Assembly (NCBI GenBank): GCA_044355655.1
Contig: JBIKXS010000008.1
Location: 23,054-87,053, forward strand
From: Burkholderiaceae bacterium
Lineage (GTDB): Bacteria > Pseudomonadota > Gammaproteobacteria > Burkholderiales > Burkholderiaceae_E
Reading direction: 5' to 3'
Length of the DNA stretch: 64,000 nt
Translations under genes and position numbers: made by a program
Shown here: positions 1 to 64,000 of the stretch, in pieces
Layout of the letters: every line of letters begins with the position of its first letter
How positions within the stretch are numbered: position 1 is the stretch's first letter
The notes under the pieces: generated by a model
Told to the model about the DNA's origin: nothing
The model's input: only the letters and a program-made list of their open reading frames with translations
Database searches by the model: none

Positions 1-211
1 TGCACGCGCCAACGCTTTGTGTGCTTCGAGCATAAGCGTCCGCGGCGTGAACAGCTGCCTGTTCATGGCGAACCAAAATATGCTCGAAGGCTTCTTGTTT
101 GTAAATCTCGTCGTAAATATAGAGAACAGCACCGCCTGGATAGCCAAACAAATGCTTAACACCCTCTTCTGCGAGACAACGGCAGACGATTTCTGCGCCA
201 GTTAGTTCCAT
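1..211 (-). CDS. ilvB: acetolactate synthase (AHAS) large subunit, N-terminal ~70 codons only; the gene runs off the left edge
   Basis: Reverse translation from the ATG at 211-209 gives [62 protein letters not shown], the conserved ThDP-enzyme N-terminus of AHAS large subunits. It is absent from the ORF track because no stop lies in the window. Confidence 0.8.
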
Positions 212-446
212 AACATCAAAATCCTTTCAAAATCCGGCGTCTCCGACCCGTCGGCGCCTGCGCGGGGTAACCGCTCATGACGCAGACCTTAGAGCCAGGC
301 CCGTGAGGTTGATCGGACGCTCTGGAAAAGCGCTTATGGCGCCTCCAGAAGCTGTCGTATTTACGCGCGGAGCTTGTGAGCTACGCCAAAGCCCTCCAGT
401 GTACTGCGGTGCAATAAGCCGAGCAAATGCGCTAGCATCGCGGGCC

Positions 447-1037
447 ATGTCTGACGCTCGCTTGCGTACTCGCCACGAACTCGACGCCTTTCTCGCATCG
501 GTGGAGCGACGCGCCTTTAAAACGGCACTTTACGCCGTGCGCGATGAAGAGCTTGCGCTCGACATCGTGCAAGACAGTATGCTGAAACTTGCCCAACACT
601 ATGCTGACAGTCCTGGCGCGGAGTGGCCCTTAATCTTTCAACGCGTGCTGCAAAACACGATCAGGGATCACTTTCGTCGCAGCCGTGTTAGGAACCTTTG
701 GGTGAGTCTGCTCGGGAATCTGCGCGGTGCGGGCGACCCGGAAGCTGACAGCGAAACCAGTGAAACAGACTTCCTCGACGCTGTGGCTGCAAGTTCAGGC
801 TATGTTGCTGAGAGCGCAGAAAACATTGTTAATCGGCAGCAAAGCCTTGCATTAATGGAGCGAGCCCTTGAAAAGTTGCCTGCACGTCAACGGGAAGCCT
901 TCTTGCTGCGTTATTGGGAAGGTTTAGACGTTCAAGAAACAGCACAGGTCATGGGGTGTTCTGAAGGTAGTGTTAAAACACACTGCTCAAGAGCCGTTCA
1001 AAGCCTATCTGGCATGCTTCAAGCGCTAAAGCCCTAA
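447..1037 (+). CDS. ECF-type RNA polymerase sigma-70 family factor (RpoE-like)
   Basis: ORF 303-1037. Region 2 (ALDIVQDSMLKL...TIRDHFRR) and a region 4 HTH (REAFLLRYWEGLDVQETAQVMGCSEGSVKTHCSRAV) are visible. The ATG at 447 (MSDARLRT...) is preferred over the GTG at 303, because the extra 48 aa match nothing conserved. Confidence 0.85.
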   Translation: MSDARLRTRHELDAFLASVERRAFKTALYAVRDEELALDIVQDSMLKLAQHYADSPGAEWPLIFQRVLQNTIRDHFRRSRVRNLWVSLLGNLRGAGDPEADSETSETDFLDAVAASSGYVAESAENIVNRQQSLALMERALEKLPARQREAFLLRYWEGLDVQETAQVMGCSEGSVKTHCSRAVQSLSGMLQALKP

Positions 1038-1098
1038 TTCATCAAAGCATCTGGTCCATTGCCACAATAATCGACGCAAACTGAGAACATCCTAAAGT

Positions 1099-1190
1099 CC
1101 CGCAGCACGACGAAAACCGCAGCAATACAACGACTAACCAGCAGCAACACAAAGACTAACCCGCAGCAATACAACGACTAACCGCACGAA
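1099..1190. repeat. 22-bp tandem repeat, about 4 units, A+C-rich on the + strand
   Basis: ccgcagcaatacaacgactaac at 1117-1138 and again, identical, at 1161-1182. A variant cagcagcaacacaaagactaac lies at 1139-1160, with degenerate units flanking. Confidence 0.9.
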
Positions 1191-1202
1191 ACCGAATAAG
1201 CA

Positions 1203-1793
1203 ATGACAACCAAGCCCCTCCATGAGGAATTTCGCCGATTGCTCGACGATGGTCTGCAAAGCGATTCCGGCCGTGGGTTGAGTAAGTCAACAAAAGATCG
1301 GCTGTTGTTAGCGCGCCGCAAAGCACTCGATGCGATACCAAGGCAGGAAGCAAGCGAATCTGAGGCACATGCCGACCACGCGATTCATCTTGGTGCAAGT
1401 GGGGCGGCAATTAATTTGGGCTACGGAAGGCACCTAGGCATTTCACAAGCTGATCTGTTTAAGCATCGATGGCAGGCAAGGCTTAGTCAGTGGTTTGGTC
1501 GCTCGAGTTGGGTTGAACGCTTGTTTGTCGCAACGCTCCTCGCATCCATGCTATTTAGCGTACAGTTTGCGCTTGAGGAAGCCGAAGTTCAGGTGTTCAT
1601 GCGGGAAGGCGAAACGGATGCCAAACTGCTCACCAATGAACTGCCCTTGGATGCCTATGCGGACAGGGGTTTTGCGGTTTTTCTCCGTAACCTCAGCGTT
1701 CATGGTTTTGCCAGTGATGTCGATGAGCAGCAAACATCAACCGATGAAACCCCGGCAGACGATGCCGAACCAGAAACTGTCTCTGGATCATGA
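1203..1793 (+). CDS. DUF3619-like single-pass membrane protein, candidate anti-sigma partner of the ECF sigma
   Basis: 196 aa with one hydrophobic helix (WVERLFVATLLASMLFSVQFAL) and an acidic C-terminus. It sits directly downstream of the ECF sigma gene. The family name comes from remembered Burkholderiales synteny and is not verified. Confidence 0.6.
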   Translation: MTTKPLHEEFRRLLDDGLQSDSGRGLSKSTKDRLLLARRKALDAIPRQEASESEAHADHAIHLGASGAAINLGYGRHLGISQADLFKHRWQARLSQWFGRSSWVERLFVATLLASMLFSVQFALEEAEVQVFMREGETDAKLLTNELPLDAYADRGFAVFLRNLSVHGFASDVDEQQTSTDETPADDAEPETVSGS

Positions 1794-2587
1794 AGAAAGG
1801 TAAGGCGCTAGCTGCGTTCGGACTCACGGCAGCTGTGCTGATAACGGGCTTGATCGCACCGGCATATGGACAGCAGTCTACCGACGAAGGCCAGCGTGAA
1901 CTAGCCGGTAACCAAGTCATGCCGAGCCAAGGTATCGCTGTAAACAACTCGGCTCCGGCGGCCTCAAACGGCGTATCACTGCCAGATAGCCATTCGATTC
2001 CAGATCCCGCAAGCGCATCCACGGTTGATGCAGACGGTGCAGCACTTCAGGCTGCCATCAGTCAGGCGATCCAGGATTTACAAGCGCGCCGCAAAGCGCA
2101 ACAACAGGCGCGAGCGACCAAGGCAAACCCCTCAGTCAGCCGGCAGGCCCCTAACTGGGAAGGCCTCAGCGCCCAGGAGCGCGCCCGCTTGCAACCCTTA
2201 TCGGCAGTCTGGCATGAGCTTCCCTCGGCAGATCGCTACGCCTGGCAACAGCTTGCTCGACAGTTCCCGATGTTGCCGCAGACGGCTCAAGATCAGGCGC
2301 AAGAGCGGATGAAGCAATGGTCCACCTTCACACCCCAGCAGCGTCAGGCAGCGAGGGAGAATTTCCGACTCGCGCAGAAACTTAATGATTCAAAACTCAG
2401 CGAAGGTCAACTTCAAGCGCTTTGGGAACGGTATCGCGAACTAACACCCGAACAGCGGGCGGTTCTTCGAGCGGCAGGGCAAACCGCCACCACAGCAGCA
2501 CGACACGCTGGAGCCGCTACACCGCTTGCCAAGGAAGCGGCACGTCCACTACCTGCACTGGATCGTCACGGCAAACCAACACCATGA
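1790..2587 (+). CDS. secreted DUF3106-like protein
   Basis: Signal peptide MKKGKALAAFGLTAAVLITGLIAPAYG. Reiterated helical W/R motifs are present (ERARLQPLSAVWHELP, RYAWQQLARQFPMLP, MKQWSTFTPQQRQAAR, LWERYRELTPEQR). The start overlaps the previous stop (ATGA). Confidence 0.6.
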   Translation: MKKGKALAAFGLTAAVLITGLIAPAYGQQSTDEGQRELAGNQVMPSQGIAVNNSAPAASNGVSLPDSHSIPDPASASTVDADGAALQAAISQAIQDLQARRKAQQQARATKANPSVSRQAPNWEGLSAQERARLQPLSAVWHELPSADRYAWQQLARQFPMLPQTAQDQAQERMKQWSTFTPQQRQAARENFRLAQKLNDSKLSEGQLQALWERYRELTPEQRAVLRAAGQTATTAARHAGAATPLAKEAARPLPALDRHGKPTP

Positions 2588-3123
2588 TTTCAGACGCCGT
2601 CGATCCCCCCGAGCTGCAGTCTGCCGGGATTTGGCGACGCTTCATGAGCATGGTTTACGAAGGCATCATGCTCTTTGGCGTACTCTTTTTCTTTGGATAC
2701 GCCTTCTCAGCACTATTGCGTTTTCAAGGTCACCCAGGTTTGTTGCGCGACCTGTTCCAATGGTTTTTGATGGTCTTACTTGGAGTCTACTTCACCTGGT
2801 TTTGGAGTCTGGGACGACGAAGCCTGCCGATGAAAACAGTCGCGCTGTTAATCGTCGACAAGCAAAATAAACCGATCACTTCGCTGAGGGCAATGGCCAG
2901 ATTCATCATTGCAGGCATCTTGGGGCTCTTGCCACTGGCGCTCGCTGCAAAAGTTCACCCAGCTTTTTTCTTGCTCGCACTGCTTCCGCTTGCCTGGTGT
3001 TTTGTCGATGCCGACAGGCAGTCACTCTACGACCGCCTAAGTGGTACCCGTCTCGTGGTGAGCGACCCAAAGGCCGCCCAAAACCCTGCCAATAACCCAC
3101 AGATCGACGCAAAAGCCAGCTAA
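2584..3123 (+). CDS. RDD family membrane protein
   Basis: The ATG at 2584 overlaps the upstream stop (ATGA). The product has WRRFMSMVYEGIMLFGVLFFFGY plus two further hydrophobic segments and a ...VDADRQSLYDRLSGTRLV end typical of RDD proteins. The 2422 start in the ORF track is rejected as an out-of-context extension. Confidence 0.65.
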   Translation: MISDAVDPPELQSAGIWRRFMSMVYEGIMLFGVLFFFGYAFSALLRFQGHPGLLRDLFQWFLMVLLGVYFTWFWSLGRRSLPMKTVALLIVDKQNKPITSLRAMARFIIAGILGLLPLALAAKVHPAFFLLALLPLAWCFVDADRQSLYDRLSGTRLVVSDPKAAQNPANNPQIDAKAS

Positions 3124-3181
3124 AAAAGCACTAAATTTGAGTTATCGATCCAAATCGTGCTTAAAACTTCAACGGTTCCGC

Positions 3182-5413
3182 TTAACGCTTGACACAGTCG
3201 ACAAAATAATCGTTGCCCTGCCTTACCAGTCCGTGTACATCGGTATCGAAGCCAGGCAGCTTTTCATTGAATGCGCGGGCAAACTGCAAGAACCGAACAA
3301 TCGTGCGATTGAATCGCTCACCGGGAATCAACAAGGGAATACCCGGTGGATATGGCGTGAGCAACATGGTCGTCACTCGACCTTCGAGTTCATCGATGGG
3401 TACTCGATCCACTTTGCGGTGCGCCAAATGCTCGAAGGCAACCGATGGTTTCATCACCGGTTCCATGTCCGACAAATACATTTCGGTTGTCACACGCGCT
3501 ACATCGTGGCTTCGGTAGGCCTCATGGATTTGGGCTGCCAAGTCACGCAAACCCACCCGCTCGTAACGCGGATACTTCGCGACAAACTCCGGCATCACGC
3601 GCCATAAGGGCTGATTCTGGTCGTAATCAGCCTTAAATTGTTGCAACTCGGTGACAAGACTATTCCAGCGCCCTTTAGTAATACCAATGGTGAACATCAC
3701 GAAAAAGGAATAAAGACCAGTTTTTTCAACCACTACACCGTGTTCGGCCAAGTACTTGGTGACGAGCGCAGCGGGAATACCCCATTGCCCGAAGCGGCCG
3801 GTGATATCAAGACCAGGTGTGACGATTGTTGCCTTGATGGGATCGAGCATGTTGAAGCCACTCGATAAGCTCCCAAAACCATGCCAAGACTCTTCCGAGT
3901 GCAAAACCCACTGGTCACGACTACCCACGCCATTGTCTGCCAGTACATCAGGCCCCCAGACTTTGAACCACCAGGAATCGCCAAACTCGTCGTCGACTTT
4001 GCGCATGGCGCGCCGAAACTCGAGCGACTCAAAAATCGACTCTTCCACCAACGCCGTTCCCCCGGGTGGTTCCATCATCGCAGAGGCCACATCACAAGAG
4101 GCAATAATGGCGTACTGGGGCGAAGTCGACGTGTGCATCAAGAACGCTTCGTTAAAGCGAAACTCGTCGAGTTTTCGCTGTTCTGAATCCTGCACAAGGA
4201 TTTGCGAGGCCTGTGACAAGCCCGCAAGCAACTTATGGGTTGACTGGGTCGCGTACACCATGGCTTGTTGTGAACGCGGTCTGTTCGGCCCGATGGCGTG
4301 GAACTCATGGTAGAACGAATGGAAGACCGCGTGGGGTAACCAGGCCTCATCAAAATGAAGGTTATCGATGTATTCACCGAGGGTATTCTTAATGGTCTCA
4401 ACGTTATAAATGATGCCATCGTAGGTTGATTGCGTAATCGTGAGGATTCTGGGTTTCGCTTCCTTATCTTTCACGAGCGGATTGTTTTTGATTTTTTGTG
4501 CGATTCGCTCTGGCGAGAACTCTTCAAGCGGGATCGGTCCAATAATGCCCAGATGATTACGCGTCGGTTGCATGAAAATCGGTATCGTTCCTGTCATCAT
4601 CAACGCGTGCAGCACCGACTTATGGCAATTCCGATCGACAACGACCACATCATCACTGCCAACGTTGGCATGCCAGACAATTTTGTTGGATGTTGACGTA
4701 CCGTTTGTTACAAAAAACAAGTGATCCGTATTAAAAATACGGGCTGCATTCGCCTCAGCAGCTGCCACGGGACCCGTATGGTCAAGTAACTGACCAAGTT
4801 CATCGACTGCATTACATACATCAGCCCGCAACATATTCTCACCAAAAAACTGGTGAAACATTTGACCAACCGGACTCTTTAGAAATGCTACGCCACCCGA
4901 GTGACCGGGGCAGTGCCATGAATAGGATCCGTCGTTGGCGTAGTTGACCAGTGCCTTAAAAAAGGGAGGCGCAAGTGAGTTTAAATAATTATTACATTCC
5001 CGAATAATATAACGTGCAACAAACTCGGGCGTATCCTCAAACATGTGAATAAAACCATGCAACTCTTTCAAGATGTCATTCGGGATATGCCTCGACGTAC
5101 GCGTTTCGCCAAAAAGAAAAATCGGGATATCAGCATTTCGGCGCCTCGTTTCAGCGATAAACTTTCGCAAATCAATGATCGCTTTGCTTTCATTGCCGTC
5201 TTCATTGATTTCCTCATCGTCAATTGACACGATGAAAGCAGAGGCGCGTGCCGCCTGGTTAGCCACCATCCCCACGTCGACGTAAGTAAAGCCCCCAACC
5301 ACTTCCATGTGCTGATCTTCAAGCGCCTTTGCAAGCGCTCGAATCCCAAGACCGCTGGCCGAATCGGAACGCCAGTCTTCATCAATGATCACCACTGGAA
5401 AGCGAAACTTCAT
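3182..5413 (-). CDS. Orn/Lys/Arg decarboxylase, large (about 740 aa) wing-domain type, PLP-dependent
   Basis: 743 aa. The N-terminal response-regulator-like wing is visible (MKFRFPVVIIDEDW...), along with the PLP region ...TQSTHKLLAGLSQAS... and the conserved C-terminal domain. Confidence 0.85.
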   Translation of the reverse strand: MKFRFPVVIIDEDWRSDSASGLGIRALAKALEDQHMEVVGGFTYVDVGMVANQAARASAFIVSIDDEEINEDGNESKAIIDLRKFIAETRRRNADIPIFLFGETRTSRHIPNDILKELHGFIHMFEDTPEFVARYIIRECNNYLNSLAPPFFKALVNYANDGSYSWHCPGHSGGVAFLKSPVGQMFHQFFGENMLRADVCNAVDELGQLLDHTGPVAAAEANAARIFNTDHLFFVTNGTSTSNKIVWHANVGSDDVVVVDRNCHKSVLHALMMTGTIPIFMQPTRNHLGIIGPIPLEEFSPERIAQKIKNNPLVKDKEAKPRILTITQSTYDGIIYNVETIKNTLGEYIDNLHFDEAWLPHAVFHSFYHEFHAIGPNRPRSQQAMVYATQSTHKLLAGLSQASQILVQDSEQRKLDEFRFNEAFLMHTSTSPQYAIIASCDVASAMMEPPGGTALVEESIFESLEFRRAMRKVDDEFGDSWWFKVWGPDVLADNGVGSRDQWVLHSEESWHGFGSLSSGFNMLDPIKATIVTPGLDITGRFGQWGIPAALVTKYLAEHGVVVEKTGLYSFFVMFTIGITKGRWNSLVTELQQFKADYDQNQPLWRVMPEFVAKYPRYERVGLRDLAAQIHEAYRSHDVARVTTEMYLSDMEPVMKPSVAFEHLAHRKVDRVPIDELEGRVTTMLLTPYPPGIPLLIPGERFNRTIVRFLQFARAFNEKLPGFDTDVHGLVRQGNDYFVDCVKR

Positions 5414-5672
5414 GGGCTAGCCCCTTCTAAGAGAGATGCCACGCTTGGCATCAAATGCGTACCTGGATGATGGATCCACCCAGGTATGTTTAGCGAGCCC
5501 GAAGTCTAGAACACTTCAGTGAATCTTATTGTGACTTTTGAGTGTTCGAGCAGGAACTTTTTCGTGGCAACCCATGAACCTTTGCTAACCATTGACACGG
5601 CCGTGAAACATTCACATCAAACTATGACCAAACGCACATCGACGAAGGCGCTTTTGCCCTGCGACACAACGC

Positions 5673-8285
5673 TCAGTGAACAACGCGTTCAAAAACAAAC
5701 TGACCGTTTCGAAAATCAATCGGAATGACGTCTTTGGGTCCGTAACGCCCCTCAAGCACCAGACGCGCAACTGGATTCTCAATATGTTGCTGAATCGCCC
5801 GTTTGAGGGGCCTTGCACCGTAGAGCGGATCAAATCCGACTTTGGCAATTTCACGCAAGGCCTCGTCGCTCACCGTCATTGCCATGTCTCGCGCGGCCAA
5901 GCGTTGCTCGAGTAAGGCGAGTTGAACCGCAGCGATCGACTCGATATGCCTTTCGCCTAAAGGATGAAAGACCACCATCTCATCGATACGATTGATAAAT
6001 TCAGGCCTGAACTGACGGCGCACTTCATTGAGCACAGCATCGCGGATATCGTCTTGATCCCTGCCCTCGGCCGATAGCCGCTGTAGATCATACGCACCGA
6101 GATTCGATGTCATCACTATCACAGTATTGCGAAAATCCACGGTACGCCCCTGACCATCGGTTAATCGACCGTCGTCAAGCACTTGCAATAAGATATTGAA
6201 CACATCGGGGTGAGCTTTTTCCATCTCATCGAAAAGGATGACGGCATAGGGCTTTCGGCGGACTGCTTCGGTGAGATAGCCACCTTCATCGTAGCCCACG
6301 TAGCCTGGAGGCGCTCCAATGAGCCGGGCCACAGCGTGCTTCTCCATGAACTCACTCATGTCGAGGCGAATCAGATGATCATCGCTATCAAACAAAAAGC
6401 CAGCCAATGCCTTGGTAAGTTCGGTCTTTCCTACACCTGTCGGCCCGAGGAACAAAAAGGAACCATAGGGTTTTCGTGGATCGGAGAGTCCAGCGCGCGA
6501 GCGACGAATGGCATCAGAAACCAAGCGCACAGCCTCATCCTGGCCAACAACTCGCCGATGCAACACCGACTCCATTTGCAGCAACTTCTCACGCTCGCCC
6601 TGCATCATCTTGGCAACAGGAATGCCGGTGGCACGTGACACCACTTCTGCAATTTCTTCAGCGCCGACTGCGGTTCGCAAAAGTCGTGGGCGGCCTTCCC
6701 CTTCGCGAGCCGCATCCTTCTCGGCATCTGCGGCGGCTTTGAGCCTTCCTTCGAGCTCGGGTAACCTACCGTATTGAATCTCAGCAAGCTTATCGAATTG
6801 ACCCCGCCTTTGCAGCTCGGCCATTTCGAGGCGCAACTTGTCGATCTCAGCCTTAATTTGCGCCGAACCCTGCACAGCGGCTTTCTCGGCCTTGAGAACC
6901 TCTTCCAAATCAGCGTATTCGCGCTCAAGCTTGATAATTTCGCCTTCGATCAAGTCAAGACGCTTGCGGGATGAGTCATCGCTTTCCTTTCTCACCGCTT
7001 CTCGCTCGATTTTGAGTTGAATAATTCGACGATCAAGTTTATCCATCGATTCAGGTTTTGAATCAATCTCAATCTTTATACGAGCTGCGGCCTCATCGAT
7101 TAAATCAATCGCCTTATCGGGTAGGAATCGATCGGTGATGTAGCGGTTAGAAAGCTCTGCCGCAGCAACAATCGCAGGATCGGTAATTTCCACACCATGA
7201 TGTACTTCATAGCGCTCCTGCAAGCCACGAAGAATGGCAATTGTCGCTTCTACCGATGGTTCACCGATGAGCACTTTTTGGAAGCGTCGCTCAAGGGCTG
7301 CGTCTTTCTCAATGTACTTTCGGTATTCATCGAGCGTTGTGGCACCAATACAATGAAGCTCGCCGCGAGCCAGTGCAGGCTTAAGCATATTGCCCGCATC
7401 CATTGCACCTTCTGCTTTACCAGCGCCGACCATGGTATGTATCTCATCAATAAACATAATGGTGCGGCCTGCATCGGCTGCGACATCTTTAAGAACCGCC
7501 TTCAAACGTTCCTCAAATTCACCACGATACTTTGCCCCGGCAAGCAAAGCAGCCAGATCCAACACAAGCACCCGCTTGTCTTTCAAGGATTCGGGGACTT
7601 CGCCCGAGTGAATTCGTTGGGCCAAACCTTCAACGATCGCTGTCTTACCAACGCCTGGTTCACCGATCAGCACTGGATTATTTTTTGTCCGACGTTGCAA
7701 AATTTGTATCGCACGACGTATTTCGTCGTCTCTGCCAATCACCGGATCGAGTTTGCCCTGCCTTGCACGCTCCGTAAGATCGACGCTGTATTTCTTTAGT
7801 GCCTCGCGTTGACCCTCTGCATCGGGTGAGTGCACCGTTTGCCCGCCCCGTAAAGCTTGTATGGCAGCTTCAAGCGATGCACGACTAAGGCCCGATTCGC
7901 GCAGTGCCTTGCCGCACTCACCAAGCCCTTCTTTTTCCATCAAGGCGAGCAAAAGCATTTCCGAGGCAATATAGTGATCACCGCGCTTGCTGGCCTCTTT
8001 TTCGGCGAGATTCAAAACCTGTGTCAGCTCTCTACTCACCTGAACCTGCCCATCACTGCCCTGTACCTTCGCAATGCGCGACAAGACGCCCTCAAGACCT
8101 GTCTTTAGCACGGGAATACGCGCCCCTGCTCGCTCAAGCAAGGCCTTTCCCGAACCCTCTGGCTGCTGAAGCAGTGCGAGTACCACGTGAGCGGGTTCGA
8201 TGTAGGGATGGTCCTGGGCAATACAAAGACTTTGTGCCTCTGCCAGGGCATGTTGTAGCTGTGTCGTTAACTTATCAATTCGCAT
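5673..8285 (-). CDS. clpB: ATP-dependent chaperone ClpB
   Basis: 870 aa. It has a Clp N domain, two Walker A sites ([16 protein letters not shown]), a long coiled-coil middle domain and the C-terminal D2-small domain. Confidence 0.97.
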
Positions 8286-8320
8286 GGCCAGTTTCCCCGA
8301 ATCAGTATCATTAGGCTTTG

Positions 8321-8348
8321 ATATGGGGCTGCATGACTACACTTCAAG
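8321..8348 (-). promoter_or_regulatory. sigma32 (RpoH) heat-shock promoter of clpB
   Basis: The minus strand reads CTTGAA (8348-8343), then 14 nt, then CCCCATAT (8328-8321). This matches the CTTGAA-N13-17-CCCCATNT consensus and lies about 35 nt upstream of the clpB ATG at 8285. Confidence 0.7.
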
Positions 8349-8390
8349 CCACCGCCCCTCCAAGCCTCCATGATTTGTCAGCCAACTAAG

Positions 8391-8463
8391 ATCATCAAAC
8401 CGTTAACCCCAATCTCAAGTCATTAAACCGTTAACCCTAATCTCAAATCATCAACCCACTTAA
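8391..8463. repeat. imperfect tandem repeat of 25-31 bp, about 2.5 units
   Basis: atcatcaaaccgttaaccccaatctcaagtc / attaaaccgttaaccctaatctcaa / atcatcaacccacttaa. Confidence 0.8.
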
Positions 8464-8511
8464 CTCAAACTCAAACTCAAACTCAAACTCAACCTCAACC
8501 TCAACCTCAAT
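8464..8511. repeat. hexanucleotide microsatellite (CTCAAA)4(CTCAAC)3 CTCAAT
   Basis: Read directly from the sequence. It ends 13 nt before the ATG at 8525. Confidence 0.95.
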
Positions 8512-8524
8512 CAACAAAGATCCC

Positions 8525-9640
8525 ATGAGCAAACTTTTCTCCCCGATCCAGTTACGTGAACTTAGTTTGACTAATCGAGTCATGGTGTCGCCGATGTGCC
8601 AATACTCGGCGCTCGAAGGTGCCATGCAGGAGTGGCATCGTATTCACCTTGGACAAATGGCGCAAAGCGGTGCCGGGCTGGTCATGGTTGAAGCGACCTC
8701 CCCCACGCCAGAAGGTCGAATCACCCACGGTTGTGTTGGGCTGTGGGATGACCGCACCGAGGCAGCAATGGCCTCGGTATTACATAGTATCCGCGCAACC
8801 TCACCAGCGAAGATGGCGATTCAAATCGGTCATGCCGGCAGAAAAGCCTCTAGCGCAAGACCCTGGGAGGGCGGGCAAATTGTTGGCCTTGATCAGGGGG
8901 GCTGGCAAACCCTCGGGCCTTCGGCAATTGCACACATGGAAGGTGAGACGGTTCCCCACGAGCTATCGTTGGCTGAACTCAGAAGCATGACTGAGGCCTT
9001 TTTATCAACCGTTGCAAGAGCCGACCGCCTGGGTTTTGATGCGATTGAGCTTCATGCCGCGCATGGTTATCTGCTTCACGAGTTTTTGTCCCCAATCGCC
9101 AATCAACGACAGGATGCCTATGGCGGATCGCTCGAAAACAGAATGCGCTTCCCGCTTCAACTCTTTACTGCGATGCGAGCGGCCTGGCCTGCGCACAAAC
9201 CGATGGGGCTGCGCTTATCGGCTACTGATTGGGTTGAGGGTTCGGGCTGGGATATTGCCGATGCCTGCGAATTTGCCAAGCGCCTGGCCTACCTCGGTGC
9301 TGACTGGATCGATGTGTCCTCGGGCGGTGTTTCCAGGGCTCAGCAAATCAAGCTAGGTCCTGGTTATCAAGTAGCCTTTGCTGAAGCGATTAAAGCAGTG
9401 GTTAACATTCCGGTTATTGCAGTTGGCCTGATTACCGAGGCGAAACAAGCCGAAGCAATCATCGAAAATCAGCAAGCCGATATGGTCGCACTTGGTCGCG
9501 GCTTTTTGTGGGATCCACATTGGGCCTGGAAGGCTGCAGCAGAGCTTGGCGCAAGCATTGCCGCCCCGCGCCAGTACTGGCGCTCAAATCCGGCACAATA
9601 CAAAGACGTTTTTGGTAGCGTCAGGTTCGGCGCGCGTTAA
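8525..9640 (+). CDS. NADH:flavin oxidoreductase, Old Yellow Enzyme family
   Basis: 371 aa. LFSPIQLRELSLTNRVMVSPMCQYS, HAGRKAS and ELHAAHGYLLHEFLSP are typical OYE/YqjM-type motifs. Confidence 0.85.
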   Translation: MSKLFSPIQLRELSLTNRVMVSPMCQYSALEGAMQEWHRIHLGQMAQSGAGLVMVEATSPTPEGRITHGCVGLWDDRTEAAMASVLHSIRATSPAKMAIQIGHAGRKASSARPWEGGQIVGLDQGGWQTLGPSAIAHMEGETVPHELSLAELRSMTEAFLSTVARADRLGFDAIELHAAHGYLLHEFLSPIANQRQDAYGGSLENRMRFPLQLFTAMRAAWPAHKPMGLRLSATDWVEGSGWDIADACEFAKRLAYLGADWIDVSSGGVSRAQQIKLGPGYQVAFAEAIKAVVNIPVIAVGLITEAKQAEAIIENQQADMVALGRGFLWDPHWAWKAAAELGASIAAPRQYWRSNPAQYKDVFGSVRFGAR

Positions 9641-10101
9641 AGCCAACGCTTGCGAGCCTCCTCGTCTGAGGCTCGCGCTTGCACCCAGCGAGATTGCTCG
9701 GCAACTTGCTCCTTTTTCCAGAACGGGGCTTCTGTTTTCAAAAAATCCATCACAAACTGACAGGATTCAAAAGCGTCCTGCCGATGCGCACTTGCCGTCA
9801 GCACAGCGACGATTTGATCAAGTGGCCTGAGTAAACCCACGCGATGTACGATTGAAACTGCCTCAAGCTTCCATCGCGAAACCGCCTGTTGAGCGATAAG
9901 TTCGAGACTATGTTCAGTCATACCAGGGTAATGTTCTAAAAACATCGAGCTTACCGAATCGCCATCATTCACATCCCTCACCGTACCAACAAAGCAGGCA
10001 ATCGCACCGATTTGAGGCTTAGCCTCGCGCAGCCTCGCCATCAAGTCATCAAGCTTAAAGTCCTCTTGCTGAACAAGCACACGAATTGCTGCAACGGCCA
10101 T
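9637..10101 (-). CDS. moaE: molybdopterin synthase catalytic subunit MoaE
   Basis: 154 aa containing GAIACFVGTVRD...HYPGM...WKKE motifs. It sits downstream of moaD. Confidence 0.85.
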   Translation of the reverse strand: MAVAAIRVLVQQEDFKLDDLMARLREAKPQIGAIACFVGTVRDVNDGDSVSSMFLEHYPGMTEHSLELIAQQAVSRWKLEAVSIVHRVGLLRPLDQIVAVLTASAHRQDAFESCQFVMDFLKTEAPFWKKEQVAEQSRWVQARASDEEARKRWL

Positions 10102-10103
10102 GA

Positions 10104-10361
10104 TCAGCCACCAGTCACAGGCGGGAAAAACGCGACTTCTGCCTGATCCTGCAAGGGCGCACTAGCCTTTACAAGTTCTTGATTGATCGCAGCGCGCAAT
10201 GCTTTATCGGCAGCAAAAGCATCCGCCCAGACAGGGCCCCGAGCAGCCAGAAATTCGCGCAATCCCTTCAAATCCTTGATGTGGGCAGGCAGCTCGATCG
10301 TCTCAGCTTCCATACCGAGCGTCTCACGAAGCGATGCGAAATAACGCATATGCAAAAGCAT
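10104..10361 (-). CDS. moaD: molybdopterin synthase sulfur carrier subunit MoaD
   Basis: 85 aa ending in FFPPVTGG (C-terminal Gly-Gly). The start overlaps the moeA stop (TAATG); an alternative ATG lies at 10349. Confidence 0.85.
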   Translation of the reverse strand: MLLHMRYFASLRETLGMEAETIELPAHIKDLKGLREFLAARGPVWADAFAADKALRAAINQELVKASAPLQDQAEVAFFPPVTGG

Positions 10362-11569
10362 TAAAGCTCACCGTACCAATGATTGAAACTGTAATAGGGA
10401 ATTAAATCACCGTTTTTTATTGGCCTGTTGGGCTCTATTTCAGCCAGACCTTCACCCCATACCGTTGAGGTGAGCACACCAGAGCTTTGATTTGGAAACT
10501 TTTCTAAACCACCCTCAGCATTCACGCGAACCCGCAAAAACTCGCGTCGCTTATCGGGCTTGGGCCAGTCGAAATCTGTGCGCATTGGTAGCGCCTTCAT
10601 CGCCCAGTCGCGTTGGCCTTGGAGTTTCAGAATAAAAGGCTGAACAAACAGCAAAAAAGTAACAAAACTCGACACAGGATTGCCGGGCAGTCCGATAAAG
10701 TGCGCTTCCCGTGTGGGTCGAATGATCTTGCCCCAGGCAAGAGGCTTACCTGGTTTAATTGCAATTTGCCAGGCACGCAATACACCTTCGGCTTCAACAG
10801 CCGGTTTGACGTGATCCTCTTCCCCAACTGACATGCCACCCGAAGTTACGATCAAATCGCAACGATCGGCAGCATCGCGCAGGGCAGCGCGTGTTTGCTC
10901 GAGTTTGTCAGCAATAATGCCAAGATCCTCCACCTCACACCCGAGTCGCCTGAGCATGTTGACCAAAACAAATCGATTCGAATTATAGATCGATCCAGGT
11001 CTCAGTGGCTCACCGGGCATCGCCAGTTCATCGCCAGTAAAAAAGCATCCTACTCTGACCCTCCGGTAGACCTGTAGTTTTGCTAAACCTACTGAGGCTG
11101 CAAGCCCCAAAGCCTGCGGTGTTAGGCGTTCGCCTTTCTCAAGGATGCGAGCCCCAGCACGAATATCCTCGCCAGCGCGGCGAATCCATTCACCACGTTG
11201 CGGTTGATGCAGGATGAATACTTGATCGCCTTCAACTTGGACTTGTTCTTGCATGACCACCGCATCGGCACCTTGAGGGATGAATGCGCCGGTAAACACA
11301 CGAGCGACGGTCCCCTTTTCGAGTGCCCTGGCAAGATGGCCTGCCGGGATACGCTGGCTGACCTCAAATGCCCGGCCAGGCTTTAAATCGTCGATATTTA
11401 AAGCATAACCATCCATTTGGGTATTATCCATTGGAGGCACGTTCATGCCCGAGATCTGATCACATGCGAGCACGCGCCCGTCAGCTTCAATCGTGTCGAT
11501 CGATAGCTTCTCCTGCACCGGCTCCGCAAGCGCAAGCAATTGCGCCAAGGCCTCCTGCAAACTTAGCAT
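10361..11569 (-). CDS. moeA: molybdopterin molybdotransferase MoeA
   Basis: 402 aa with MoeA N/linker, MoCF-biosynthesis (TSGGMSVGEEDH) and C-terminal domains. Confidence 0.9.
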   Translation of the reverse strand: MLSLQEALAQLLALAEPVQEKLSIDTIEADGRVLACDQISGMNVPPMDNTQMDGYALNIDDLKPGRAFEVSQRIPAGHLARALEKGTVARVFTGAFIPQGADAVVMQEQVQVEGDQVFILHQPQRGEWIRRAGEDIRAGARILEKGERLTPQALGLAASVGLAKLQVYRRVRVGCFFTGDELAMPGEPLRPGSIYNSNRFVLVNMLRRLGCEVEDLGIIADKLEQTRAALRDAADRCDLIVTSGGMSVGEEDHVKPAVEAEGVLRAWQIAIKPGKPLAWGKIIRPTREAHFIGLPGNPVSSFVTFLLFVQPFILKLQGQRDWAMKALPMRTDFDWPKPDKRREFLRVRVNAEGGLEKFPNQSSGVLTSTVWGEGLAEIEPNRPIKNGDLIPYYSFNHWYGEL

Positions 11570-11580
11570 TTGGTCAGCCC

Positions 11581-13029
11581 TTAACGCGCAGGCGCATTGC
11601 TGCGAATGTAAGTTTTAAGCAATGCCAGATCCCTTGGCATCCGACAAAAGCGCTGGGCACGTTGCGGCAGGTGCTGAAAAGCTGAGGGCACAGGCGGTGC
11701 AATGCCAAGTGCTTCGACAATGGTATCGGCGAATTTTGCAGGCTGAGCGGTTTCGAGGCAAATCATCGGAATACCCGCTTCTGTATAGTCTTTACAGACT
11801 GCAAGACCGTCCGCGGTATGAGGATCAATCACTTCGTTGTAGCGGGCATAAACCTCTTTAATGGTTTCAATTCTTAAGCCATGTGAACTCGACCCAGACA
11901 CCATACCAAATCGCTCAAGCTGGGTTTGCCAGCGTTGGTCGCTCGATACATCGAAATAGCCCTGTTCATCGACCTGAGTCCATAAGTGACGAGTTTCATC
12001 AGGGTTTCGGTCAAGAAGGTCAAACATATAGCGTTCAAAATTTGAAGCCTTTGAGATATCCATCGAAGGCGAGCTTGTCTGTCGGGTCTCGTGGCTCAAA
12101 CGAGGGCGATATCGCCCTGTTCTAAAAAATTCGTCAAGCACATTGTTTTCGTTGGTCGCAAGCACAAGACGCCGAATCGGCAAACCCATCTGCCTTGCGA
12201 TATGGCCGGCCAGAATATTGCCAAAATTGCCTGAAGGAACGCAAAAAGAAACTTCGGGAGGCTTCGCTGATCCGCCTTCACGGTCTGCCATTGCAGATGT
12301 TGTCGCAGCAAAATAGCCTTTGAAATAGTAAACAACTTGCGCAAGTACGCGGGCCCAATTAATCGAATTAACGGTTCCGATCGCGTAGCGGTCCTTAAAG
12401 GCTAAATCGGCAGAGACCGCCTTAACCAAGTCCTGCGCATCGTCAAAAACACCATCTAGTGCGATATTAAAAATGTTTTGATCTAACAAAGAAAACATCT
12501 GCGCAGTTTGAAAGGCGCTCATTTTTCCATGCGGAGAAAGCATAAAAACCCGTACGCCGCGTTTGCCACGCATCGCATATTCAGCAGCGCTGCCGGTGTC
12601 GCCTGAGGTGGCGCCGAGAATATTCAGATGTTCGCCACGCTTAAGTAAAACATACTCAAACAAATTGCCGAGCAATTGCATGGCAATATCTTTAAATGCA
12701 AGCGTTGGCCCGTTGGAAAGCCTTAGTAAATAGCGTTGCTCATCGAGCCGCGTTAGCGGCGTGACCTCACGTGAGCCAAAGGCCATTAAGGTATAGCTTT
12801 TGTCAATGAGCGCACGAAGGCTACTCTCGGGCCAGTCCGTTACATAAAGCCTTAGAATCTCGAAGGCGAGCTCGGCATAAGATAAATGACGCCAGGACTC
12901 GATCAGCGACGCGTCGCAACGGGGGTAGGATTCGGGCACCACCAAACCACCGTCCGGCGCCAAGCCCCCAAGAAGAATCGATTCAAAACTGCTTGGCGTT
13001 AAGCCGCCGCGGGTAGAGATATAGCGCAT
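11581..13029 (-). CDS. thrC: threonine synthase
   Basis: 482 aa, MRYISTRGG..., with the PLP lysine motif GPTLAFKD. It sits downstream of hom. Confidence 0.92.
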   Translation of the reverse strand: MRYISTRGGLTPSSFESILLGGLAPDGGLVVPESYPRCDASLIESWRHLSYAELAFEILRLYVTDWPESSLRALIDKSYTLMAFGSREVTPLTRLDEQRYLLRLSNGPTLAFKDIAMQLLGNLFEYVLLKRGEHLNILGATSGDTGSAAEYAMRGKRGVRVFMLSPHGKMSAFQTAQMFSLLDQNIFNIALDGVFDDAQDLVKAVSADLAFKDRYAIGTVNSINWARVLAQVVYYFKGYFAATTSAMADREGGSAKPPEVSFCVPSGNFGNILAGHIARQMGLPIRRLVLATNENNVLDEFFRTGRYRPRLSHETRQTSSPSMDISKASNFERYMFDLLDRNPDETRHLWTQVDEQGYFDVSSDQRWQTQLERFGMVSGSSSHGLRIETIKEVYARYNEVIDPHTADGLAVCKDYTEAGIPMICLETAQPAKFADTIVEALGIAPPVPSAFQHLPQRAQRFCRMPRDLALLKTYIRSNAPAR

Positions 13030-13032
13030 GGC

Positions 13033-14343
13033 TTAATCGAGATCCTCAAGACGCAAACGAATTGCCGAAGACAACACCGTAGGCAAGGCTTCAATCAGCG
13101 CGATCGCTTTGTCGACTGCCGATTCGATACATCGGTGGGTGAGCAGAATCACATCGGTTTGATGCTCACCCGCGTCTGGCTCACGTTGCAAAACCGCGTC
13201 AAGCGATATACCGCTGTCGGCCAGTATCCGGGTGATATCGGCCAGCACACCGGGTTGGTCCTCAACCCGCAGTCTTAAGTAGTAGGCCGATTCAATCTGC
13301 TCTCTCGGTAACACCGCGGTATCCATCACAGCATTGGCTTGGAAAGCCAGACTAGGCACGCGGAGTGCTGCGGGCACAGCGTGAGCACGGGCGACATCGA
13401 CAAGATCAGCAATCACTGCCGAAGCGGTTGGTTCAGCCCCTGCGCCTTTTCCGTAGTACATCGTGTGGCCAACAGCATCAGCCTTCACCCAGACGGCGTT
13501 CATGGCACCTTCCACTGAGGCGATTAATCGCTTAGCAGGAATAAGGCTGGGGTGAACCCTTAACTCAACACCCTCAGGACGACGGCGCGTGATACCGAGC
13601 AGCTTGATTCGATAACCAAGTTGCTCTGCATAACGGATATCTTCTGCCTGTAACTGGGTGATGCCCTCGACATAGGCCTTATCGAACTGGACCGGGATGC
13701 CAAAGGCAATCGAAGCAAGTAGGCTGATCTTATGGCCGGCATCAATGCCCTCAATATCGAAGGTCGGATCGGCCTCAGCATAACCAAGTGCTTGTGCCTG
13801 CTTTAATGCTTCGGCAAATGGCAAAGCCTTTTCTCGCATCTCCGACAGAATAAAGTTGGTCGTGCCGTTGATAATGCCTGCGATCCACTCGATGCGATTC
13901 GCTGTCAAACCCTCACGCAAGGCCTTAATAATCGGTATGCCGCCTGCAACTGCAGCCTCAAAGGCAACAATGACTGCATGTTTTCGGGCTGCCGCAAAGA
14001 TCTCATCGCCATGGATAGCGAGCAGTGCCTTATTCGCTGTGACGACATGCTTACCCTGCTCGATAGCGGCAATCACCAAGCTTTTAGCAAGCCCGTAGCC
14101 ACCGATTAACTCGACCACCACATCAATGGCAGGATCGTTAACGATTGAGAAGGCATCGTCGCAAACCTCGGCACGTCCGTCCACGATGCTTCGAGCGCGT
14201 TCTTGGTCCTTGTCAGCGACCCTGGTGATTCGGATCTCACAACCGGCACGACGCGTGATTTCATGCTGATTTCGCCACAGCACCTCGAAACTGCCCCCAC
14301 CGACGGTACCAATGCCAAGCAGACCAACACGAAGATTTTTCAT
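13033..14343 (-). CDS. hom: homoserine dehydrogenase
   Basis: 436 aa with an N-terminal GLLGIGTVGGG Rossmann motif and a C-terminal ACT domain. Confidence 0.92.
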   Translation of the reverse strand: MKNLRVGLLGIGTVGGGSFEVLWRNQHEITRRAGCEIRITRVADKDQERARSIVDGRAEVCDDAFSIVNDPAIDVVVELIGGYGLAKSLVIAAIEQGKHVVTANKALLAIHGDEIFAAARKHAVIVAFEAAVAGGIPIIKALREGLTANRIEWIAGIINGTTNFILSEMREKALPFAEALKQAQALGYAEADPTFDIEGIDAGHKISLLASIAFGIPVQFDKAYVEGITQLQAEDIRYAEQLGYRIKLLGITRRRPEGVELRVHPSLIPAKRLIASVEGAMNAVWVKADAVGHTMYYGKGAGAEPTASAVIADLVDVARAHAVPAALRVPSLAFQANAVMDTAVLPREQIESAYYLRLRVEDQPGVLADITRILADSGISLDAVLQREPDAGEHQTDVILLTHRCIESAVDKAIALIEALPTVLSSAIRLRLEDLD

Positions 14344-14371
14344 CCTGACTTCCTATGTCCTGACAGCCTAA

Positions 14372-15607
14372 TTACTGCAACTCACCGCGCAAAAGTTCGC
14401 GAATGCCGCGCACGGCTTGACGAATACGCTGTTCATTTTCGATCAAGGCAAAGCGTACATACTCATTGCCCAATTCGCCAAAGCCAATACCCGGGGAAAC
14501 CGCGACTTTGGCTTCCCGCAGCAGCCGCTTTGCAAATTCCAGCGACCCCTCGGCCCGAAAAGCTTCCGGGATTCGCGCCCAGATATACATCGACGCCTTG
14601 GGCAGTTCCACCTGCCATCCGGCCTCATTCAAACCTTTGCCAAGTACATCGCGCCGCATGCGGTACTTGGCGCAAACTTCGTGGACGCATTCCTGGGGAC
14701 CATCAAGCGCTGCGATGGATGCGACCTGAATCGGCGTGAATGCACCGTAATCGTGGTAACTTTTAATACGAGCAAGCGCGGCGATCATGTCAGCATTACC
14801 AACCATGAAGCCAATTCGCCAGCCAGCCATGTTGTAGCTCTTGCTCATGGTGAAGGATTCAACCGCGACTTCACGGGCGCCAGGAACCTCGAGTATTGAT
14901 GGGGCCCGATAACCGTCAAAAACAATGTCGGCATAGGCGAGGTCGTGAACAATCATCACGTTGAATTCATGCGCAAGCGCAACGACCTTCTCAAAGAATG
15001 GAAGATCGACGCACTGCGCGGTTGGATTACTTGGAAAACCAAGAATCATGAGTTTGGGCTTTTTAGCCGCGCTCCGAAGACTTTGTTCGAGTTCGCCCAG
15101 GAAATCGACTCCGGGCAGCATCGGCACCGAAACTGTTTCTGCGCCTGCAATCACCGCGCCGTATATATGGATGGGGTAGCTAGGGTTTGGCACGATGACG
15201 GTGTCGCCACGGTCAAGCGTTGCAAGCATCAAATGGGCAAGGCCCTCCTTTGAGCCGATCGTCACGATTGCTTCGGTTTCCGGATCGACGATAACTTCGT
15301 AACGGCGCGCGTACCAATCGGCGATCGCCTTGCGAAGCCTCGGTATACCTCGTGACACCGAATAGCCATGGGTGTGAGGTTTTTGTGAGGCCTCAACGAG
15401 CTTGTCGATGATGTGATGAGGCGTTGCCCCATCCGGATCGCCCATGCTGAGGTCGATAATGTCCTCGCCGCGACGGCGAGCAGCCATCTTTAGCTCGCCG
15501 GTGATGTTGAATACATAAGGCGGCAGGCGCTGGATACGCGAAAATTCCCAAGAAGGCGTCATGATGGTCGGACTAAGGAGCTGTTCTAGAGCCGGGGAAT
15601 GTAACAT
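14372..15607 (-). CDS. PLP-dependent aminotransferase class I/II (AlaC-like)
   Basis: 411 aa with FSRIQRLPPYVF, NPSYP, GFPSNPT and the SKSYNMAGWRIG lysine motif. An alternative start lies at 15562. Confidence 0.85.
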   Translation of the reverse strand: MLHSPALEQLLSPTIMTPSWEFSRIQRLPPYVFNITGELKMAARRRGEDIIDLSMGDPDGATPHHIIDKLVEASQKPHTHGYSVSRGIPRLRKAIADWYARRYEVIVDPETEAIVTIGSKEGLAHLMLATLDRGDTVIVPNPSYPIHIYGAVIAGAETVSVPMLPGVDFLGELEQSLRSAAKKPKLMILGFPSNPTAQCVDLPFFEKVVALAHEFNVMIVHDLAYADIVFDGYRAPSILEVPGAREVAVESFTMSKSYNMAGWRIGFMVGNADMIAALARIKSYHDYGAFTPIQVASIAALDGPQECVHEVCAKYRMRRDVLGKGLNEAGWQVELPKASMYIWARIPEAFRAEGSLEFAKRLLREAKVAVSPGIGFGELGNEYVRFALIENEQRIRQAVRGIRELLRGELQ

Positions 15608-15639
15608 TTCCGTATGAATCTATCCGGCATCATTCGCTT

Positions 15640-16017
15640 ATGAAACTTCAAGAACATCAGGCAGCATCCTTACATACAATTACCGCTTACGGAGAAACCT
15701 GGATCGCGGTCAACAATCAGACCACGGAGGGTAGTCTTCTTGTCATGCCAGAGGGCATGCTGCAAGCCTGGCGCCCAAGGCAATGGCAAGACATTGCCGC
15801 CGAAGACTTTCAACTCATGATCGAGGCCAAACCTGATCTGGTGATTCTTGGGACCGGCGCCCAACAGCGCTTTTTACACCCAAGACTTGCAAGTCAAATC
15901 GCCACGCGAGGCATCGGTCTTGAATGTATGGCCACGCCCGCAGCTTGCAGAACCTACAACATTCTGATGGCTGAAGGCCGCAAAGTTTTGGCAGCGCTTT
16001 TGCCCATGGACGCTTAA
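15640..16017 (+). CDS. Mth938-like (DUF498) domain protein
   Basis: 125 aa. The pattern ...VILGTGAQQRFLHP...GIGLECMATPAACRTYNILMAEGRKV is typical of this family. Confidence 0.65.
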   Translation: MKLQEHQAASLHTITAYGETWIAVNNQTTEGSLLVMPEGMLQAWRPRQWQDIAAEDFQLMIEAKPDLVILGTGAQQRFLHPRLASQIATRGIGLECMATPAACRTYNILMAEGRKVLAALLPMDA

Positions 16018-16155
16018 ATGCGATGGCGACAAAACTTAAACCAAGACAGCCGCTTTTTTCTAACCGGCCCTTTTACAAGACAGCCGTTTTTTATCTGCTC
16101 TCCCATCCATTAGCCTATTTCTTAATCAGCACCTTTCTCGCGAGCCATCCAAAGC

Positions 16156-16626
16156 ATGTCTGAAATACAAAACCCCACCCTCGGGCAAACCATAAGTCCC
16201 TTTGAGGCTGATTCCACGGCAGGCCGCTTTTGCTTGGCCGATCTCACGCAAACCCTTGTGCTTTACTTTTATCCCAAAGACAACACCCCAGGCTGTACAA
16301 CCCAAAGCATGGATTTTCGCGATCAACATGCTGCGTTTGTGAGTGCTTCAGCGATTGTCATCGGCGTGTCCCGTGATTCGCTTAAATCTCATGAAAATTT
16401 CAAGAAAAAATATGAACTGCCGTTTGCCCTGATTTCCGATCCAAGCGAAGCGCTTTGCACCCAGTTTGGCGTGATGAAAAACAAGATGATGTACGGCAAA
16501 GCAGTGCGCGGTATCGAGCGCTCGACCTTTGTGATCGACAAAAGCGGTACGGTCCTCAAGTTGTGGCGTGGAGTCAAGATTCCCGGCCATGTCAACGAGG
16601 TCCTCGAGTTTGTAAAGACGATTTAA
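16156..16626 (+). CDS. bcp: thioredoxin-dependent peroxiredoxin Bcp
   Basis: 156 aa with the YFYPKDNTPGCTTQ peroxidatic Cys motif. Confidence 0.9.
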   Translation: MSEIQNPTLGQTISPFEADSTAGRFCLADLTQTLVLYFYPKDNTPGCTTQSMDFRDQHAAFVSASAIVIGVSRDSLKSHENFKKKYELPFALISDPSEALCTQFGVMKNKMMYGKAVRGIERSTFVIDKSGTVLKLWRGVKIPGHVNEVLEFVKTI

Positions 16627-16659
16627 CTGAGTAAGCAAACCCTTCCTGTAAGAAAACCC

Positions 16660-18474
16660 ATGCCGCTACCACCTGCCCCACGCAAACCAGCCACACTTAT
16701 TGATTTGGAAACGGTCGCCAAGCAGCGTACCCAAGGAGCCCGCAAGAAAACAACGCTAGCAAGTCCAATGCCGACCCTTGCCAGTCCGGTTGCGGATACC
16801 GATGCACAGACGCAAATCGATGACAGGCCCATGGTGGTCGCTAAGTCATCGGGACCAAGGCCAGGTGACCATGTGCACGACATGCAGGCTTTGATTGAAC
16901 CATCGACAGGGGCGCGTATGAATGTGCAAACGGTGATTGACGCTGGCCTTGGGTCCACGCAGGAGGCGATTGAGGCAAAAGGACGATCTGCTGAAATCGT
17001 GGACGAAGCGGATTCACCGCTTGCGCAGCAACTCTCAAGAAACATCGCGAACAGCAAAACATCGAGCAACAGGCGCAAGAAGGCCAAATCAAGTGCAAGT
17101 CGCTTGTTTGTGCTCGACACCAATGTGCTGCTGCACGACCCGTCGAGCCTTTTTCGATTCGATGAGCATGATGTCTACCTGCCGATGGTCACGCTCGAAG
17201 AGCTTGATGCGCACAAAAAGGGGATGTCTGAGGTCTCTCGTCATGCCAGACAAATCAGTCGAAGCCTCGATCAACTCATGCAAGCCTCGGGTAGTGATCC
17301 GGCACTTGGCATGTCGCTCGATGCCCTAGGTAATACAGAAGCGAGCGGCAAGCTTTTGATTCAAACCCAAGGCTTGAAGTTTGATTTGCCAGCGGGACTG
17401 CCTGAAGGCAAAGCTGATAATCAGATTCTCGGCGTCGTAAAAAGCCTCCAGGCCTCTCGAACTGACCGGCAAGTTGTCCTGGTATCCAAAGACATCAACA
17501 TGCGCATCAAGGCGCGGGCACTTGGACTGATTGCCGAGGACTATCTCAACGATCAGGTGCTCGAAGACACCGACCTGTTGTACTCAGGGATGACCGCCCT
17601 GCCCGCAGATTTCTGGGAAAGCCATGGCAAAGGGATCGAATCCTGGCAGCAAACCGGATACACCTACTATCGCATTCAAGGGCCACTGGTTCCCTCTTTG
17701 CGCGTGAATGAGTATGTTTACATTGAGGGCACCCAGGCGCTGCATGCCATTGTTCGGGAAATTGTAGGCAGACGAGCTGTTTTGCAAACGCTTCGCGATT
17801 ACGGTCATCCCAAACACGCCGTCTGGGGCATAACCGCACGTAACCGTGAGCAGAACTTTGCGATGAATCTGCTCATGGACCCTCAGGTTGACTTTGTGTC
17901 CCTACTCGGACAGGCAGGAACAGGCAAGACACTGCTTGCACTTGCCGCAGGGCTTGAGCAAGTCATTGAGGCCAGACGTTATAGCGAAATCATCATGACA
18001 CGCGCAACAGTGCCGGTTGGCGAGGATATTGGCTACCTGCCTGGCACTGAAGAGGAAAAAATGCAACCCTGGATGGGCGCGCTTGAAGACAATCTTGAGG
18101 TGCTCAATAAGGGCGATAGCAGTTCAAGCCAATGGGAACGTTCGAGCACCCAAGATCTAATTCGCAGTCGGGTTAAGGTAAAAGCGATGTCCTTCATGCG
18201 GGGGCGAACCTTTGTGAATAAATTCTTGATCGTTGATGAAGCGCAAAACCTCACTCCCAAACAAATGAAAACGCTAATCACAAGAGCTGGCCCGGGTACG
18301 AAGGTGATTTGCATGGGCAATATTGCCCAGATCGACACGCCATACCTTACTGAAGGTTCATCGGGTCTGACCTACGTAGTCGATCGTTTTAAAGGCTGGA
18401 GCCATGCCGGGCATATCACCTTGCAACGCGGAGAGCGTTCAAGACTCGCAGATTTTGCATCGGAAGCGCTTTAA
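16660..18474 (+). CDS. PhoH-family ATPase with an N-terminal PIN domain (YlaK-like)
   Basis: 604 aa with a low-complexity N-terminus, a PIN region (LFVLDTNVLLHDP...LPMVTLEELD) and a Walker A (GQAGTGKT) in the PhoH core. Confidence 0.85.
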   Translation: MPLPPAPRKPATLIDLETVAKQRTQGARKKTTLASPMPTLASPVADTDAQTQIDDRPMVVAKSSGPRPGDHVHDMQALIEPSTGARMNVQTVIDAGLGSTQEAIEAKGRSAEIVDEADSPLAQQLSRNIANSKTSSNRRKKAKSSASRLFVLDTNVLLHDPSSLFRFDEHDVYLPMVTLEELDAHKKGMSEVSRHARQISRSLDQLMQASGSDPALGMSLDALGNTEASGKLLIQTQGLKFDLPAGLPEGKADNQILGVVKSLQASRTDRQVVLVSKDINMRIKARALGLIAEDYLNDQVLEDTDLLYSGMTALPADFWESHGKGIESWQQTGYTYYRIQGPLVPSLRVNEYVYIEGTQALHAIVREIVGRRAVLQTLRDYGHPKHAVWGITARNREQNFAMNLLMDPQVDFVSLLGQAGTGKTLLALAAGLEQVIEARRYSEIIMTRATVPVGEDIGYLPGTEEEKMQPWMGALEDNLEVLNKGDSSSSQWERSSTQDLIRSRVKVKAMSFMRGRTFVNKFLIVDEAQNLTPKQMKTLITRAGPGTKVICMGNIAQIDTPYLTEGSSGLTYVVDRFKGWSHAGHITLQRGERSRLADFASEAL

Positions 18475-18574
18475 GCATTAAAGGGCTTTCCGTTTACGTG
18501 GAGCTTAGCTTAGTTGCAGCACGATGATCAGTTGAAGCGTATTGGTCGGAAGCGCAATGATGGCCTGGGCCAGA

Positions 18575-19945
18575 TCATCCCATGCTGCTATAGTTTTCAA
18601 ACTTGGTGTACTTGCCAAGAAAGGTCAGGCGAACGGTTCCAATTGGACCATTTCGCTGCTTACCGATGATGATTTCAGCGGTTCCTTTTTCAGGCGAATC
18701 TGGGTTATACACTTCATCACGATAAATAAAGATTATTACATCGGCGTCTTGCTCAATAGCGCCAGATTCCCGTAGGTCTGACATCACCGGACGTTTATTC
18801 GGTCGTTGCTCGAGCGATCGATTCAACTGCGAGAGCGCTATAACCGGACATTGCAATTCTTTGGCAAGACCTTTAAGTGATCGCGAAATCTCACTGATTT
18901 CAGTCGCTCGATTCTCACCCGCAGCAGAAGCCGAAGACATCAACTGAATGTAATCGATAATCACCAAACCGAGTTGCCCACACTGCCGGGAAAGCTTGCG
19001 CGCTCGGGAGCGTAATTCAAGCGCGTTCAAGCTTGGTGTCTCATCGATATAAAGTTGAGAATCTTGCATTTTTTGAATCGCATTGGTCAAACGCGGCCAA
19101 TCGTCATCGACTAGCTGGCCGGTACGAACACGTTGCTGATCCAGGCGCCCTACCGAACAGACCATCCTCATCGCCAATTGGGTTGCGCCCATTTCCATCG
19201 AAAAAACCGCAACTGGGAGGCTTTGATCAACCGCCACATGCTCGCCAATGTTTAGCGAGAATGCTGTTTTTCCCATCGACGGTCGGCCTGCGACAATGAC
19301 CAGATCGCCCGGCTGAAAACCCGAGGTCATCTTGTCGAGATCACTAAACCCCGTAGGCACTCCTGTTATACCGCTATGATTACTTTGATCATAAAGTTGC
19401 CCAATTCGATCGACCACTTGGCTGAGCAAATCGGGTAGTGACTGAAATCCGCTGCGACCCCGAGCACCCTCTTCATTGATGTTGAAAATCTTGGATTCGG
19501 CCTCATCAAGCAAAGTCCGGGTATCTTTCCCCTGAGGATTGAGCGCTTGATTGGCGATGTCGTCTGCAACAGCAATGAGTCTGCGCAGGATCGCCCGATC
19601 GCGAACGATCTCGGCATAGCGACGGATATTGGCCGCACTCGGCGTATCCTGTGCAAGGCGATTCAGATAGATGAGTCCGCCAACGTCTTCCGCCTTGCCG
19701 ATCGTGCTCAACGACTCATGAACAGTCACCACATCAGCGGGCTGATTCTTATCAATGAGCGAGGCAATCGCAACATAGATTTGTCGGTGATCGCCCCGAT
19801 AAAAGTCGTTAGCCCTTAAGAGATCGGCAACCCGATCAAAGGCTGTGTTGTCCAGCAGCAAGCCGCCGATGACGGCTTGCTCTGCCTCCAATGACTGAGG
19901 AGGCAGCCGCAGCTGGCTCAACTCGGGATCGCGGGGTGATTCCAC
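18575..19945 (-). CDS. dnaB: replicative DNA helicase DnaB
   Basis: 456 aa with PPQSLEAEQAVIGGLL and the Walker A GRPSMGKT. There is no intein-sized insertion. Confidence 0.95.
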   Translation of the reverse strand: MESPRDPELSQLRLPPQSLEAEQAVIGGLLLDNTAFDRVADLLRANDFYRGDHRQIYVAIASLIDKNQPADVVTVHESLSTIGKAEDVGGLIYLNRLAQDTPSAANIRRYAEIVRDRAILRRLIAVADDIANQALNPQGKDTRTLLDEAESKIFNINEEGARGRSGFQSLPDLLSQVVDRIGQLYDQSNHSGITGVPTGFSDLDKMTSGFQPGDLVIVAGRPSMGKTAFSLNIGEHVAVDQSLPVAVFSMEMGATQLAMRMVCSVGRLDQQRVRTGQLVDDDWPRLTNAIQKMQDSQLYIDETPSLNALELRSRARKLSRQCGQLGLVIIDYIQLMSSASAAGENRATEISEISRSLKGLAKELQCPVIALSQLNRSLEQRPNKRPVMSDLRESGAIEQDADVIIFIYRDEVYNPDSPEKGTAEIIIGKQRNGPIGTVRLTFLGKYTKFENYSSMG

Positions 19946-19961
19946 GGCGATGATTTGCTTC

Positions 19962-20001
19962 TCAAAAGGCCAGGTGAGCCCAGGTAATGCCTGGCCTCAC
20001 C
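19962..20001 (-). terminator. stem-loop plus short T-tract between rplI and dnaB (terminator or attenuator)
   Basis: The minus-strand RNA reads GGUGAGGCCAGG-CAUUA-CCUGGGCUCACC (12-bp stem, one mismatch) followed by UGGCCUUUUGAG. Confidence 0.4.
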
Positions 20002-20028
20002 GCATTGCTTCATGCAACTCGCCGAGGA

Positions 20029-20481
20029 TTAATGCGTCTCGCCGAGCACCGAGACTTTGATCGCTGAAAGCACATCGCTGTGTAAAGCGATTTCCACATC
20101 ATGATCGCCAATGGTCTTAATCGGACCATTTGGAAGACGGACCATGGCTTTTTCAACCTGAAAGCCCTGCTTCTTGAGCGCCTCTGCAATGTCGAAATTA
20201 GTAACAGAGCCGAATAAACGTCCATCGACCCCAGCCTTTTCGGTCATCTGCAGGCTTAGTCCCGAAAGACGCTCGTCTTCGCGTCTGGCTTGTGCTAAAC
20301 GATCTGCCTGAACCTTTTCCAACTCAGCACGACGCGCCTCAAATTCAGCGATTGCCGCCTGAGTGGCTCGTCTGGCTTTACCCTGAGGAATCAGAAAATT
20401 ACGCGCATAACCGTCCTTGACCTTCACGACGTCGCCAAGTTGGCCCAGGTTAACAACCTTCTCGAGCAAGATGATTTGCAT
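20029..20481 (-). CDS. rplI: 50S ribosomal protein L9
   Basis: 150 aa, [32 protein letters not shown]. Confidence 0.97.
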
Positions 20482-20504
20482 AACAATACTCCTTCTTGTT
20501 GCGA

Positions 20505-20780
20505 TCAGTGGTTGTCGGTGTAGGGTAGTAGTGCGAGAAAGCGCGCACGCTTGATGGCGTCGGTCAGCTGACGCTGATACTTCGCACTGGTCCCGGTAAG
20601 ACGAGCTGGAATAATCTTGCCTGTTTCAGTAATGAAATCCTTCAGCAGATCAACATCCTTATAGTCGACCCACTCCATTTTTTCGGCGGTGAAACGGCAA
20701 AATTTGCGCCGTTTAAAAAGCGCACCTTGGGTTGGGCGCTTCGGCTTGCGATCTTTCATGTTGCGACGTGTAAATGCCAT
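20505..20780 (-). CDS. rpsR: 30S ribosomal protein S18
   Basis: Contains ...[40 protein letters not shown].... The ATG at 20780 (MAFTRR) is preferred over 20795. Confidence 0.95.
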
Positions 20781-20781
20781 G

Positions 20782-21054
20782 TCAATTTCCTTCAATGATC
20801 TTCATATCTTGAACATGCATACGCATACTTCGTGCATGCATCCGAATCGGTGCGATAAATCCTTCGAGTTGCAGCAAACTACCTAAGGGAAGACGACTCG
20901 CCTGAATCGCCAAGGCTTCGGTAAATCGCAATGTCATCTCAAACTGAACCTGGCGCGCTGCGCCTGCCTCGCTAACTTGCTCGTCGACCCTGCCAGAAGC
21001 GTCGAGAATTGCAACGCCTGCTGGGCTGTATCGAAGGGCCTGAATCGCCGTCAA
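20782..21054 (-). CDS. priB: primosomal replication protein N (PriB)
   Basis: About 90 aa, an OB-fold-sized ORF with a TTG start, lying between rpsF and rpsR as in other beta- and gammaproteobacteria. Confidence 0.75.
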
Positions 21055-21105
21055 GCTAAGGCGAAGGCTCAGATGATTAACATGCCGCCCGATGAATCAA
21101 CTCGC

Positions 21106-21495
21106 TTATTCGCCTGTTTGCGCTGCCACAGCCTGCGGTACGGCCTCGACCACGCTACGACGCGACTCTTCGCGTTGAATCTGGCGCAACATTGGCGACT
21201 GACCAGTGTGTGCCTTCTTCATGCTCGTGGTCATGTGGCGCAACACGGCGTCATTAAAGCGAAAAGCATTTTCCAACTCAGCCAAACATGCCGGGGTGCA
21301 CTCAAGATTAAGCATCACATAGTGCGCTTTTGTCATTTTTGCAATCGCATAGGCTAGTTGACGTCGTCCCCAGTCCTCAATGCGATGAATCTTGCCTTGT
21401 TGCGATTCGACCATAGTTTTATAACGTTCGACCATGGCGGGTACCTGTTCGCTCTGATCAGGATGGATGATCAAGACGATTTCATAATGACGCAT
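21106..21495 (-). CDS. rpsF: 30S ribosomal protein S6
   Basis: 129 aa, [26 protein letters not shown]. Confidence 0.97.
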
Positions 21496-21660
21496 CAGCT
21501 AGTTCTCCTTTTTGGTTAGTTTCCTTGCGGAATTCCCCATGGACCGCTGCGCAAGCAAAGAAGATAAACATTGCAAAATTGCAATGTGGCCGCCAGTGCC
21601 AAACGCAGAATGACCAGCCAAGACGCGCGTCGGGGCGCTTAGCCAGCGAGGAACCTGAAA

Positions 21661-22665
21661 TTATAACCCGGGAACCGGCGTTAATAAAGGAGCACCTTCT
21701 CGCCAGGCAAGAAGATTGCGCGCAGCCAGCATTGCCATCCCCAAACGCGACGACAGGGTTGCTGAGCCAATATGAGGCGTCAGCACAATATTGTCGCAGG
21801 CCAGTAAGGCAGGATGGACCGTTGGTTCACCTTCAAAGACATCAAGACCTGCCGCAGCGATACGCCCTTGTTTGAGTGCATCGGCAAGCGCTGCATCGTC
21901 AACGATCCCGCCTCGGGCAATATTAATTAAGGTAGCCGTCGATTTCATACCTTGAAGCTGCCCAGCACCGATCACATGATGGGTCGCTTGCGAATAAGGC
22001 AGTACGAGCATCACATGATCGGCGGTCGCAAGCAGTTCTTCCAGACTAAGTCTGCTCGCACCAAGCGCATCGGCCTGAGCGGACTCGCTTCGATTGTGAT
22101 AACAAATGCGCATTGAAAATCCCTGCGCCCTGCGGGCAATCGCGCAGCCGATCCGACCCATACCGACAATACCGAGCGTGGCACCATACAAATCGGCACC
22201 AAGGAACTGATCCCAGGCCCATCCCTTCCACGAGCCAGCGCGCAACCAGCGCTCAGACTCAGTCACCCGACGCGCAGTGGCCATAAGCAGCGCCCAGGCC
22301 ATATCGGCTGTTGCTTCAGTGAGTACGTCGGGCGTATTGGTAACGGGAATACCGCGCTCACGGCATGATCCAAGATCTATATGATTATAACCAACAGAAC
22401 CTGTAGCAATCATGCGCAATTGCGGTGCTGCCGCAATCACTGCGGCATCAATACGATCGGTCGCAACGGTATAAAGCGCATCCATCGGGGCAATATTTGC
22501 CCGCATTTGCTCAGGTCCCCAAGGTTCATCCGCATCGTTATGTTTGATTTCAAAATGCTCATTGAGTGCATCGAGTACCGCTGGAAAAACCCGCCGGGTA
22601 ATTAACAGACGTGGCTTTGATGATTGCGGTTCTTTTGATAAGGCATTCGAATCCTGATTTGACAT
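21661..22665 (-). CDS. D-isomer-specific 2-hydroxyacid dehydrogenase (glyoxylate/hydroxypyruvate reductase-like)
   Basis: 334 aa with the NAD motif GIVGMGRIGCAIARRA and the catalytic region ...INIARGGIVDD...LTPHIGSAT. Confidence 0.85.
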   Translation of the reverse strand: MSNQDSNALSKEPQSSKPRLLITRRVFPAVLDALNEHFEIKHNDADEPWGPEQMRANIAPMDALYTVATDRIDAAVIAAAPQLRMIATGSVGYNHIDLGSCRERGIPVTNTPDVLTEATADMAWALLMATARRVTESERWLRAGSWKGWAWDQFLGADLYGATLGIVGMGRIGCAIARRAQGFSMRICYHNRSESAQADALGASRLSLEELLATADHVMLVLPYSQATHHVIGAGQLQGMKSTATLINIARGGIVDDAALADALKQGRIAAAGLDVFEGEPTVHPALLACDNIVLTPHIGSATLSSRLGMAMLAARNLLAWREGAPLLTPVPGL

Positions 22666-22712
22666 GTGTTTACTCTTTAAGCGTTATCTTTAATCTCGTT
22701 AACTGCAAATGT

Positions 22713-23405
22713 TTAGCCAACGAGAATGATATGAACCCGATAAGGGCCGTGGGCACCCATCACGAGGGTCTGTTCGATATCGGCAGTTCGAGAAGGACCG
22801 GAGACAAGATTCATTGCACGCGGGGGTTCGCCGTACTGATCGCGCATCAAGGCAAAAGCGTCCTCATAATGCGGGACGATACGCTCGACCGACAGCAGGG
22901 CAATATGAGTCTCAGGTAGTAAATGGGTTGAGGCAGGCGTCTGCGCCGACGATAAGAGCATGATCGTGCCTGTCTCGGCAATGCCAGCAAAAGCTCCTCC
23001 AAGCCCCACCAAGTCGTCGCCACGAGGCGCCCTAAACTCGATATCAAGCACCGGAAGATCTGGTGAATTCGTACTAAAGTCAATATGAGAAAAGCTAGGC
23101 CATGCAGCAACATGCAGACTTAACTGCCTCGCTGCTAAGTATCGGGCAATTGCTTGAGGAACTTCGGACTCACCAGGCACACGGTCAAAAGTGCTCCCCA
23201 TACGTTGCGCCTGCATACAAAAGTGCTCGACAACATCAGCACCAATGCTTGGCCCCAGACCCCGCGGGTGTTCGTGCAGGTAGGCATCGCGATCCCTCGT
23301 GCGAGCAAGATCGGCAGGCGAGCCTTTGGCCGGATCGCCATGGCCTTGCGCCTGACGAATGCGTCGAAGGATCGATTGTCGGGCAAGTGAGGTATCGGGA
23401 ATCAT
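22713..23405 (-). CDS. LUD-domain protein (LutC/YkgG-like)
   Basis: The ATG at 23405 ([21 protein letters not shown]) overlaps the pncB stop. The size and N-terminal motif resemble LutC-family proteins. No lutA or lutB genes are adjacent. Confidence 0.55.
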
Positions 23406-24595
23406 GCGGTTTCCTTTGCCTCCTGGGGAAGCGGAATGCCAAAAACCTGGCACAGGTAACCCAGATAGGCCTCATCGTCACACATATTTTTAGCAGGCGT
23501 ATCGGATAACTTAGCAACAGGCTGTCCATTACAGCGGACCATTTTCATAACGATTTGGAGCGGTACATAACCCAGATCGTTCGTTAGATTAGTACCAACA
23601 CCAAAGGCAATCTTACTTCGCTCATGGAAACGCTTATAAAGTTCGATCAACACCGGGAAGGTTAAGCCGTCAGAAAAGACCAGAGTTTTTGTTTTTGGAT
23701 CAATGCGGCGTTGCTCATAGTGCGCAATCATCCGCTCCCCCCAATGAAAGGGATCGCCGGAATCATGCCGCGCACCATCAAACAACTTGCAAAAGTACAA
23801 GTCAAAATCGTTCAAAAACGCATCAAGGCCGTATACATCGGATAGAGCAATCCCGAGATCACCTCGGTACTCGCGCGCCCAGGTTTCAAAACCGTAAATT
23901 TGCGAGTCGCGCAAACGTGGTCCCAGGGCTTGGCAGGCCTGTAAGTATTCGTGCGCCATGGTACCGAGCGGGGTCATGCCGTGCTTCATGGCATAAAACA
24001 CATTTGACGTGCCCACAAAATGCGGCCCCAGTGCAGTTTTTAAACTTAGCAGAACCTCTTCGTGCCATAGCCTAGAAAACCGACGCCTAGTTCCGTAATC
24101 GGCTAGGGTAAGACCGTCCAAGACCGGATCTTCGCGGATCAAACGGGACTTTTCGATTAAACGCCTTCTGCCCTCAGTGTAGTCAGGCATGGGGTGCATA
24201 CGCCTGAAATAGAGCTCATTGATAATTGCCAGTACTGGGATCTCAAACAAGATCGTGTGCAACCAGGGGCCTTCTACCGTCATGTCGAGTTCGCCAGAAT
24301 CGAGCCCCTTAATTTCGATCCATCGCGGATTCATTTGAAAAAGGGCAAGAAAATCAACGAAGTCACTCTTGATGAAGCGAAGACTGCGCAAATATTCAAG
24401 TTCGCGTTCACGAAATCGCAAGCTGCACAAGGCATTGATTTCGTCGCGGATCTCATCAATGAGCGGGCGAAAATCAACGCCAGGTGTACGGCACTTGAAG
24501 CGATACTGAACCTGAGCACCCGGAAAGTGGTGAAGCACCACTTGCATCATGGTGAACTTATAAAGATCTGTATCGAGTAATGATGAGATGATCAT
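23402..24595 (-). CDS. pncB: nicotinate phosphoribosyltransferase
   Basis: 397 aa, [25 protein letters not shown]...GTMAHE.... Confidence 0.92.
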
Positions 24596-24685
24596 GCCAA
24601 GATTCTAACGACAGTATGAAGCGGCGTCAGCTTTACTTTACAGTTCGGCTAGAATTCAACGATTCTGGTCAAACGAGGTCTACCG

Positions 24686-25012
24686 ATGACGCACGTCGTA
24701 ATGGAATCTTGCATCCGCTGCCGCTACACCGATTGTGTGGATGTTTGCCCGGTTGATTGCTTCAGGGAAGGACCCAATATGCTGGTCATCGATCCCGATG
24801 AGTGCATTGATTGCGCCGTTTGTATTCCCGAGTGTCCTGTAGATGCGATTCGTGCCGAAGAAGATGTGCCCCCAGACCAGGAACACATGATCAAACTCAA
24901 CCTTGAGCTTTCAAAAGGCGGATGGCCAAGCATCACGCGAGCAAAAGGTGCTCTCCCCGATGCCGAGGATTGGAAAGACAAATCCGGAAAACTCGCCGAA
25001 CTGAAACGCTAA
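24686..25012 (+). CDS. fdxA: 7Fe ferredoxin (FdxA type)
   Basis: 108 aa, [26 protein letters not shown]...[12 protein letters not shown]. Confidence 0.92.
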
Positions 25013-25027
25013 CAAGGACACAGCACC

Positions 25028-26293
25028 ATGCTTTATCAATGGCGGGAAGCACAGCGGGCCTTTTTGCAGCCACTTTCAGATTGGGCTTTGTCGGCATCTC
25101 AAATGTATGCCAACCCCTACAGCCCTTTGGCGCACATTCCTGGTGCTGCGCGTGTCTCAGCGGGTCTCGAGCTTATGCATCGTCTGGGCAAAGAATACGA
25201 AAAGCCCCCTTTCGACATTAAAAACGTCATGATCGAGGGCGAAGAAGTGCCGATCATTGAACGTTGCGTACTCAATAAGCCGTTTTGTAAATTAATACGA
25301 TTTGAACGCTTGCTCCCGAAGTCGTTGGGCCATCGTGAGAATGATCCCTCGGTTTTGATGTTTGCGCCGCTATCGGGACACCACGCAACCTTGCTGCGCG
25401 ATACCGTCCGTACCATGCTGCCCGATCACAATGTTTACATCACCGATTGGGTTGACGCTCGAATGGTGCCCCTTGCAGCTGGCAATTTTCACCTTAACGA
25501 CTATGTAAATTATTGCATCGAATTTTTCAGGCTTCTCGGTCCCGAGGTTCACTCGATGTCGGTTTGTCAGCCCACGGTGCCAGTGATGGCTGCCATCAGT
25601 TTGATGTGTTCGCTTAACGACAAAGCGCGCCCGCTTAGTATGACCATGATGGGTGGGCCGATTGACTCAAGGCGTAGCCCTACCACCGTTAACCAATATG
25701 CAACAGACCGACCTTTTGCCTGGTTTGAAAACAATGTGATTTTTCGCGTGCCTGGCAAATACCCGGGTGCGGGGCGTCGGGTTTACCCAGGCTTTTTGCA
25801 GCACGCGGGCTTTATCGCCATGAACCCTGATCGTCACGCAACCTCGCATTGGGATTTTTACGAAAGCCTCGTGCGTGGCGACATGGAAGACGCTGAGCAG
25901 CACCGCCGTTTTTATGATGAGTACAACGCTGTACTCGATATGCCAGCCGAATATTATCTTGACACCATTCAAACGGTGTTTCAGGCACACAAACTTCCCC
26001 ACGGTACCTGGGAGGTTATTGTTGATGGCAAAAAATTGAAGGTCGACCCAAAAGCGATTCGCGATGTACCGCTATTCACCATCGAAGGCGAGCTTGACGA
26101 TATCTCGGGTTCTGGCCAAACCGAGGCGGCCCATGGCCTAACACCCAATCTTGCCCCAGCGCACAAGCAGCACCATGTAGCAAAGGGTGCAGGTCACTAT
26201 GGCATTTTCAGCGGAAGGCGCTGGCGCGAGTTGATTTACCCTCAGGTTCGGGATTTCATCGTTGCGCATCCCGGCCGCATCAAAACGCGCTAA
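25028..26293 (+). CDS. phaZ: intracellular polyhydroxyalkanoate depolymerase (PhaZ, TIGR01849-like)
   Basis: 421 aa with the MLYQWREAQRAFLQP N-terminus and an overall alpha/beta-hydrolase layout, recognised from memory of the family. Confidence 0.75.
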   Translation: MLYQWREAQRAFLQPLSDWALSASQMYANPYSPLAHIPGAARVSAGLELMHRLGKEYEKPPFDIKNVMIEGEEVPIIERCVLNKPFCKLIRFERLLPKSLGHRENDPSVLMFAPLSGHHATLLRDTVRTMLPDHNVYITDWVDARMVPLAAGNFHLNDYVNYCIEFFRLLGPEVHSMSVCQPTVPVMAAISLMCSLNDKARPLSMTMMGGPIDSRRSPTTVNQYATDRPFAWFENNVIFRVPGKYPGAGRRVYPGFLQHAGFIAMNPDRHATSHWDFYESLVRGDMEDAEQHRRFYDEYNAVLDMPAEYYLDTIQTVFQAHKLPHGTWEVIVDGKKLKVDPKAIRDVPLFTIEGELDDISGSGQTEAAHGLTPNLAPAHKQHHVAKGAGHYGIFSGRRWRELIYPQVRDFIVAHPGRIKTR

Positions 26294-26310
26294 AGCCGGG
26301 CGGGTCCAAG

Positions 26311-26949
26311 ATGGATCTTGCTGAGGCAATCAATCAGATCCTTCCTCAAACCCAGTGCACCCGTTGCGGCTACCCAGCCTGTAAACCCTATGCGCAAGCA
26401 ATTGCTCATGGCTTGGCTGATATCAATCGTTGCCCACCCGGGGGACAAAAAGGCATCGAGGCGCTCTCGCAACTGACAGGCCGGAGCGTCAAGCCGCTAG
26501 ACCCTGACTGTGGTAACGAGCAAAGCCTGCGCTTTGCTTGGGTTGTGGCCGAGGATTGCATCGGTTGCACCAAATGCATCATCGCCTGTCCGGTTGATGC
26601 GATTTTAGGCGGTCCACAACGTTTACACGCAGTGATCGCCGAACGGTGCACAGGCTGTGAACTTTGCCTGCCTCCCTGCCCTGTTGACTGTATCGAGATG
26701 CGGCCATGGCAGCCCGAACGCGAATGGACCGCGGCAGACGCTCAGCAAGCCAGAGTCCGTTTTGAGCATCGCGCCGAGCGAATAAGAAGGCAAGAAGAGG
26801 AAGGCCTTCGCTATCAACTCGAAAAAGCCCACGTCAAGCGCCAGTCGGATGCGGCATCCACCCCTCGAGCGCGCGCAATCATCGATGCAGCTATCGCCCG
26901 AGCGAAGGAAAAGCAAGATAGTTTAGGCAGGAAAGCTCACGGACGATGA
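26311..26949 (+). CDS. RnfB-like 4Fe-4S ferredoxin
   Basis: 212 aa with an N-terminal CTRCGYPAC cluster and two CxxCxxCxxxCP motifs. It sits upstream of nth, overlapping it by 4 nt. Confidence 0.8.
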   Translation: MDLAEAINQILPQTQCTRCGYPACKPYAQAIAHGLADINRCPPGGQKGIEALSQLTGRSVKPLDPDCGNEQSLRFAWVVAEDCIGCTKCIIACPVDAILGGPQRLHAVIAERCTGCELCLPPCPVDCIEMRPWQPEREWTAADAQQARVRFEHRAERIRRQEEEGLRYQLEKAHVKRQSDAASTPRARAIIDAAIARAKEKQDSLGRKAHGR

Positions 26950-27752
26950 ATAAGGCTAAACGACGTGAGATGTTTGAGCGCTGGCGCGCAGCCAACCCTC
27001 ATCCTCAAACCGAGCTGAACTGGCGCAATCCCTTTGAATTATTGATCGCAGTGATCCTTTCGGCCCAGGCCACCGATAAGAGCGTGAATCTGGGCACACG
27101 AGGCTTATTTGCCGAGGCGCCTGATCCTGCCTCGATGCTCAAGCTCGGCGAGGCTGGTCTCATCAAACACATCAAACACATTGGTTTGTACCAATCCAAA
27201 GCCAAGCATGTTTTAGAAACCTGCGCCATGTTGCTCGAGCATCACGATGGTGAGGTGCCGCGCGAGCGCGAAGCATTAGAGGCGCTCGCAGGTGTTGGCA
27301 GAAAAACCGCGAACGTCGTGCTCAACACAGCCTTTGGCCAGGCCACGATGGCAGTCGACACCCATATTTTTCGGGTCGCCAATCGAACAGGTTTGGCCCC
27401 CGGTAAAGATGTTCTGGCAGTCGAAATGAAACTGCTGCGCTTCATCGAAGCCGAGTTTTTACATGATGCCCATCACTGGCTGATCCTGCATGGGCGCTAT
27501 GTGTGTAAAGCGCGAAAGCCCGATTGCCCGACATGCATGGTGGCGGACTTGTGTGATATGAAAAATAAAACAAAGGTCGAGGCTTTGATCCAAACCGCGC
27601 AGAAGAAATCGGCCCCAGGCCAAACTCAAGCTCAGGCCAAGCTCGCACCAAGCTCAGACCAAGCTCAGACCAAGCTCAGACCAAGCACGGACCAAGCTCG
27701 GGCCAAACTCAAGCCAAGCAATCGACGCGATCTTCGTCAAAGCAATCGATGA
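26946..27752 (+). CDS. nth: endonuclease III with a C-terminal repeat extension of about 55 aa
   Basis: HhH-GPD core (LAGVGRKTANVVL) and the FeS loop CKARKPDCPTCMVADLC end near residue 200. They are followed by 3 x 11-aa repeats: QAQAKLAPSSD / QAQTKLRPSTD / QARAKLKPSNR. Confidence 0.9.
   Translation: MNKAKRREMFERWRAANPHPQTELNWRNPFELLIAVILSAQATDKSVNLGTRGLFAEAPDPASMLKLGEAGLIKHIKHIGLYQSKAKHVLETCAMLLEHHDGEVPREREALEALAGVGRKTANVVLNTAFGQATMAVDTHIFRVANRTGLAPGKDVLAVEMKLLRFIEAEFLHDAHHWLILHGRYVCKARKPDCPTCMVADLCDMKNKTKVEALIQTAQKKSAPGQTQAQAKLAPSSDQAQTKLRPSTDQARAKLKPSNRRDLRQSNR
27620..27724. repeat. 11-bp tandem repeat array (CCAAGCTCAGA-like, about 9 units) inside the nth 3' end
   Basis: Units at 27637, 27648, 27659, 27670, 27681, 27692, 27703 and 27714, three of them identical. 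Three 11-bp units equal one 11-aa protein repeat. Confidence 0.9.
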
Positions 27753-27808
27753 CAGCCAAAATAAGATCTCTTAATCGGTCAGATTCCTGATTACAGCGCT
27801 GAGATCAC

Positions 27809-28240
27809 ATGCTATTTAATCCTAGTTCTGCCGACGTCCGACGCTTTTTTTGTGATGCCTGGTTACGCAACCAGCAAGGACAACCATGCGAACCGCTGCA
27901 AGTGCTGGCGGCATCCTGGTGCACCGAACATCCTGAGTATCACGTACTGCTCGAGCAACCCGATCGCGCAGTCGGAGAGGCCTTTCGTCCCGAATCGGGT
28001 CACGAAAACCCCTTCTTGCACTTGTCAATGCACCTTGCTATCGAAGAACAGATCGGCGCTGACCAACCGCCAGGGATTCGTAAAGCTTGGCAATCGCTTC
28101 TGCTCAGGGCACACGGCGATCGCCACAAGGCAGCGCACGAAGCTATGGAGTGCCTAGGACTTGTCCTTTGGGACGCGCAACGTCAAAAGCGTATGCCCGA
28201 TACCGATGCCTACCTCGAGTGTTTAAAGCGTCGCGGGTAG
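27809..28240 (+). CDS. DUF1841 family protein
   Basis: 143 aa with RRFFCDAW...NPFLHLSMHLAIEEQ, recognised from memory of the family. Confidence 0.6.
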   Translation: MLFNPSSADVRRFFCDAWLRNQQGQPCEPLQVLAASWCTEHPEYHVLLEQPDRAVGEAFRPESGHENPFLHLSMHLAIEEQIGADQPPGIRKAWQSLLLRAHGDRHKAAHEAMECLGLVLWDAQRQKRMPDTDAYLECLKRRG

Positions 28241-28310
28241 GCTCGAGCCTGCGAGGACTGGTCTGGTGATTTAAGATGACGGACTTGTGACAGCTTTAAG
28301 GCGCTCCGCC

Positions 28311-28946
28311 ATGTTTTCTCGCCTCATGCCGGCTGACGGCAACTTTTTTGAACACTTTGACAAACTCGCAGCCCAGGTGGTTGAGGGTAATAAGGTCCTT
28401 GTCGAACTGCTTCACCGTTTCGACGACCTGGCAGCTCGCAAGCAATTGATCGCCAAGGTGGACGACATCGAGAAATCGGCAGACAAAACCACACTCGATA
28501 CAATTGCCATGGCGCACAAGACTTTTGTCACGCCGATCGATCGGGATCAGATCCACACCCTGGTCAATGGACTCGACGATGTGCTTGATCTGGTTCAGGA
28601 TGTCGCCGAAGCCGTGGTGCTCTATGACTTGCAAAGCGTCACCAAGGAAGCGGTGCAATTGGCGGAACTGGGCTTAATGTCGGCCGAGCGATTGCGTCAT
28701 GCTGTAAAGCTCATGTCGAACTGGGATAACGCGCGCTCGATCCTGCAAACCTGCGAGGAAATCGATCGCCTCGAGTCGGATGCCGATCGGGTGATGCGGG
28801 CCGCTATGTCCAAGCTTTTCCGCGACGAGGAAAATGCCAAGCAAGTTATCAAAATGAAGGCAGTCTACGAACTTCTCGAAGAACTCACCGATAAGTGTAA
28901 AGACGCAGCGAAAATCGTCGAAGTCGTCGTGCTCGACCACGCTTGA
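28311..28946 (+). CDS. DUF47 / PhoU-like Pit accessory protein
   Basis: MFSRLMPADGNFFEHFDKLA is the typical family start, so the ATG at 28311 is preferred over the GTG at 28287. It overlaps the pit gene by 4 nt. Confidence 0.8.
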   Translation: MFSRLMPADGNFFEHFDKLAAQVVEGNKVLVELLHRFDDLAARKQLIAKVDDIEKSADKTTLDTIAMAHKTFVTPIDRDQIHTLVNGLDDVLDLVQDVAEAVVLYDLQSVTKEAVQLAELGLMSAERLRHAVKLMSNWDNARSILQTCEEIDRLESDADRVMRAAMSKLFRDEENAKQVIKMKAVYELLEELTDKCKDAAKIVEVVVLDHA

Positions 28947-29950
28947 TGGACCCTTTAAGCATGTCAATGACAGTGCTGATTAGCCTGATTGCACTGGCAT
29001 TGTTTTTTGATTTCATCAATGGTTTTCACGATGCGGCAAATTCGATTGCTACGATTGTTACCACGGGCGTGTTAAAGCCATTTCAAGCGGTGCTCTGGGC
29101 GGCAAGCTTCAACATGCTTGCCATTTTCTTTTTTGAACTGAAAGTTGCTGCAACCGTCGGAAAAGGAATTATCGATCCTTCTTTTATTGATCACGTTATT
29201 ATTTTCGGAGCGTTAAGTGGTGCTATCTCGTGGAATTTGATCACTTGGTGGCTGGGCATTCCATCTAGCTCTTCGCATGCCCTCATCGGAGGCATGATCG
29301 GTGCTGCGATGCTGAAAACTGGCCCGGTAGCCCTACTTGGCAGTGGTATTGCCAAAACCCTCGTTTTTATTCTTGTCGCGCCCTTGCTTGGGTTTTTATT
29401 GTCGAGTCTGATTGTTGTCGCGACAGCCTGGCTGCTTCGAGGCACAACCCCGCGCAGAGTGGACCGCTGGTTTCGAAGGCTTCAGTTGATTTCCTCTGGC
29501 CTTTACAGCCTCGGACACGGCGCCAATGATGCGCAAAAGACCATGGGCATCATCTGGCTGCTGCTGATTTCTGCCAACATCACAAGTCGCGATCACCTCC
29601 CTTCGTGGGTGATTTGGTCGGCCTATCTTGCCATTGGCCTTGGCACGCTTTTCGGTGGCTGGCGTATTGTTAAGACGATGGGGCAAGGCATCACGCGACT
29701 CAAGCCAGTCGGAGGCTTTGCGGCGGAGACAGGAGGGGCGATGAGTCTCTTCATTGCTTCGGGTTTTGGCATTCCAGTTTCTACAACCCATACCATTACA
29801 GGATCGATTGTAGGCGTTGGGGCTGCTGATAGGATGAGTGCTGTTCGCTGGGCTGTGGCGGGACGAATCGTTTGGGCATGGATTGTCACCATTCCTGCAG
29901 CGGGGATGCTGGCTGCAATTGCCTGCCTTGCAGGTTCGAAATTTTTATAA
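28943..29950 (+). CDS. inorganic phosphate transporter, PiT family
   Basis: 335 aa with FDFINGFHDAANSIAT and GANDAQKTMG signature repeats. Confidence 0.9.
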   Translation: MMDPLSMSMTVLISLIALALFFDFINGFHDAANSIATIVTTGVLKPFQAVLWAASFNMLAIFFFELKVAATVGKGIIDPSFIDHVIIFGALSGAISWNLITWWLGIPSSSSHALIGGMIGAAMLKTGPVALLGSGIAKTLVFILVAPLLGFLLSSLIVVATAWLLRGTTPRRVDRWFRRLQLISSGLYSLGHGANDAQKTMGIIWLLLISANITSRDHLPSWVIWSAYLAIGLGTLFGGWRIVKTMGQGITRLKPVGGFAAETGGAMSLFIASGFGIPVSTTHTITGSIVGVGAADRMSAVRWAVAGRIVWAWIVTIPAAGMLAAIACLAGSKFL

Positions 29951-29968
29951 ACTAAGTGCGAGCTTTTT

Positions 29969-30664
29969 GTGCTCATGGATCGATCGACCCAATGGCTAGA
30001 GCTACCCCCCATTACCCAAGGGATAAAGCCAAACCGTTTATTGATTTTTTTGCCAGGCGAAAGCAGTGCAGAATTATTCACGCCTGTTGCGATCGCATGG
30101 CAACTTAAGTTTCCAAGCGCGATTTGCATCATCTTGCAACCTCCGCTTCGCAACTCGCTTTGGTGGGGAAAAGGTCACAGCCGCCGCGACGCGGCGCCGG
30201 CCTGCGCCCGCGAGGTTGCGCGTAACGTTCAGCATCATCAACAAGCATTCGGCCTGCTAGCCTCTCAGACCGCGCTAATTGGCTTTTCGCAGGGTGGAAC
30301 TGTGGCACTGGAACTGGCCCGAAGAACAAGGCCGGAACCTGACGCTGATGCCACAGGCCTAGAATTGCCGGTTTGCAGTATCGTCGTCGCTTACGCGGCT
30401 CAACTAGCACGACCGCTGAGCGCTCGCGAAAGCGTTGTGTGCTCGGTTCATCTGATACACGGCGATCTGGATCATCGTGTGCCCTCGATTTATGGGCAAC
30501 AAGCTTACAAAAGCCTGAAAGCCGCCGGCGCTGATGTGACATTGGACTTACTTGCCGATTCAACGCATACGATTGGACAAGATGGCGTTATTGTTGGCAC
30601 GATGCGCGCCATGCAGAGTATTTTCCGTGGTCGACGCAAAGGGCAGGTACCCACACTGCATTAA
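29969..30664 (+). CDS. alpha/beta hydrolase, phospholipase/carboxylesterase family
   Basis: 231 aa with a GFSQGG nucleophile elbow, then HGDLD, then a distal His (DSTHTI). An ATG alternative lies at 29975. Confidence 0.75.
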   Translation: MLMDRSTQWLELPPITQGIKPNRLLIFLPGESSAELFTPVAIAWQLKFPSAICIILQPPLRNSLWWGKGHSRRDAAPACAREVARNVQHHQQAFGLLASQTALIGFSQGGTVALELARRTRPEPDADATGLELPVCSIVVAYAAQLARPLSARESVVCSVHLIHGDLDHRVPSIYGQQAYKSLKAAGADVTLDLLADSTHTIGQDGVIVGTMRAMQSIFRGRRKGQVPTLH

Positions 30665-30695
30665 GTGTGGTTTTCATGTCCTTGTAGGCATGTCG

Positions 30696-30745
30696 TTGTG
30701 GTTCGGTTATTGCTCAATTGTGGTTCGGTTATTGCTAAATTGTGA
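30696..30745. repeat. 22-bp tandem repeat, 2.3 units
   Basis: ttgtggttcggttattgctcaa (30696-30717), ttgtggttcggttattgctaaa (30718-30739), then ttgtga.... Confidence 0.9.
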
Positions 30746-30779
30746 TTTAGTCAACGTTCAGATTCTCGAGGAGATTCCC

Positions 30780-31970
30780 ATGAGTAGAGAAGTGGTCGTA
30801 GTCGAAGGTGCCCGCACTGCGGTCGGGACCTTTGGCGGCAGTTTGAAAGACTTTGCACCCACGAAGCTAGCGGCCAGTGTTGTTCGCGAGGCCGTGAGCC
30901 GTGCCGGTATTGACCCCGCAGAAGTAGGCCACCTGGCCTTCGGTCATGTGGTTAACACCGAGCCCCGCGATATGTATTTATCGAGGGTCGCAGCGATTGA
31001 AGGCGGTCTGAGCAAGGACACGCCCGCAATGAATGTGAACCGCCTTTGCGGTAGCGGTTTACAAGCCATTGTCAGCGCGGCCCAATCCATATTGCTTGGC
31101 GATGCTGATATAGCCATCGGCGGTGGTGCTGAATGTATGAGTCGTGGTCCTTACGTGCTGCCTGCAGAGCGCTGGGGCGCCCGCATGGGCAACGGCTCAA
31201 CCGTTGACATGATGGTTGGTGCGCTCACTGACCCCTTTCAAACCGTTCACATGGGTATCACTGCTGAGAACGTCGCCAAGCAGTGGGGTATTAGCCGCGA
31301 AGATCAGGATGCGCTTGCCGTTGAAAGCCACCAACGGGCAGCTCGAGCGATCGAAGAAGGACGCTTTAAGGCGCAAATCCTTGGCCTTGAAATCAAGTCG
31401 CGCAAAGGACCCGTGGTTTTTGACACCGACGAGCACGTCCGGATGGATGTTAAGCCAGAGGATATGAGCAAGCTAAAGCCAGTGTTCCTCAAGGAAAACG
31501 GCACAGTCACCGCCGGCAATGCTTCGGGCATTAATGATGGTGCGGCCGCTGTTGTCCTGATGGATGCAGCTGCAGCAGCACGTCATGGAAAAAAGGCTAT
31601 GGCAAGACTGGTGAGTTATGCGCATGCTGGCGTTGAACCGCATATCATGGGTATTGGACCGGTTCCTGCATCCAGAAAGGCGCTCGCCAAAGCTGGATTA
31701 CGTGCCGACCAAATGGACGTGGTTGAAGCCAACGAGGCGTTTGCTGCCCAAGCGCTTGCGGTTTGTCGCGATTTGGACCTCGATCCCGCAAAACTCAATC
31801 CAAATGGATCAGGAATTTCGCTGGGACACCCGATTGGTGCAACAGGTGCAATTATCACTATTAAAGCGATTCATGAACTGCAACGGATCGGTGGCCGTTA
31901 TGCACTGGTTACCATGTGTATTGGTGGTGGTCAGGGTATCGCCGCAGTGTTTGAGCGCATCGAGCACTGA
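30780..31970 (+). CDS. acetyl-CoA C-acetyltransferase / thiolase
   Basis: MSREVVVVEGARTAVGTFGGSLKD, the active-site NRLCGSGLQA, and C-terminal GHPIGATG / CIGGGQG. A GAGGAG Shine-Dalgarno sequence precedes the ATG at 30780. The 30552 start in the ORF track is rejected. Confidence 0.93.
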   Translation: MSREVVVVEGARTAVGTFGGSLKDFAPTKLAASVVREAVSRAGIDPAEVGHLAFGHVVNTEPRDMYLSRVAAIEGGLSKDTPAMNVNRLCGSGLQAIVSAAQSILLGDADIAIGGGAECMSRGPYVLPAERWGARMGNGSTVDMMVGALTDPFQTVHMGITAENVAKQWGISREDQDALAVESHQRAARAIEEGRFKAQILGLEIKSRKGPVVFDTDEHVRMDVKPEDMSKLKPVFLKENGTVTAGNASGINDGAAAVVLMDAAAAARHGKKAMARLVSYAHAGVEPHIMGIGPVPASRKALAKAGLRADQMDVVEANEAFAAQALAVCRDLDLDPAKLNPNGSGISLGHPIGATGAIITIKAIHELQRIGGRYALVTMCIGGGQGIAAVFERIEH

Positions 31971-31989
31971 TCACAAGCCAGACGGAAGG

Positions 31990-32074
31990 GGCCCTGTCGC
32001 GAAACCCGGCAAACAGGGCCTTATAACGACCAGAACAGGTATTACCCTGTCGCGAACCAGAATGGCAGGGCCTT
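31990..32074. repeat. two direct copies of a roughly 30-bp palindromic (REP-like) element between convergent genes
   Basis: ccctgtcgcgaaacccggcaaacagggcctt and ccctgtcgcgaaccagaatggcagggcctt. Each can fold (GGCCCTG/CAGGGCC), but neither has a proper T-tract. Confidence 0.6.
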
Positions 32075-32103
32075 GTTGCCAAGCGAGAAGTCAGAATCTC
32101 CAG

Positions 32104-32769
32104 CTAGGCTGACAAGGTCCTAATGCCTTCCTGCCCTGCAATAATGACCAAATCTGCTGGTCTTGCAGCGAAAATACCAACCGTGACCACGCCCGGCCAC
32201 TGATTAATGGTCGACTCGAGCGCTTGGGGTGTGTCAATCCTTAGTCCTGACACATCGATGATCGGGTGACCGTTATCAGTTATAAAACCCTTACGTAGTC
32301 GAACCTCTGCCCCCATCGATTGAAGTTTTCTTGAAATTTGTGAATAAGCCATCGCCAGAATTTCGATAGGAAGCGGAAAAGCGCCAAGCTCTGGCACGCA
32401 TTTCGCCTCATCAACAATACAGACAAAGCGATCGGCAAGATCAACCAGGATTTTCTCGCGCGTTAGTGCGCCCCCTCCGCCTTTGATCAAGCAGCGCTTC
32501 GGATCGACCTCGTCGGCACCGTCGATATAAAGCGGCAAACGATCAATCGCATTTGCATCCAAGAGCCGAATGCCAAGCGCCTTTAAGCGCTTGCTGCTCG
32601 CTTCTGAACTCGAAACAGCCGCGGAAATTCGAATTCCTTGCTCGCCGATCAAGTCAATCAAGTGGTTGACAGTTGATCCCGTTCCCACACCCAGGACCAT
32701 GTCAGGCTTCACATGCTGAAGCGCAGCTTGCGCAGCAGCCCGCTTGAGGGCATCGCTTGAAGATGTCAC
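32104..32769 (-). CDS. rpiA: ribose-5-phosphate isomerase A
   Basis: 221 aa with LGVGTGST, DGADEVD and KGGGGALTREK motifs. Confidence 0.93.
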   Translation of the reverse strand: MTSSSDALKRAAAQAALQHVKPDMVLGVGTGSTVNHLIDLIGEQGIRISAAVSSSEASSKRLKALGIRLLDANAIDRLPLYIDGADEVDPKRCLIKGGGGALTREKILVDLADRFVCIVDEAKCVPELGAFPLPIEILAMAYSQISRKLQSMGAEVRLRKGFITDNGHPIIDVSGLRIDTPQALESTINQWPGVVTVGIFAARPADLVIIAGQEGIRTLSA

Positions 32770-32781
32770 GAGATCGCTCCA

Positions 32782-32827
32782 ATCACAAAAAAGCGCAGCT
32801 ACTGATCACAAAAAAGCGCTGCTAGTG
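32782..32827. repeat. 23-bp tandem repeat, 2 units
   Basis: atcacaaaaaagcgcagctactg / atcacaaaaaagcgctgctagtg. Confidence 0.9.
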
Positions 32828-32846
32828 GTCTGCTTATCATGGCCCG

Positions 32847-32920
32847 CACATGCATTAAGCCAAACAGATGCCACATACGGTCAGCCCAATAGATGCCACA
32901 TGCATTCAGCCAAAAAACGC
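32847..32920. repeat. 25-bp tandem repeat, 3 units
   Basis: cacatgcattaagccaaacagatgc / cacatacggtcagcccaatagatgc / cacatgcattcagccaaaaaacgc. Confidence 0.85.
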
Positions 32921-32937
32921 CAGCTCATCATTCACAA

Positions 32938-33000
32938 AGCCACGGACGCCAACTACTAAGCCACAGACGCCAACTACTAAGCCACGGACGCCAACTCATG
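32938..33000. repeat. 21-bp tandem repeat, 3 units
   Basis: agccacggacgccaactacta / agccacagacgccaactacta / agccacggacgccaactcatg. Confidence 0.9.
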
Positions 33001-33057
33001 CAGTAAACCACAGACCCCAGCTCATTTTAAGCTGTAGCGTATGCGACAATCCGGGCC

Positions 33058-34548
33058 ATGGCCCAAGCGTCAGTAACTACTGAGACCAACAGCGCTCAAC
33101 ATCGCCCCGATACTCAGTTTAGCCCTGGCACTGCGCACGCAGTAGCGTCACACCATGGCTCTGCACTCGCAATAGCCACTTCACACCCTGGCACTGCGCC
33201 CGCAGTAGCCGCCTCACAATTCGTTTACTGGTTGCGTTCGGTTGCTCCGTACATCCACAATTTTCGTCATCGAACCTTTGTGGTTGGTTTTCCTGGCGAA
33301 CTTGTCCAGGCTGGCCGTTTGAACGCCCTGATTCAAGACATTGCCCTGCTGACAGCGCTTGGTATTCGGATTGTGGTTGTTCATGGCTGCCGACCCCAGG
33401 TTGAAGAGCAACTTCGCTTGCGCGGGCTCGAAGGACGTTTCGCGCAGGGCATGCGAATCACCGATTCCCCTGCACTCGAATGCCTCAAGGAAGCATCGGG
33501 CGAGATTCGATTGGACATTGAAGCGGCGTTCTCGCAAGGACTGCCGAACACTCCCATGGCCAACTCAGCGATTCGGGTAATCTCTGGCAACCTGGTCAGT
33601 GCGAGGCCGGTTGGCATCGTTGAAGGGATCGATTTTCAACACACAGGTTTAGTACGCAAAATTGATCGCGCTGCGATTCGTTCTGCACTCGATTACGGCT
33701 CGGTGGTGTTACTGTCACCGCTCGGTTTTTCGCCAACTGGCGAAGCTTTCAACCTCAGCATGGAAGACATCGCGGTAGCCACAGCGATTGCACTTGATGC
33801 CGATAAGCTGATTTTTCTAACCGAACTACCCGGCATGCTCAGCGCAGACGGTGAGATGCTGAGCGAGATTTCCGAAGCTAATGCGCGTGAACTGCTTGCC
33901 TCCAAGGATGCACTGCAGCCAAGTGAAGCAGCGCGTGGCTATCTTCATGCGGCGTTGAGAGCCGCTGAAGGTGGGGTTGAGCGTAGCCACTTGGTACCCT
34001 TCGATACCGACGGTTCCTTGTTGCTCGAACTTTTTTTGCACGATGGCGTTGGCAGTATGGTTGTTGAGGAAACCCTGGAAGCCTTGCGCGAGGCAACCAT
34101 CGATGATGTCGGTGGGATTTTGTCGATCATCCGCCCACTTGAAGATGACGGCACCTTGGTGCGTCGCGACCCTGGTACCGTGGAGCGCGATATCGAGCGC
34201 TTTTCGGTGATTGAACACGATGGTGTGATTTTTGGCTGTGCAGCACTATTTCCCTTCCCTGAATCAGGCATGGGGGAAATGGCCTGCGTTGCGGTGAATC
34301 CCGGCGCACAGGGCCAGGGCGACGGCGAACGCCTGTTGCGACATATTGAACAGCGAGCAAGAGCTGCAGGGTTAAAGCGTATCTTTGTGCTGACAACGCG
34401 TACGATGCATTGGTTTTTAAAGCGAGGCTTTGTGCAGGTGACACCTGATGAGCTACCGCCGCAGCGTCGCGGCCTTTATGATAGGCAGCGCAACTCGCAG
34501 GTCTTGATGAAAGATTTAAGCTCTCCCACGAAGGATATTGCGGTATGA
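33058..34548 (+). CDS. argA: amino-acid N-acetyltransferase (N-acetylglutamate synthase) with a repeat-derived N-terminal extension
   Basis: 496 aa. The conserved part starts at [23 protein letters not shown] (kinase-like domain) and ends with a GNAT domain. No in-frame ATG, GTG or TTG lies between 33058 and the conserved core. Confidence 0.88.
33123..33218. repeat. tandem repeat of about 32 bp, 3 units, inside the argA 5' end
   Basis: ccctggcactgcgcacgcagtagcgtcacac / catggctctgcactcgcaatagccacttcaca / ccctggcactgcgcccgcagtagccgcctcaca. It encodes [31 protein letters not shown]. Confidence 0.8.
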
Positions 34549-34817
34549 GAACGGTTCGTTGTATCAAATTAAACAAAGACGCCGAGGGTTTGGATTTCCC
34601 CCCCTACCCTGGGGCCCTTGGTCAGCGACTTTATGAATCGGTGAGCAAAGAAGCCTGGCAGGGATGGGTAAAACACCAGACGATGCTCGTGAACGAAAAT
34701 CGCCTTAACCTTGCAGACTTGCGAGCAAGAAAGTATTTGGCACAACAAATGGAAAATTATTTTTTCTCGGACGACGTCGACCAACCAGCAGGCTACGTAC
34801 CGCCAAGCAGCGATTAG
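34545..34817 (+). CDS. Fe(2+)-trafficking / oxidative damage protection protein (YggX family)
   Basis: 90 aa, [50 protein letters not shown]. Confidence 0.9.
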
Positions 34818-34837
34818 AGGAAAACATATGGCTTTGT

Positions 34838-35139
34838 TTGGTAGTAAACCCGCCGGAGAGGCTCAGGCAAGCACTGAGCCCGTAACCGCAAGGATTTATC
34901 CTGATCAGAATTGTTGCGCAACCTGCCTATGGTGGGAGGGAAAACGCAGTCTGGTAAAACAATACGAGCAGAAAGATTCGGGGATTAAAGGCAAGCCTAT
35001 TTTCTTTATCCGAATCTTTAAAGATTTGGATGGCGAATGCCTAAATTTCAAATCAAAACAATGCTCCGAACGCTTTATGCCGATTGTGGTGTGCCCTGAT
35101 TTTGAGACTTGGTTTCAGGGCGGAATTCCGAAGGAATAG
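34838..35139 (+). CDS. hypothetical Cys-rich small protein (100 aa)
   Basis: The ATG at 34838 is preceded by AGAGGAAAACAT (a strong Shine-Dalgarno sequence). The product MALFGSKPAGE...CCATCLWWEG...GECLNFKSKQCSE...VVCPDFETW has 7 Cys. The last 65 nt overlap the convergent flhB 3' end. I recognise no family. Confidence 0.45.
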
Positions 35140-36235
35140 CATCGTCGGGCAGGTGAAGTTCGGGCGCTCTGGCTGGCTCGGCTTTCACCTCATAAGCCCA
35201 GGCGATTAGCGCTGCCACAGCGCGATAAAGTGGCTCTGGGATGGCAGCGCCCACTTTGACAGCACCATCAAGCGCTCGAGCTAAAACAGGACTTTCGGTA
35301 ACAGGCACTTGATGCTCTTTGGCCACATCCCTAATCCTTAGCGCAAAGTTGTCGTGGCCCTTGGCAACGACAACAGGGGCAGCCATCTTGTCTGCCTCGT
35401 ACCTAAGGGCAACTGCGATGTGGGTTGGGTTCATCACCACCACATCGGCTTTCTCCACGGCGGCGATCATACGACTGCGCGCCATCTCGCGTTGCTTTTG
35501 ACGGATCCGACCTTTTAACTCTGGATTACCTTCACTTTCTTTAAGTTCATCGCGTAACTCCTGAATCGACATTTTCATGCGCTCTTTAAAGAGCAAAGCG
35601 GTGATAAATCCACCACTCACCCCAAGAATCAAGACAACCGCAATCAACACCAATAAGCCGCCACCAATCAGCCGCAAGGCGTATAGGATCGCGTTGGTAA
35701 GACTCATGCCAGCAAAGGCGCTCACCCCGTCGATCACAGCCCATAGGTAAATGGCAATCGCAGCAAAAATAAGGCTTGCTTTTAACAAAGCCAAGCCCAA
35801 CTGACTTAGGCCCTGTTTTGAGAAGATCCGTTTCAGCCCATTGATAAACGATATCCGTTCAGGATCGATCTTGAAATTGGATAACTTGGGTTGAAAATTG
35901 ACAAGCGCGAAAGGCCCAAGTACTGAGCCAATCCATAAGATCAATAAAACAAGAACGATCCAAATAAGGAGCGTACCGACAGGACCCAAGAGCCACTCAA
36001 TCAAAAATGGTGTGACTCGGGCTGGGTCGCTGAAGGACAAGGCCATTTTCGTCGAGTCAACCAAGGCTTGTAGAAAGCGTCCGCCTGCGACCCAAATCGC
36101 AAGCGCACCAATGCTAACCAGCACCAGCGTAGTAACGTCTGGGCTTTGTGGAAACTGCCCCTCTTCGCGCGCCTTCTCGAGTCGTCGCGGTGTTGGGTCT
36201 AGTGTTTTTTCTTGGCCGCTTTCCTCATTGGCCAC
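35075..36235 (-). CDS. flhB: flagellar type III export switch protein FlhB
   Basis: 386 aa with EKTLDPTPRRLEKAREEGQFPQS, four TM segments and the autocleavage motif NPTH (VVMNPTHIAVAL). Confidence 0.93.
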   Translation of the reverse strand: MANEESGQEKTLDPTPRRLEKAREEGQFPQSPDVTTLVLVSIGALAIWVAGGRFLQALVDSTKMALSFSDPARVTPFLIEWLLGPVGTLLIWIVLVLLILWIGSVLGPFALVNFQPKLSNFKIDPERISFINGLKRIFSKQGLSQLGLALLKASLIFAAIAIYLWAVIDGVSAFAGMSLTNAILYALRLIGGGLLVLIAVVLILGVSGGFITALLFKERMKMSIQELRDELKESEGNPELKGRIRQKQREMARSRMIAAVEKADVVVMNPTHIAVALRYEADKMAAPVVVAKGHDNFALRIRDVAKEHQVPVTESPVLARALDGAVKVGAAIPEPLYRAVAALIAWAYEVKAEPARAPELHLPDDAIPSEFRPETKSQNQGTPQSA

Positions 36236-36302
36236 GCTTTATCTCCTCGACAACCTGATCGATACCGCAATACGCATTCGTTGAGGATAGCTACCGAAAC
36301 AC

Positions 36303-37049
36303 CTAACCCTTGACCGGCGCAGCCTCTTCCTTGAGCAAGCCATCCTTCATACGTTCGGCTTTTGCCACATCCTGCTCCGGAATCAAATCGCGCAAATTGC
36401 GCAAATGGTCCTTCGCGGTAATCACTCCCAGGTCTTCTGCAACCATAAACCAAGCATAGGCGCGCACAAGATCACGCGCTGTTACTCTTCCCGCGCGATA
36501 CATGGTGCCAAGGTTGAAAGCAGCAACCCCTGAACCATTTTTTGCAGCGGTCTTCCACCACTGAGCGGCCATGATCCCGTTGGGTTGCCCGTCAGCGCCG
36601 GCTTCGTAGTGAGCACCGAGCTCAACCTGCGCATCGACGTTTCCGCCCTTCGCAGCGCGGATAAACCAATTCCAAGCTTCTTCCTTGTCTTTAGCAACGC
36701 CAATGCCATTGTTGAACATCATTGCGACTTCGTATTGAGCCTTGAGATGCCCCTCCTTAGCAAGCTTAAAGAGCTTATTGAAGGCCTCCTCATGTCGCCC
36801 AGCCGCATAGGCCGAACGAGCATCGTTATAGTCTGAGCAAGCAACAAGAAAAGAGCAGCAAATCGCGACGAGCATCACGCAGCAGAGCTTGGGTATACGC
36901 GACGAGGCCCAGACGTCAACGACCCAATCCCGGAACAAACTGCTCACCGCAATTTGCAGCGATTTCGCAGAATCTCGAGTTTGCTTAGCCAGATGCCGCG
37001 GTGAATCGGCCTGGACAGTTTCGGTAGCTACCGGCTCGTTGCAGATCAC
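36303..37049 (-). CDS. Sel1-repeat protein, probable lipoprotein (MotX-like candidate)
   Basis: 248 aa maximum ORF with a GTG start overlapping the upstream stop. The hydrophobic segment ends in the lipobox-like FLVAC-S. It is followed by 3-4 Sel1 repeats (LAKEGHLKAQYEVAMMFNNGIGVAKDKEEAWNWFIRAAKGGNVDAQVELGAHYEAG...AAQWWKTAAKNGSGVAAFNLGTMYRAGRV..DLVRAYAWF). The true start may be an internal TTG or ATG near 36875-36940. Confidence 0.7.
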   Translation of the reverse strand: MICNEPVATETVQADSPRHLAKQTRDSAKSLQIAVSSLFRDWVVDVWASSRIPKLCCVMLVAICCSFLVACSDYNDARSAYAAGRHEEAFNKLFKLAKEGHLKAQYEVAMMFNNGIGVAKDKEEAWNWFIRAAKGGNVDAQVELGAHYEAGADGQPNGIMAAQWWKTAAKNGSGVAAFNLGTMYRAGRVTARDLVRAYAWFMVAEDLGVITAKDHLRNLRDLIPEQDVAKAERMKDGLLKEEAAPVKG

Positions 37050-37459
37050 ACGTTGGATGCGACTTTACCAGCCGCTGGCTTTGCCTCTGGCGCTGCAGGC
37101 GCTGAAGGGGATGCAGGCGCACCTGCTGCTTTAGCGGGCGAACCTGGTTTCGCGCCAGAGCCAGGTGTGTCCGAGGCACTGTAATTGGCACCCAAGAGAC
37201 TGCCTACGGTGCGGGTGTAGGAGCCAACCATGCGCCTTGTAAGATCGGGGTAGTGAGGTGCGCTTGGCAAATAACCCCGAACCTGCATGCACCCGGAAGG
37301 ATCCGGACAAACGCGGCAAACAGCTTCGGCTTCGAGACGACCGATCTCGAGTCGTTCACCAATCATGAACACGCCGCCCGCTGCAAAAATCGCAGCGCCA
37401 ATGACCTTGAATACCAACTTTGTCCAGTTGCCAAGGTATTGCATCACTTCCTTGATCAT
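37046..37459 (-). CDS. hypothetical single-pass membrane protein with an Ala/Pro-rich tail
   Basis: 137 aa with the TM helix LVFKVIGAAIFAAGGVFMIG, a CRVCPDPSGC motif and the tail PGSGAKPGSPAKAAGAPASPSAPAAPEAKPAAGK. It is translationally coupled to the downstream gene (GTGA overlap). Confidence 0.55.
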   Translation of the reverse strand: MIKEVMQYLGNWTKLVFKVIGAAIFAAGGVFMIGERLEIGRLEAEAVCRVCPDPSGCMQVRGYLPSAPHYPDLTRRMVGSYTRTVGSLLGANYSASDTPGSGAKPGSPAKAAGAPASPSAPAAPEAKPAAGKVASNV

Positions 37460-37486
37460 GATCGTTTCCTTACCTGTCTATACTCA

Positions 37487-38458
37487 TCAATGCGTTTTAC
37501 TTGAAGGCGATTTCGCCCGATCCTCTGCTGGACCAGGTACATTCCCCCACCCTACCGACTTCTCCAACAAGGCCGCAGTCTCCGAAGGTACACGCCACGG
37601 ATAATTAGGCTCGCGCGTTATTAGTTTTGCATAAAGTTCGACAATATACATGTGGTTCGAGGGCAAGAAACCACGCATCTTCCCGATCACTTGCGCAACC
37701 TCATCCTTGCGCCCTTCCTTCAAAAAACCAAGACCGGCGCATCGATAATATTCGGCAGCGCGCTTGATATCGGCATGCATGCCGTAGCCATGGGCGAGAA
37801 TCTCAGCAATCCGATCGCAGGCATCGGGCGAGCCTTTATCCGCAGGTGCTTGCAAGAACTTCGCGGCAGTGCGGAATTCCTCGGCACCAAAAGCAGTGAT
37901 TAGCATCGCTTCTTTACGAGACCCCAGATCATCCGAATTGAGTTCACCTCTATTCACCTGACGCCTCGCCAGTTCCATCGCAATCGTTCCACGCCAATAC
38001 CCGGCCTCCAAATCCCCTTTTTGTGCTCTTGCAGCAAGCCTATCGAGCAATTCGCGCCGTTGAACCATTAATTGAAGCACTTTTCGATCCGATGACAAAC
38101 ACTTAGGATCAAAAATACAAGCAGTTGCTTTTTCAGCCTGTTCGCTCAAACGCTGATAGGCCAGGGCTAACTCTTTCGAGCTACGAGCGTCGTCGTCTTT
38201 CGCGTCCTTAGCTTCTTTGCCGCCTTTTGAAGAAGCGGCTTTGGCAGTATTGGTTGAGGCTGGAGCCTTACCAGAGGGATCAGGAGTTAAAGCCTTGCCA
38301 GCGGAATCGGCGGTTGAAGCCTTGCCAGCAGGATCGGGGGCTACAGCCGTCGGGCTTGACGATGCAGCGCTATGCGATATGCCACTTAAGCAAAAGGCAA
38401 AACCAAAAACGATCGCCTGGAAAAACCAGGCGTGTAGGTGGCATGGCAAACGCCGCAT
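37487..38458 (-). CDS. secreted Sel1/TPR-like repeat protein
   Basis: 323 aa with the signal-like N-terminus WFFQAIVFGFAFCLSGISHSAA and a 3 x 27-bp repeat region (DPAGKASTADSAGKALTPDPSGKAP). It also has a Sel1-like unit, AAKFLQAPADKGSPDACDRIAEILAHGYGMHADIKRAAEYYRCA. It starts 3 nt after the motB stop. Confidence 0.6.
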   Translation of the reverse strand: MRRLPCHLHAWFFQAIVFGFAFCLSGISHSAASSSPTAVAPDPAGKASTADSAGKALTPDPSGKAPASTNTAKAASSKGGKEAKDAKDDDARSSKELALAYQRLSEQAEKATACIFDPKCLSSDRKVLQLMVQRRELLDRLAARAQKGDLEAGYWRGTIAMELARRQVNRGELNSDDLGSRKEAMLITAFGAEEFRTAAKFLQAPADKGSPDACDRIAEILAHGYGMHADIKRAAEYYRCAGLGFLKEGRKDEVAQVIGKMRGFLPSNHMYIVELYAKLITREPNYPWRVPSETAALLEKSVGWGNVPGPAEDRAKSPSSKTH

Positions 38459-38461
38459 CTG

Positions 38462-39766
38462 CTACCTCGAAGGCGGCGGAAGCGTTAGCCCAGGCGAACG
38501 CGCGCGCGAAGCGGATTGACCGTCCTGCGTGCTAGCGGGCGGCATTGCACGCGCAGGAGAAGCTGCAGGCGAGGAAACCATTGGCGCGCTCGCCCCACCA
38601 GGTACGGAGGAGCTCTGGCCGCTCGACTGGCCTGCGGCGGCGCCGCCTTGCGGCCCAGCTGGAGAGGCAGCACCAGGTGAACCTGCAGCGTTAGCGGGGG
38701 CTGCACTATCACCGCGCACGCCCTTACCGAGGAAAGAAGCCGCAGGAAACGCTGGCAGGGTGTCAACGATCTTTGGCATGGTTTCTTTGATCGCATTTTT
38801 CGGTGACCCTGGCGTGTTGGGGACCCAGGTTGCACCACCACCCGTTGAAGGAACCGACCCAGCAGGCTGCAATCCGCCCTGATTTTGGGGTTCAGTCTGC
38901 CCGCTTGCTTTCGCTGCGCCACGCGCATTCAGAATGGTAATCGAAATGCGCCTATTCATCGGATCATTGGGATCTTCAGGATTGAGCTTGACCGAATCGG
39001 CAAAGCCAACAACTTGAGAAACCCGCGCGCTTTCAAGGCCACCAGCAATCAACTCCCGGCGTGCTGCATTTGCTCGATCAGAAGACAGCTCCCAATTGGT
39101 ATAACCCGAGGCCGCCCCTGGAAAAGGTTTGCCGTCGGTATGGCCCTCAATCCTTAAGGGCTGGCCGCCACCCGCCAAAACCTTACCAATCACACGCATG
39201 AGCTTTTTGGCGTAATCAGGCATGCCCGCAGAACCGCTCTCAAACATAGGGCGATTTTTCTCGTCAACAATTTGGATCCTCAAACCATCGCTCGTAACAT
39301 CCATGAAGATCTGCTTTTGGTACTCCTCAAGCGATTTGTCGCCAGCGATTTGCGATTCGACATCCGCTCGCATTTCTTCAAGCTGACCCTTTTGCTTCGT
39401 GTTGTACTGCTCGTAGGCCTCGCTTTCCGACATCTTGCGTTGCACGCTGTTGGAATCGGCGCGCTGTTCCTGTCCTGAAGCCTTGGTGACGTTATCGCCA
39501 CCGCCTTTAACGATGCTTCGAGTGTCGCCAGAACCCTGCCCACCATCCATGGCAAGACGCAATGGGTTTTGGAAGTAAGCCGAGATACCTGCCAAATCGC
39601 CTGAGGTTGTTGAGCCAAGCACCCACATCAGCAAAAAGAAGGCCATCATCGCCGTCACGAAGTCTGCGTAGGCGATCTTCCATGCACCACCGTGCCCGCC
39701 GCCAACAACTTTCTTGACGCGCTTGACAACGATTGGTGCTAATTCTTTACCGGGTGCTGAAGCCAT
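38462..39766 (-). CDS. motB: flagellar motor stator protein MotB with a C-terminal low-complexity tail of about 150 aa
   Basis: 434 aa with GGAWKIAYADFVTAMMAFFLLMW (TM plus the conserved Asp) and an OmpA-like domain (IEGHTDGKPF...NWELSSDRANAARR...NRRISI). About 153 aa of G/A/S/P-rich sequence follow. Confidence 0.9.
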   Translation of the reverse strand: MASAPGKELAPIVVKRVKKVVGGGHGGAWKIAYADFVTAMMAFFLLMWVLGSTTSGDLAGISAYFQNPLRLAMDGGQGSGDTRSIVKGGGDNVTKASGQEQRADSNSVQRKMSESEAYEQYNTKQKGQLEEMRADVESQIAGDKSLEEYQKQIFMDVTSDGLRIQIVDEKNRPMFESGSAGMPDYAKKLMRVIGKVLAGGGQPLRIEGHTDGKPFPGAASGYTNWELSSDRANAARRELIAGGLESARVSQVVGFADSVKLNPEDPNDPMNRRISITILNARGAAKASGQTEPQNQGGLQPAGSVPSTGGGATWVPNTPGSPKNAIKETMPKIVDTLPAFPAASFLGKGVRGDSAAPANAAGSPGAASPAGPQGGAAAGQSSGQSSSVPGGASAPMVSSPAASPARAMPPASTQDGQSASRARSPGLTLPPPSR

Positions 39767-39816
39767 GAATATTCCAAAGACAATAAACGCTGAGGCGGCG
39801 CATGCGCCGCCTTAAA

Positions 39817-40677
39817 TTACTTACCCTTGACCTCCTTGGCCTTTTCGTCGAATTCCTTAAAGGTTGGACGCTGGTCAGGGAACATAATTTTGCGGCCAAA
39901 TTCGCAGGCCTGTGGGGGCGTGAACCCGTTCAGACTCGCCAACAATATGGCCTTCACCGCAAACAAGGACTTGATCTCTAATTCGCCGCGTTGCGCCATC
40001 GCAGCTGCCATGGGTGCAACAACCGCGTAGGAAAAAAGAATCCCAAGGAAGGTACCCACAAGCGCTGCACCGATCAACTTACCCAATTCTGCAGGTGGCA
40101 AACCGATCGAACCCATGGTTTGAACCACACCCATCACCGCCGCAACAATCCCGAACGCGGGCAAGCCCTGGGCCATGTTGTCAACCGCGTGCACAGCAAG
40201 GTGTTCGGTCTTCAAAAACTCCTCAAGTTCTTGTTCCATCAAACCTTCGAGCTGAACAAGATTAAGTGAACCACCGAGCATCATCCGCAGGTAGTCGGTG
40301 AGAAACTCAACCAAATGATGGTTTTCAAGGACGGCGGGATATTTCTTGAAAATCTCACTGTTTTCGGGCTCTTCGATGTCAGCTTCGAGCGCCATCAAAC
40401 CATCTTTACGGATCTTGTTGAGCAACTCGAACATCAAGGCGAGCACGTCAAGCAAGAACACCTTGTTGACTTTTGAACCCTTAAATACGGCACCCAAGTC
40501 ATGCATCATCAGCTTGATCGTGCGGCTCGTGTTCGATGAGATCGTTGCACCAATTGCTAATCCGAAAATCGTCAACATCTCGGTCGGCTGCCAAAGCACC
40601 ACGGGATTTCCACCGTGCAGCACATAGCCCGCCAGGGCACAGCCAAAGCCAATGACAATTCCAAGTGGGATGACCAT
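39817..40677 (-). CDS. motA: flagellar motor stator protein MotA
   Basis: 286 aa with four TM segments and the conserved C-terminal GAALVGTFLGILFSY region. An AAGGAAGC Shine-Dalgarno sequence lies before the ATG. Confidence 0.92.
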   Translation of the reverse strand: MVIPLGIVIGFGCALAGYVLHGGNPVVLWQPTEMLTIFGLAIGATISSNTSRTIKLMMHDLGAVFKGSKVNKVFLLDVLALMFELLNKIRKDGLMALEADIEEPENSEIFKKYPAVLENHHLVEFLTDYLRMMLGGSLNLVQLEGLMEQELEEFLKTEHLAVHAVDNMAQGLPAFGIVAAVMGVVQTMGSIGLPPAELGKLIGAALVGTFLGILFSYAVVAPMAAAMAQRGELEIKSLFAVKAILLASLNGFTPPQACEFGRKIMFPDQRPTFKEFDEKAKEVKGK

Positions 40678-40767
40678 GATGCTTCCTTATTCCGTACCGA
40701 ATTAAACCTGTTTATCAAGCTAACAAAACATTGTTGCAGTTTATCAGCCGACGATGCTTCCTATCGA

Positions 40768-41724
40768 TCAACCAAGTCTTTGAAATAAACTCATCGACCC
40801 TATCGTGGCGGTTATTGATTGCGCTGCTTCGAGCAGGGCCTTAGCCTTTTGCACTTCCATCGTCGATTCAGCGAAATCGGTGTCGACTTCATTGGAAAGC
40901 GCCGTTAGTACAGCCAAATTCAAATCCTCAGTCCGCTGAACCGAGCGATCGACACGCGCCTGCGCAGCGCCTACGCTCATCTGCTGCTCTATGAGCTTAT
41001 ATGAAGCCTCCCTGAGCTCAGAACGCCCTGGTGCGAGTCTCTTACCATTTTGGAGGTTTGCAACAAACTCTTGAAGGAAACTGACGGTGGATGGATCTTT
41101 GCTTGAATCCGACCAATCTACTCCAAGTACTAGAGCCTCAACAGCCCTATCAATCTCGTCGTCAGTACTCAACTTACTGCTGTCAGACCAGGGGATCGGA
41201 GTCGCGTTACTGGTTAGCAAATCATTAAGCCCACCTAAATCGCCGATTGAGTTCACGGAAACCGGAATTACACCTGCTGTCCCACCGTCAACGATCACAT
41301 TAAGATCCCGAACGTTGAAGATCCTGTAACCGCTTGAATCTTTCCGAGTCAGTATCTGCTGCAATTCTTCCTGAAGCGCTCGAGCCTGAATACCCAATCC
41401 TTTGAGCTGGTCAACACCCAACGATGCGTTCTGCGTCGTAACATAAAGCTGATGGAGATCATCGAGAATTTTTCCGGCATCTTTTAAGGCAGACTCAGTC
41501 TGCGACATTCTGTTGAAGGCTGCGGCCTGCAATCTTCCGAGCGAATCAAGTTGCGCTTTCGTTGTTCTAAGGTCCACTGCTTTTCCCATGGTTAGCGGGG
41601 AATCAGAAGCTCTGAGTAGCTTAGTACCTGAACTCAATCTCACCTGTTCGTCAGCAAGTGTTCTTGCATGCTTCTGTATCGAAGCAAGCGACTCGTTATA
41701 CCGATTTGCAATCGTAGTTCTCAT
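40768..41724 (-). CDS. flgL: flagellar hook-associated protein 3 (FlgL)
   Basis: 318 aa with flagellin-like N- and C-terminal helices (...RLSSGTKLLRASDSPL... / ...ALLEAAQSITATIGSMSLFQRL). It follows flgK. Confidence 0.8.
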   Translation of the reverse strand: MRTTIANRYNESLASIQKHARTLADEQVRLSSGTKLLRASDSPLTMGKAVDLRTTKAQLDSLGRLQAAAFNRMSQTESALKDAGKILDDLHQLYVTTQNASLGVDQLKGLGIQARALQEELQQILTRKDSSGYRIFNVRDLNVIVDGGTAGVIPVSVNSIGDLGGLNDLLTSNATPIPWSDSSKLSTDDEIDRAVEALVLGVDWSDSSKDPSTVSFLQEFVANLQNGKRLAPGRSELREASYKLIEQQMSVGAAQARVDRSVQRTEDLNLAVLTALSNEVDTDFAESTMEVQKAKALLEAAQSITATIGSMSLFQRLG

Positions 41725-41756
41725 ATTGAATAACCCATTATTTGCTATTCCTCACG

Positions 41757-43268
41757 CTATCTACCCGTCGCGCTAATCAGTGTGTCAAACATACGCATCG
41801 CAGCCTGAATCACAGCACTGTTTGCCTGATAAATCTGTTGGAACTTAAGCAGATCGGTTGCTTCTTGGTCAAGATCAACACCAGAAATCTGCTGGACTTG
41901 CACTTCTAGCGCTTGGTGAACCGCTGTAAATGAAGACTCTTCAGCTCGCCACTTCGACAAGTCACTACTAACGCGTGCCACCCAATCGGACCACTCTCTC
42001 ATTCGTGAGGAACGGCCGCCCGAAACCTCAATGACGAATGACTGGTCGACGGGCGATGTAATCAGCTCTGACTGCGACCACGGCACATCATTTCCAGAAA
42101 TCATTGTCGAAGTTAGTGTAAGGGATGGTCTCTCGGTACGCGTGAGTACAACAAGCTCGCCCCCGCTTTGCCATTTCTCAACGTCGTAACCTCCATCTTC
42201 TGCTACGAACATACCCTCAAAGGGCTTTAGTGTGCCTCCACCATCGACGGACTTTGTGAACCAACTCTGATCATTTTGATCTGCATCCTTTGGCTTGCCA
42301 AAGTCTACAAGCGACAAAGCCATTATGTCCAAACTCTTTAGCCAGTTCTCAGTACCCTCTGCATAACGCATCAAACCACCAAATTGACCACCGACGATCG
42401 AACCTCCGAGCGTGGCAATGAGGCCGGCTTGGCCCTCATTTCGACTACCCTCGCCACGCGGTAAGTACACGTTAATTAACCCTGAGGGAAGAGGCGCTTG
42501 GCTGCCCGATCCCCGATCGAACTGAGGTTTCAAGCGAGCAGCTTGGTTACCTTCCACCAGAGAAAGTCCATCAAAACGTAAGATGGCTTGCCCGCTATCG
42601 GTTGTTTCTACAGTTGCTCCAGTCAAATCAACCAGTTGACCTGTTAGACGATCTCTTTCGTCGAGCAAATCCGCTGAGGGTAATGGCTTACCATAAGCTG
42701 AAGATGCCTGAATCAACTGATTAACTCTTGCCAAAGCATCTGCTTTTTCATTGACTGCATCCACGACTCCGATCATCTGAACAAGAGACTGTCTTCTTGT
42801 CTCTTCAATCGTCGCGGCCAGGCTTCTAATGCGGTCCGTCAACTCTTTCGAGGTAGTGGAAAAGGCTGATCGCGCCGTTCCGGATGCAGGATCTGCCGAG
42901 AGGTCTGAAGCCGCTGTAAAGAACCCATTAAATACGTCGGTTAAGCCAGTTGACTCATCCACGAGCATTTTATCGACAACTTCCGCTGCGATGTTAAGGG
43001 TCGAGGCCTGCTTTACTTTGCCGTGGTTTGTCAAATACTGCATTGACAGCAATGAAGAATAGGATCTCATTACGGAATCGATGATTACCGTTCCGCCTTG
43101 CACAAGCGGATTAGTTGAGGCGGAGGACATCTGGGGATGTACCTCACGGCGATGAAAACCGTCGACAGACGCACCTGAAACGTTTGTCGCAACGTTAGCC
43201 ATGCCTGTCTGAGCAGTTTGCATACCTGCTAATCCCAGGCTATTGATCGTTGAAATTCCTGTTCCCAT
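41757..43268 (-). CDS. flgK: flagellar hook-associated protein 1 (FlgK)
   Basis: 503 aa with the N-terminus INSLGLAGMQTAQTGMANVATNVSGASVDGFHRR and the C-terminus DLDQEATDLLKFQQIYQANSAVIQAAMRMFDTL. Confidence 0.88.
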   Translation of the reverse strand: MGTGISTINSLGLAGMQTAQTGMANVATNVSGASVDGFHRREVHPQMSSASTNPLVQGGTVIIDSVMRSYSSLLSMQYLTNHGKVKQASTLNIAAEVVDKMLVDESTGLTDVFNGFFTAASDLSADPASGTARSAFSTTSKELTDRIRSLAATIEETRRQSLVQMIGVVDAVNEKADALARVNQLIQASSAYGKPLPSADLLDERDRLTGQLVDLTGATVETTDSGQAILRFDGLSLVEGNQAARLKPQFDRGSGSQAPLPSGLINVYLPRGEGSRNEGQAGLIATLGGSIVGGQFGGLMRYAEGTENWLKSLDIMALSLVDFGKPKDADQNDQSWFTKSVDGGGTLKPFEGMFVAEDGGYDVEKWQSGGELVVLTRTERPSLTLTSTMISGNDVPWSQSELITSPVDQSFVIEVSGGRSSRMREWSDWVARVSSDLSKWRAEESSFTAVHQALEVQVQQISGVDLDQEATDLLKFQQIYQANSAVIQAAMRMFDTLISATGR

Positions 43269-43326
43269 GATTCCTTACGCTTGTGTTTTATTTCACCCTA
43301 GGAAACCTAGATTCGAGCGGGAACTC

Positions 43327-43722
43327 TCACCCACTAGTTGATGTAACGGTCGGAACGCTCTGGCTATTAAGGCGCTTGGCACCGGAAGCTGGGATGCCAT
43401 GAGTGAGATCGCGGTCACCTCTGGAAACATAACGAGATGCCTGTGCCTGACTAATTAGAGACTCAACCTGTTTCGTAAGACCCAACCCTCCCGCTTTGAC
43501 CAAGTACCCAGCTAGTGAATCATCAGCTATTTCTCGCCAACCTGACTCCGACTCTTGCTGCTCATTCAACCAGGAGGTTGAACGCGCATTAGACAAGAAT
43601 TGGCGAATCAGCAATGCCTCGAACTGCTGCGCCGCTTGCTTGACGGAACCACTAACTCGATCGGCGCCCTGTTTACTTCCTAGAGCGGCGACCCAAGGAT
43701 CAAAGGATGGAGGAGCGATCAT
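43327..43722 (-). CDS. flgJ: FlgJ-like rod-binding protein (single domain, no muramidase)
   Basis: 131 aa. AAQQFEALLIRQFLSNAR is the rod-binding-domain signature. There is no C-terminal glucosaminidase domain. Confidence 0.75.
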   Translation of the reverse strand: MIAPPSFDPWVAALGSKQGADRVSGSVKQAAQQFEALLIRQFLSNARSTSWLNEQQESESGWREIADDSLAGYLVKAGGLGLTKQVESLISQAQASRYVSRGDRDLTHGIPASGAKRLNSQSVPTVTSTSG

Positions 43723-45005
43723 CAGATCAACTCCAACTCTGCTTTTAGTGCACCAGCCGCTTTCATGGCCTGGAGTATCGCAACCAAGTCCTGGGCATTC
43801 GCGCCGAGCAAATTCAGGGCGCGAACAACCTCTTCGAGTGAGGCACCTTTGGGGAGAGCACCTAACGCGCCGGAGCCTACATTCACGTCAACGTTGGTCC
43901 TCTGAGTTGCAGCTGTTTGCCCTTGGGACAAGGGTGCCGGCTGACTCACTTGAGTATCTCTACTAATTTTCACGGTTAGATTACCGTGGGCAACAGCAAC
44001 CGGGTCGAGCCTAACGCCCTGATTCATGACGACCGAACCGGTCCGGGAGTTAATGATTACTCGCGGCACATCATCCACAACGTCTATCGATAAAGTTTGT
44101 AACTCAGACAGGAACCGCATTCTGCTGAGTTGATCCTGCGGCATTCTGACCTGGATAGTTCTGCCGTCTAAAGGGACAGCCACATTGGGTCCAAACCGTC
44201 TTGAGATTGATTCCACTACTCGTTGCATCTGGCTAAAGTCTGCTCGATGAAGATCGATTTGCAGTACATCATCCTCGATACTTTGAGGCACTGCTCGCTC
44301 GACCATAGCGCCCGAAGGCACCCTACCAACAGACTGATGATTCACAGTCACAGAAGTCCCCCCACCACCTGCACCTGCACCAGGAACGACTACTGAACCT
44401 TGAGCCATCGCGTAAACCTGACCATCGGCTCCTCTTAACGGCGTCATGAGCAACATACCGCCGCGCAAGCTTTTCGCATTACCGACTGATGAGACCGTTA
44501 CATCGAGAGGTTGGCCAGGGCGAGAAAAGGGCGGTAGTGTGGCAGTGACCATCACGGCTGCCGTATTTCTCAACTGAATTCGATCTTCGGGCGGCACCGT
44601 CACACCCAACGCCTGAAGCAGCGATCTCATCGTCTGAAGTGTGAATGGGGTTTGAGTTGTCTGATCGCCAGACCCGTCCAGTCCAACGACCAAACCAAAC
44701 CCAATCAACTGGTTAGTACGGACCCCTGAAACATTGCCAAGCTCCCTCAACTGAGCACCAAATACCGGGTTGGGCATCAAGATTAAGAGAGCAAACGACA
44801 AAATGAGTACTCGATAGGCCGCACATCGCAAGTCTTTCAGCGCCCTGCAAAACTCGCTTGTTGCGGAGGGACCTTGAGACAAACAATATCGATCATCGAA
44901 CACCGGGGCAGCCGCTACCAAGGGCTTAATCGCGAGTTCAGCGCTCGGTGTTAGTTCAAAGCTAGACATTTTGATAAAGCCCTCTCTACGCTCTAAAAAG
45001 GCCAA
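43722..45005 (-). CDS. flgI: flagellar P-ring protein FlgI
   Basis: Coordinates give the maximum ORF. The mature region LRELGNVSGVRTNQLIGFGLVVGLDGSGD... is canonical. The likely true start is the TTG at 44831, giving the signal peptide MRCAAYRVLILSFALLILMPNPVFGA. Confidence 0.88.
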   Translation of the reverse strand: MAFLERREGFIKMSSFELTPSAELAIKPLVAAAPVFDDRYCLSQGPSATSEFCRALKDLRCAAYRVLILSFALLILMPNPVFGAQLRELGNVSGVRTNQLIGFGLVVGLDGSGDQTTQTPFTLQTMRSLLQALGVTVPPEDRIQLRNTAAVMVTATLPPFSRPGQPLDVTVSSVGNAKSLRGGMLLMTPLRGADGQVYAMAQGSVVVPGAGAGGGGTSVTVNHQSVGRVPSGAMVERAVPQSIEDDVLQIDLHRADFSQMQRVVESISRRFGPNVAVPLDGRTIQVRMPQDQLSRMRFLSELQTLSIDVVDDVPRVIINSRTGSVVMNQGVRLDPVAVAHGNLTVKISRDTQVSQPAPLSQGQTAATQRTNVDVNVGSGALGALPKGASLEEVVRALNLLGANAQDLVAILQAMKAAGALKAELELI

Positions 45006-45691
45006 ACTTTCATCAGCCCACGCGTAAGAAACCCAGGACGGGTCGCATCGTCACCAATGCCTCGCCCTCTGTACTCCAAACGTGCATCTGCCACCATGGT
45101 TGACTTCACCGAATTGAGCTTCAAATCCGAGGGGTTGATAATGCCCGAGAAGCGGATGACCTCTTCCTCCGACCCAATTGCAATCTGCTTTTCACCAGAA
45201 ACAACGAGATTGCCATTGCTTAATACCTGGGTGACCATGACCATAATGAAACCGGTAAAGACGTTAGTCGCGCTCGAATCACCTGATCCGATAAAACTGA
45301 GCGAATTTTCGGCTTTCAATTTCGCACCGCTAAGTCCTTTAGCGAGCGGTATTCCATCTGCATCAATAGGCTTCAGTTCGACTTTACCATCGCGTCTTGC
45401 GGAGTTATCCAAACTTCTTGTGGCAGCCGTTCGTTCATTAAACTCGACCTGAAGAATATCGCCCACTGTACGCGCCCGACGGTCCTCAAACAACGGCCTT
45501 GGTACACCTGTTCCCAACGCAGCAGGGAAAAGGCTTCCTGTTGAGGCTGGTGTGGCAGCCAAGGGTTTAGGCCTCACTACCGGAGGTGTTAACTGCAATG
45601 ACTCGGACGATGAGGAGGTGGCGCAACCACCAAGCCAAAAACTAACCAGGCCAAGCATGCCTAAGCCAAACAATGTACGCATACCGGTCAC
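44993..45691 (-). CDS. flgH: flagellar L-ring lipoprotein FlgH
   Basis: 232 aa with the lipobox WLGGC-ATSS and conserved LFEDRRARTVGDILQV and ...ISGEKQIAIGSEEEVIRFSGIINP.... Confidence 0.92.
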   Translation of the reverse strand: MTGMRTLFGLGMLGLVSFWLGGCATSSSSESLQLTPPVVRPKPLAATPASTGSLFPAALGTGVPRPLFEDRRARTVGDILQVEFNERTAATRSLDNSARRDGKVELKPIDADGIPLAKGLSGAKLKAENSLSFIGSGDSSATNVFTGFIMVMVTQVLSNGNLVVSGEKQIAIGSEEEVIRFSGIINPSDLKLNSVKSTMVADARLEYRGRGIGDDATRPGFLTRGLMKVWPF

Positions 45692-45706
45692 CGTTAATTC
45701 AGTTGA

Positions 45707-46483
45707 TTAAACCTGTGCCAAACGCTGCAAGACTTCGTCAGATGCCCTCACTACGCGTGTATTCACGTCATACCCACGCTGGGCCTGGATCATACTAATC
45801 AATTCCTCAGCGACGCTGACGTTAGACTGCTCCACATAACCCTGTTTCAATAGCCCAAGCCCATTAACACCTGGTGCCCCCTGAGTGGGAGCACCTGAGG
45901 CCACACTCTCAACAAATAAGTTGCCACCTATTGCCTCTAAACCGCCAGGATTAATAAAACTTACAATCTGGAGCTGACCAAGTTGCTGCGAAACCCCGTT
46001 AACTTTTGCAGTTATTTGCCCAAATTCTGAAATCGTCACCGATTCAGCGCCTGCAGGCACCGTGATACCAGGGGCGACAACATAACCCGCCATGTTAGCT
46101 ATTTGGCCCTGATTATCCTGGGTAAAGTTACCATCGCGTGTATACGCGATAACACCCGTTGGCAAATTAATCTGGAAATAGCCATTACCGTTAATCGCAA
46201 CGTCCAAACCATTGGACGTTTGCATCAATGCGCCTTGGTTTAAGACACGCGAAGTACCCAAAATTCGAGCACCGCTACCAAATTGCAAACCTGTAGGAGA
46301 CACGCTTTGCTCGGAGCTTTGCGATCCGGGTGCCCTAACTGTTTGGTAAAGCAAGTCCTCAAAATTCGGCTTGACACGCTTGAACGATACAGTTGATGCA
46401 TTGGCTAAGTTATGAGCAATGACATCCAAGTTAGCCTGGTTGACATCCATGCCCGTCTTAGCAACCCAAAGAGATCGAATCAT
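45707..46483 (-). CDS. flgG: flagellar distal rod protein FlgG
   Basis: 258 aa with MIRSLWVAKTGMDVNQANLDVIAHNLANASTVSFKR and the C-terminus EQSNVSVAEELISMIQAQRGYDVNTRVV. Confidence 0.93.
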   Translation of the reverse strand: MIRSLWVAKTGMDVNQANLDVIAHNLANASTVSFKRVKPNFEDLLYQTVRAPGSQSSEQSVSPTGLQFGSGARILGTSRVLNQGALMQTSNGLDVAINGNGYFQINLPTGVIAYTRDGNFTQDNQGQIANMAGYVVAPGITVPAGAESVTISEFGQITAKVNGVSQQLGQLQIVSFINPGGLEAIGGNLFVESVASGAPTQGAPGVNGLGLLKQGYVEQSNVSVAEELISMIQAQRGYDVNTRVVRASDEVLQRLAQV

Positions 46484-46486
46484 TGA

Positions 46487-47230
46487 TTAGCCTCTACTCA
46501 AAGTCATGATCCCATTCGCCGAACGAGCATTAGCATCGGCGTTTTGGATCATTTTCACATTTAAATCGAATAATCGTTGCTGTCCAACCAAGGCAACCAT
46601 GGCAGCAGCAACGCTCACATTAGAACCCTCTACAAAGCCTTGTTTCGCAGAAACAGAGGGATCTGAGGTAAGACCATTCATGTCTGCAGCCTGAAACAAT
46701 CCATCACCTGACCTGCTTAGCGATTTGGGGTCGGGCTTCACTAGCCGGATCCTCCCAAGGATCTGCGGTTGCGGAGAATTCCCGTCGAAAACAACGACCG
46801 TTCCGTCGTCTCCAATTTGGGGCGGTGAACTATTGGGAGGAATGATGATAGGACCTGCCTGACCAAGGACGGCCAACCCACCGGCAGTTATCAGCTCCCC
46901 TGCAGCATTCCGTCCAAAGTTACCCGCCCGCGTCAGCGCCTCTTGACCATCGGGACGCCGAACAACAAAGAAACCGTCACCCTGAATGGCAACATCAAAA
47001 GGATTACCGGTGGAATCAAAGGGACCAGCTTGAAAGTTTGATCCAGGTGTTGTGTCAAGCGCGAACGCCCGAGTATTTGCCCCATCACCACCCATGGGAA
47101 CAGCTCGGAAAGCGGCTATTTGCTCACGAAAGCCGGGGGTGCTGGCATTAGCAAGATTATTTGCGGTGATTGCCATTTGACCGAGCGCAGATCGCGCACC
47201 GGTCATGGCTGCGAAAACAAGGCGGTCCAT
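46487..47230 (-). CDS. flgF: flagellar proximal rod protein FlgF
   Basis: 247 aa with MDRLVFAAMTGA...NNLANASTPGFR and the C-terminus EGSNVSVAAAMVALVGQQRLFDLN. Confidence 0.9.
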   Translation of the reverse strand: MDRLVFAAMTGARSALGQMAITANNLANASTPGFREQIAAFRAVPMGGDGANTRAFALDTTPGSNFQAGPFDSTGNPFDVAIQGDGFFVVRRPDGQEALTRAGNFGRNAAGELITAGGLAVLGQAGPIIIPPNSSPPQIGDDGTVVVFDGNSPQPQILGRIRLVKPDPKSLSRSGDGLFQAADMNGLTSDPSVSAKQGFVEGSNVSVAAAMVALVGQQRLFDLNVKMIQNADANARSANGIMTLSRG

Positions 47231-48705
47231 TAACGCGTGACGTCGATCGTTACGGAAAGGATCTCGACCTGCGTGCGGATCGATTGGGCATTCGCCTGAT
47301 AATTACGCTGTTGCACCATCAGCCGTACAAGCTCACCAGCCATATCGGTATTGGCTTCCTCGACAGCATTCGATCGGATACTGCCGAAAATACTATCCGC
47401 GGCACGCCCTGTAATCGGATCACCTGATTGCTGGGTTGCTTCATACGTATTATTGGAAACCTCACGAAGCCCCCCAAGACCTTTAAATGTTGCTAACTGG
47501 ATGGCACCTGCAACGAGTGTCCTACCGTTCGTGAATTGACCCCGCAAAATACCCTTGTCATCGACCGACAACCCCGTTAGTGAACCCGCCGCGTACCCAT
47601 CTTGCTCTACTTTCTTCACCTCAAATGCAGAGGCAAAATTCGTCGTTCCGGAGAAATCCAATTTAAACTTAATTGGATCGCTAAGTAGTAGCGCAGGATC
47701 CAAGATGTCTGCGGTATCCGTTGAAGTTGGTGGTTGCAGATCAAACTCCAGCGACAAATTACCAACCTCGTCCGGACCGATTTCTGCCAAAGTCGCCGAA
47801 GTTAACTCAGCACCTCCGATTTTTACCAACCTGCCTTCAGAAAAACCGAAACGTGCAACGGCAGAGGGACCAACCTTCCCGGTCGTCGACTCCAAATCTT
47901 CCGCATTCTCAGGTAAACCGTCCAAGTTGGACTTATCAGGCATATCCACAACGGTAACAGAGCCCTCACCCTCACTAGGTGGTGCAAATCGCTGACCGTC
48001 AATATTCACAAATACGTCGTAAACTCTCGGCTCAACCCTACGAAAATACATCGTGACTGAGTGCTGCCGCCCCAACTTGTCGTATAAAGGAAATTGCTGA
48101 ACGTGAGAATAAGTACTCGGATCATCGGTATTTAGCACGTTAGTCAACTCATCCTGACCTTTCGTGACTTTGTCTGGCACGATGGTACTACGGGCATCTA
48201 AGTTAACTGACAGAAACGCGCTTGTTGTTCGGTTTGGTGGCATCGGCGAAGCGGGTTCCTTCAACGGACCAACTTTGTCTGTAACATTTGTGAAATCAGA
48301 ATTCGGTTGATAGCCATACAAATACAGCCCGCTAGCGCTAACAATACTCCCCTCCTTGTCCGTTAAAAATTGTCCACTACGAGTATAAAAAGTTTTTTCG
48401 GGTGAAGGTTCTTTAAACAGGCCCACGACAAACATACCATCGCCATTAATTGCCATGTCAAGAGGTGATGCAGAGTACTTAGAAGAGCCAGCTGCATAAG
48501 TACGACGAGTTACACCACCGGTACCTTGAGACCCGAATCGACCGGACGAACTTGGCTGCAATGATCTCGTTAATGCCTCCTGGAACAAGTATTCAGAGGC
48601 CTTATACCCGCTAACATTTGAAGCAGCAATGTTTTTACTTGCCACTTCAATGGCGCCAGAATTGGCCTGCAAAGCATTTAAACCAATTGAAAATCCGCTT
48701 GACAT
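47230..48705 (-). CDS. flgE: flagellar hook protein FlgE
   Basis: 491 aa with the N-terminus FSIGLNALQANSGAIEVASKNIAASNVSGYK, a large variable middle and the C-terminus EEANTDMAGELVRLMVQQRNYQANAQSIRT. Confidence 0.92.
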   Translation of the reverse strand: MSSGFSIGLNALQANSGAIEVASKNIAASNVSGYKASEYLFQEALTRSLQPSSSGRFGSQGTGGVTRRTYAAGSSKYSASPLDMAINGDGMFVVGLFKEPSPEKTFYTRSGQFLTDKEGSIVSASGLYLYGYQPNSDFTNVTDKVGPLKEPASPMPPNRTTSAFLSVNLDARSTIVPDKVTKGQDELTNVLNTDDPSTYSHVQQFPLYDKLGRQHSVTMYFRRVEPRVYDVFVNIDGQRFAPPSEGEGSVTVVDMPDKSNLDGLPENAEDLESTTGKVGPSAVARFGFSEGRLVKIGGAELTSATLAEIGPDEVGNLSLEFDLQPPTSTDTADILDPALLLSDPIKFKLDFSGTTNFASAFEVKKVEQDGYAAGSLTGLSVDDKGILRGQFTNGRTLVAGAIQLATFKGLGGLREVSNNTYEATQQSGDPITGRAADSIFGSIRSNAVEEANTDMAGELVRLMVQQRNYQANAQSIRTQVEILSVTIDVTR

Positions 48706-48762
48706 GAGCTTACTCTCCTGAGAACCTAAATCGATCTAAAAATATAAATAAAGTCGGCACAA

Positions 48763-49482
48763 CTAAATCCCGCTTGCAAGCGTTTCTGCCGATCCGATTT
48801 GCATGATTTGTGTATCGTTAACCACTCGCCCGTCATTCAGTTGAACCTGAACTGATGAACCAACACGCTGGACACTTTGTACAATTGCACCCGTTAATGC
48901 ATTACCCTTACCCGTCTTACCGTCGAAGGTCAAACCTTCAATCGAGATTCGATAAACCCCAGTTCGAGCCGCGGCACCCTCCTTGGTGTTGCCATCCCAA
49001 CTCAACGACTTAATCTCAGGGCCAAGGCTTCCCAGCGATATTTCGTCAACGATACTACCGTCTAAACCTGTAATGCGAAGTGTGGCGTTAGAAAGCATCG
49101 TATCGGCATTAACTGCGAAATTTACTGGAGTTTGCCCATCCCAATTAACAGAGGATGCTGCTGCGAGCACCTCTCGACCAATCAGGGCGGATTGATCAAG
49201 TAATCGGCCACTCGACACTTGTTTCACAAAACTGTCAATTGATGTCCGCATGTTTTCGATGCCTTGCAATTGACTCATTTGAGCCAACTGGGATGCAAAC
49301 TGCGCGTTATCCATTGGATTTAGCGGATTTTGGTTTTGCATCTGCGCAACCAACATTTTCATGAAATTATTTTGGATTTCTTCTGCGGTACTTCCGATAT
49401 TTGTATTTGAGGTTTTAACCTGATTCGCCGTTGCAGGATCGTAACGAGGAATCAAACTAAGGTTACCAGTCGATGTTGCCAT
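48763..49482 (-). CDS. flgD: flagellar hook capping/assembly protein FlgD
   Basis: 239 aa with FMKMLVAQMQNQNPLNPMDNAQFASQLAQMSQLQG. Confidence 0.92.
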   Translation of the reverse strand: MATSTGNLSLIPRYDPATANQVKTSNTNIGSTAEEIQNNFMKMLVAQMQNQNPLNPMDNAQFASQLAQMSQLQGIENMRTSIDSFVKQVSSGRLLDQSALIGREVLAAASSVNWDGQTPVNFAVNADTMLSNATLRITGLDGSIVDEISLGSLGPEIKSLSWDGNTKEGAAARTGVYRISIEGLTFDGKTGKGNALTGAIVQSVQRVGSSVQVQLNDGRVVNDTQIMQIGSAETLASGI

Positions 49483-49485
49483 TTG

Positions 49486-49893
49486 TTAGCTCCTACCTAA
49501 ATCAAGCATCTTGAGCATTAATTGCTTGCTTGTATTCATCACTTCAACATTCATCTGGTAGCTGCGCGATGCAGATACCATGTCGACCATCACCTCAACA
49601 GGATTCACATTCGGCATTTGAATGTAGCCACTGGCATCGGCACTTGGGTGGCCAGGCTTATAAACTTTGGGGCCATCGCGCATATCCTCCTTCACCGCCG
49701 CCACTTCAACACCGGCAGCAACCTCACCAAGTATCGGCGCCGGTCTAAATACGACATGCTTGGGCCGATAGGGCTTCCCATCAGGACCAGATACCGACTC
49801 TGCGTTTGCCAAATTAGAGGCTAAAGCATTCATTCGCAATGACTGCGACGAAAGCGCTGTGGATGCAACCTGAAAACTACGCATCAAACTCAT
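49486..49893 (-). CDS. flgC: flagellar basal-body rod protein FlgC
   Basis: 135 aa with SLRMNALASNLANAESV... and the C-terminus NVNPVEVMVDMVSASRSYQMNVEV. Confidence 0.93.
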   Translation of the reverse strand: MSLMRSFQVASTALSSQSLRMNALASNLANAESVSGPDGKPYRPKHVVFRPAPILGEVAAGVEVAAVKEDMRDGPKVYKPGHPSADASGYIQMPNVNPVEVMVDMVSASRSYQMNVEVMNTSKQLMLKMLDLGRS

Positions 49894-49939
49894 TTTTAGT
49901 CTCGACTATCGCCTAATCTTGGCCCGGTCAGTCCCGGAC

Positions 49940-50356
49940 CTATTGGTTGCCGGTGAGTGCAAGTCGCCGCGATGCGATCACACTATTGAGCATGGTCATC
50001 GCAGCTTCAGTACGGACCGCGTTGTCCGCGAAATGGGATCGCTCGGTTTCGACGTCTACGGTATTGCCATCGAGCGCCGGTTGCATCGGCATGCGGTATA
50101 ACAAAGCAGGCGCACCAGGCAACGACCCGCCTATACGATAGTGCCGATCATTACTCGCCGATAGTGGAAGTGCGTTTGAGTAAGCCGTGCCTTCAACTTG
50201 CTCGCGAAGCGCCTGAGAAAATAGAACATCCCTAGCTTTGTATCCAGGCGTATCTACATTCGCCATGTTGGACGCAAGAATTTGCTGCCTGTAGCCACGC
50301 ATCCGTAACGCGGCCTCAGAAAAGAATAAGGGGTCAAACTCAGGCACGAGATTCAT
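49940..50356 (-). CDS. flgB: flagellar basal-body rod protein FlgB
   Basis: The start is set to the ATG at 50356 (MNLVPEFDPLFF...ILASNMANVDTPGYKARD), which has a GGAG Shine-Dalgarno sequence 7 nt upstream. The longer 50404 ORF would contain the sigma54 promoter. Confidence 0.9.
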   Translation of the reverse strand: MNLVPEFDPLFFSEAALRMRGYRQQILASNMANVDTPGYKARDVLFSQALREQVEGTAYSNALPLSASNDRHYRIGGSLPGAPALLYRMPMQPALDGNTVDVETERSHFADNAVRTEAAMTMLNSVIASRRLALTGNQ

Positions 50357-50387
50357 GGAGACTCCAACTTTCGAACAAGATAGAAAT

Positions 50388-50403
50388 AGCAATCCTCGTG
50401 CCA
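50388..50403 (-). promoter_or_regulatory. sigma54 (-24/-12) promoter of the flgB operon
   Basis: The minus strand reads TGGCAC-GAGGA-TTGCT, a full match to TGGCAC-N5-TTGCW. The -12 element lies about 32 nt upstream of the flgB ATG. Confidence 0.8.
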
Positions 50404-50531
50404 ATCCGACAAACGGTATATTTAAATGGCCTCAACGGCCTAAACTAATTGAAAGGACAGGAGATAGTCATTGAGAACGGCAAGCGATGCCGAGCAGGCG
50501 AGCAGAGCGGCAATAAATGCCGGATGTTGAT

Positions 50532-52025
50532 TTAGGGCTTATTAGAACCGAGGCCAAGTACTGGGCGACCGTTAAGCGCTTGAAGCGGCCGCGCGCCCTC
50601 ACCGAGCAATCTTGACAGCTCAGTCCACTGAGCCTTGGGCAGCGTTAGCGACTGGTGAGCGAGCAGCCAAAGGACCGATTCAGTACAGGGGGGATAAGAA
50701 AGGGATCCGGTAAACAAGACAGCTGATTGCATCGGCATGGGAAGCAGTAATTGCGGATCCATTTGCATACCCATCCAACTCAACCTTTCAGTTGAATCAA
50801 AAGGGAATCGGCGAAGCAATGTTGAAATCGCTGGGTTTCTTTGTGCCTTAGCATCGATTTCGATAGGCACAGCGATGATCAACAGTCGGCTTCCCTGTCG
50901 ATGAATAAAATGAACTGCCCCAGCAGGTGCTTTTTCACCTACAAAGGGTTCACCAGGGAAACGAAACTGTATTGAGTCAAGCGAGAACATTTCGCCGCGA
51001 AACATGGATCGGGAATTGCCATCCAAGTGCGCTGTCCACAACGGCCCCTGGCGAGACCAACTAAATCCCTGCATTTGCCAAGTTAATGCTGGCAATGCTG
51101 GACCAGTTGCACCAACCACCTGTTGTTCGGCAATTGATGGCGGCGACTGAACTTTACCGGTTGAGCACATCGAATAAGACGGATCGAGTCTACCCCAGGC
51201 CTGTGGCCCTCGCGGTCCGGACCAATCCCAGGGTTGATGTTGACCGCTCATTGAACTTGAGTTCATGCCAGCATTCAGTGAAGCGTCGGCTGAACCTTTC
51301 GATCTGCCAGCAACATCTTTATCCTCGCCCACTGGTGATTGCTTAGAAGCGTCCGCACCAGGGCGCGTAGACGCACCCGCAGCATCATCGCCATCTTTTT
51401 GCTTTTCAGTCGTTTTAGTGGCAACAACGCGACCTTTACCCGGCGTCGTTTCTGACTTTCCCGTGGGCGTATCTGGGCTTACTCTCAGCACAACCTCACC
51501 GTCTTTGCCCAATTTGTCCTGCAAGAGTCCTCTAACTTTCTCCTCGAGTGGATCAACTGCCAAAGACTGCCCTTCGGCAGCTGGCGCGACACCCGATTTG
51601 GGTACCGCACCGGACTTTTGCACAGGCGGCGCACCGGGCATCACTTTCAAATCATTAATCGGTCGACCTGAAGGCGTTTGTGCAGCATCTGCTTTAGCGT
51701 CGACTGGCCGTACTCCGACAGCTTTAGCGTCGGCGGATTTTGTGTCAGCAGCTTTTGAAAGAGCCGGCTTTAGCTCAGGGGCTTTGGCATCAACAGGCTT
51801 TGCTTCAGCCTGCTTGTTGTCGGCCTGTCTGTTATCGGCCTGCTTGTTGTCTTTTGACTTCGAAACTAAGGCATCGCTCGGCTTTGCAATTGCTGGTTTT
51901 GCCGTCGGCTCAATTAACTTTGACTTCTCGGCTGGACTCGGACTGTCTGCCGCATAAACTGAAAAAGGGGTGGCTTGGAAAGTGGCCACACCAAGCAGCA
52001 GGCTTGCTGCAAGACGCTTATTCAT
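50532..52025 (-). CDS. secreted alpha-carbonic-anhydrase-fold protein with a degenerate zinc site and a long K/A/D/P-rich N-terminal region
   Basis: Signal peptide MNKRLAASLLLGVATFQATPFSVYA. About 250 aa of low complexity follow, including 15-bp DNA repeats encoding KQADNRQADNKQAE. The C-terminal ~230 aa show alpha-CA landmarks: WDWSGPRGPQAWGRL, MCSTGKVQSPPSI, GSLSYPPCTESVLWLL, RPLQALNGRPV. However, QFHFH is replaced by QFRFP. The ATG at 52025 is preferred over the GTG at 52043. Confidence 0.7.
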   Translation of the reverse strand: MNKRLAASLLLGVATFQATPFSVYAADSPSPAEKSKLIEPTAKPAIAKPSDALVSKSKDNKQADNRQADNKQAEAKPVDAKAPELKPALSKAADTKSADAKAVGVRPVDAKADAAQTPSGRPINDLKVMPGAPPVQKSGAVPKSGVAPAAEGQSLAVDPLEEKVRGLLQDKLGKDGEVVLRVSPDTPTGKSETTPGKGRVVATKTTEKQKDGDDAAGASTRPGADASKQSPVGEDKDVAGRSKGSADASLNAGMNSSSMSGQHQPWDWSGPRGPQAWGRLDPSYSMCSTGKVQSPPSIAEQQVVGATGPALPALTWQMQGFSWSRQGPLWTAHLDGNSRSMFRGEMFSLDSIQFRFPGEPFVGEKAPAGAVHFIHRQGSRLLIIAVPIEIDAKAQRNPAISTLLRRFPFDSTERLSWMGMQMDPQLLLPMPMQSAVLFTGSLSYPPCTESVLWLLAHQSLTLPKAQWTELSRLLGEGARPLQALNGRPVLGLGSNKP

Positions 52026-52066
52026 GAGCAGAAACCTTTGCACAAATTCATCAAGAACTGGCTAAA

Positions 52067-52942
52067 TCAGGGGCGCTTGACGGCGTCAGGCGGAACGGTC
52101 GGGCCACATGCACCTGGTATGGGACAGGCCCCAGTCATTTCGGGCGACTGGTTCGCGCTTGAGTTCGAGCCTGAGCGCGCTAGATTACTAGCTGCTGTGG
52201 GTTTCACATCCGCGGTACTCACGGCATTGCGCGGCCTGGGCTTAACAACCTGCTTGCCTGGCTTAATTGCTTCAAAGGGTTCCGGGGGCTGTTGTTGAAT
52301 TGCAATTGGCGCAGGTGGTGGGACGGGCGCAGTGATCGCCGGTGGTTTGGACTCAGCAACAGGTTGCGGTTGCGGCGCAAATCGGGCCGCACAAGTTGGT
52401 AAAGCGACCTGTGACTGGTTGACCCCAAAATCACCTGGCAAAACAGCCTGTACTGGGTCTTTTTCACCTGTCGTAACCATTGCAATCAAAGGGCTAAATA
52501 ATCCAGTTTGCCGAACTGGAAATTCAGGCTCAGGATCCAACTTTGCCTGACAGTCTGTCATCCGCTTGTCGATATCACGCCTTGACAGGAAGTAACCATC
52601 GCGAAGTAAATTCGCTGTCGTCTGAACACAGTTATGCCAAACCCAAATCTTGTCAGGAGCTGGGTACTTTAGCGCTTGAGCCGACTTCGCAAACCCTTCT
52701 GCGGAACAAGATAAGAATTCCCCTTCTGTCCTAAGCTGTTCACAAAACGTTCCCCTGGGCTTGTACTGCGCCCTGCAATCAAGACTAGCCCTGTCCCAGG
52801 CCTGCGCAACCGCAGCATTTCGATCCTTCAGCGTTGGCAAGGCAGGCAAGTCATCGATCCGGGGTAATTTGGGCATTGTTTCCAAGCATCCCGCTAGTAC
52901 CAATGCGAAGCCAACAACAAAAAGTCTACAAATAGTGCGCAT
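52067..52942 (-). CDS. hypothetical Cys-rich lipoprotein with a Pro-rich C-terminal half
   Basis: 291 aa with the lipobox VLAGC-LE, at least 9 further Cys residues and the tail QPQPVAESKPPAITAPVPPPAPIAIQQQPPEP.... It lies 20 nt after fliR and 24-42 nt before the CA-like gene. I recognise no family. Confidence 0.6.
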   Translation of the reverse strand: MRTICRLFVVGFALVLAGCLETMPKLPRIDDLPALPTLKDRNAAVAQAWDRASLDCRAQYKPRGTFCEQLRTEGEFLSCSAEGFAKSAQALKYPAPDKIWVWHNCVQTTANLLRDGYFLSRRDIDKRMTDCQAKLDPEPEFPVRQTGLFSPLIAMVTTGEKDPVQAVLPGDFGVNQSQVALPTCAARFAPQPQPVAESKPPAITAPVPPPAPIAIQQQPPEPFEAIKPGKQVVKPRPRNAVSTADVKPTAASNLARSGSNSSANQSPEMTGACPIPGACGPTVPPDAVKRP

Positions 52943-52962
52943 AACAATGCCCCACTGGAGGT

Positions 52963-53754
52963 TCAGTTTGACCCAAAAGCCATGCGAATAACCCCGTAGG
53001 CAGCTTCGAGTGAACGTTGCAGAGCCTCAGGAAACACGGGCAAGAGAATATAGATGAGGAATACACCAATTGGGATCGAAATGGCAAATCCAATCGAAAA
53101 AAGATTCATTTGCGGACTAGTGCGTCCCATGAATCCTTGAGCGGCCATCACGACAAGATTAATTGCTACGAAGGGAAGGGCTAAGATGAGACCGATCCCG
53201 AAACAAGTCGCCAACAATGTGGAGACCCCCCTCAACTCAAGCGCTTTGGGCCATTGGCCCGGCGGCAGCGCTCTGAATGATTCAAAAAGTATTTCAATGG
53301 CAACCAAATGAAGATTGAGTCCAAACATCAATGCTAAAGCAACGAGTCCAAACAAAGTACCCAGAACGCCTGAAGGTAATGCCTGATCCGGGTTGTAGTT
53401 GGACGCGAAAGACAAACCGGTTTGAATGCTTATCACTTCAGCAGCTACATCAAAAACGACTAACCCCACCCGAATCAACCAGCCCATAACTAGTCCGATT
53501 AACAGTTCTGTAGCCGCTAGGGCCATGAACCCACTTGTCGAGGTATTGATCGAAATGGTCGACAAAGCGCCGACCTGAATCGGAATTCCGAACGCAACGA
53601 CGAGCGCTAAGGCAACCCGAAAACGTGCGGGGATTGTTTGAAGCGCAAAAAAAGGCGCAGAAAGAAATAAGCCAATCACCCGTGTTCCGGCAAGGATCCC
53701 CGGCAAGAAGACAGTCTCAATTAATGTCTGAGGAATTGAAAGCATGGCAGACAA
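52963..53754 (-). CDS. fliR: flagellar export apparatus protein FliR
   Basis: 263 aa polytopic membrane protein in the position after fliQ, with the motif GLVMGW...ISIQTGLSFA. Confidence 0.9.
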   Translation of the reverse strand: MSAMLSIPQTLIETVFLPGILAGTRVIGLFLSAPFFALQTIPARFRVALALVVAFGIPIQVGALSTISINTSTSGFMALAATELLIGLVMGWLIRVGLVVFDVAAEVISIQTGLSFASNYNPDQALPSGVLGTLFGLVALALMFGLNLHLVAIEILFESFRALPPGQWPKALELRGVSTLLATCFGIGLILALPFVAINLVVMAAQGFMGRTSPQMNLFSIGFAISIPIGVFLIYILLPVFPEALQRSLEAAYGVIRMAFGSN

Positions 53755-53782
53755 GATCTTGGACCATCAATCAAAAAAGTAA

Positions 53783-54052
53783 TCATTGGGTCAAGGCGGG
53801 GATCCGCGCCAGCACATCCCGAACATAATCCACAAAAAGCGACAACATTGATGACCCACCAACGCCGATAATTAGGGCCGTTACGATCAACTTCGGAACA
53901 AAGGTTAGCGTCTGTTCGTTAACTGAAGTAGCCGCTTGCAAAACGCCGATAAGTAGTCCTAATGCGAGGATGCCCAGCAGAATTGGGCCAGACAGAAGTG
54001 CCATCATCAAAATCGCCCTGAGCACATGACCAACTATTTCACTACTATCCAT
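53783..54052 (-). CDS. fliQ: flagellar export apparatus protein FliQ
   Basis: 89 aa with LLSGPILLGILALGLLIGVLQAATSVNEQTLTFVPKL. Confidence 0.93.
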   Translation of the reverse strand: MDSSEIVGHVLRAILMMALLSGPILLGILALGLLIGVLQAATSVNEQTLTFVPKLIVTALIIGVGGSSMLSLFVDYVRDVLARIPALTQ

Positions 54053-54063
54053 GAGTTCTCTCG

Positions 54064-55110
54064 CTATGCGCTCATCTTGAAGCTATCCACTAAACCCCCG
54101 ATGAGCATGGCCCAGCCATCAGCCAAAACAAATACGATGAGCTTAAGCGGAAGCGCGAAAGTAATAGGAGAAACCATCACCATGCCAAGTGCAGTAAGGA
54201 TACTTGCAACGGCAAAATCAATCGCCAAAAAAGGTAGGTAAATCACGAAACCAATTAAGAATGCAGTCCTTATTTCACTGATTGCAAATGCTGGGATCAC
54301 GGTCGTCATGGGAACATCTTCGGGCTTCGCATAGGTTTTTCCCGAAAGCTTTACAAAAAGATTCAAATCATCGGCTCGTGTTTGACGCAACATGAAGCCC
54401 TTCACAGGTTCAATACCGCGATCAATCGCTTGTTCGAAGTTTATCCTGCCTGAAACGTAAGGCTGCCAAGCATCTGCGTAAACTTTTTCAGTCACCGGCG
54501 CCATAACAGCGGCCGTTATAAAAAGCGCAAGCCCAACGAGAACCGCGTTCGGAGGGGTTGTAACCAAACCCATCGCTTGCCGCAACAAAGAAAGTACAAT
54601 TAGGATTCGAGTGAAGCTCGTCATGAGCATGAGCATCGCTGGCAGAAAAGACAAGGCCGTTAGCAGAATGACCGTCTGGACCGGTACCGAGTAGTTCGTA
54701 CCCCCTCCTTTTGAGGGAACCGATTCAAACAATGGGATGTTTTGAGCTATTGCCTCAAGCGGTGCGGTTAATGCCAGACCACCAAAAATAAACAGAAGTA
54801 CTGTTACTAGGCGTAACCCACCCAGCCCGATCGATGCTAAACCTGCAGATTGCGCTGGCTTCATCTCTTCAGCGGTTGCATTTCGCCGATCAATCAACTG
54901 TATATGTTGACTCGTCACGCCAAGCACTAATACCTCTTCTCCCTGTAAGACCTCGACCAATCGCTCGCGGTGTCCGAGTGGAAGTGTCGACAGGATTCTT
55001 AGACTACTATGTGAGGGTATCCTGCGCCACGACCTGGCGATTATGCCAACCGCTAGTGCGACCAAGGCAACAAGCACTAGGAAAATTAGGCTCGCATTTG
55101 CCGTTTCCAT
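54064..55110 (-). CDS. fliP: FliO-FliP fusion protein (export apparatus)
   Basis: 348 aa in one open frame. Residues 1-80 resemble FliO: a TM helix plus LRILSTLPLGHRERLVEVLQGEEVLVLGVTSQHIQLI, compared with E. coli LKISASASLGARERVVVVDVEDARLVLGVTAGQINLL. From about residue 100 it is full-length FliP (signal-like LRLVTVLLFIFGGLALTAPLEAIA, then PVQTVILLTALSFLPAMLMLMTSFTRILIVLSLLRQA...). Confidence 0.85.
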   Translation of the reverse strand: METANASLIFLVLVALVALAVGIIARSWRRIPSHSSLRILSTLPLGHRERLVEVLQGEEVLVLGVTSQHIQLIDRRNATAEEMKPAQSAGLASIGLGGLRLVTVLLFIFGGLALTAPLEAIAQNIPLFESVPSKGGGTNYSVPVQTVILLTALSFLPAMLMLMTSFTRILIVLSLLRQAMGLVTTPPNAVLVGLALFITAAVMAPVTEKVYADAWQPYVSGRINFEQAIDRGIEPVKGFMLRQTRADDLNLFVKLSGKTYAKPEDVPMTTVIPAFAISEIRTAFLIGFVIYLPFLAIDFAVASILTALGMVMVSPITFALPLKLIVFVLADGWAMLIGGLVDSFKMSA

Positions 55111-55154
55111 AAGTTACAAATACAACCTAGACGGGCCGCAAACAGCCCAGTCAA

Positions 55155-55505
55155 TCAACGGTTGAGTTTACGCAAACGCTCAGTGGGCGTCACGATATCG
55201 GTCAGGCGGATGCCATAGCGGTCATTCACGATCACGACTTCACCTTGCGCAATCAAACAGCCATTGACCATAACATCGAGCGGTTCGCCAGCCAGCACAT
55301 CGAGTTCGACGACAGAGCCATAAGAAAGTGCCAGCAGGTTTCGAATTTGCATCTTGGCACGGCCAAGTTCAACGGTGACGTTAACAGGAATATCAAGCAC
55401 CAAATCGATATCGTTCACACCACCGTCAGCGCCACCGATATCAAAATTATCAAAGCTGACTGACTGGGCATCGCCCGACAAACCGCCAGAAGATTCGTTG
55501 CTCAT
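55155..55505 (-). CDS. fliN: flagellar motor switch protein FliN
   Basis: 116 aa with the SpoA domain IPVNVTVELGRAKMQIRNLLALSYGSVVELD...VNGCLIAQGEVVIVNDRYGIRLTDI. Confidence 0.93.
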   Translation of the reverse strand: MSNESSGGLSGDAQSVSFDNFDIGGADGGVNDIDLVLDIPVNVTVELGRAKMQIRNLLALSYGSVVELDVLAGEPLDVMVNGCLIAQGEVVIVNDRYGIRLTDIVTPTERLRKLNR

Positions 55506-56555
55506 TTATTTCTCCATGCCAAACTTGAATTCATCGTCATACTTCTGCGGCCCGAGTAATTGCCGGTTTTTGAGTCCGAGGCTGACGAAGTCTGTTGGAT
55601 TGCGGATCTCTTCAACCCGTAGCGCATAGCGCCCGTTTTTTACACCGTATTTGCCGCGGATCATCGGTACCCGATTAACATAGGCTGTGATCGGATCCTG
55701 AACTTCAATTGGTATAATTTCACCAACATTAAGTGACAAAATATCACCCAAAACCATTTTCTTCTCAGCCAGGATAGCAGCAACCTCGACCTCGGCCGTC
55801 TGCATTTCGCTTTCCAATGCGCCAGTCCATTTGGTGTCGGTTTCCATTTGAAAACCAACCGACTGGGCAAACAATGTCGCCTTCAAAGGTTCAAAAACCC
55901 AGAACGGCACACAAAAATCAACATCGCCTGCCCGGCCGTTAATATCGATGGTGAACTTGCAATGCAAGACCATCTCGTCATTACCTGTGATTTTGGCAAA
56001 CTGGAAGTTGCCCTCCGAGCGGACAAAGTCGAACTTTAGTTCGTAGACCTGGCGCCAAGCTTTTTCATACTCAGCAAGCACCATATCCACAAAGCGCCGA
56101 ACAATCCGCAATTCGGTGGCGGTGTACTCCTTGGGCACAATCTTGGGCTCAAGATGACCCTCGCCGCCAAACATATTATCGATCGTAAGATAGATCACCG
56201 CCGGATCAACGATCCAGCACGCTACCCCACGGAGCGATTTAATGTTGACGATATTAATATTTGTACGTTCTGGAAAGCTGCCGAGAAACTCACTATAAGG
56301 TTTGATACGAGGAGGGTGTAAGTCCACCTCGCAACGGCAACGAATCATATTGAACAACTGCAAACGCATCGTCCGGGCGAAACGCTCGTGAATGAGTTCG
56401 AGCGTCGGCATCCGTCGGCTGAGGATGCGGTGCATTTTGTCAAACACCGAAGCCTTCGCTTCACGTGTTGTTTTCAGCACATCCTTACCGAGGTCCTCCT
56501 CCGGAGGATCAGCTGATTGCGACTTTACTGCTTCACTCACTGCGGTCTCGCTCAA
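55506..56555 (-). CDS. fliM: flagellar motor switch protein FliM
   Basis: 349 aa with the middle domain (LELIHERFAR...) and a C-terminal SpoA-like domain (LSLNVGEIIPIE). Confidence 0.9.
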   Translation of the reverse strand: MSETAVSEAVKSQSADPPEEDLGKDVLKTTREAKASVFDKMHRILSRRMPTLELIHERFARTMRLQLFNMIRCRCEVDLHPPRIKPYSEFLGSFPERTNINIVNIKSLRGVACWIVDPAVIYLTIDNMFGGEGHLEPKIVPKEYTATELRIVRRFVDMVLAEYEKAWRQVYELKFDFVRSEGNFQFAKITGNDEMVLHCKFTIDINGRAGDVDFCVPFWVFEPLKATLFAQSVGFQMETDTKWTGALESEMQTAEVEVAAILAEKKMVLGDILSLNVGEIIPIEVQDPITAYVNRVPMIRGKYGVKNGRYALRVEEIRNPTDFVSLGLKNRQLLGPQKYDDEFKFGMEK

Positions 56556-56600
56556 TGAAAGGTGTGTGAGGTTCCAACTTCAACATGCATGCGCTCAGGC

Positions 56601-57326
56601 TTACTGCATGATGAAGGACTTGAACAGCACACCTTGCACCGGAAGATCCATTTCGCTGATTCGCCAGAACTGGGCAGCCGCTTCACGAGCAACCTGAGTC
56701 ATTTGCGCCGTCGCGGATGCATCTTTAGGCATCGCACCAATGCGCTCCAGATTTCTCAAGTCGGCTGTTGATGGCTGCTGTTGCAAGACATAAATTGCGG
56801 TGAGTTGGGGCTCGATGATCGAGTTCACAACCAGTGCAATTTCTTTACCCAGAATTTCCTTACCTTCAACGGTTGCCAACTGCTCCATCGAACGCGAGGA
56901 CAAAACCGTGATGATTCTGTCTTGTACAACCGGCAGGAATTCCTTGATTTTTCCTTCGACCTTGCCTTCAGAAACGCGCAAGAACATCTCGACCTGAAGG
57001 TAGTGCTCACCGCCCTTTGAAGGCAGATTGACCGTGAAGGGGTCCATCTTCACGAAGGTAGGAGCCTTATTTTCCTTCTTGAACTGCATTTGCGCCTTAA
57101 GACGACTTTCGAGCGTTTGCTCGGCCTCTTCCGCTTCTTTCTTCTTCTTGGCGGAATACCACATCCAGCCGCCAACGCCACCACCGATCAATACCAGTAC
57201 GACGACGATCGCAATGATGAGCGGAAGCTTGCTCTTTTTAGGAGGCGCTTCTTCACCTTCAGCACCGGCTACCGGAGGTGCTGCTACTGCTGCGGGTGCT
57301 GCTGGGTTCAGTTCTGCTTCAGCCAT
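56601..57326 (-). CDS. fliL: flagellar basal-body-associated protein FliL (long form)
   Basis: 241 aa with a TM helix, FVKMDPFTVNL...HYLQVEMFLRV...LPVVQDRIITVLSSRS and the terminal VLFKSFIMQ. An extra segment of about 45 aa precedes the C-terminal strand. Confidence 0.85.
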   Translation of the reverse strand: MAEAELNPAAPAAVAAPPVAGAEGEEAPPKKSKLPLIIAIVVVLVLIGGGVGGWMWYSAKKKKEAEEAEQTLESRLKAQMQFKKENKAPTFVKMDPFTVNLPSKGGEHYLQVEMFLRVSEGKVEGKIKEFLPVVQDRIITVLSSRSMEQLATVEGKEILGKEIALVVNSIIEPQLTAIYVLQQQPSTADLRNLERIGAMPKDASATAQMTQVAREAAAQFWRISEMDLPVQGVLFKSFIMQ

Positions 57327-57424
57327 AATCAGTCTCAGTTAAGAATTCAAAAGACAGATAAACAAAAAACTTCTCAAAATCGAGTCGATACTTTGATTAG
57401 GTGGAAAGCTCAGCCACCAAACCC

Positions 57425-58876
57425 TCAAGCATACAAGCTCAGCGCATCTGTTGCTACACCGACTGCCCTGGAAGTTGTCGCAATTACGCCAACCCGCGAA
57501 CCGTCGGGACTAGGATTAAGCCCCTGAATTTGCTTCGATCGATCGTCGAAACCATTCGAAAACATACCCGCGAACTGTGACGACCCACTTCCCACGGAAA
57601 CCTGAAGCGCCATTCCTGAGCTTTGGAAGGACTCATACAACCGATCCAAAGACTGTTCGATAGCTGCCTTCGCTGCTTCATTGGCTGCGTGCACAATTAA
57701 AACAGCACTTTCGCCGGCAGCATCTATCTTAAGTTCAAGACGAAGACTACCCAACTCGGGCGGTGACAAATCGATCGTTGCTGAGCCACCTTGCTGAGAG
57801 GCCAACCAACTGACAGTGCCTTCAAGCGCGTTGGCGTTGGCAATCGATGCCCTACCAAGAGTTTGGGCGCTCATCGCCTGCTGAAGCCCATCAAGACCTT
57901 GCGTCGTACCAGGAAGCCCTGTTGAAAGTAAGGCATCGGCTTGCTCGAGTTGGCGCTGTTTTTGTTCGTCGGCAGAAAGGCCAGCACTGGCCCTGGAGCC
58001 GCTGGTTTGATTAGCGGTAGGCGCCAGTGCTTCCCGCGATAAACCCGACCCAAGGCTAGAGTCCTCGGGACCTGTTTTTACAAAACCTGTTCCCGAAATC
58101 CCGAGGTTTAACGCCGATAAACCGTGACTACTGTCTGTGCTGGATCGATGATCCATTAATGCACTGGTTAGCAAACCCGGGATACCCAAGCCCCCGTCAG
58201 GCTCGTGAGCCAATAGGAGATTCGAAGACTCCGCAGCCCTGTTCGCAGAATTACCTTTCTCGAGCCCCGCGCTGACGGCAGCCATAAGTGCTGCCGCCAT
58301 GGACTGGCTGTCGCTAGCTTGCTCAATTGCCGACACGAGCGCTATACCCTGCGCAGCGCCATCAGATGAGACGGTATGCCCGCCTAAATCGAGCTTCGAC
58401 AACAAGGCTTGAACTTGAGGATTCATGGCGCCCAGATCGAAGGCTGCCTTAATTTGCTGCCCACGATCACCCGATCCAAGCGCGTTTAGTAGCAACTCTG
58501 CGCCTCCGGGAGAGGACGCTCCGCCAGCTCCGGACGCCAAGCCTCTGAGTGCCGCCAAGCTTGCCGGATTTGACGCAAGCCAATCGGCAATTTTTGCCGG
58601 TAATGCGGCCTGATCGGCAAGCGAATCTTTGCCTAAGCTGTCCGCCAAAGAGTCAGCGCCTGAATCTTCCGCGAAATCTACCGCGAAATCTACCGCCCCT
58701 TCAGCCGCCCCATTCGCACCGGTGTTTACAAAGGCCAGCAGTAGATTAAAGGCACTCGAGTCAATCTGAGCGGCATTAATGTTCACCTGAGCGGTCGGTT
58801 GAACGACTTTTGGTGCATCTTTCTGCGCTTGACTGGCAAGGATCATAAACAAATTTCCCAAAACTGAACTAAACAT
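57425..58876 (-). CDS. fliK: flagellar hook-length control protein FliK
   Basis: 483 aa with a low-complexity A/S/G/L-rich body and the C-terminal Flg_hook-type domain IDLSPPELGSLRLELKIDAAGESAVLIVHAANEAAKAAIEQSLDRL. Confidence 0.8.
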   Translation of the reverse strand: MFSSVLGNLFMILASQAQKDAPKVVQPTAQVNINAAQIDSSAFNLLLAFVNTGANGAAEGAVDFAVDFAEDSGADSLADSLGKDSLADQAALPAKIADWLASNPASLAALRGLASGAGGASSPGGAELLLNALGSGDRGQQIKAAFDLGAMNPQVQALLSKLDLGGHTVSSDGAAQGIALVSAIEQASDSQSMAAALMAAVSAGLEKGNSANRAAESSNLLLAHEPDGGLGIPGLLTSALMDHRSSTDSSHGLSALNLGISGTGFVKTGPEDSSLGSGLSREALAPTANQTSGSRASAGLSADEQKQRQLEQADALLSTGLPGTTQGLDGLQQAMSAQTLGRASIANANALEGTVSWLASQQGGSATIDLSPPELGSLRLELKIDAAGESAVLIVHAANEAAKAAIEQSLDRLYESFQSSGMALQVSVGSGSSQFAGMFSNGFDDRSKQIQGLNPSPDGSRVGVIATTSRAVGVATDALSLYA

Positions 58877-58911
58877 TCACCGGCCTAATCGCCGTATTCC
58901 TTACAGACGTG

Positions 58912-58927
58912 AGCATGTTCCATGCCA
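58912..58927 (-). promoter_or_regulatory. candidate sigma54 promoter upstream of fliK
   Basis: The minus strand reads TGGCAT-GGAAC-ATGCT, with the GG and GC dinucleotides at canonical spacing. The -12 element lies about 36 nt upstream of the fliK ATG (58876). Confidence 0.6.
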
Positions 58928-58999
58928 AAAAAGTCCGGGTTGGCTTCGTGTCGGCTCGGGCCTCATCGCTGTCCAGAGCATCAACGCTAACCAATCCTT

Positions 59000-59455
59000 T
59001 CAACTCAAGGACGCGCGCCGGAAGAGTCGAGAGGTTACCGAATCTTCCGTTTCGCGCGATTCGCGGCTGAATAACTCTTGCAAGGCTTTACGCTTCTCAA
59101 TCCGCTCGATTTTCTCCAGGCCATCAAGTCGCAACTTCAGGGCTTGATGATTTTTCCCTGCCTCCACAGCCCGCTCTTTGAGCGGTTCGCTCGTCTCGCG
59201 TTGCTGCTCAGCGGTAGCTTCAAGGCGCCGAGCAAACTCGAAGGTGTTTTGCATCAAGCTTACGTTTGAAGCACCCTGCTCCATCAGTCGAAAAACATCA
59301 CCACGGTACTCCGCGGCAAACTGATCGAGTTGTGTTGCCGCAGAGAGCGCATCGTGCAAACGTTTACGCTCTCGCTGGGCCTGAGCCGCCGCCTGTTGCT
59401 CGCGAAGCCGAGCCACCCTCAACACCGCCTCAAGCACGCTTTTACGAAGCGCCAT
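59000..59455 (-). CDS. fliJ: flagellar export chaperone/stalk protein FliJ
   Basis: 151 aa, an all-coiled-coil charged protein immediately after fliI. Confidence 0.75.
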   Translation of the reverse strand: MALRKSVLEAVLRVARLREQQAAAQAQRERKRLHDALSAATQLDQFAAEYRGDVFRLMEQGASNVSLMQNTFEFARRLEATAEQQRETSEPLKERAVEAGKNHQALKLRLDGLEKIERIEKRKALQELFSRESRETEDSVTSRLFRRASLS

Positions 59456-59456
59456 G

Positions 59457-60842
59457 TCAAGCGCTCACAATACCGAAAAGACCAACAAGGCATTCATCAA
59501 GGCCAAAAGTCTCATGCATGCCCTGCTGCAAAAACTTCTGGATATCTGGCCAAAGCCTTAATGCCTCATCAAGCCCAGGATCGCTGCCAGGGACATAAGC
59601 CCCCATTGCCACCAGATCGCGGCCACGCATGTAACGTGAAATCAATTGTTTTAGTTTACGCGCTGCTTCTTGATGCCGTTGATCAGTCACTCGCGGCATG
59701 ACGCGGGAAATCGACTTTTCAATATCGATGGCCGGATAGTGGCCCGAATCAGCAAGTTCGCGGGATAAAAACAAGTGCCCGTCGAGAATGCCTCGTGCGG
59801 TGTCAGCAACCGGGTCGTGGATATCGTCGCCTTCAAGCAGGATTGTGTAAAACGCGGTAATCGACGAATCAGGCACAGCCCCATTGCCAACCTTCTCGAC
59901 CAATTCAGGCATTTTGGCAAACACCGAAGGCGGGTAGCCACGCGAAACCGGTGGTTCGCCCAAAGAAAGCGCGATCTCTCGCTGCGCCATGGCAAAACGA
60001 GTGAGTGAGTCGATAATCAAGACCACATGCCTGCCCTGATCACGGAAAAAGGTTGCCACATCAGTTGCAAACAAGGCCCCGCGCAATCGCGCAAGAGGAC
60101 TTGCATCAGCGGGCGCGGCAACCACCACCGAACGCTGCAGCGCATCAGCCCCGAGTGTGTCTTCGCAAAACTCACGAACTTCGCGACCCCGTTCCCCAAC
60201 AAGACCGATTACCACGACATCGGCCACACAACGTCTTGCAAGCATCCCGAGCAATACCGATTTACCCACCCCGGAGCCTGCAAAAATGCCTACCCGCTGG
60301 CCCCGCCCGATGGTGAGCATTGAGTTGATCGAGCGTACCCCTGAATCAAGCGGTTGATGGATCGGCTGTCGATGCAGCGGGTTGATTGGCATCGAGCGGT
60401 AAGGATTGGGGGGCTCTGAGCCGGTTGGTTTGCCATCGAGCGCTCGACCGTAACCGTCAACCACCCTTCCCAATAAGGCATCGCCAATCGGCAGCGGCGG
60501 CGCGGACTCGATGGGAACAAAGCGCTTTCCCTCTTGGGCAGGAGTGTTAGCGGGGTAAACCGCGGCACCAGGCGCAACCCGATTTGCGGGATCGATCGGC
60601 ATGAGAAAGGTTGTATGACCCGAAAAGCCAACACATTCGCATTCGACCCACCCCGAGCCTGAAGCAACCGCGGCGCGATTGCCCATGGTCATTGGCAGGC
60701 CAGTTACTTCGAGCATGAGGCCCGAGACGCGCTCGAGCCGCCCACTACGAACACCGCGTGGTGCGGCCTGGATACGTGCCGTCCAGCCGCGAAGCCGCTT
60801 TGCGGCCTGCTCAGCTCGACTCGGCGAGATCTGCTGCATCAC
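59457..60842 (-). CDS. fliI: flagellum-specific ATPase FliI
   Basis: 461 aa with Walker A GSGVGKS, Walker B VVLIIDS and TAFYTILLEGDD. Confidence 0.95.
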   Translation of the reverse strand: MMQQISPSRAEQAAKRLRGWTARIQAAPRGVRSGRLERVSGLMLEVTGLPMTMGNRAAVASGSGWVECECVGFSGHTTFLMPIDPANRVAPGAAVYPANTPAQEGKRFVPIESAPPLPIGDALLGRVVDGYGRALDGKPTGSEPPNPYRSMPINPLHRQPIHQPLDSGVRSINSMLTIGRGQRVGIFAGSGVGKSVLLGMLARRCVADVVVIGLVGERGREVREFCEDTLGADALQRSVVVAAPADASPLARLRGALFATDVATFFRDQGRHVVLIIDSLTRFAMAQREIALSLGEPPVSRGYPPSVFAKMPELVEKVGNGAVPDSSITAFYTILLEGDDIHDPVADTARGILDGHLFLSRELADSGHYPAIDIEKSISRVMPRVTDQRHQEAARKLKQLISRYMRGRDLVAMGAYVPGSDPGLDEALRLWPDIQKFLQQGMHETFGLDECLVGLFGIVSA

Positions 60843-61503
60843 GGGTATTGACGGAATCGCGCGGCAGCAGGCCCATGGCCATGAGCACTAATGCGCGCCT
60901 TGCCTCTGGCCCCACATCGATTCGCGTGCCTTCAACCTCGATGTAAGCACCCGACTCCTGGTCTGCATCGGCAAGAATTTCCATCCGGAAGGGCAGGCTT
61001 GCCTTGGTGAGGAACTCTTCCCAAATTGCACGCTGTGCTGGCGGGACCCGCAACAAGAGGTTTTCACCTGGCGAGGGCAAACGCATTAAGGCCTCTTCAA
61101 CCGCATGCAGAAAAGGCGCGCGGTCGATGTGTTCGCCCAAGGAAAGACGCTCTGCGATCGACCATGCGAGATCTGTGATGGGTTCCAGAATCGTGTCTGG
61201 CAAGTCTTTAATTTCGTGAATAAAGACTTCGAGTGTTTGGGTGAGCTCAACAATCGAGTTTGTGTGCTCATCGTAGGCTTTGTCTCGCCCTTCCGCTAGC
61301 CCTTGCTCAAACCCCTGGGTGAAACCCTCACCCACACCTTTAGCAAAACCTTCTTCGCGACCCGCGTCAAAACCTTCTCTACGGGCTGCCTCACGGATCG
61401 CCTCGATTTCCTCAACGGTGGGCCAAACGATCTCTGGTTCTGGCTCCGGAATTGGCGGGTCAAAACTCGGCGGCAACCAACGTTGAGCAGCTGTTCGAAC
61501 CAT
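60811..61503 (-). CDS. fliH: flagellar assembly protein FliH
   Basis: 230 aa with the charged repeat region EGFDAGREEGFAKGVGEGFTQGFEQGLAEGRD and a C-terminal FliI-binding-type domain. It overlaps the fliI start by 32 nt. Confidence 0.8.
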   Translation of the reverse strand: MVRTAAQRWLPPSFDPPIPEPEPEIVWPTVEEIEAIREAARREGFDAGREEGFAKGVGEGFTQGFEQGLAEGRDKAYDEHTNSIVELTQTLEVFIHEIKDLPDTILEPITDLAWSIAERLSLGEHIDRAPFLHAVEEALMRLPSPGENLLLRVPPAQRAIWEEFLTKASLPFRMEILADADQESGAYIEVEGTRIDVGPEARRALVLMAMGLLPRDSVNTRDAADLAESS

Positions 61504-61574
61504 ACTTGCCTTAGCGTTGAAGTCTGGGCTTGCTGATTAGGTCTTGGCTAGCTGATGCGGTCTAGACTGGGCAA

Positions 61575-63494
61575 TTAAGCCAAGCCCTTTTCCACATCCT
61601 CTTGCAACCACTGCTTGAAGATCGCAGCGACCACCCTTGGATCCTTTTGTACGAACTCTTTGGCGTAGGCAAGCAGCTCTTCGTATTCGGCAGCCTTTTC
61701 CTCTTCTTCGCGTTTACGCTTGTCTTCAAGGATGCGACGTTCTTCTTCGAGGCGCTGACGCTCTTCCTCTTCTTGAATTCGACGACGCTCGCGTTCGAGT
61801 TCGAGTTCGAGACGGCGCTTTTCACGAGCAGCAGGCGACATGGCTTGCAACTCCGCTTTGACACGCTCATCAAACTCTTCCTCGATACGCTGCTCCTCTT
61901 CAACCACTTTAGGCGGTGGTGGGAAGAGGATCGGACGCACAAGAAAGACTGTGACTAAACCAAGAACCGTCGCAATAATCAGGAATTTGAAAAACTCCTT
62001 CATCACGCTTGCAAAGGTCGCCTGCTTCCAAAATGGCGGCTCATCAGATACTGGTGGCGAGAAGGGTATGCTGACGACGGACACCGAATCGCCGCGCTGC
62101 TGTGAAAAACCCATTGCATCACGCACAAGCGACGTCATTTGCTGGATTTCTTGCTGGGTGTAGGCCGTTTCCTTAACATTGCCTTCAGCGTCGGTGGTCT
62201 TTTTGTAATTCACAATCACCGCGCTTGATACACGCTTCACGCTGGCGCGCGGACCGCGCACTGTTTGGATGGCGCGATCGACCTCGTAGTTAACGGTTTG
62301 CTCTTTGCGGTTTGCGTTAGTTGATACAGGACTCTGAGTGCCGGGTGGCTGAGCCTGTCCCTGACCCGCCTGTCCTTCGATCGGCGCCTGCCCGCCCTGA
62401 GGTGGCTGATTGGTCAGCGCGCCAGGGATGCCACCAGCGCTTGTGACAGGACCGCTCGCCTCAAGGTTTTGCTGCGAGCGAATGCTCGCGGGGTTTTGCC
62501 CGGAGTTAGGCTTGAAAATTTCCTCGGCGCGCTCACTTTGGGTGAAGTCGACATCGACTGCTACCTGAGCGCGAACATTGTCGCGGCCTGTGATTGGCTC
62601 AAGAATTGTGACGATCCGACGCGCTACCTGATTTTCCACCTCACCCACATACTTGATCTGGGCTGCGTCCATGCCGCTTGCCCCGTTTTTGTTCGGGTTG
62701 GGCGCAAGCAGACCGCCATCGCTATCCACGACAGTGACCATCGCCGGCAGCAGTTGAGGGACCGACGAAGAAACCAAGTGGGTGATCGCCGTGGTTTGCT
62801 GGTCATCGACTACCCGCCCCGGATGCAGCGACAAGACCACGGAAGCAGTTGGCTTGGGCTGATCACGCAGGAAAGCGGAAGTCTTGGGAATCGCGAGGTG
62901 AACGCGCGCGTCGCGGACTTGCGCGAGGGTTTTTATCGAATTAGACAGCTCAGATTCAAGTGCCCGCTGGTAATTCACCTGTTCAACAAACTGAGACGTA
63001 CCAAGCTTTTGATTTTCAAGCACTTCAAAGCCAACATTGCCGGCTTTCGGAAGGCCTTGACCGGCGAGCTTGAGCCTGGCGTCATAAACCTTGTCGCCCG
63101 GCACCATGATTGCCCCACCACCCTCAGTGAATTTGTGGGGTACTTTCATTTGCTCAAGTGCCGCAACGATAGCGGCACCATCTTTGTCGTTCACATTTGA
63201 AAAAAGAACTTTGTAATCGTCTTTGCTATCACCTGACATCGCGACCAAAACCACTGTTACGGCCACAAGCAAGATAGATACGGCGAGCAAAAGCCTGCGC
63301 AAGGGTGAGAGTTCCCGAACACGATCAGCCACCTCTTCCCAACGCTCGGGAAGGGTTTTCGGACCGCCTGGACGGCTGATTCGTTCAACGCGTGGGGGTG
63401 CAACGTCTTCTTGCACGATGGCGTTAGGGTTGACCCCGATTACGGTCGCACCGTTTTCAGCTTGTGCTGCCAGTCCTGGATTAACGTCAGCCAT
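61575..63494 (-). CDS. fliF: flagellar MS-ring protein FliF
   Basis: The ATG at 63494 (MADVNPG...) is preferred; the maximum ORF extends to 63575. It has YKVLFSNVNDKDGAAIVAALEQMKVPHKF, a second TM, then a 115-aa cytoplasmic tail. The tail ends in KDPRVVAAIFKQWLQED, which corresponds to the Salmonella FliG-binding end NDPRVVALVIRQWMSND. Confidence 0.93.
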   Translation of the reverse strand: MADVNPGLAAQAENGATVIGVNPNAIVQEDVAPPRVERISRPGGPKTLPERWEEVADRVRELSPLRRLLLAVSILLVAVTVVLVAMSGDSKDDYKVLFSNVNDKDGAAIVAALEQMKVPHKFTEGGGAIMVPGDKVYDARLKLAGQGLPKAGNVGFEVLENQKLGTSQFVEQVNYQRALESELSNSIKTLAQVRDARVHLAIPKTSAFLRDQPKPTASVVLSLHPGRVVDDQQTTAITHLVSSSVPQLLPAMVTVVDSDGGLLAPNPNKNGASGMDAAQIKYVGEVENQVARRIVTILEPITGRDNVRAQVAVDVDFTQSERAEEIFKPNSGQNPASIRSQQNLEASGPVTSAGGIPGALTNQPPQGGQAPIEGQAGQGQAQPPGTQSPVSTNANRKEQTVNYEVDRAIQTVRGPRASVKRVSSAVIVNYKKTTDAEGNVKETAYTQQEIQQMTSLVRDAMGFSQQRGDSVSVVSIPFSPPVSDEPPFWKQATFASVMKEFFKFLIIATVLGLVTVFLVRPILFPPPPKVVEEEQRIEEEFDERVKAELQAMSPAAREKRRLELELERERRRIQEEEERQRLEEERRILEDKRKREEEEKAAEYEELLAYAKEFVQKDPRVVAAIFKQWLQEDVEKGLA

Positions 63495-63771
63495 GAGATT
63501 CAGTGTAAATTGAACAAAGTTAGACCCCAAACCAAAGCAAGGAACTTTTTGCCGGCGCAAAGCGTCGACGGGCAAATTATTCCTGTCTCGAGACTCTAAG
63601 CTGCCTCATTGGGGAGCGTATGCGACTTTGGTGGGAGGCAGAAATCCAACTAATTGCGCCATGCCACGATAAATTGGTCGTTAAATGGAAACAACGGCAA
63701 TATGGTGCCATGCTCGGTTATAAGCGGTAGCAACTTATGACCAAACAATCAAAGGTAGGTATCTTGCGCAT

Positions 63772-64000
63772 ATGTCATCTCGCCCCGAAGAATCAAGTAC
63801 CGAACAATCGCTGCATAGCTCACAGATGGTAATTGGCTCTGAAGGGGCCCAGCTCAGCGCAGTTTTTCTTCACTTCGTTGAAGCAACAAAAGCACTAGAA
63901 GTTTCCCAGCAAGCCCTTTCGGCAGAGATCCATCGGCTTACCGACGATTTAGCGAAATCGAATGCAAATCTTAAGCAACAGATTGAAGCGAAAGGGCGGA
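63772..64000 (+). CDS. FleS/FlrB-like sensor histidine kinase, N-terminal fragment (runs off the right edge)
   Basis: Translation: MSSRPEESSTEQSLHSSQMVIGSEGAQLSAVFLHFVEATKALEVSQQALSAEIHRLTDDLAKSNANLKQQIEAKGR. The L..F..F.....L.....L......L..L coiled-coil N-terminus resembles flagellar NtrB-type kinases as I remember them. The gene is divergent from fliF. Confidence 0.45.
   Translation, partial: MSSRPEESSTEQSLHSSQMVIGSEGAQLSAVFLHFVEATKALEVSQQALSAEIHRLTDDLAKSNANLKQQIEAKGR

Follow-up and report, generated by a model that had tools for sequence, protein, structure and literature searches.

Directly downstream of motB, the 64-kb stretch of DNA analysed here (the window) carries three consecutive genes, ORF1, ORF2 and ORF3, which probably encode a hitherto undescribed accessory of the flagellar motor. 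Our preferred reading, to which we assign a probability of about one half, is that their products form an envelope-spanning, lineage-specific assembly that is co-expressed with MotA and MotB, with the positioning, anchoring or activation of MotB in the periplasm as its most likely role.

The genes are read from the minus strand in the order motA, motB, ORF1, ORF2, ORF3, flhB, and the surrounding flagellar cluster also includes flgB-L and fliF-R. The ORF listing of the window and the raw sequence agree on this order and on the spacing described in an earlier note on this DNA, with 3 nt between motB and ORF1, 27 nt between ORF1 and ORF2, and a 4-nt overlap (GTGA) of ORF2 with ORF3 ahead of flhB (Table 1). 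A GAGG Shine-Dalgarno sequence lies within the final motB codons, and AAGGAAA is found ahead of ORF2. The identities of MotA, MotB and FlhB were upheld by Pfam and NCBIfam, and ORF1, ORF2 and ORF3 all have homologues whose sequences are clearly constrained, so that all three are real genes. A scan for sigma-70 promoters and terminators returned nothing above chance. A sigma-28 −10-like candidate upstream of motA, GCTGATAA, was spotted by eye only, and we place no weight on it.

Table 1. Features of the motAB-flhB region, in window coordinates.
Feature	Coordinates	Strand	Description
motA	39817..40677	-	286 aa; E. coli-type (proton-type family) stator A subunit; TIGR03818, Pfam MotA_N + MotA_ExbB
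motB	38462..39766	-	434 aa; plug + OmpA-like peptidoglycan-binding domain + long C-terminal tail; NF006548, Pfam MotB_plug + OmpA
MotB low-complexity C-terminal tail	38465..38941	-	159 aa after NRRIS; ends in conserved motif ...RSPGLTLPPPSR
ORF1	37487..38458	-	323 aa; conserved helical domain at about 37559-38197
ORF2	37046..37459	-	137 aa; one transmembrane helix, coordinates 37358-37420
ORF3	36303..37049	-	248 aa; Sel1-repeat lipoprotein (predicted); Cys71 codon 36837-36839; start codon uncertain
flhB	35075..36235	-	flagellar export-gate switch protein, immediately 3' of the trio; Pfam Bac_export_2, E 1.2e-102

Word-indexed searches with all three proteins gave only close relatives (at least 47–58 % identity), and the narrow-lineage reading that they suggested was overturned by an exhaustive HMM search and a motif scan. 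The scan confirmed 121 homologous stretches of ORF2 in metagenomes, from which 80 metagenomic loci were fetched by the ORF2 motif as a survey set, with genomes carrying ORF1 or ORF3 alone lying outside the reach of a survey built on ORF2 itself. Among the assessable loci, ORF1 is found upstream in 69 of 69, MotB before ORF1 in 49 of 49, flhB downstream in 40 of 40 and ORF3 in 51 of 55, all on one strand; ORF3 is missing in some lineages (L013, L046, L050, L095). Measured from the stop codon of motB, ORF1 starts at −4 to +14 nt in the window as well as in L009, L011, L013, L016, the P0115 contig, L098 and L102, and ORF3, or ORF2 if ORF3 is absent, lies 8–69 nt from flhB in all lineages. The gene order is kept across deep divergence, identity to the window amounting to 59–66 % for MotA, 37–44 % for FlhB, 29–51 % for ORF2, 36–42 % for ORF3 and 23–33 % for ORF1. 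The complete module is also present in LSUCC0115, an isolate available in culture (PMC6952679) that has a streamlined genome of 1.84 Mb. Ralstonia has a motB gene that is followed next by che genes, and no ORF1 or ORF2 homologue was found there; likewise, 72,556 plasmid or chromid records, Ralstonia megaplasmids included, yielded no homologue. More than one lineage carries the module, which has been kept together in many planktonic Burkholderiales. The tie of the trio to motB claimed in the earlier note holds, the ORF1 family standing directly after motB in every context examined. Homologues lying mainly away from mot genes, which that note had named as grounds for dropping the idea, are not what we observe: the HMM search and the motif scan found none outside the motB...flhB context.

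The N-terminus of ORF1 is a Sec-type signal-like hydrophobic stretch, and the protein is predicted to be secreted. It is followed at about residues 34–87 by a linker rich in K, A, P and S and, from residue 88 to about 300, by a conserved helical domain in which family alignments show no variation at Cys114, Cys214 and Cys240 and almost none at Cys120. One Sel1-like unit is located around residues 195–245. Pfam Sel1 (PF08238) scored only 13.7 bits (E 0.099) on ORF1 alone, below the gathering threshold of 30.7 bits, while the ORF1 family profile matched solved Sel1-repeat (SLR) proteins in the PDB at E 4e-24 via one unit; by profile comparison, ORF1 contains a divergent SLR unit. The signal-like N-terminus and this profile match agree with the initial description of ORF1 as a 323-aa secreted protein with a Sel1-like unit. 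The K/A/P repeats noted along with it are present as the K/A/P/S-rich stretch, but alignment marks that stretch as lineage-specific and homologues do not conserve it. No family-level match in Pfam or NCBIfam was obtained for 20 family members, and the ORF1 alignment holds no conserved stretch of 7–10 columns usable for a metagenome motif scan. An AF2 model of the mature domain, computed from an alignment with remote homologues, reached a pLDDT of 85.8 with nine predicted helices and no strands and superseded a full-length model from a shallow alignment (pLDDT 59 only). Foldseek comparison of the model with the PDB gave no match at E<=1e-3, the best TM-scores being 0.2–0.4. ORF1 and ORF3 were also considered as paralogues, which was rejected at an hhalign probability of only 9 %.

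ORF2 has one hydrophobic helix at about residues 14–34, followed by a presumably periplasmic segment and an Ala/Pro tail, and is probably a single-pass inner-membrane protein. Its charge distribution and conserved Cys pair point to an N-in/C-out topology. Alignments define a conserved segment, E35..E38..R41..C48-x8-C57..GYLxxxPxYPDLxRRxxG..LGAxY, after which the Ala/Pro tail is variable. The earlier picture of a 137-aa single-pass protein with an Ala/Pro tail was thus accurate in its outline, but its CxxCxxxxxC motif has to be reduced to C48 and C57, the two of the three cysteines that are conserved across lineages. A thioredoxin-like role of the CxxC was rejected for want of conservation of the middle Cys, and a TonB/TolA-like role of the tail was rejected as well, the tail being short and not conserved between lineages. 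Seven diverse ORF2 members gave no Pfam or NCBIfam match at E<=1, and no relative was found in the PDB.

ORF3 is, by its sequence, a member of the Sel1-like repeat superfamily, with three repeats recognised by PF08238 (67.2 bits, E 1.2e-18) and a family profile that matches SLR structures in the PDB at E 1.5e-51. If a signal peptide closed by a lipobox of the form [LVI][ASTVI][GAS]-C is taken as the mark of a lipoprotein, ORF3 qualifies through FLVA-C71 and is predicted to be lipidated, leaving a mature part of 178 aa. The lipobox is kept in every lineage with an intact N-terminus (LLAA-C, MIAG-C, LVVA-C, LGLVG-C and similar), its Cys always being followed there by S-D/E-Y. The assignment of ORF3 as a Sel1 protein with a lipobox-like FLVAC, already made from the window alone, therefore stands on three repeats and a conserved lipobox. 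The true start codon is uncertain, since the GTG at 37049 places 70 residues ahead of the lipobox Cys, compared with signal peptides of a normal 15–25 residues in remote homologues.

The stator encoded next to the trio is, by profile scores, of the E. coli MotAB type and not PomAB: MotA reached 341 bits against TIGR03818 (MotA1, cut-off 304) and only 22 bits with the PomA model, and MotB reached 341 bits against NF006548 (cut-off 277), with the match limited to residues 9–287. The disordered tails of module-linked MotB proteins are 69–162 aa long, rich in Pro, Ala, Gly and Ser and unalignable between lineages. Nevertheless, [LIVMF]x[LIVM][PA]x[RKP] occurs within the last 30 residues of 46 of the 49 distinct tails, as opposed to 2.4 ± 1.6 in shuffles; the motif is short, the tails are Pro-rich and the organisms related, and Ralstonia is the one outgroup. 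Ralstonia MotB, with 314 aa and a tail of 44 aa, is without the motif. It is plausible that the conserved end of the tail serves as a docking peptide.

All three trio proteins carry export or membrane signals and conserved Cys pairs typical of periplasmic proteins. In the arrangement that we infer, which concerns subcellular locations, physical contacts and an effect on stator recruitment or torque, ORF2 would sit in the inner membrane with a small disulfide-bonded domain facing the periplasm. ORF1 would be a soluble protein of helical repeats in the periplasm, likely with two disulfides, and ORF3 a lipoprotein with Sel1 repeats, probably located at the periplasmic side of the outer membrane because Ser follows the lipidated Cys. 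Sel1 and TPR solenoids bind extended peptides, and profiles and model suggest that ORF1 and ORF3 are Sel1-like solenoids of this peptide-binding type, the binding itself being a prediction. The MotB tail motif (hydrophobic-x-hydrophobic-Pro-x-Arg/Lys/Pro) may dock into ORF1, the partner present throughout, and perhaps also into ORF3, and would in this way tie the stator unit to a fixed structure of the envelope. Such docking would parallel, by analogy, the recruitment of PomB by MotX/MotY and the holding of MotB by PflA/PflB. Against this reading, ORF3 is dispensable in some lineages, and E. coli-type proton stators are generally thought to work without periplasmic scaffolds. That planktonic Burkholderiales run an E. 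coli-type MotAB inside a new periplasmic docking structure, with MotB captured by a motif on a newly acquired disordered tail, is a bolder version of our reading that we put forward only tentatively.

A stator role and another flagellar role cannot be told apart by position alone, because the module is equally near flhB and lies inside one large flagellar supercluster. The trio could accordingly serve the flagellum without acting on the stator, as a component or an assembly factor, for instance as a disk or collar about the P/L rings or the rod, or as a help in early assembly expressed along with flhB. Its last gene keeps within 8–69 nt of flhB throughout, the cluster is shared with flgB-L and fliF-R, and ORF3 would be an outer-membrane lipoprotein as are FlgO and FlgP, which with FlgT offer the Vibrio comparison for a disk or collar (PMC7990780). 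We nevertheless regard this as an unlikely, though not negligible, explanation. The coupling of ORF1 to the motB stop is far tighter and more uniform than that of ORF3 to flhB, and the functional domains of FlhB are cytoplasmic or membrane-embedded, in contrast to the presumed periplasmic location of the trio. Moreover, the MotB tail motif was co-acquired in exactly the lineages that carry the trio, and Pfam and NCBIfam report no similarity to FlgO, FlgP or FlgT models. Much less probable is a non-flagellar envelope function, such as a Tol-Pal/CpoB-like or stress-related complex that hitch-hikes in the operon. A single-pass protein, a lipoprotein and a periplasmic TPR protein are likewise encoded in the operon of TolQR, the homologues of MotAB, and Sel1 proteins are functionally promiscuous, with ORF3 resembling the NCBIfam models of MerG, AlgK and ExoR as much as that of MotX. 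Set against this are the 100 % synteny with motB and flhB across deep divergence and even in a streamlined genome, the confinement of the homologues found to that context, and the plasmid and chromid records without any.

As to the possible kinship with MotX and MotY raised in the earlier note, ORF1 and/or ORF3 might be highly diverged true MotX orthologues and the module a T-ring in the Vibrio sense. MotX is, like ORF1, a small secreted SLR protein with cysteines, and it is the only NCBIfam model weakly matched by several ORF1-family members (9 of 20, best E 0.003). The ORF1 profile reaches MotX chains in the PDB at E 5e-5, and hhalign against MotX from 8z5n_C and 9yec_Ea returned probabilities of 36 % over 53 columns for ORF1 and 62 % over 120 columns for ORF3. 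The profile check against MotX proposed at the outset, however, returned repeat-level similarity only: with NF047621 (211 residues, equivalog cut-off 330 bits) ORF3 scored 28.4 bits over two short stretches and ORF1 12.8 bits, the matches span generic Sel1 units only, and generic SLR proteins outscore MotX by far with both profiles (E 1e-24 to 1e-51). MotX is absent from the Foldseek top 50 for ORF1, ORF3 is a predicted lipoprotein, which MotX is not, and the stator fits the E. coli MotAB equivalogs instead of PomAB. A MotY-like gene, coding for an N-terminal domain joined to an OmpA-like one, was found neither in the module nor among the window proteins scanned with Pfam and NCBIfam. Because the likeness to MotX is at the level of the repeat only, the trio is, by these comparisons, not a member of the MotX/MotY system, and we consider orthology highly improbable.

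Lineage-specific periplasmic scaffolds explain differing motor torque among bacteria and are so far known mainly from the sodium-driven or high-torque polar motors of Vibrio, Campylobacterota and spirochaetes, so that a compact three-gene module beside an ordinary MotAB would extend the scaffold principle. If the bolder version of our reading is true, it would represent a new, independently evolved stator anchoring and a new mode of stator recruitment, which relies on docking of a peptide in a solenoid and not on contacts of the peptidoglycan-binding domain. With a conserved tail peptide and a Sel1 solenoid, the module offers a simple test case for capture of the stator B subunit, and two new protein families, ORF1 and ORF2, are given a probable role. 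The carriers are abundant freshwater and coastal bacterioplankton, among them the isolate with the 1.84-Mb genome, and their small, thin cells are suited to cryo-ET.

Secreted TPR or SLR proteins that are required for stator function are described for Vibrio (MotX), Campylobacter and Helicobacter (PflA/PflB), Borrelia (FlcA and BB0236) and Caulobacter (FssB; PMC7990780, PMC11870540, PMC7885107). The likeness to MotX/MotY of the sodium-driven polar motors of Vibrio and Shewanella lies, beyond the build of MotX, in the proposed role, periplasmic MotX being the recruiter of the stator B subunit. The trio differs in adding the single-pass membrane protein ORF2, in having a lipoprotein as its second SLR protein, in an additional bundle of four long helices at the N-terminus of ORF1 and the four conserved cysteines of that protein, and in its E. 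coli MotAB-type stator as opposed to a PomAB-type sodium stator. PflA and PflB, which act with FlgY and PflC/D, are likewise helical-repeat proteins of the periplasm; they hold MotB, and stator incorporation depends on them, PflB being membrane-anchored (PMC11870540). They measure about 800 aa with many TPRs, to which PflA adds an AMIN-like beta-sandwich domain and PflB an antiparallel beta pair as well as a TM helix (PMC11870540), whereas the domains of ORF1 and ORF3 comprise 180–240 aa and the ORF1 model is without strands. PDB searches covering entries up to 2026 gave no sequence or fold match of PflA/PflB to ORF1 or ORF3, and as the trio has no long TPR arrays or beta domains, the kinship with these proteins also suggested in the earlier note finds no support.

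The Borrelia collar of FlbB, BB0236 and FlcA similarly combines a membrane-anchored base protein with TPR proteins into a stator-recruiting periplasmic structure (PMC7990780), but it belongs to another phylum and other protein families and is a large collar specific to periplasmic flagella. Among generic SLR proteins (HcpC, LpnE, C5321, Oxalobacter SLR proteins), ORF3 is a typical member (E 1e-51 to 1e-28) and the C-terminal half of ORF1 is SLR-like, but none of them is linked to flagella, and the N-terminal half and Cys pattern of ORF1 have no counterpart there. FssA and FssB of Caulobacter crescentus (CC_1064 and CC_2058) are Sec-secreted proteins, one with a TPR domain, that are needed for stator activity of a proton motor without large disks, and mutations in the MotB plug compensate for the fssA defect (PMC7885107). 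The fss genes differ in not being adjacent to motB, according to the genomic-context figure of that paper (PMC7885107). In function, FssA/FssB give the closest analogy for a small accessory that works on a MotAB of the common kind, as proposed for the trio.

The three small genes between motB and flhB (ORF1, ORF2 and ORF3) form a real set of envelope protein genes, coupled to motB and deeply conserved, which we refer to as the module. The earlier note's observation of this trio is confirmed, and we find the same spacings of 3 nt, 27 nt and a 4-nt overlap, the latter being GTGA. In the raw sequence, GAGG lies within the final motB codons 7 nt 5′ of the ORF1 ATG and AAGGAAA lies 5′ of ORF2, which together with the tight spacing reads as a signature of translational coupling.

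Features of the module locus and of the surrounding flagellar cluster (window coordinates)
Feature	Position	Strand	Source
motA	39817-40677	minus	ORF listing
motB	38462-39766	minus	ORF listing
ORF1, 323 aa	37487-38458	minus	ORF listing
ORF2, 137 aa	37046-37459	minus	ORF listing
ORF3, 248 aa	36303-37049	minus	ORF listing
flhB	35075-36235	minus	ORF listing
142-aa Cys-rich ORF	34711-35139	plus	
GCTGATAA site	40743-40750	minus	
two genes between fliR and flgB	50532-52942	minus	
348-aa FliO+FliP ORF	54064-55110	minus	
FliH-like gene	60811-61503		
fliF	61575-63575	minus	

The stator matches curated E. coli-type equivalogs, with MotA scoring 341 bits against TIGR03818 (cut-off 304) and MotB 341 bits against NF006548 (cut-off 277); the PomA model reaches only 22 bits. 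FlhB is identified unambiguously by Pfam and NCBIfam. As flgB-L and fliF-R lie upstream on the same strand, the module belongs to a large flagellar supercluster. Upstream of motA, the 90-nt flgL-motA spacer contains GCTGATAA, a stretch similar to GCCGATAA, the −10 element of sigma-28 promoters; we saw no convincing −35 element to go with it. The 142-aa Cys-rich ORF, convergent with flhB and overlapping its 3′ end, has no Pfam match, and a 101-103-aa gene is called in its position and orientation in four relatives (L003, L004, L006 and L008).

Elsewhere in the cluster, 72 nt separate fliF from the FliH-like gene, also on the minus strand, which is followed by fliI. No fliG was found between fliF and the FliH-like gene (60811-63575), and the FliG signature motifs EHPQ and MFxF are absent from a six-frame translation of the whole window. 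FliO (residues 30-86) and FliP (149-340) Pfam domains share one 348-aa ORF, an apparent fliO-fliP fusion. Between fliR and flgB, the cluster includes two genes of non-flagellar appearance. One product, of 503 aa, carries an alpha-type carbonic anhydrase domain at its C-terminus (PF00194, E 9e-12); the other, of 291 aa, is without a match in Pfam or NCBIfam.

ORF1 begins with a signal-peptide-like N-terminus, followed by a K/A/P/S-rich stretch that varies even between close relatives and, from residue 88, by a strongly conserved domain in which Cys114, Cys214 and Cys240 are invariant and Cys120 is nearly so, remote homologues included. AlphaFold2 on the remote-homologue alignment (pLDDT 85.8, pTM 0.74) predicted four long helices, then five shorter ones, without strands. 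Pfam detects only a sub-threshold Sel1 unit, and it is via this single unit that the family profile matches solved Sel1-repeat proteins (E 4e-24). Foldseek gave no match at E<=1e-3, its best matches being generic Sel1-like repeat (SLR) proteins with TM 0.2-0.4.

ORF2 has a single hydrophobic helix, and since basic residues precede and acidic ones follow it, an N-in/C-out topology is suggested. Its conserved segment, E..E..R......C-x8-C....GYL...P.YPDL.RR..G.........LGA.Y, is followed by a variable tail; of the CxxCxxxxxC motif noted previously, the two outer cysteines are conserved and the middle one is not. No relatives were found in Pfam, NCBIfam or the PDB. ORF3 is an ordinary Sel1 protein, its three repeats (Pfam, E 1.2e-18; E 1.5e-51 against solved SLR proteins) preceded by a lipobox, which is kept together with Cys-Ser-Asp/Glu-Tyr in all lineages with an intact N-terminus. 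By the enterobacterial rule, the Ser after Cys suggests sorting to the outer membrane. The start codon is uncertain, because the annotated GTG yields an unusually long 70-residue leader compared with a normal 15-25 residues in remote homologues; the coupled M/V-I start is kept among close relatives. One deposited ‘sel1 repeat family protein’ (P0081, NCBI MAG protein, 239 aa) joins an ORF2 N-terminus to ORF3 repeats, probably a frameshift or assembly artefact of the bin and not a natural fusion.

Word-indexed searches retrieved close relatives only, all from Betaproteobacteria/Burkholderiales metagenome bins and with identical gene order. Searching 1.84 billion representatives exhaustively with an HMM of the ORF1 alignment yielded about ten remote homologues, full-length and single-stretch (236-308 aa, E 3e-25 to 5e-11); the other matches were multi-repeat generic Sel1 proteins aligned at the Sel1 unit only. 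When the encoding contigs of six remote homologues were compared, the ORF1 homologue stood directly 3′ of motB in all five contigs reaching upstream, with a small ORF2-like gene 3′ of it in 6/6; the two longest contigs continue with a gene for an ORF3-like lipoprotein and then flhB, and a third continues directly with flhB. Of the 121 confirmed stretches obtained by scanning metagenome contigs with the highly conserved ORF2 motif, 80 were retained. The HMM survey of these loci, ascertained through ORF2, placed ORF1 upstream of ORF2 in 69/69 assessable loci, MotB upstream of ORF1 in 49/49 and FlhB downstream in 40/40, with ORF3 in 51/55 (absent from L046, L049, L050 and L095) and all genes on one strand in 80/80. 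Identities to the window in remote loci are 59-66 % for MotA, 42-58 % for MotB, 37-44 % for FlhB, 29-51 % for ORF2, 36-42 % for ORF3 and 23-33 % for ORF1, the fastest-evolving member; the gene order has thus been retained over deep divergence.

Source names on MotA clusters assign the carriers to Burkholderiales or Burkholderiaceae bins. One cluster contains LSUCC0115, a cultured coastal isolate of the MWH-UniP1 clade, whose 1.84-Mb genome (WJBW01000002.1) carries motB, ORF1, ORF2, ORF3 and flhB consecutively, without a gap between motB and ORF1. As a negative control, 72,556 plasmid and chromid records, 266 with a MotB match including 136 from Ralstonia, contained no ORF1 or ORF2 homologues; che genes come next after motB (314 aa) in Ralstonia solanacearum. 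In L095 (6208-7343), the ORF3 position between ORF2 and flhB holds genes for a 230-aa Ser/Ala-rich protein and a 137-aa protein that looks FlaG-like by eye. Some lineages (L009 1845-2318, L010 1512-1985, L012 740-1201 and the P0115 contig) have a fourth gene between the ORF1 and ORF2 homologues, absent from the window, whose product of about 150 aa combines one N-terminal hydrophobic helix in an ORF2-like layout with a C-x7-C pair and, at the C-terminus, a conserved FWRRR motif.

Module-linked MotB proteins extend 69-162 residues past the peptidoglycan-binding domain in Pro/Ala/Gly/Ser-rich tails that are unalignable across lineages, in clear contrast to a short motif 4-15 residues from the C-terminus. 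It reads RSPGLTLPPPSR in the window and GRTPVLVLPPRPQ, SSQFSLPPKPS, PPMEIPPKV or SFQLPERPG in others. The relaxed form [LIVMF]x[LIVM][PA]x[RKP] is present within the C-terminal 30 residues of 46/49 distinct tails versus 2.4 ± 1.6 after shuffling, a count over related sequences and not an independent-sample statistic. The final two motB codons may be constrained by the ORF1 ribosome-binding site; the motif lies upstream of them. In Ralstonia MotB, the sole outgroup for the correlation of tail and module, the tail is 44 residues long and lacks the motif. The conservation of a short linear motif within a disordered tail that is encoded beside peptide-binding solenoids suggests a putative docking peptide for the module solenoids. 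Comparing the window tail (38465-38941) with those of L011, L013, L070, L081 and L088 revealed a second, non-universal element upstream, which reads PQEIPxNLRAPAQFL in several remote lineages and may correspond to MPKIVDTLPAFPAASFLG in that of the window.

The earlier note had suggested that the trio could be a stator scaffold. What holds of this is the motB-coupled, deeply conserved envelope set seen in the gene-order survey; a hidden MotX/MotY or PflA/PflB system it is not. That the module acts on the stator through the MotB tail, by way of docking, anchoring or activation, is our preferred reading of these sequences, with a probability of roughly 0.5. Another periplasmic flagellar role seems rather unlikely to us, and a non-flagellar function appears highly improbable.

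Kinship of the Sel1 proteins with MotX (sequences from PDB 8z5n and 9yec) was not borne out: hhalign gave 62 % probability for the ORF3 family (28 % identity, 120 columns) and 36 % for ORF1 (53 columns), and the NCBIfam MotX equivalog scored 28 and 13 bits, respectively, against a cut-off of 330, with generic SLR proteins matching both families far better. As the module also has no MotY-like gene, the window stator is not PomAB-like, unlike that served by Vibrio-type MotX/MotY, and ORF1 and ORF3 resemble neither PflA nor PflB, 800-residue multi-TPR proteins with beta elements (PMC11870540), membership of either family is rejected. The functional analogy remains: secreted or anchored helical-repeat proteins hold stators time and again, as MotX does in Vibrio, PflA/PflB do in Campylobacterota, and FlcA and BB0236, on FlbB, do in Borrelia (PMC7990780). 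The proton motor of Caulobacter, otherwise simple, needs secreted FssA and the TPR protein FssB for its stator to be active (PMC7885107), and a recent preprint finds some TPR protein near flagellar genes in about half of flagellated species (PMC11870540). The general idea of periplasmic repeat proteins serving the motor is thus already known; these families and their architecture are new, and the module is best filed as a lineage-specific periplasmic motor accessory from two families without a curated model.

Follow-up and report, generated by a model that had tools for sequence, protein, structure and literature searches.

Between the genes for the flagellar export gate and those for the rod and hook, an uncultured freshwater betaproteobacterium carries a gene for a secreted protein that resembles carbonic anhydrase (CA), and the question raised by this locus is what such a protein might do in a flagellar gene cluster. 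The gene, here called psCA (pseudo-carbonic-anhydrase), occupies 50532..52025 on the minus strand of the window (the whole 64,000-nucleotide stretch of DNA that was analysed), begins with ATG and encodes 497 amino acids followed by a stop codon; an alternative GTG start is present at 52043. Its product has three parts, a Sec signal peptide, about 235 disordered residues and an alpha-CA domain, and is a secreted protein with an alpha-CA fold that lacks a canonical zinc site.

The fliR–flgB interval in the window and its relatives

On one side of psCA lies fliR (52963..53754, minus strand; Pfam Bac_export_1, E = 2.7e-51; TIGR01400), the final core gene in the fliL-R export-gate operon, and on the other lies flgB (49940..50356, minus strand; TIGR01396, E = 3.8e-26), the first gene of the rod/hook operon, whose true start codon is the ATG at 50356; translation from there yields 138 aa, the length at which the flgB homologues are likewise called. 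An earlier note on this DNA had placed psCA between these two genes, which is the correct location, but it missed a gene at 52067..52942 (minus strand), between fliR and psCA, that encodes an orphan lipoprotein of 291 aa. The three upstream genes are on the same strand with gaps of 20 nt (fliR–lipoprotein) and 41 nt (lipoprotein–psCA), neither gap contains a sigma54 or sigma70 promoter match, and the count of terminator-like hits between fliR and flgB equals the expectation from shuffled sequence. Directly downstream of psCA, where the note had put the sigma54 promoter of flgB, there is indeed an exact −24/−12 element (TGGCACgaggaTTGC; 50389..50403, minus strand, read from 50403 to 50389), which occurs once in the window and falls between the psCA stop codon and the flgB ATG. 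A search of the window and of the 10 kb upstream of fliF found neither fliG nor flgA, the ORF at the flgJ position is 131 aa long and has no hydrolase domain, and Rfam and tRNA scans of the window found nothing.

In 53 related loci, fliR, the lipoprotein gene, psCA and flgB follow one another without exception wherever the flanks exist: the lipoprotein gene immediately precedes psCA in 49/49 loci with space for it, and flgB follows psCA in 45/45. The orthologues surveyed thus always sit in flagellar loci, a point that the note had proposed to check. The two genes are co-oriented with the flagellar operons across these relatives, and the conserved order extends to psCA members that are just 24–27% identical to the window protein. 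Conversely, the psCA and lipoprotein genes were found only at this flagellar location, and a CA gene follows within the cluster after every lipoprotein homologue examined (53 were collected). A regular expression for the promoter, GGCA[CT]-N5-TTGC, matched in the psCA–flgB spacer of 24/34 distinct related loci; 7 of the 10 missed loci (among them L024, whose sequence equals that of the window) are unscored rather than negative, because an extended flgB query shortened the spacer that was searched.

The bacteria that carry psCA are uncultured freshwater betaproteobacteria that are common in lakes, and the exact FliN sequence of the clade is indexed in 1199 collection blocks and 650 contigs. FliM and FliN are 93–100% identical across the loci, which thus represent one narrow clade, and the conserved gene order could therefore be due to inheritance rather than functional coupling. 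Synonymous sites are nevertheless saturated between some of the loci (pS ~0.8 for fliQ and fliR), and the order is still kept. A scan of GTDB genomes returned only four loci of the psCA family, all on short MAG contigs; the names of their bins (Terrimicrobiaceae, Nanopelagicales, Steroidobacteraceae) are implausible, and these four are probably mis-binned. The other five matches from that scan (L005–L009) are unrelated CA genes outside flagellar loci and do not belong to the psCA family.

An alpha-CA fold and its former zinc site

The earlier note had aligned the C-terminal ~230 residues of psCA by eye with alpha-class CAs, in particular the Neisseria gonorrhoeae enzyme, and all of the peptides it quoted are present in the translation. 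Its assignment was confirmed by formal searches: Pfam PF00194 (Carb_anhydrase) matches residues 274–489 with 45.6 bits (cut-off 27; E = 8.6e-12), and a phmmer search of PDB sequences matched residues 256–490 to the N. gonorrhoeae alpha-CA (8dpc) at E = 2e-23. The AlphaFold model of the domain (residues 263–497; 50535..51239, minus strand) has a pLDDT of ~90, and Foldseek matched it to bacterial alpha-CAs with E ~1e-19 and a target-normalised TM score of 0.80. By both sequence and fold, psCA belongs to the alpha-CA superfamily. It shares with the bacterial periplasmic enzymes (N. gonorrhoeae 1KOP/8DPC, Thermovibrio TaCA 4C3T and Photobacterium PprCA 5HPJ) not only Pfam family and fold but also a signal peptide, the structural motifs QSP, GSLxxPPCxE and RPxQ, and a disulfide; the latter is the Cys287/Cys447 pair, which the note had described as kept and which is invariant among the 27 full-length psCA homologues that were collected and aligned (alignment A1). 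It is unlike them in that its gene is inside a flagellar cluster, and in that the zinc triad, the proton-shuttle His and Thr199/Thr200 have all been replaced.

The replacements were assigned by HMMER alignment to 8dpc, by MAFFT and by hmmalign. Zinc ligands His94 and His96 correspond to Gln353 and Arg355 (the codons for Gln353-Phe354-Arg355, in place of His94-Phe95-His96, are at 50961..50969, minus strand) and His119 corresponds to His372. The note had read the zinc motif QFHFH as QFRFP in psCA; its conclusion that two of three His ligands are lost stands, but its register is off by one, and the Pro it took for the substitute of a ligand belongs to the HxPxE motif, in which this Pro is normally conserved. 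Its other readings of the site survive alignment: the proton-shuttle His64 is Pro328, and the Thr199-Thr200 gatekeeper is Ser443-Tyr444. In addition, Glu117 is Ala370 and His107 is Pro, while Glu106 is retained as Glu359, as it is in nearly all members of the family. An hmmalign census found the His/His/His triad in 0/36 psCA-family representatives and Gln/Arg/His in 31/36, so formal alignment does not restore the ligands. Gln and Arg occupy the former metal site in all or almost all members; divergent members have triads that include Gln/Tyr/Leu and Glu/Arg/Ile, in which Arg355 and His372 are replaced. The third His, which the note had reported as kept, is thus present in the window protein, but divergent members have Gln, Ala, Leu or Ile in its place. 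Judged from these sequences, psCA has kept the alpha-CA fold but is probably dead as a catalyst, and its zinc site has been lost family-wide.

In profile searches the next-best matches after the psCA family are active, N-extended CAs of betaproteobacteria, and the family is most closely related to active CAs from the periplasm of Comamonadaceae that are encoded outside flagellar loci. Those of Rhodoferax, Curvibacter and Hylemonella share with psCA an N-terminal extension with a helix-strand motif like the third linker motif described below; psCA differs from them in its far longer linker with two additional conserved motifs. Descent of psCA from such periplasmic N-extended CAs of Comamonadaceae-type Burkholderiales appears most likely on this sequence evidence. 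Genomic context was examined for one Comamonadaceae-type relative, P0119. This sister pseudo-CA shares the Gln/Arg/His triad, and its gene lies between ruvB and ruvA; since this location is non-flagellar, the loss of catalysis is not tied to flagella. Zinc-ligand loss in fact recurs among many non-flagellar bacterial CA-like proteins.

Pseudoenzymes of this fold are familiar from animals and viruses. In the CA-related proteins (CARPs) VIII, X and XI, and likewise in the CA-like domains that receptor tyrosine phosphatases (RPTPs) gamma and zeta carry, zinc-ligand His residues are replaced, often by Arg or Gln, and the domains are used as protein-binding modules. psCA resembles these in its fold and in its replaced zinc-ligand His residues, and phmmer gave weak matches to them (2w2j, E = 6e-5; 3s97, 3jxf and 3jxh, E ~2e-3 to 6e-3), but it is bacterial and periplasmic and has a different domain architecture and genomic context. 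Foldseek also matched psCA to the poxvirus D8/OPG105 cell-surface-binding protein (E ~1e-11, 10–18% identity); D8 has an inactive CA-fold domain that binds chondroitin sulfate; unlike psCA it is a membrane protein of eukaryotic viruses, and it has no relation to motility. Because the best matches of psCA outside its own family are active bacterial CAs, its zinc loss is of independent origin and convergent with that of the metazoan and viral pseudo-CAs. Discussion of CA-related pseudoenzymes has so far centred on animals and poxviruses, but such proteins occur in bacteria as well, where alpha-CA-like proteins have lost zinc ligands repeatedly.

The psCA gene is not decaying, as its CA domain has a dN/dS of 0.14–0.16 (linker, 0.18–0.46). 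The most conserved blocks of the domain are three segments of the former active site (residues 324–334, 351–364 and 438–452). Together with FliK, psCA is the fastest-evolving protein of the cluster (27–50% identity), which would also fit a loosely constrained passenger. A mosaic of dS values indicates that psCA and the lipoprotein gene can recombine independently.

The linker and the partner lipoprotein

The signal peptide that the note had recognised comprises residues 1–26 (MNKRLAASLLLGVATFQATPFSVYA|AD; 51948..52025, minus strand), read from the sequence as a basic n-region, a hydrophobic core and a V-Y-A cleavage motif; it is conserved in alignment A1, and its residues 5–16 are helical in the AlphaFold model. 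It is followed by a mildly basic, K/A/D/P-rich linker (residues 27–262; 51240..51947, minus strand) that is 173 to 244 aa long among the orthologues (pI ~9), is predicted to be disordered (pLDDT < 50 except for one helix) and has a median identity to the window protein of 46%, compared to 63% for the CA domain. The K/A/D/P-rich, low-complexity character noted earlier is correct, but "repeats" overstates it, as the sole tandem repeat is one of 15 nt × 2.9 copies (51808-51851).

Three short conserved motifs stand out in this low-complexity stretch. Motif 1 (residues 34–58, EKSKLIEPTAKPAIAKPSDALVSKS; 51852..51926, minus strand) has a conserved block at residues 44–54 and is recognisable as KPI..KP.I..P(V/S)(E/D) in the most divergent members. 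Motif 2 (residues 116–130, QTPSGRPINDLKVMP; 51636..51680, minus strand), in which G120, R121, I123 and D125 are invariant in alignment A1, was not recognisable in those members. Motif 3 (residues 157–190, DPLEEKVRGLLQDKLGKDGEVVLRVSPDTPTGK; 51456..51557, minus strand) contains invariant residues and is the only structured element of the linker, with a predicted helix at 159–172 (pLDDT ~69) and then a probable strand. By eye, strings resembling motif 3 lie at the same position in the N-terminal extensions of active Comamonadaceae-type CAs; an hmmsearch gave no match at E ≤ 0.01 and 40 weak matches versus 11 in shuffled controls, and homology between them is suggestive only. Also by eye, motif 3 resembles the N-terminus of E. 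coli FlgA. A profile of the motif (A4) retrieved no FlgA structure from PDB at E values up to 10, and a Pfam search with the N-terminal 262 aa of psCA found nothing, including no match to ChapFlgA or SAF; on these grounds the lead to FlgA was dropped.

In the lipoprotein, a LAGC lipobox is combined with a four-helix bundle that holds six invariant Cys residues, a linker rich in Pro and, at the C-terminus, the invariant motif ACPIPGACGPxVPxDAV (alignment A5). Its bundle is modelled confidently by AlphaFold, the protein has no match in Pfam or NCBIfam, and Foldseek of the model against PDB gave nothing below E = 0.9. Anchoring in the outer membrane is most likely, because no Asp is present at +2 after the lipid-modified Cys.

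Possible roles of the psCA pair

What would a disarmed CA do at this site? The reading that we prefer, and to which the sequence evidence gives an even chance, is that psCA is a co-opted dead enzyme that serves the flagellar envelope apparatus as a module for binding and was captured, with the lipoprotein, at the end of the fliL-fliR operon. Both proteins would be exported by Sec, the lipoprotein being anchored in a membrane, and psCA would be a periplasmic adaptor whose ~235-residue linker is flexible and bears three short conserved motifs for docking. The remodelled funnel of the former active site, lined by Trp268, Gln353, Arg355, Glu359, His372, Ser443 and Tyr/His444, would be a surface that binds a protein or an envelope ligand rather than a catalytic site. 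If the pair is made with the export gate, before rod and rings, it may be a lineage-specific assembly factor or scaffold that works at the basal body or at its passage through the envelope. Co-transcription, interaction of psCA with the lipoprotein, contact with the flagellum and a binding role for the pocket are all inferred here. A flagellar role for psCA is probable as judged by synteny, within one narrow clade, and neither psCA nor the lipoprotein resembles a known flagellar component in Pfam, NCBIfam or PDB. A bolder form of the proposal, that the two proteins build an as yet unseen periplasmic or outer-membrane-tethered ring, cage or tether on the basal body, is a tentative possibility.

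It is somewhat less likely again that psCA and the lipoprotein gene are passengers with a general envelope function, such as binding or buffering of an anion or cell-wall ligand, that sit in a tolerated gap and keep their order by descent. The narrowness of the clade, the fast evolution of psCA, the non-flagellar (ruvB/ruvA) location of its closest pseudo-CA relative, the recurrence of zinc-ligand loss in other non-flagellar proteins and the lack of similarity of either protein to known flagellar parts are all in keeping with this; however, an order without exception in 53 loci despite saturated synonymous sites, the tight, promoterless same-strand gaps to fliR and the confinement of both genes to this site, with a CA gene after every lipoprotein homologue examined, argue for more than a passenger. 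Of the structural or sensing role that the note had suggested, the sensing option would make psCA a periplasmic sensor in which a pocket with Arg355 in place of zinc binds bicarbonate, CO2 or another small anion and modulates the motor or stator. That conservation within the domain is highest in the segments lining the pocket, with (near-)invariant Arg and Gln at the former metal site, and that motor genes adjoin would fit a sensor, but psCA has neither an output domain nor a known signalling partner, some divergent members have other residues in place of Arg355 and His372, and a long linker with docking motifs suggests tethering over signalling, so that we consider this improbable.

Still more improbable is that psCA remains an enzyme with another chemistry or metal site, for example a cell-wall esterase or hydrolase that allows passage of the rod. 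Purifying selection acts on the pocket residues, Glu106 persists as Glu359 in nearly all members, and with an ORF of just 131 aa at the flgJ position a separate wall-opening activity would be needed somewhere; yet no plausible catalytic constellation is conserved (divergent members have lost the third His and even Arg355 and the PGEP motif), psCA has no match to another enzyme family in Pfam or NCBIfam, and we know of no glycosidase or peptidase activity in the CA fold. The least probable reading, very unlikely in our estimation, has the pair replacing FlgA, the P-ring chaperone. The usual place of flgA is upstream of flgB, the position that the pair occupies, and flgA is missing from the window and from 10 kb upstream of fliF; motif 3 has its by-eye likeness to FlgA. 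Set against these are the failure of the motif 3 profile to find FlgA in PDB, the lack of a ChapFlgA or SAF match and the resemblance of motif 3 to N-terminal extensions of ordinary CAs, and the genome may just carry flgA at another site.

Flagellar accessories of the periplasm or outer membrane that are specific to particular lineages include FlgP, FlgT, MotX/MotY, PflA/PflB and FlgY. The psCA pair is like these in being encoded in or near flagellar operons, Sec-exported and lineage-restricted (some of them are also lipoproteins), but none has sequence or fold similarity to psCA or its partner. Flagellar motors diversify by recruiting extra periplasmic parts, few of which have traceable ancestors; for psCA both a plausible ancestor, the active periplasmic CA of related Burkholderiales, and a disarmed, relocated copy are visible, and confirmation of its flagellar role would make it a clean case study of a molecular machine gaining a part. 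Our literature searches found no paper that links the CA fold to flagella, in agreement with the earlier note, whose author knew of no such component. If the bolder proposal of a ring, cage or tether is right, no bacterial flagellum before this one would have had a component with a CA fold. A single literature match on motility and "carbonic anhydrase", V. fischeri can, concerns a growth defect of a beta-CA and not a CA-fold flagellar protein.

A conceptual parallel exists in Campylobacter jejuni, where PflC, an HtrA-like pseudo-protease, has been co-opted as a motor scaffold and its place in the motor is known from in-situ cryo-EM (PMC12222027); more loosely, a report on the T9SS describes a repurposed FGE fold in the PorKN ring (PMC12421860). 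By analogy, psCA would share with PflC, and more loosely with PorK, the use of a disarmed periplasmic enzyme fold as a lineage-specific rotary-machine scaffold, though the folds differ (HtrA protease, FGE and CA, respectively). If the bolder proposal for the psCA pair is true, psCA would be a second, independent case after PflC of a periplasmic enzyme that was disarmed and recruited as a motor scaffold.

The exact psCA protein is present in public collections, where its JGI name is "carbonic anhydrase". This annotation is probably wrong, and misannotation of the family affects metagenomic inference on carbon handling in lakes, where the clade is common.

The carbonic anhydrase fold and the altered zinc site

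The carbonic anhydrase (CA)-like protein, psCA, is encoded at 50532–52025 on the minus strand by an open reading frame of 497 codons with an ATG start, as the earlier note had it; an alternative GTG start at 52043 would add six residues, and psCA homologues align from the same MNKR/MKKR beginning. Homology to carbonic anhydrases is real by both sequence and model: the Pfam Carb_anhydrase family (PF00194) matches residues 274–489 with 45.6 bits (cut-off 27; E 8.6e-12), and phmmer against the PDB finds the N. gonorrhoeae alpha-CA at E 2e-23 and a dozen bacterial alpha-CAs at similar values. An AlphaFold model built with 28 family sequences as input has a pLDDT of ~90 across the CA domain, and Foldseek searches with it returned bacterial alpha-CAs at E ~1e-19 (target-normalised TM 0.80) and, at E ~1e-11, OPG105/D8, a CA-like binding protein of poxviruses. 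The alpha-CA-like C-terminal domain proposed in the earlier note is thus well supported.

Residues 1–26 read as a Sec signal peptide with predicted cleavage between VYA and AD, again as proposed, and residues 27–262 are predicted to be disordered (pLDDT <50) except for a helix at 159–172. Description of this linker as repeats was overstated, since its sole tandem repeat is 15 nt in 2.9 copies. It is mildly basic, ranges from 173 to 244 amino acids among orthologues, and contains three motifs conserved in alignment: one around PAIAKPSDALV, a second QTPxGRPINDLKV, and a third, DPLEEKVRxLLQDKLGKDGEVVLRVSPDTP, which comprises that helix and probably a strand. Members with only 24–27% overall identity still have motifs 1 and 3.

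HMMER and MAFFT alignments and an hmmalign census agree on the fate of the active site (canonical alpha-CA numbering first): His94 is Gln353, His96 is Arg355, His107 is Pro360, Glu117 is Ala370, the proton shuttle His64 is Pro328 and Thr199/Thr200 are Ser443/Tyr444; Glu106 (Glu359), the third zinc ligand His119 (His372) and the disulfide pair (Cys287/Cys447) are kept. The earlier reading of a lost shuttle, a Thr-Thr to Ser-Tyr change, and a retained third His and cysteines is borne out. Its loss of two of the three zinc ligands also stands, but the replacements are Gln and Arg rather than the Arg and Pro it named, because it had aligned QFHFH with QFRFP, whose Pro is simply that of the usual HxPxE motif. 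The loss is family-wide: the triad is Gln/Arg/His in 31 of 36 representatives, Gln/Tyr/Leu in two, and Gln/Arg/Gln, Glu/Arg/Ile and Gln/Arg/Ala in one each; none of the 36 has His/His/His.

Nei–Gojobori dN/dS values, calculated between the window psCA and two close alleles (95% and 81% identical), were 0.14–0.16 for the CA domain and 0.18–0.46 for the linker, compared with 0.10 for the adjoining lipoprotein (below) and 0.015–0.03 for FlgB; psCA is a maintained protein and not a decaying gene. Within the CA domain, conservation is highest in three blocks that form the lining of the former active site, 324–334 (SRQGPLWTAHL), 351–364 (SIQFRFPGEPFVGE) and 438–452 (FTGSLSYPPCTESVL). The catalytic residues have been replaced by a new invariant set, which argues that the former pocket is still the protein's functional surface. 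We regard it as established that psCA has a CA fold, carries a Sec export signal and the disulfide pair, evolves under purifying selection and is, by prediction, a pseudoenzyme.

The fliR–flgB junction and its lipoprotein gene

The minus-strand cluster reads fliF, fliH, fliI, fliJ, fliK, fliL, fliM, fliN, fused fliO-fliP, fliQ, fliR, a 291-codon open reading frame, psCA, flgB, flgC, flgD, flgE, flgF, flgG, flgH, flgI, a 131-codon frame at the flgJ position, flgK, flgL, motA, motB, two Sel1-like frames and flhB. Outside it the window holds housekeeping genes (an ECF sigma factor with DUF3619/DUF3106, clpB, thrC, hom, dnaB, rplI and others), and the GC content at the locus is unremarkable. The placement of psCA between fliR and flgB was correctly noted earlier, but psCA is not alone there: the overlooked 291-codon gene (52067–52942, minus strand) lies 20 nt past fliR and 41 nt ahead of psCA. 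It encodes a lipoprotein with a LAGC lipobox followed by Leu, a confidently modelled four-helix bundle with six invariant cysteines, a variable Pro-rich linker and an invariant C-terminal motif, ACPIPGACGPxVPxDAV. Searches placed it in neither a Pfam nor an NCBIfam family, its model matched no fold in the PDB, and all 53 homologues found are annotated "hypothetical".

Related loci were gathered through psCA homologues, lipoprotein homologues down to 45% identity, the exact FliN sequence and FliF. Among 53 psCA loci, all 49 with enough upstream sequence have the lipoprotein gene immediately upstream of psCA in the same orientation, and all 45 with enough downstream sequence have flgB immediately downstream; the linkage of psCA to this orphan lipoprotein and to the junction of fliR and flgB is strict.

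The sigma54 promoter that the earlier note placed between psCA and flgB is present as an exact -24/-12 element at 50403–50389 (minus strand), the only one in the 64 kb. Of 34 distinct related loci, 24 have the element ahead of flgB by a regular-expression search; seven of the ten misses, including L024 (a locus identical to the window), were unscored because an extended flgB query shortened the spacer. The real flgB start is the ATG at 50356 (minus strand), which is preceded by GGAG and gives 138 amino acids as in homologues; a mechanical list of reading frames starts flgB at a TTG at 50404, overlapping the promoter (50357–50404, minus strand). From the spacing and the absence of promoter matches, we infer that the lipoprotein and psCA genes form the tail of a fliL–fliR transcription unit, and flgB opens a new sigma54 operon. 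Right after the psCA stop is a 5-bp GC-rich hairpin (CGGCA-ATAAA-TGCCG, 50508–50522) that lacks a U-tract on the coding strand; it may act as a weak terminator or stabilise the RNA where the fliL–psCA unit ends.

The fliO and fliP genes are apparently fused into one 348-codon frame (54064–55110, minus strand), identical or near-identical homologues of which match both PF04347 (FliO) and PF00813 (FliP). fliH directly follows fliF without an intervening fliG (60811–63575, minus strand; also positions 1–7000 of the related locus L030), and upstream of fliF is a divergent unit that includes fliE and genes for a histidine kinase and a sigma54 response regulator, past which lie a second FliK-like gene and a 111-codon gene resembling the FlhB C-terminus. 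No fliG, flgA, flhA or flagellin gene was seen within reach of the cluster. The flgJ-position frame (43327–43722, minus strand) has no Pfam match; its FEALLIRQFL string resembles the rod-binding motif, and it has no hydrolase domain, so a flagellar wall-opening enzyme must be encoded elsewhere. MotB is unusually long at 434 amino acids and is followed, before flhB, by a 323-codon frame with a weak Sel1 match and a 248-codon Sel1-repeat gene (all within 36303–39766, minus strand); these are candidates for further lineage-specific periplasmic motor parts.

Synonymous divergence is strongly mosaic along 50532–54052: against the related loci L026 and L027, respectively, pS is ~0.8 and 0.8 for fliQ and fliR, 0.54 and 0.09 for the lipoprotein, 0.13 and 0.27 for psCA and ~0.2 and 0.2 for flgB, which indicates homologous recombination between lineages within the cluster.

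Possible roles of psCA and the lipoprotein

We infer that psCA and the lipoprotein act together and with the flagellum, and favour an adaptor or scaffold model in which the lipoprotein would be anchored in a membrane, psCA would be tethered through its linker motifs, and the remodelled pocket would bind a protein or envelope ligand, the pair being produced with the export gate, ahead of rod and rings. Among precedents the closest is PflC of C. jejuni, which belongs to the HtrA family, lacks a catalytic triad and makes up the motor's medial disk (PMC12222027); a looser one is the repurposed FGE fold reported for the T9SS PorKN ring (PMC12421860).

The functional claim for psCA rests on synteny within one uncultured clade, and the main rival is that the pair are passengers with a general envelope role, their position kept by descent in a young clade. 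That reading draws on P0119, a non-flagellar homologue with the same Gln/Arg/His triad that is encoded between ruvB and ruvA, and on the pair's lack of likeness to known flagellar parts. Less likely than either the passenger or the adaptor and scaffold readings, in our judgment, are a sensory role for psCA, a new enzymatic activity, or replacement of FlgA by the pair; this last found no support when the motif-3 profile was compared with the PDB and Pfam was searched.

Literature searches found no report of a CA-fold flagellar protein, in agreement with the earlier note, and public databases name psCA "carbonic anhydrase" or "hypothetical". Neither the alpha-CA superfamily nor the idea of a pseudo-CA is new; the bacterial, flagellum-linked, lipoprotein-paired form is not known so far, and should surprise a specialist in flagellar evolution or carbonic anhydrases, with an ancestor that is traceable.

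Relatives and other ligand losses

The family is narrow. Exhaustively searching 1.84 billion representatives by profile gave 8257 CA-family matches, among which only about a dozen 50%-identity clusters have the full-length psCA architecture. Identity across loci is 93–100% for FliM and FliN, 78–96% for FlgB and FlgC, 48–75% for FlgE, 45–72% for the lipoprotein, 39–47% for FliK and 27–50% for psCA (median 63% for the CA domain alone); psCA therefore evolves faster than any other gene in the cluster, along with FliK. Lake metagenomes contain the clade very commonly: its exact FliN sequence is indexed in 1199 collection blocks and on 650 contigs. The window is 100% identical to contigs of JGI 3300044731 and ENA ERZ27272075 over the twenty flagellar genes compared. 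Three family loci (L001, L003 and L004) are on short GTDB MAG contigs that were assigned to Terrimicrobiaceae, Nanopelagicales and Steroidobacteraceae bins. As the flagellar genes on them match those of the betaproteobacterial window at 79–100% identity, these contigs are almost certainly mis-binned.

The best profile matches beyond the family are 360–430-residue Comamonadaceae CAs (Rhodoferax, Curvibacter, Hylemonella), which unlike psCA have intact NNGH, QFHFHxPxE, HLVH and SLTTPPC motifs. Their N-terminal extensions contain motif-3-like strings (for example ADPLEHLRERLTEKLG or LEKLRKLLEGG...TVKVKV), a likeness that is statistically non-significant on its own. The His triad is kept in 106 of the 119 sequences in this set; a few, P0119 among them, have lost ligands. 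Among the nearest 50%-identity representatives, 34 of 99 have lost at least one zinc ligand in many different ways. Zinc sites have therefore been lost repeatedly among bacterial alpha-CA-like proteins, and the flagellar family is one such lineage, set apart by genomic context, partner gene and a long linker with motifs. No description of bacterial pseudo-CAs or CA-related pseudoenzymes was found in the literature. Non-flagellar cases are seen at 8001–9188 of locus L028, at 5964–6605 of locus L008 and among the proteins P0119, P0124, P0130, P0131, P0133, P0136, P0137, P0140 and P0145; one case, an Oligoflexales gene, carries Met at position 94 and Arg at position 96. The exhaustive search also returned giant proteins of 1283–3007 amino acids (P0084, P0086, P0090, P0093, P0095, P0110 and P0116), probably eukaryotic, with 4–12 tandem, apparently intact CA domains and, in some, a C-terminal transmembrane tail.
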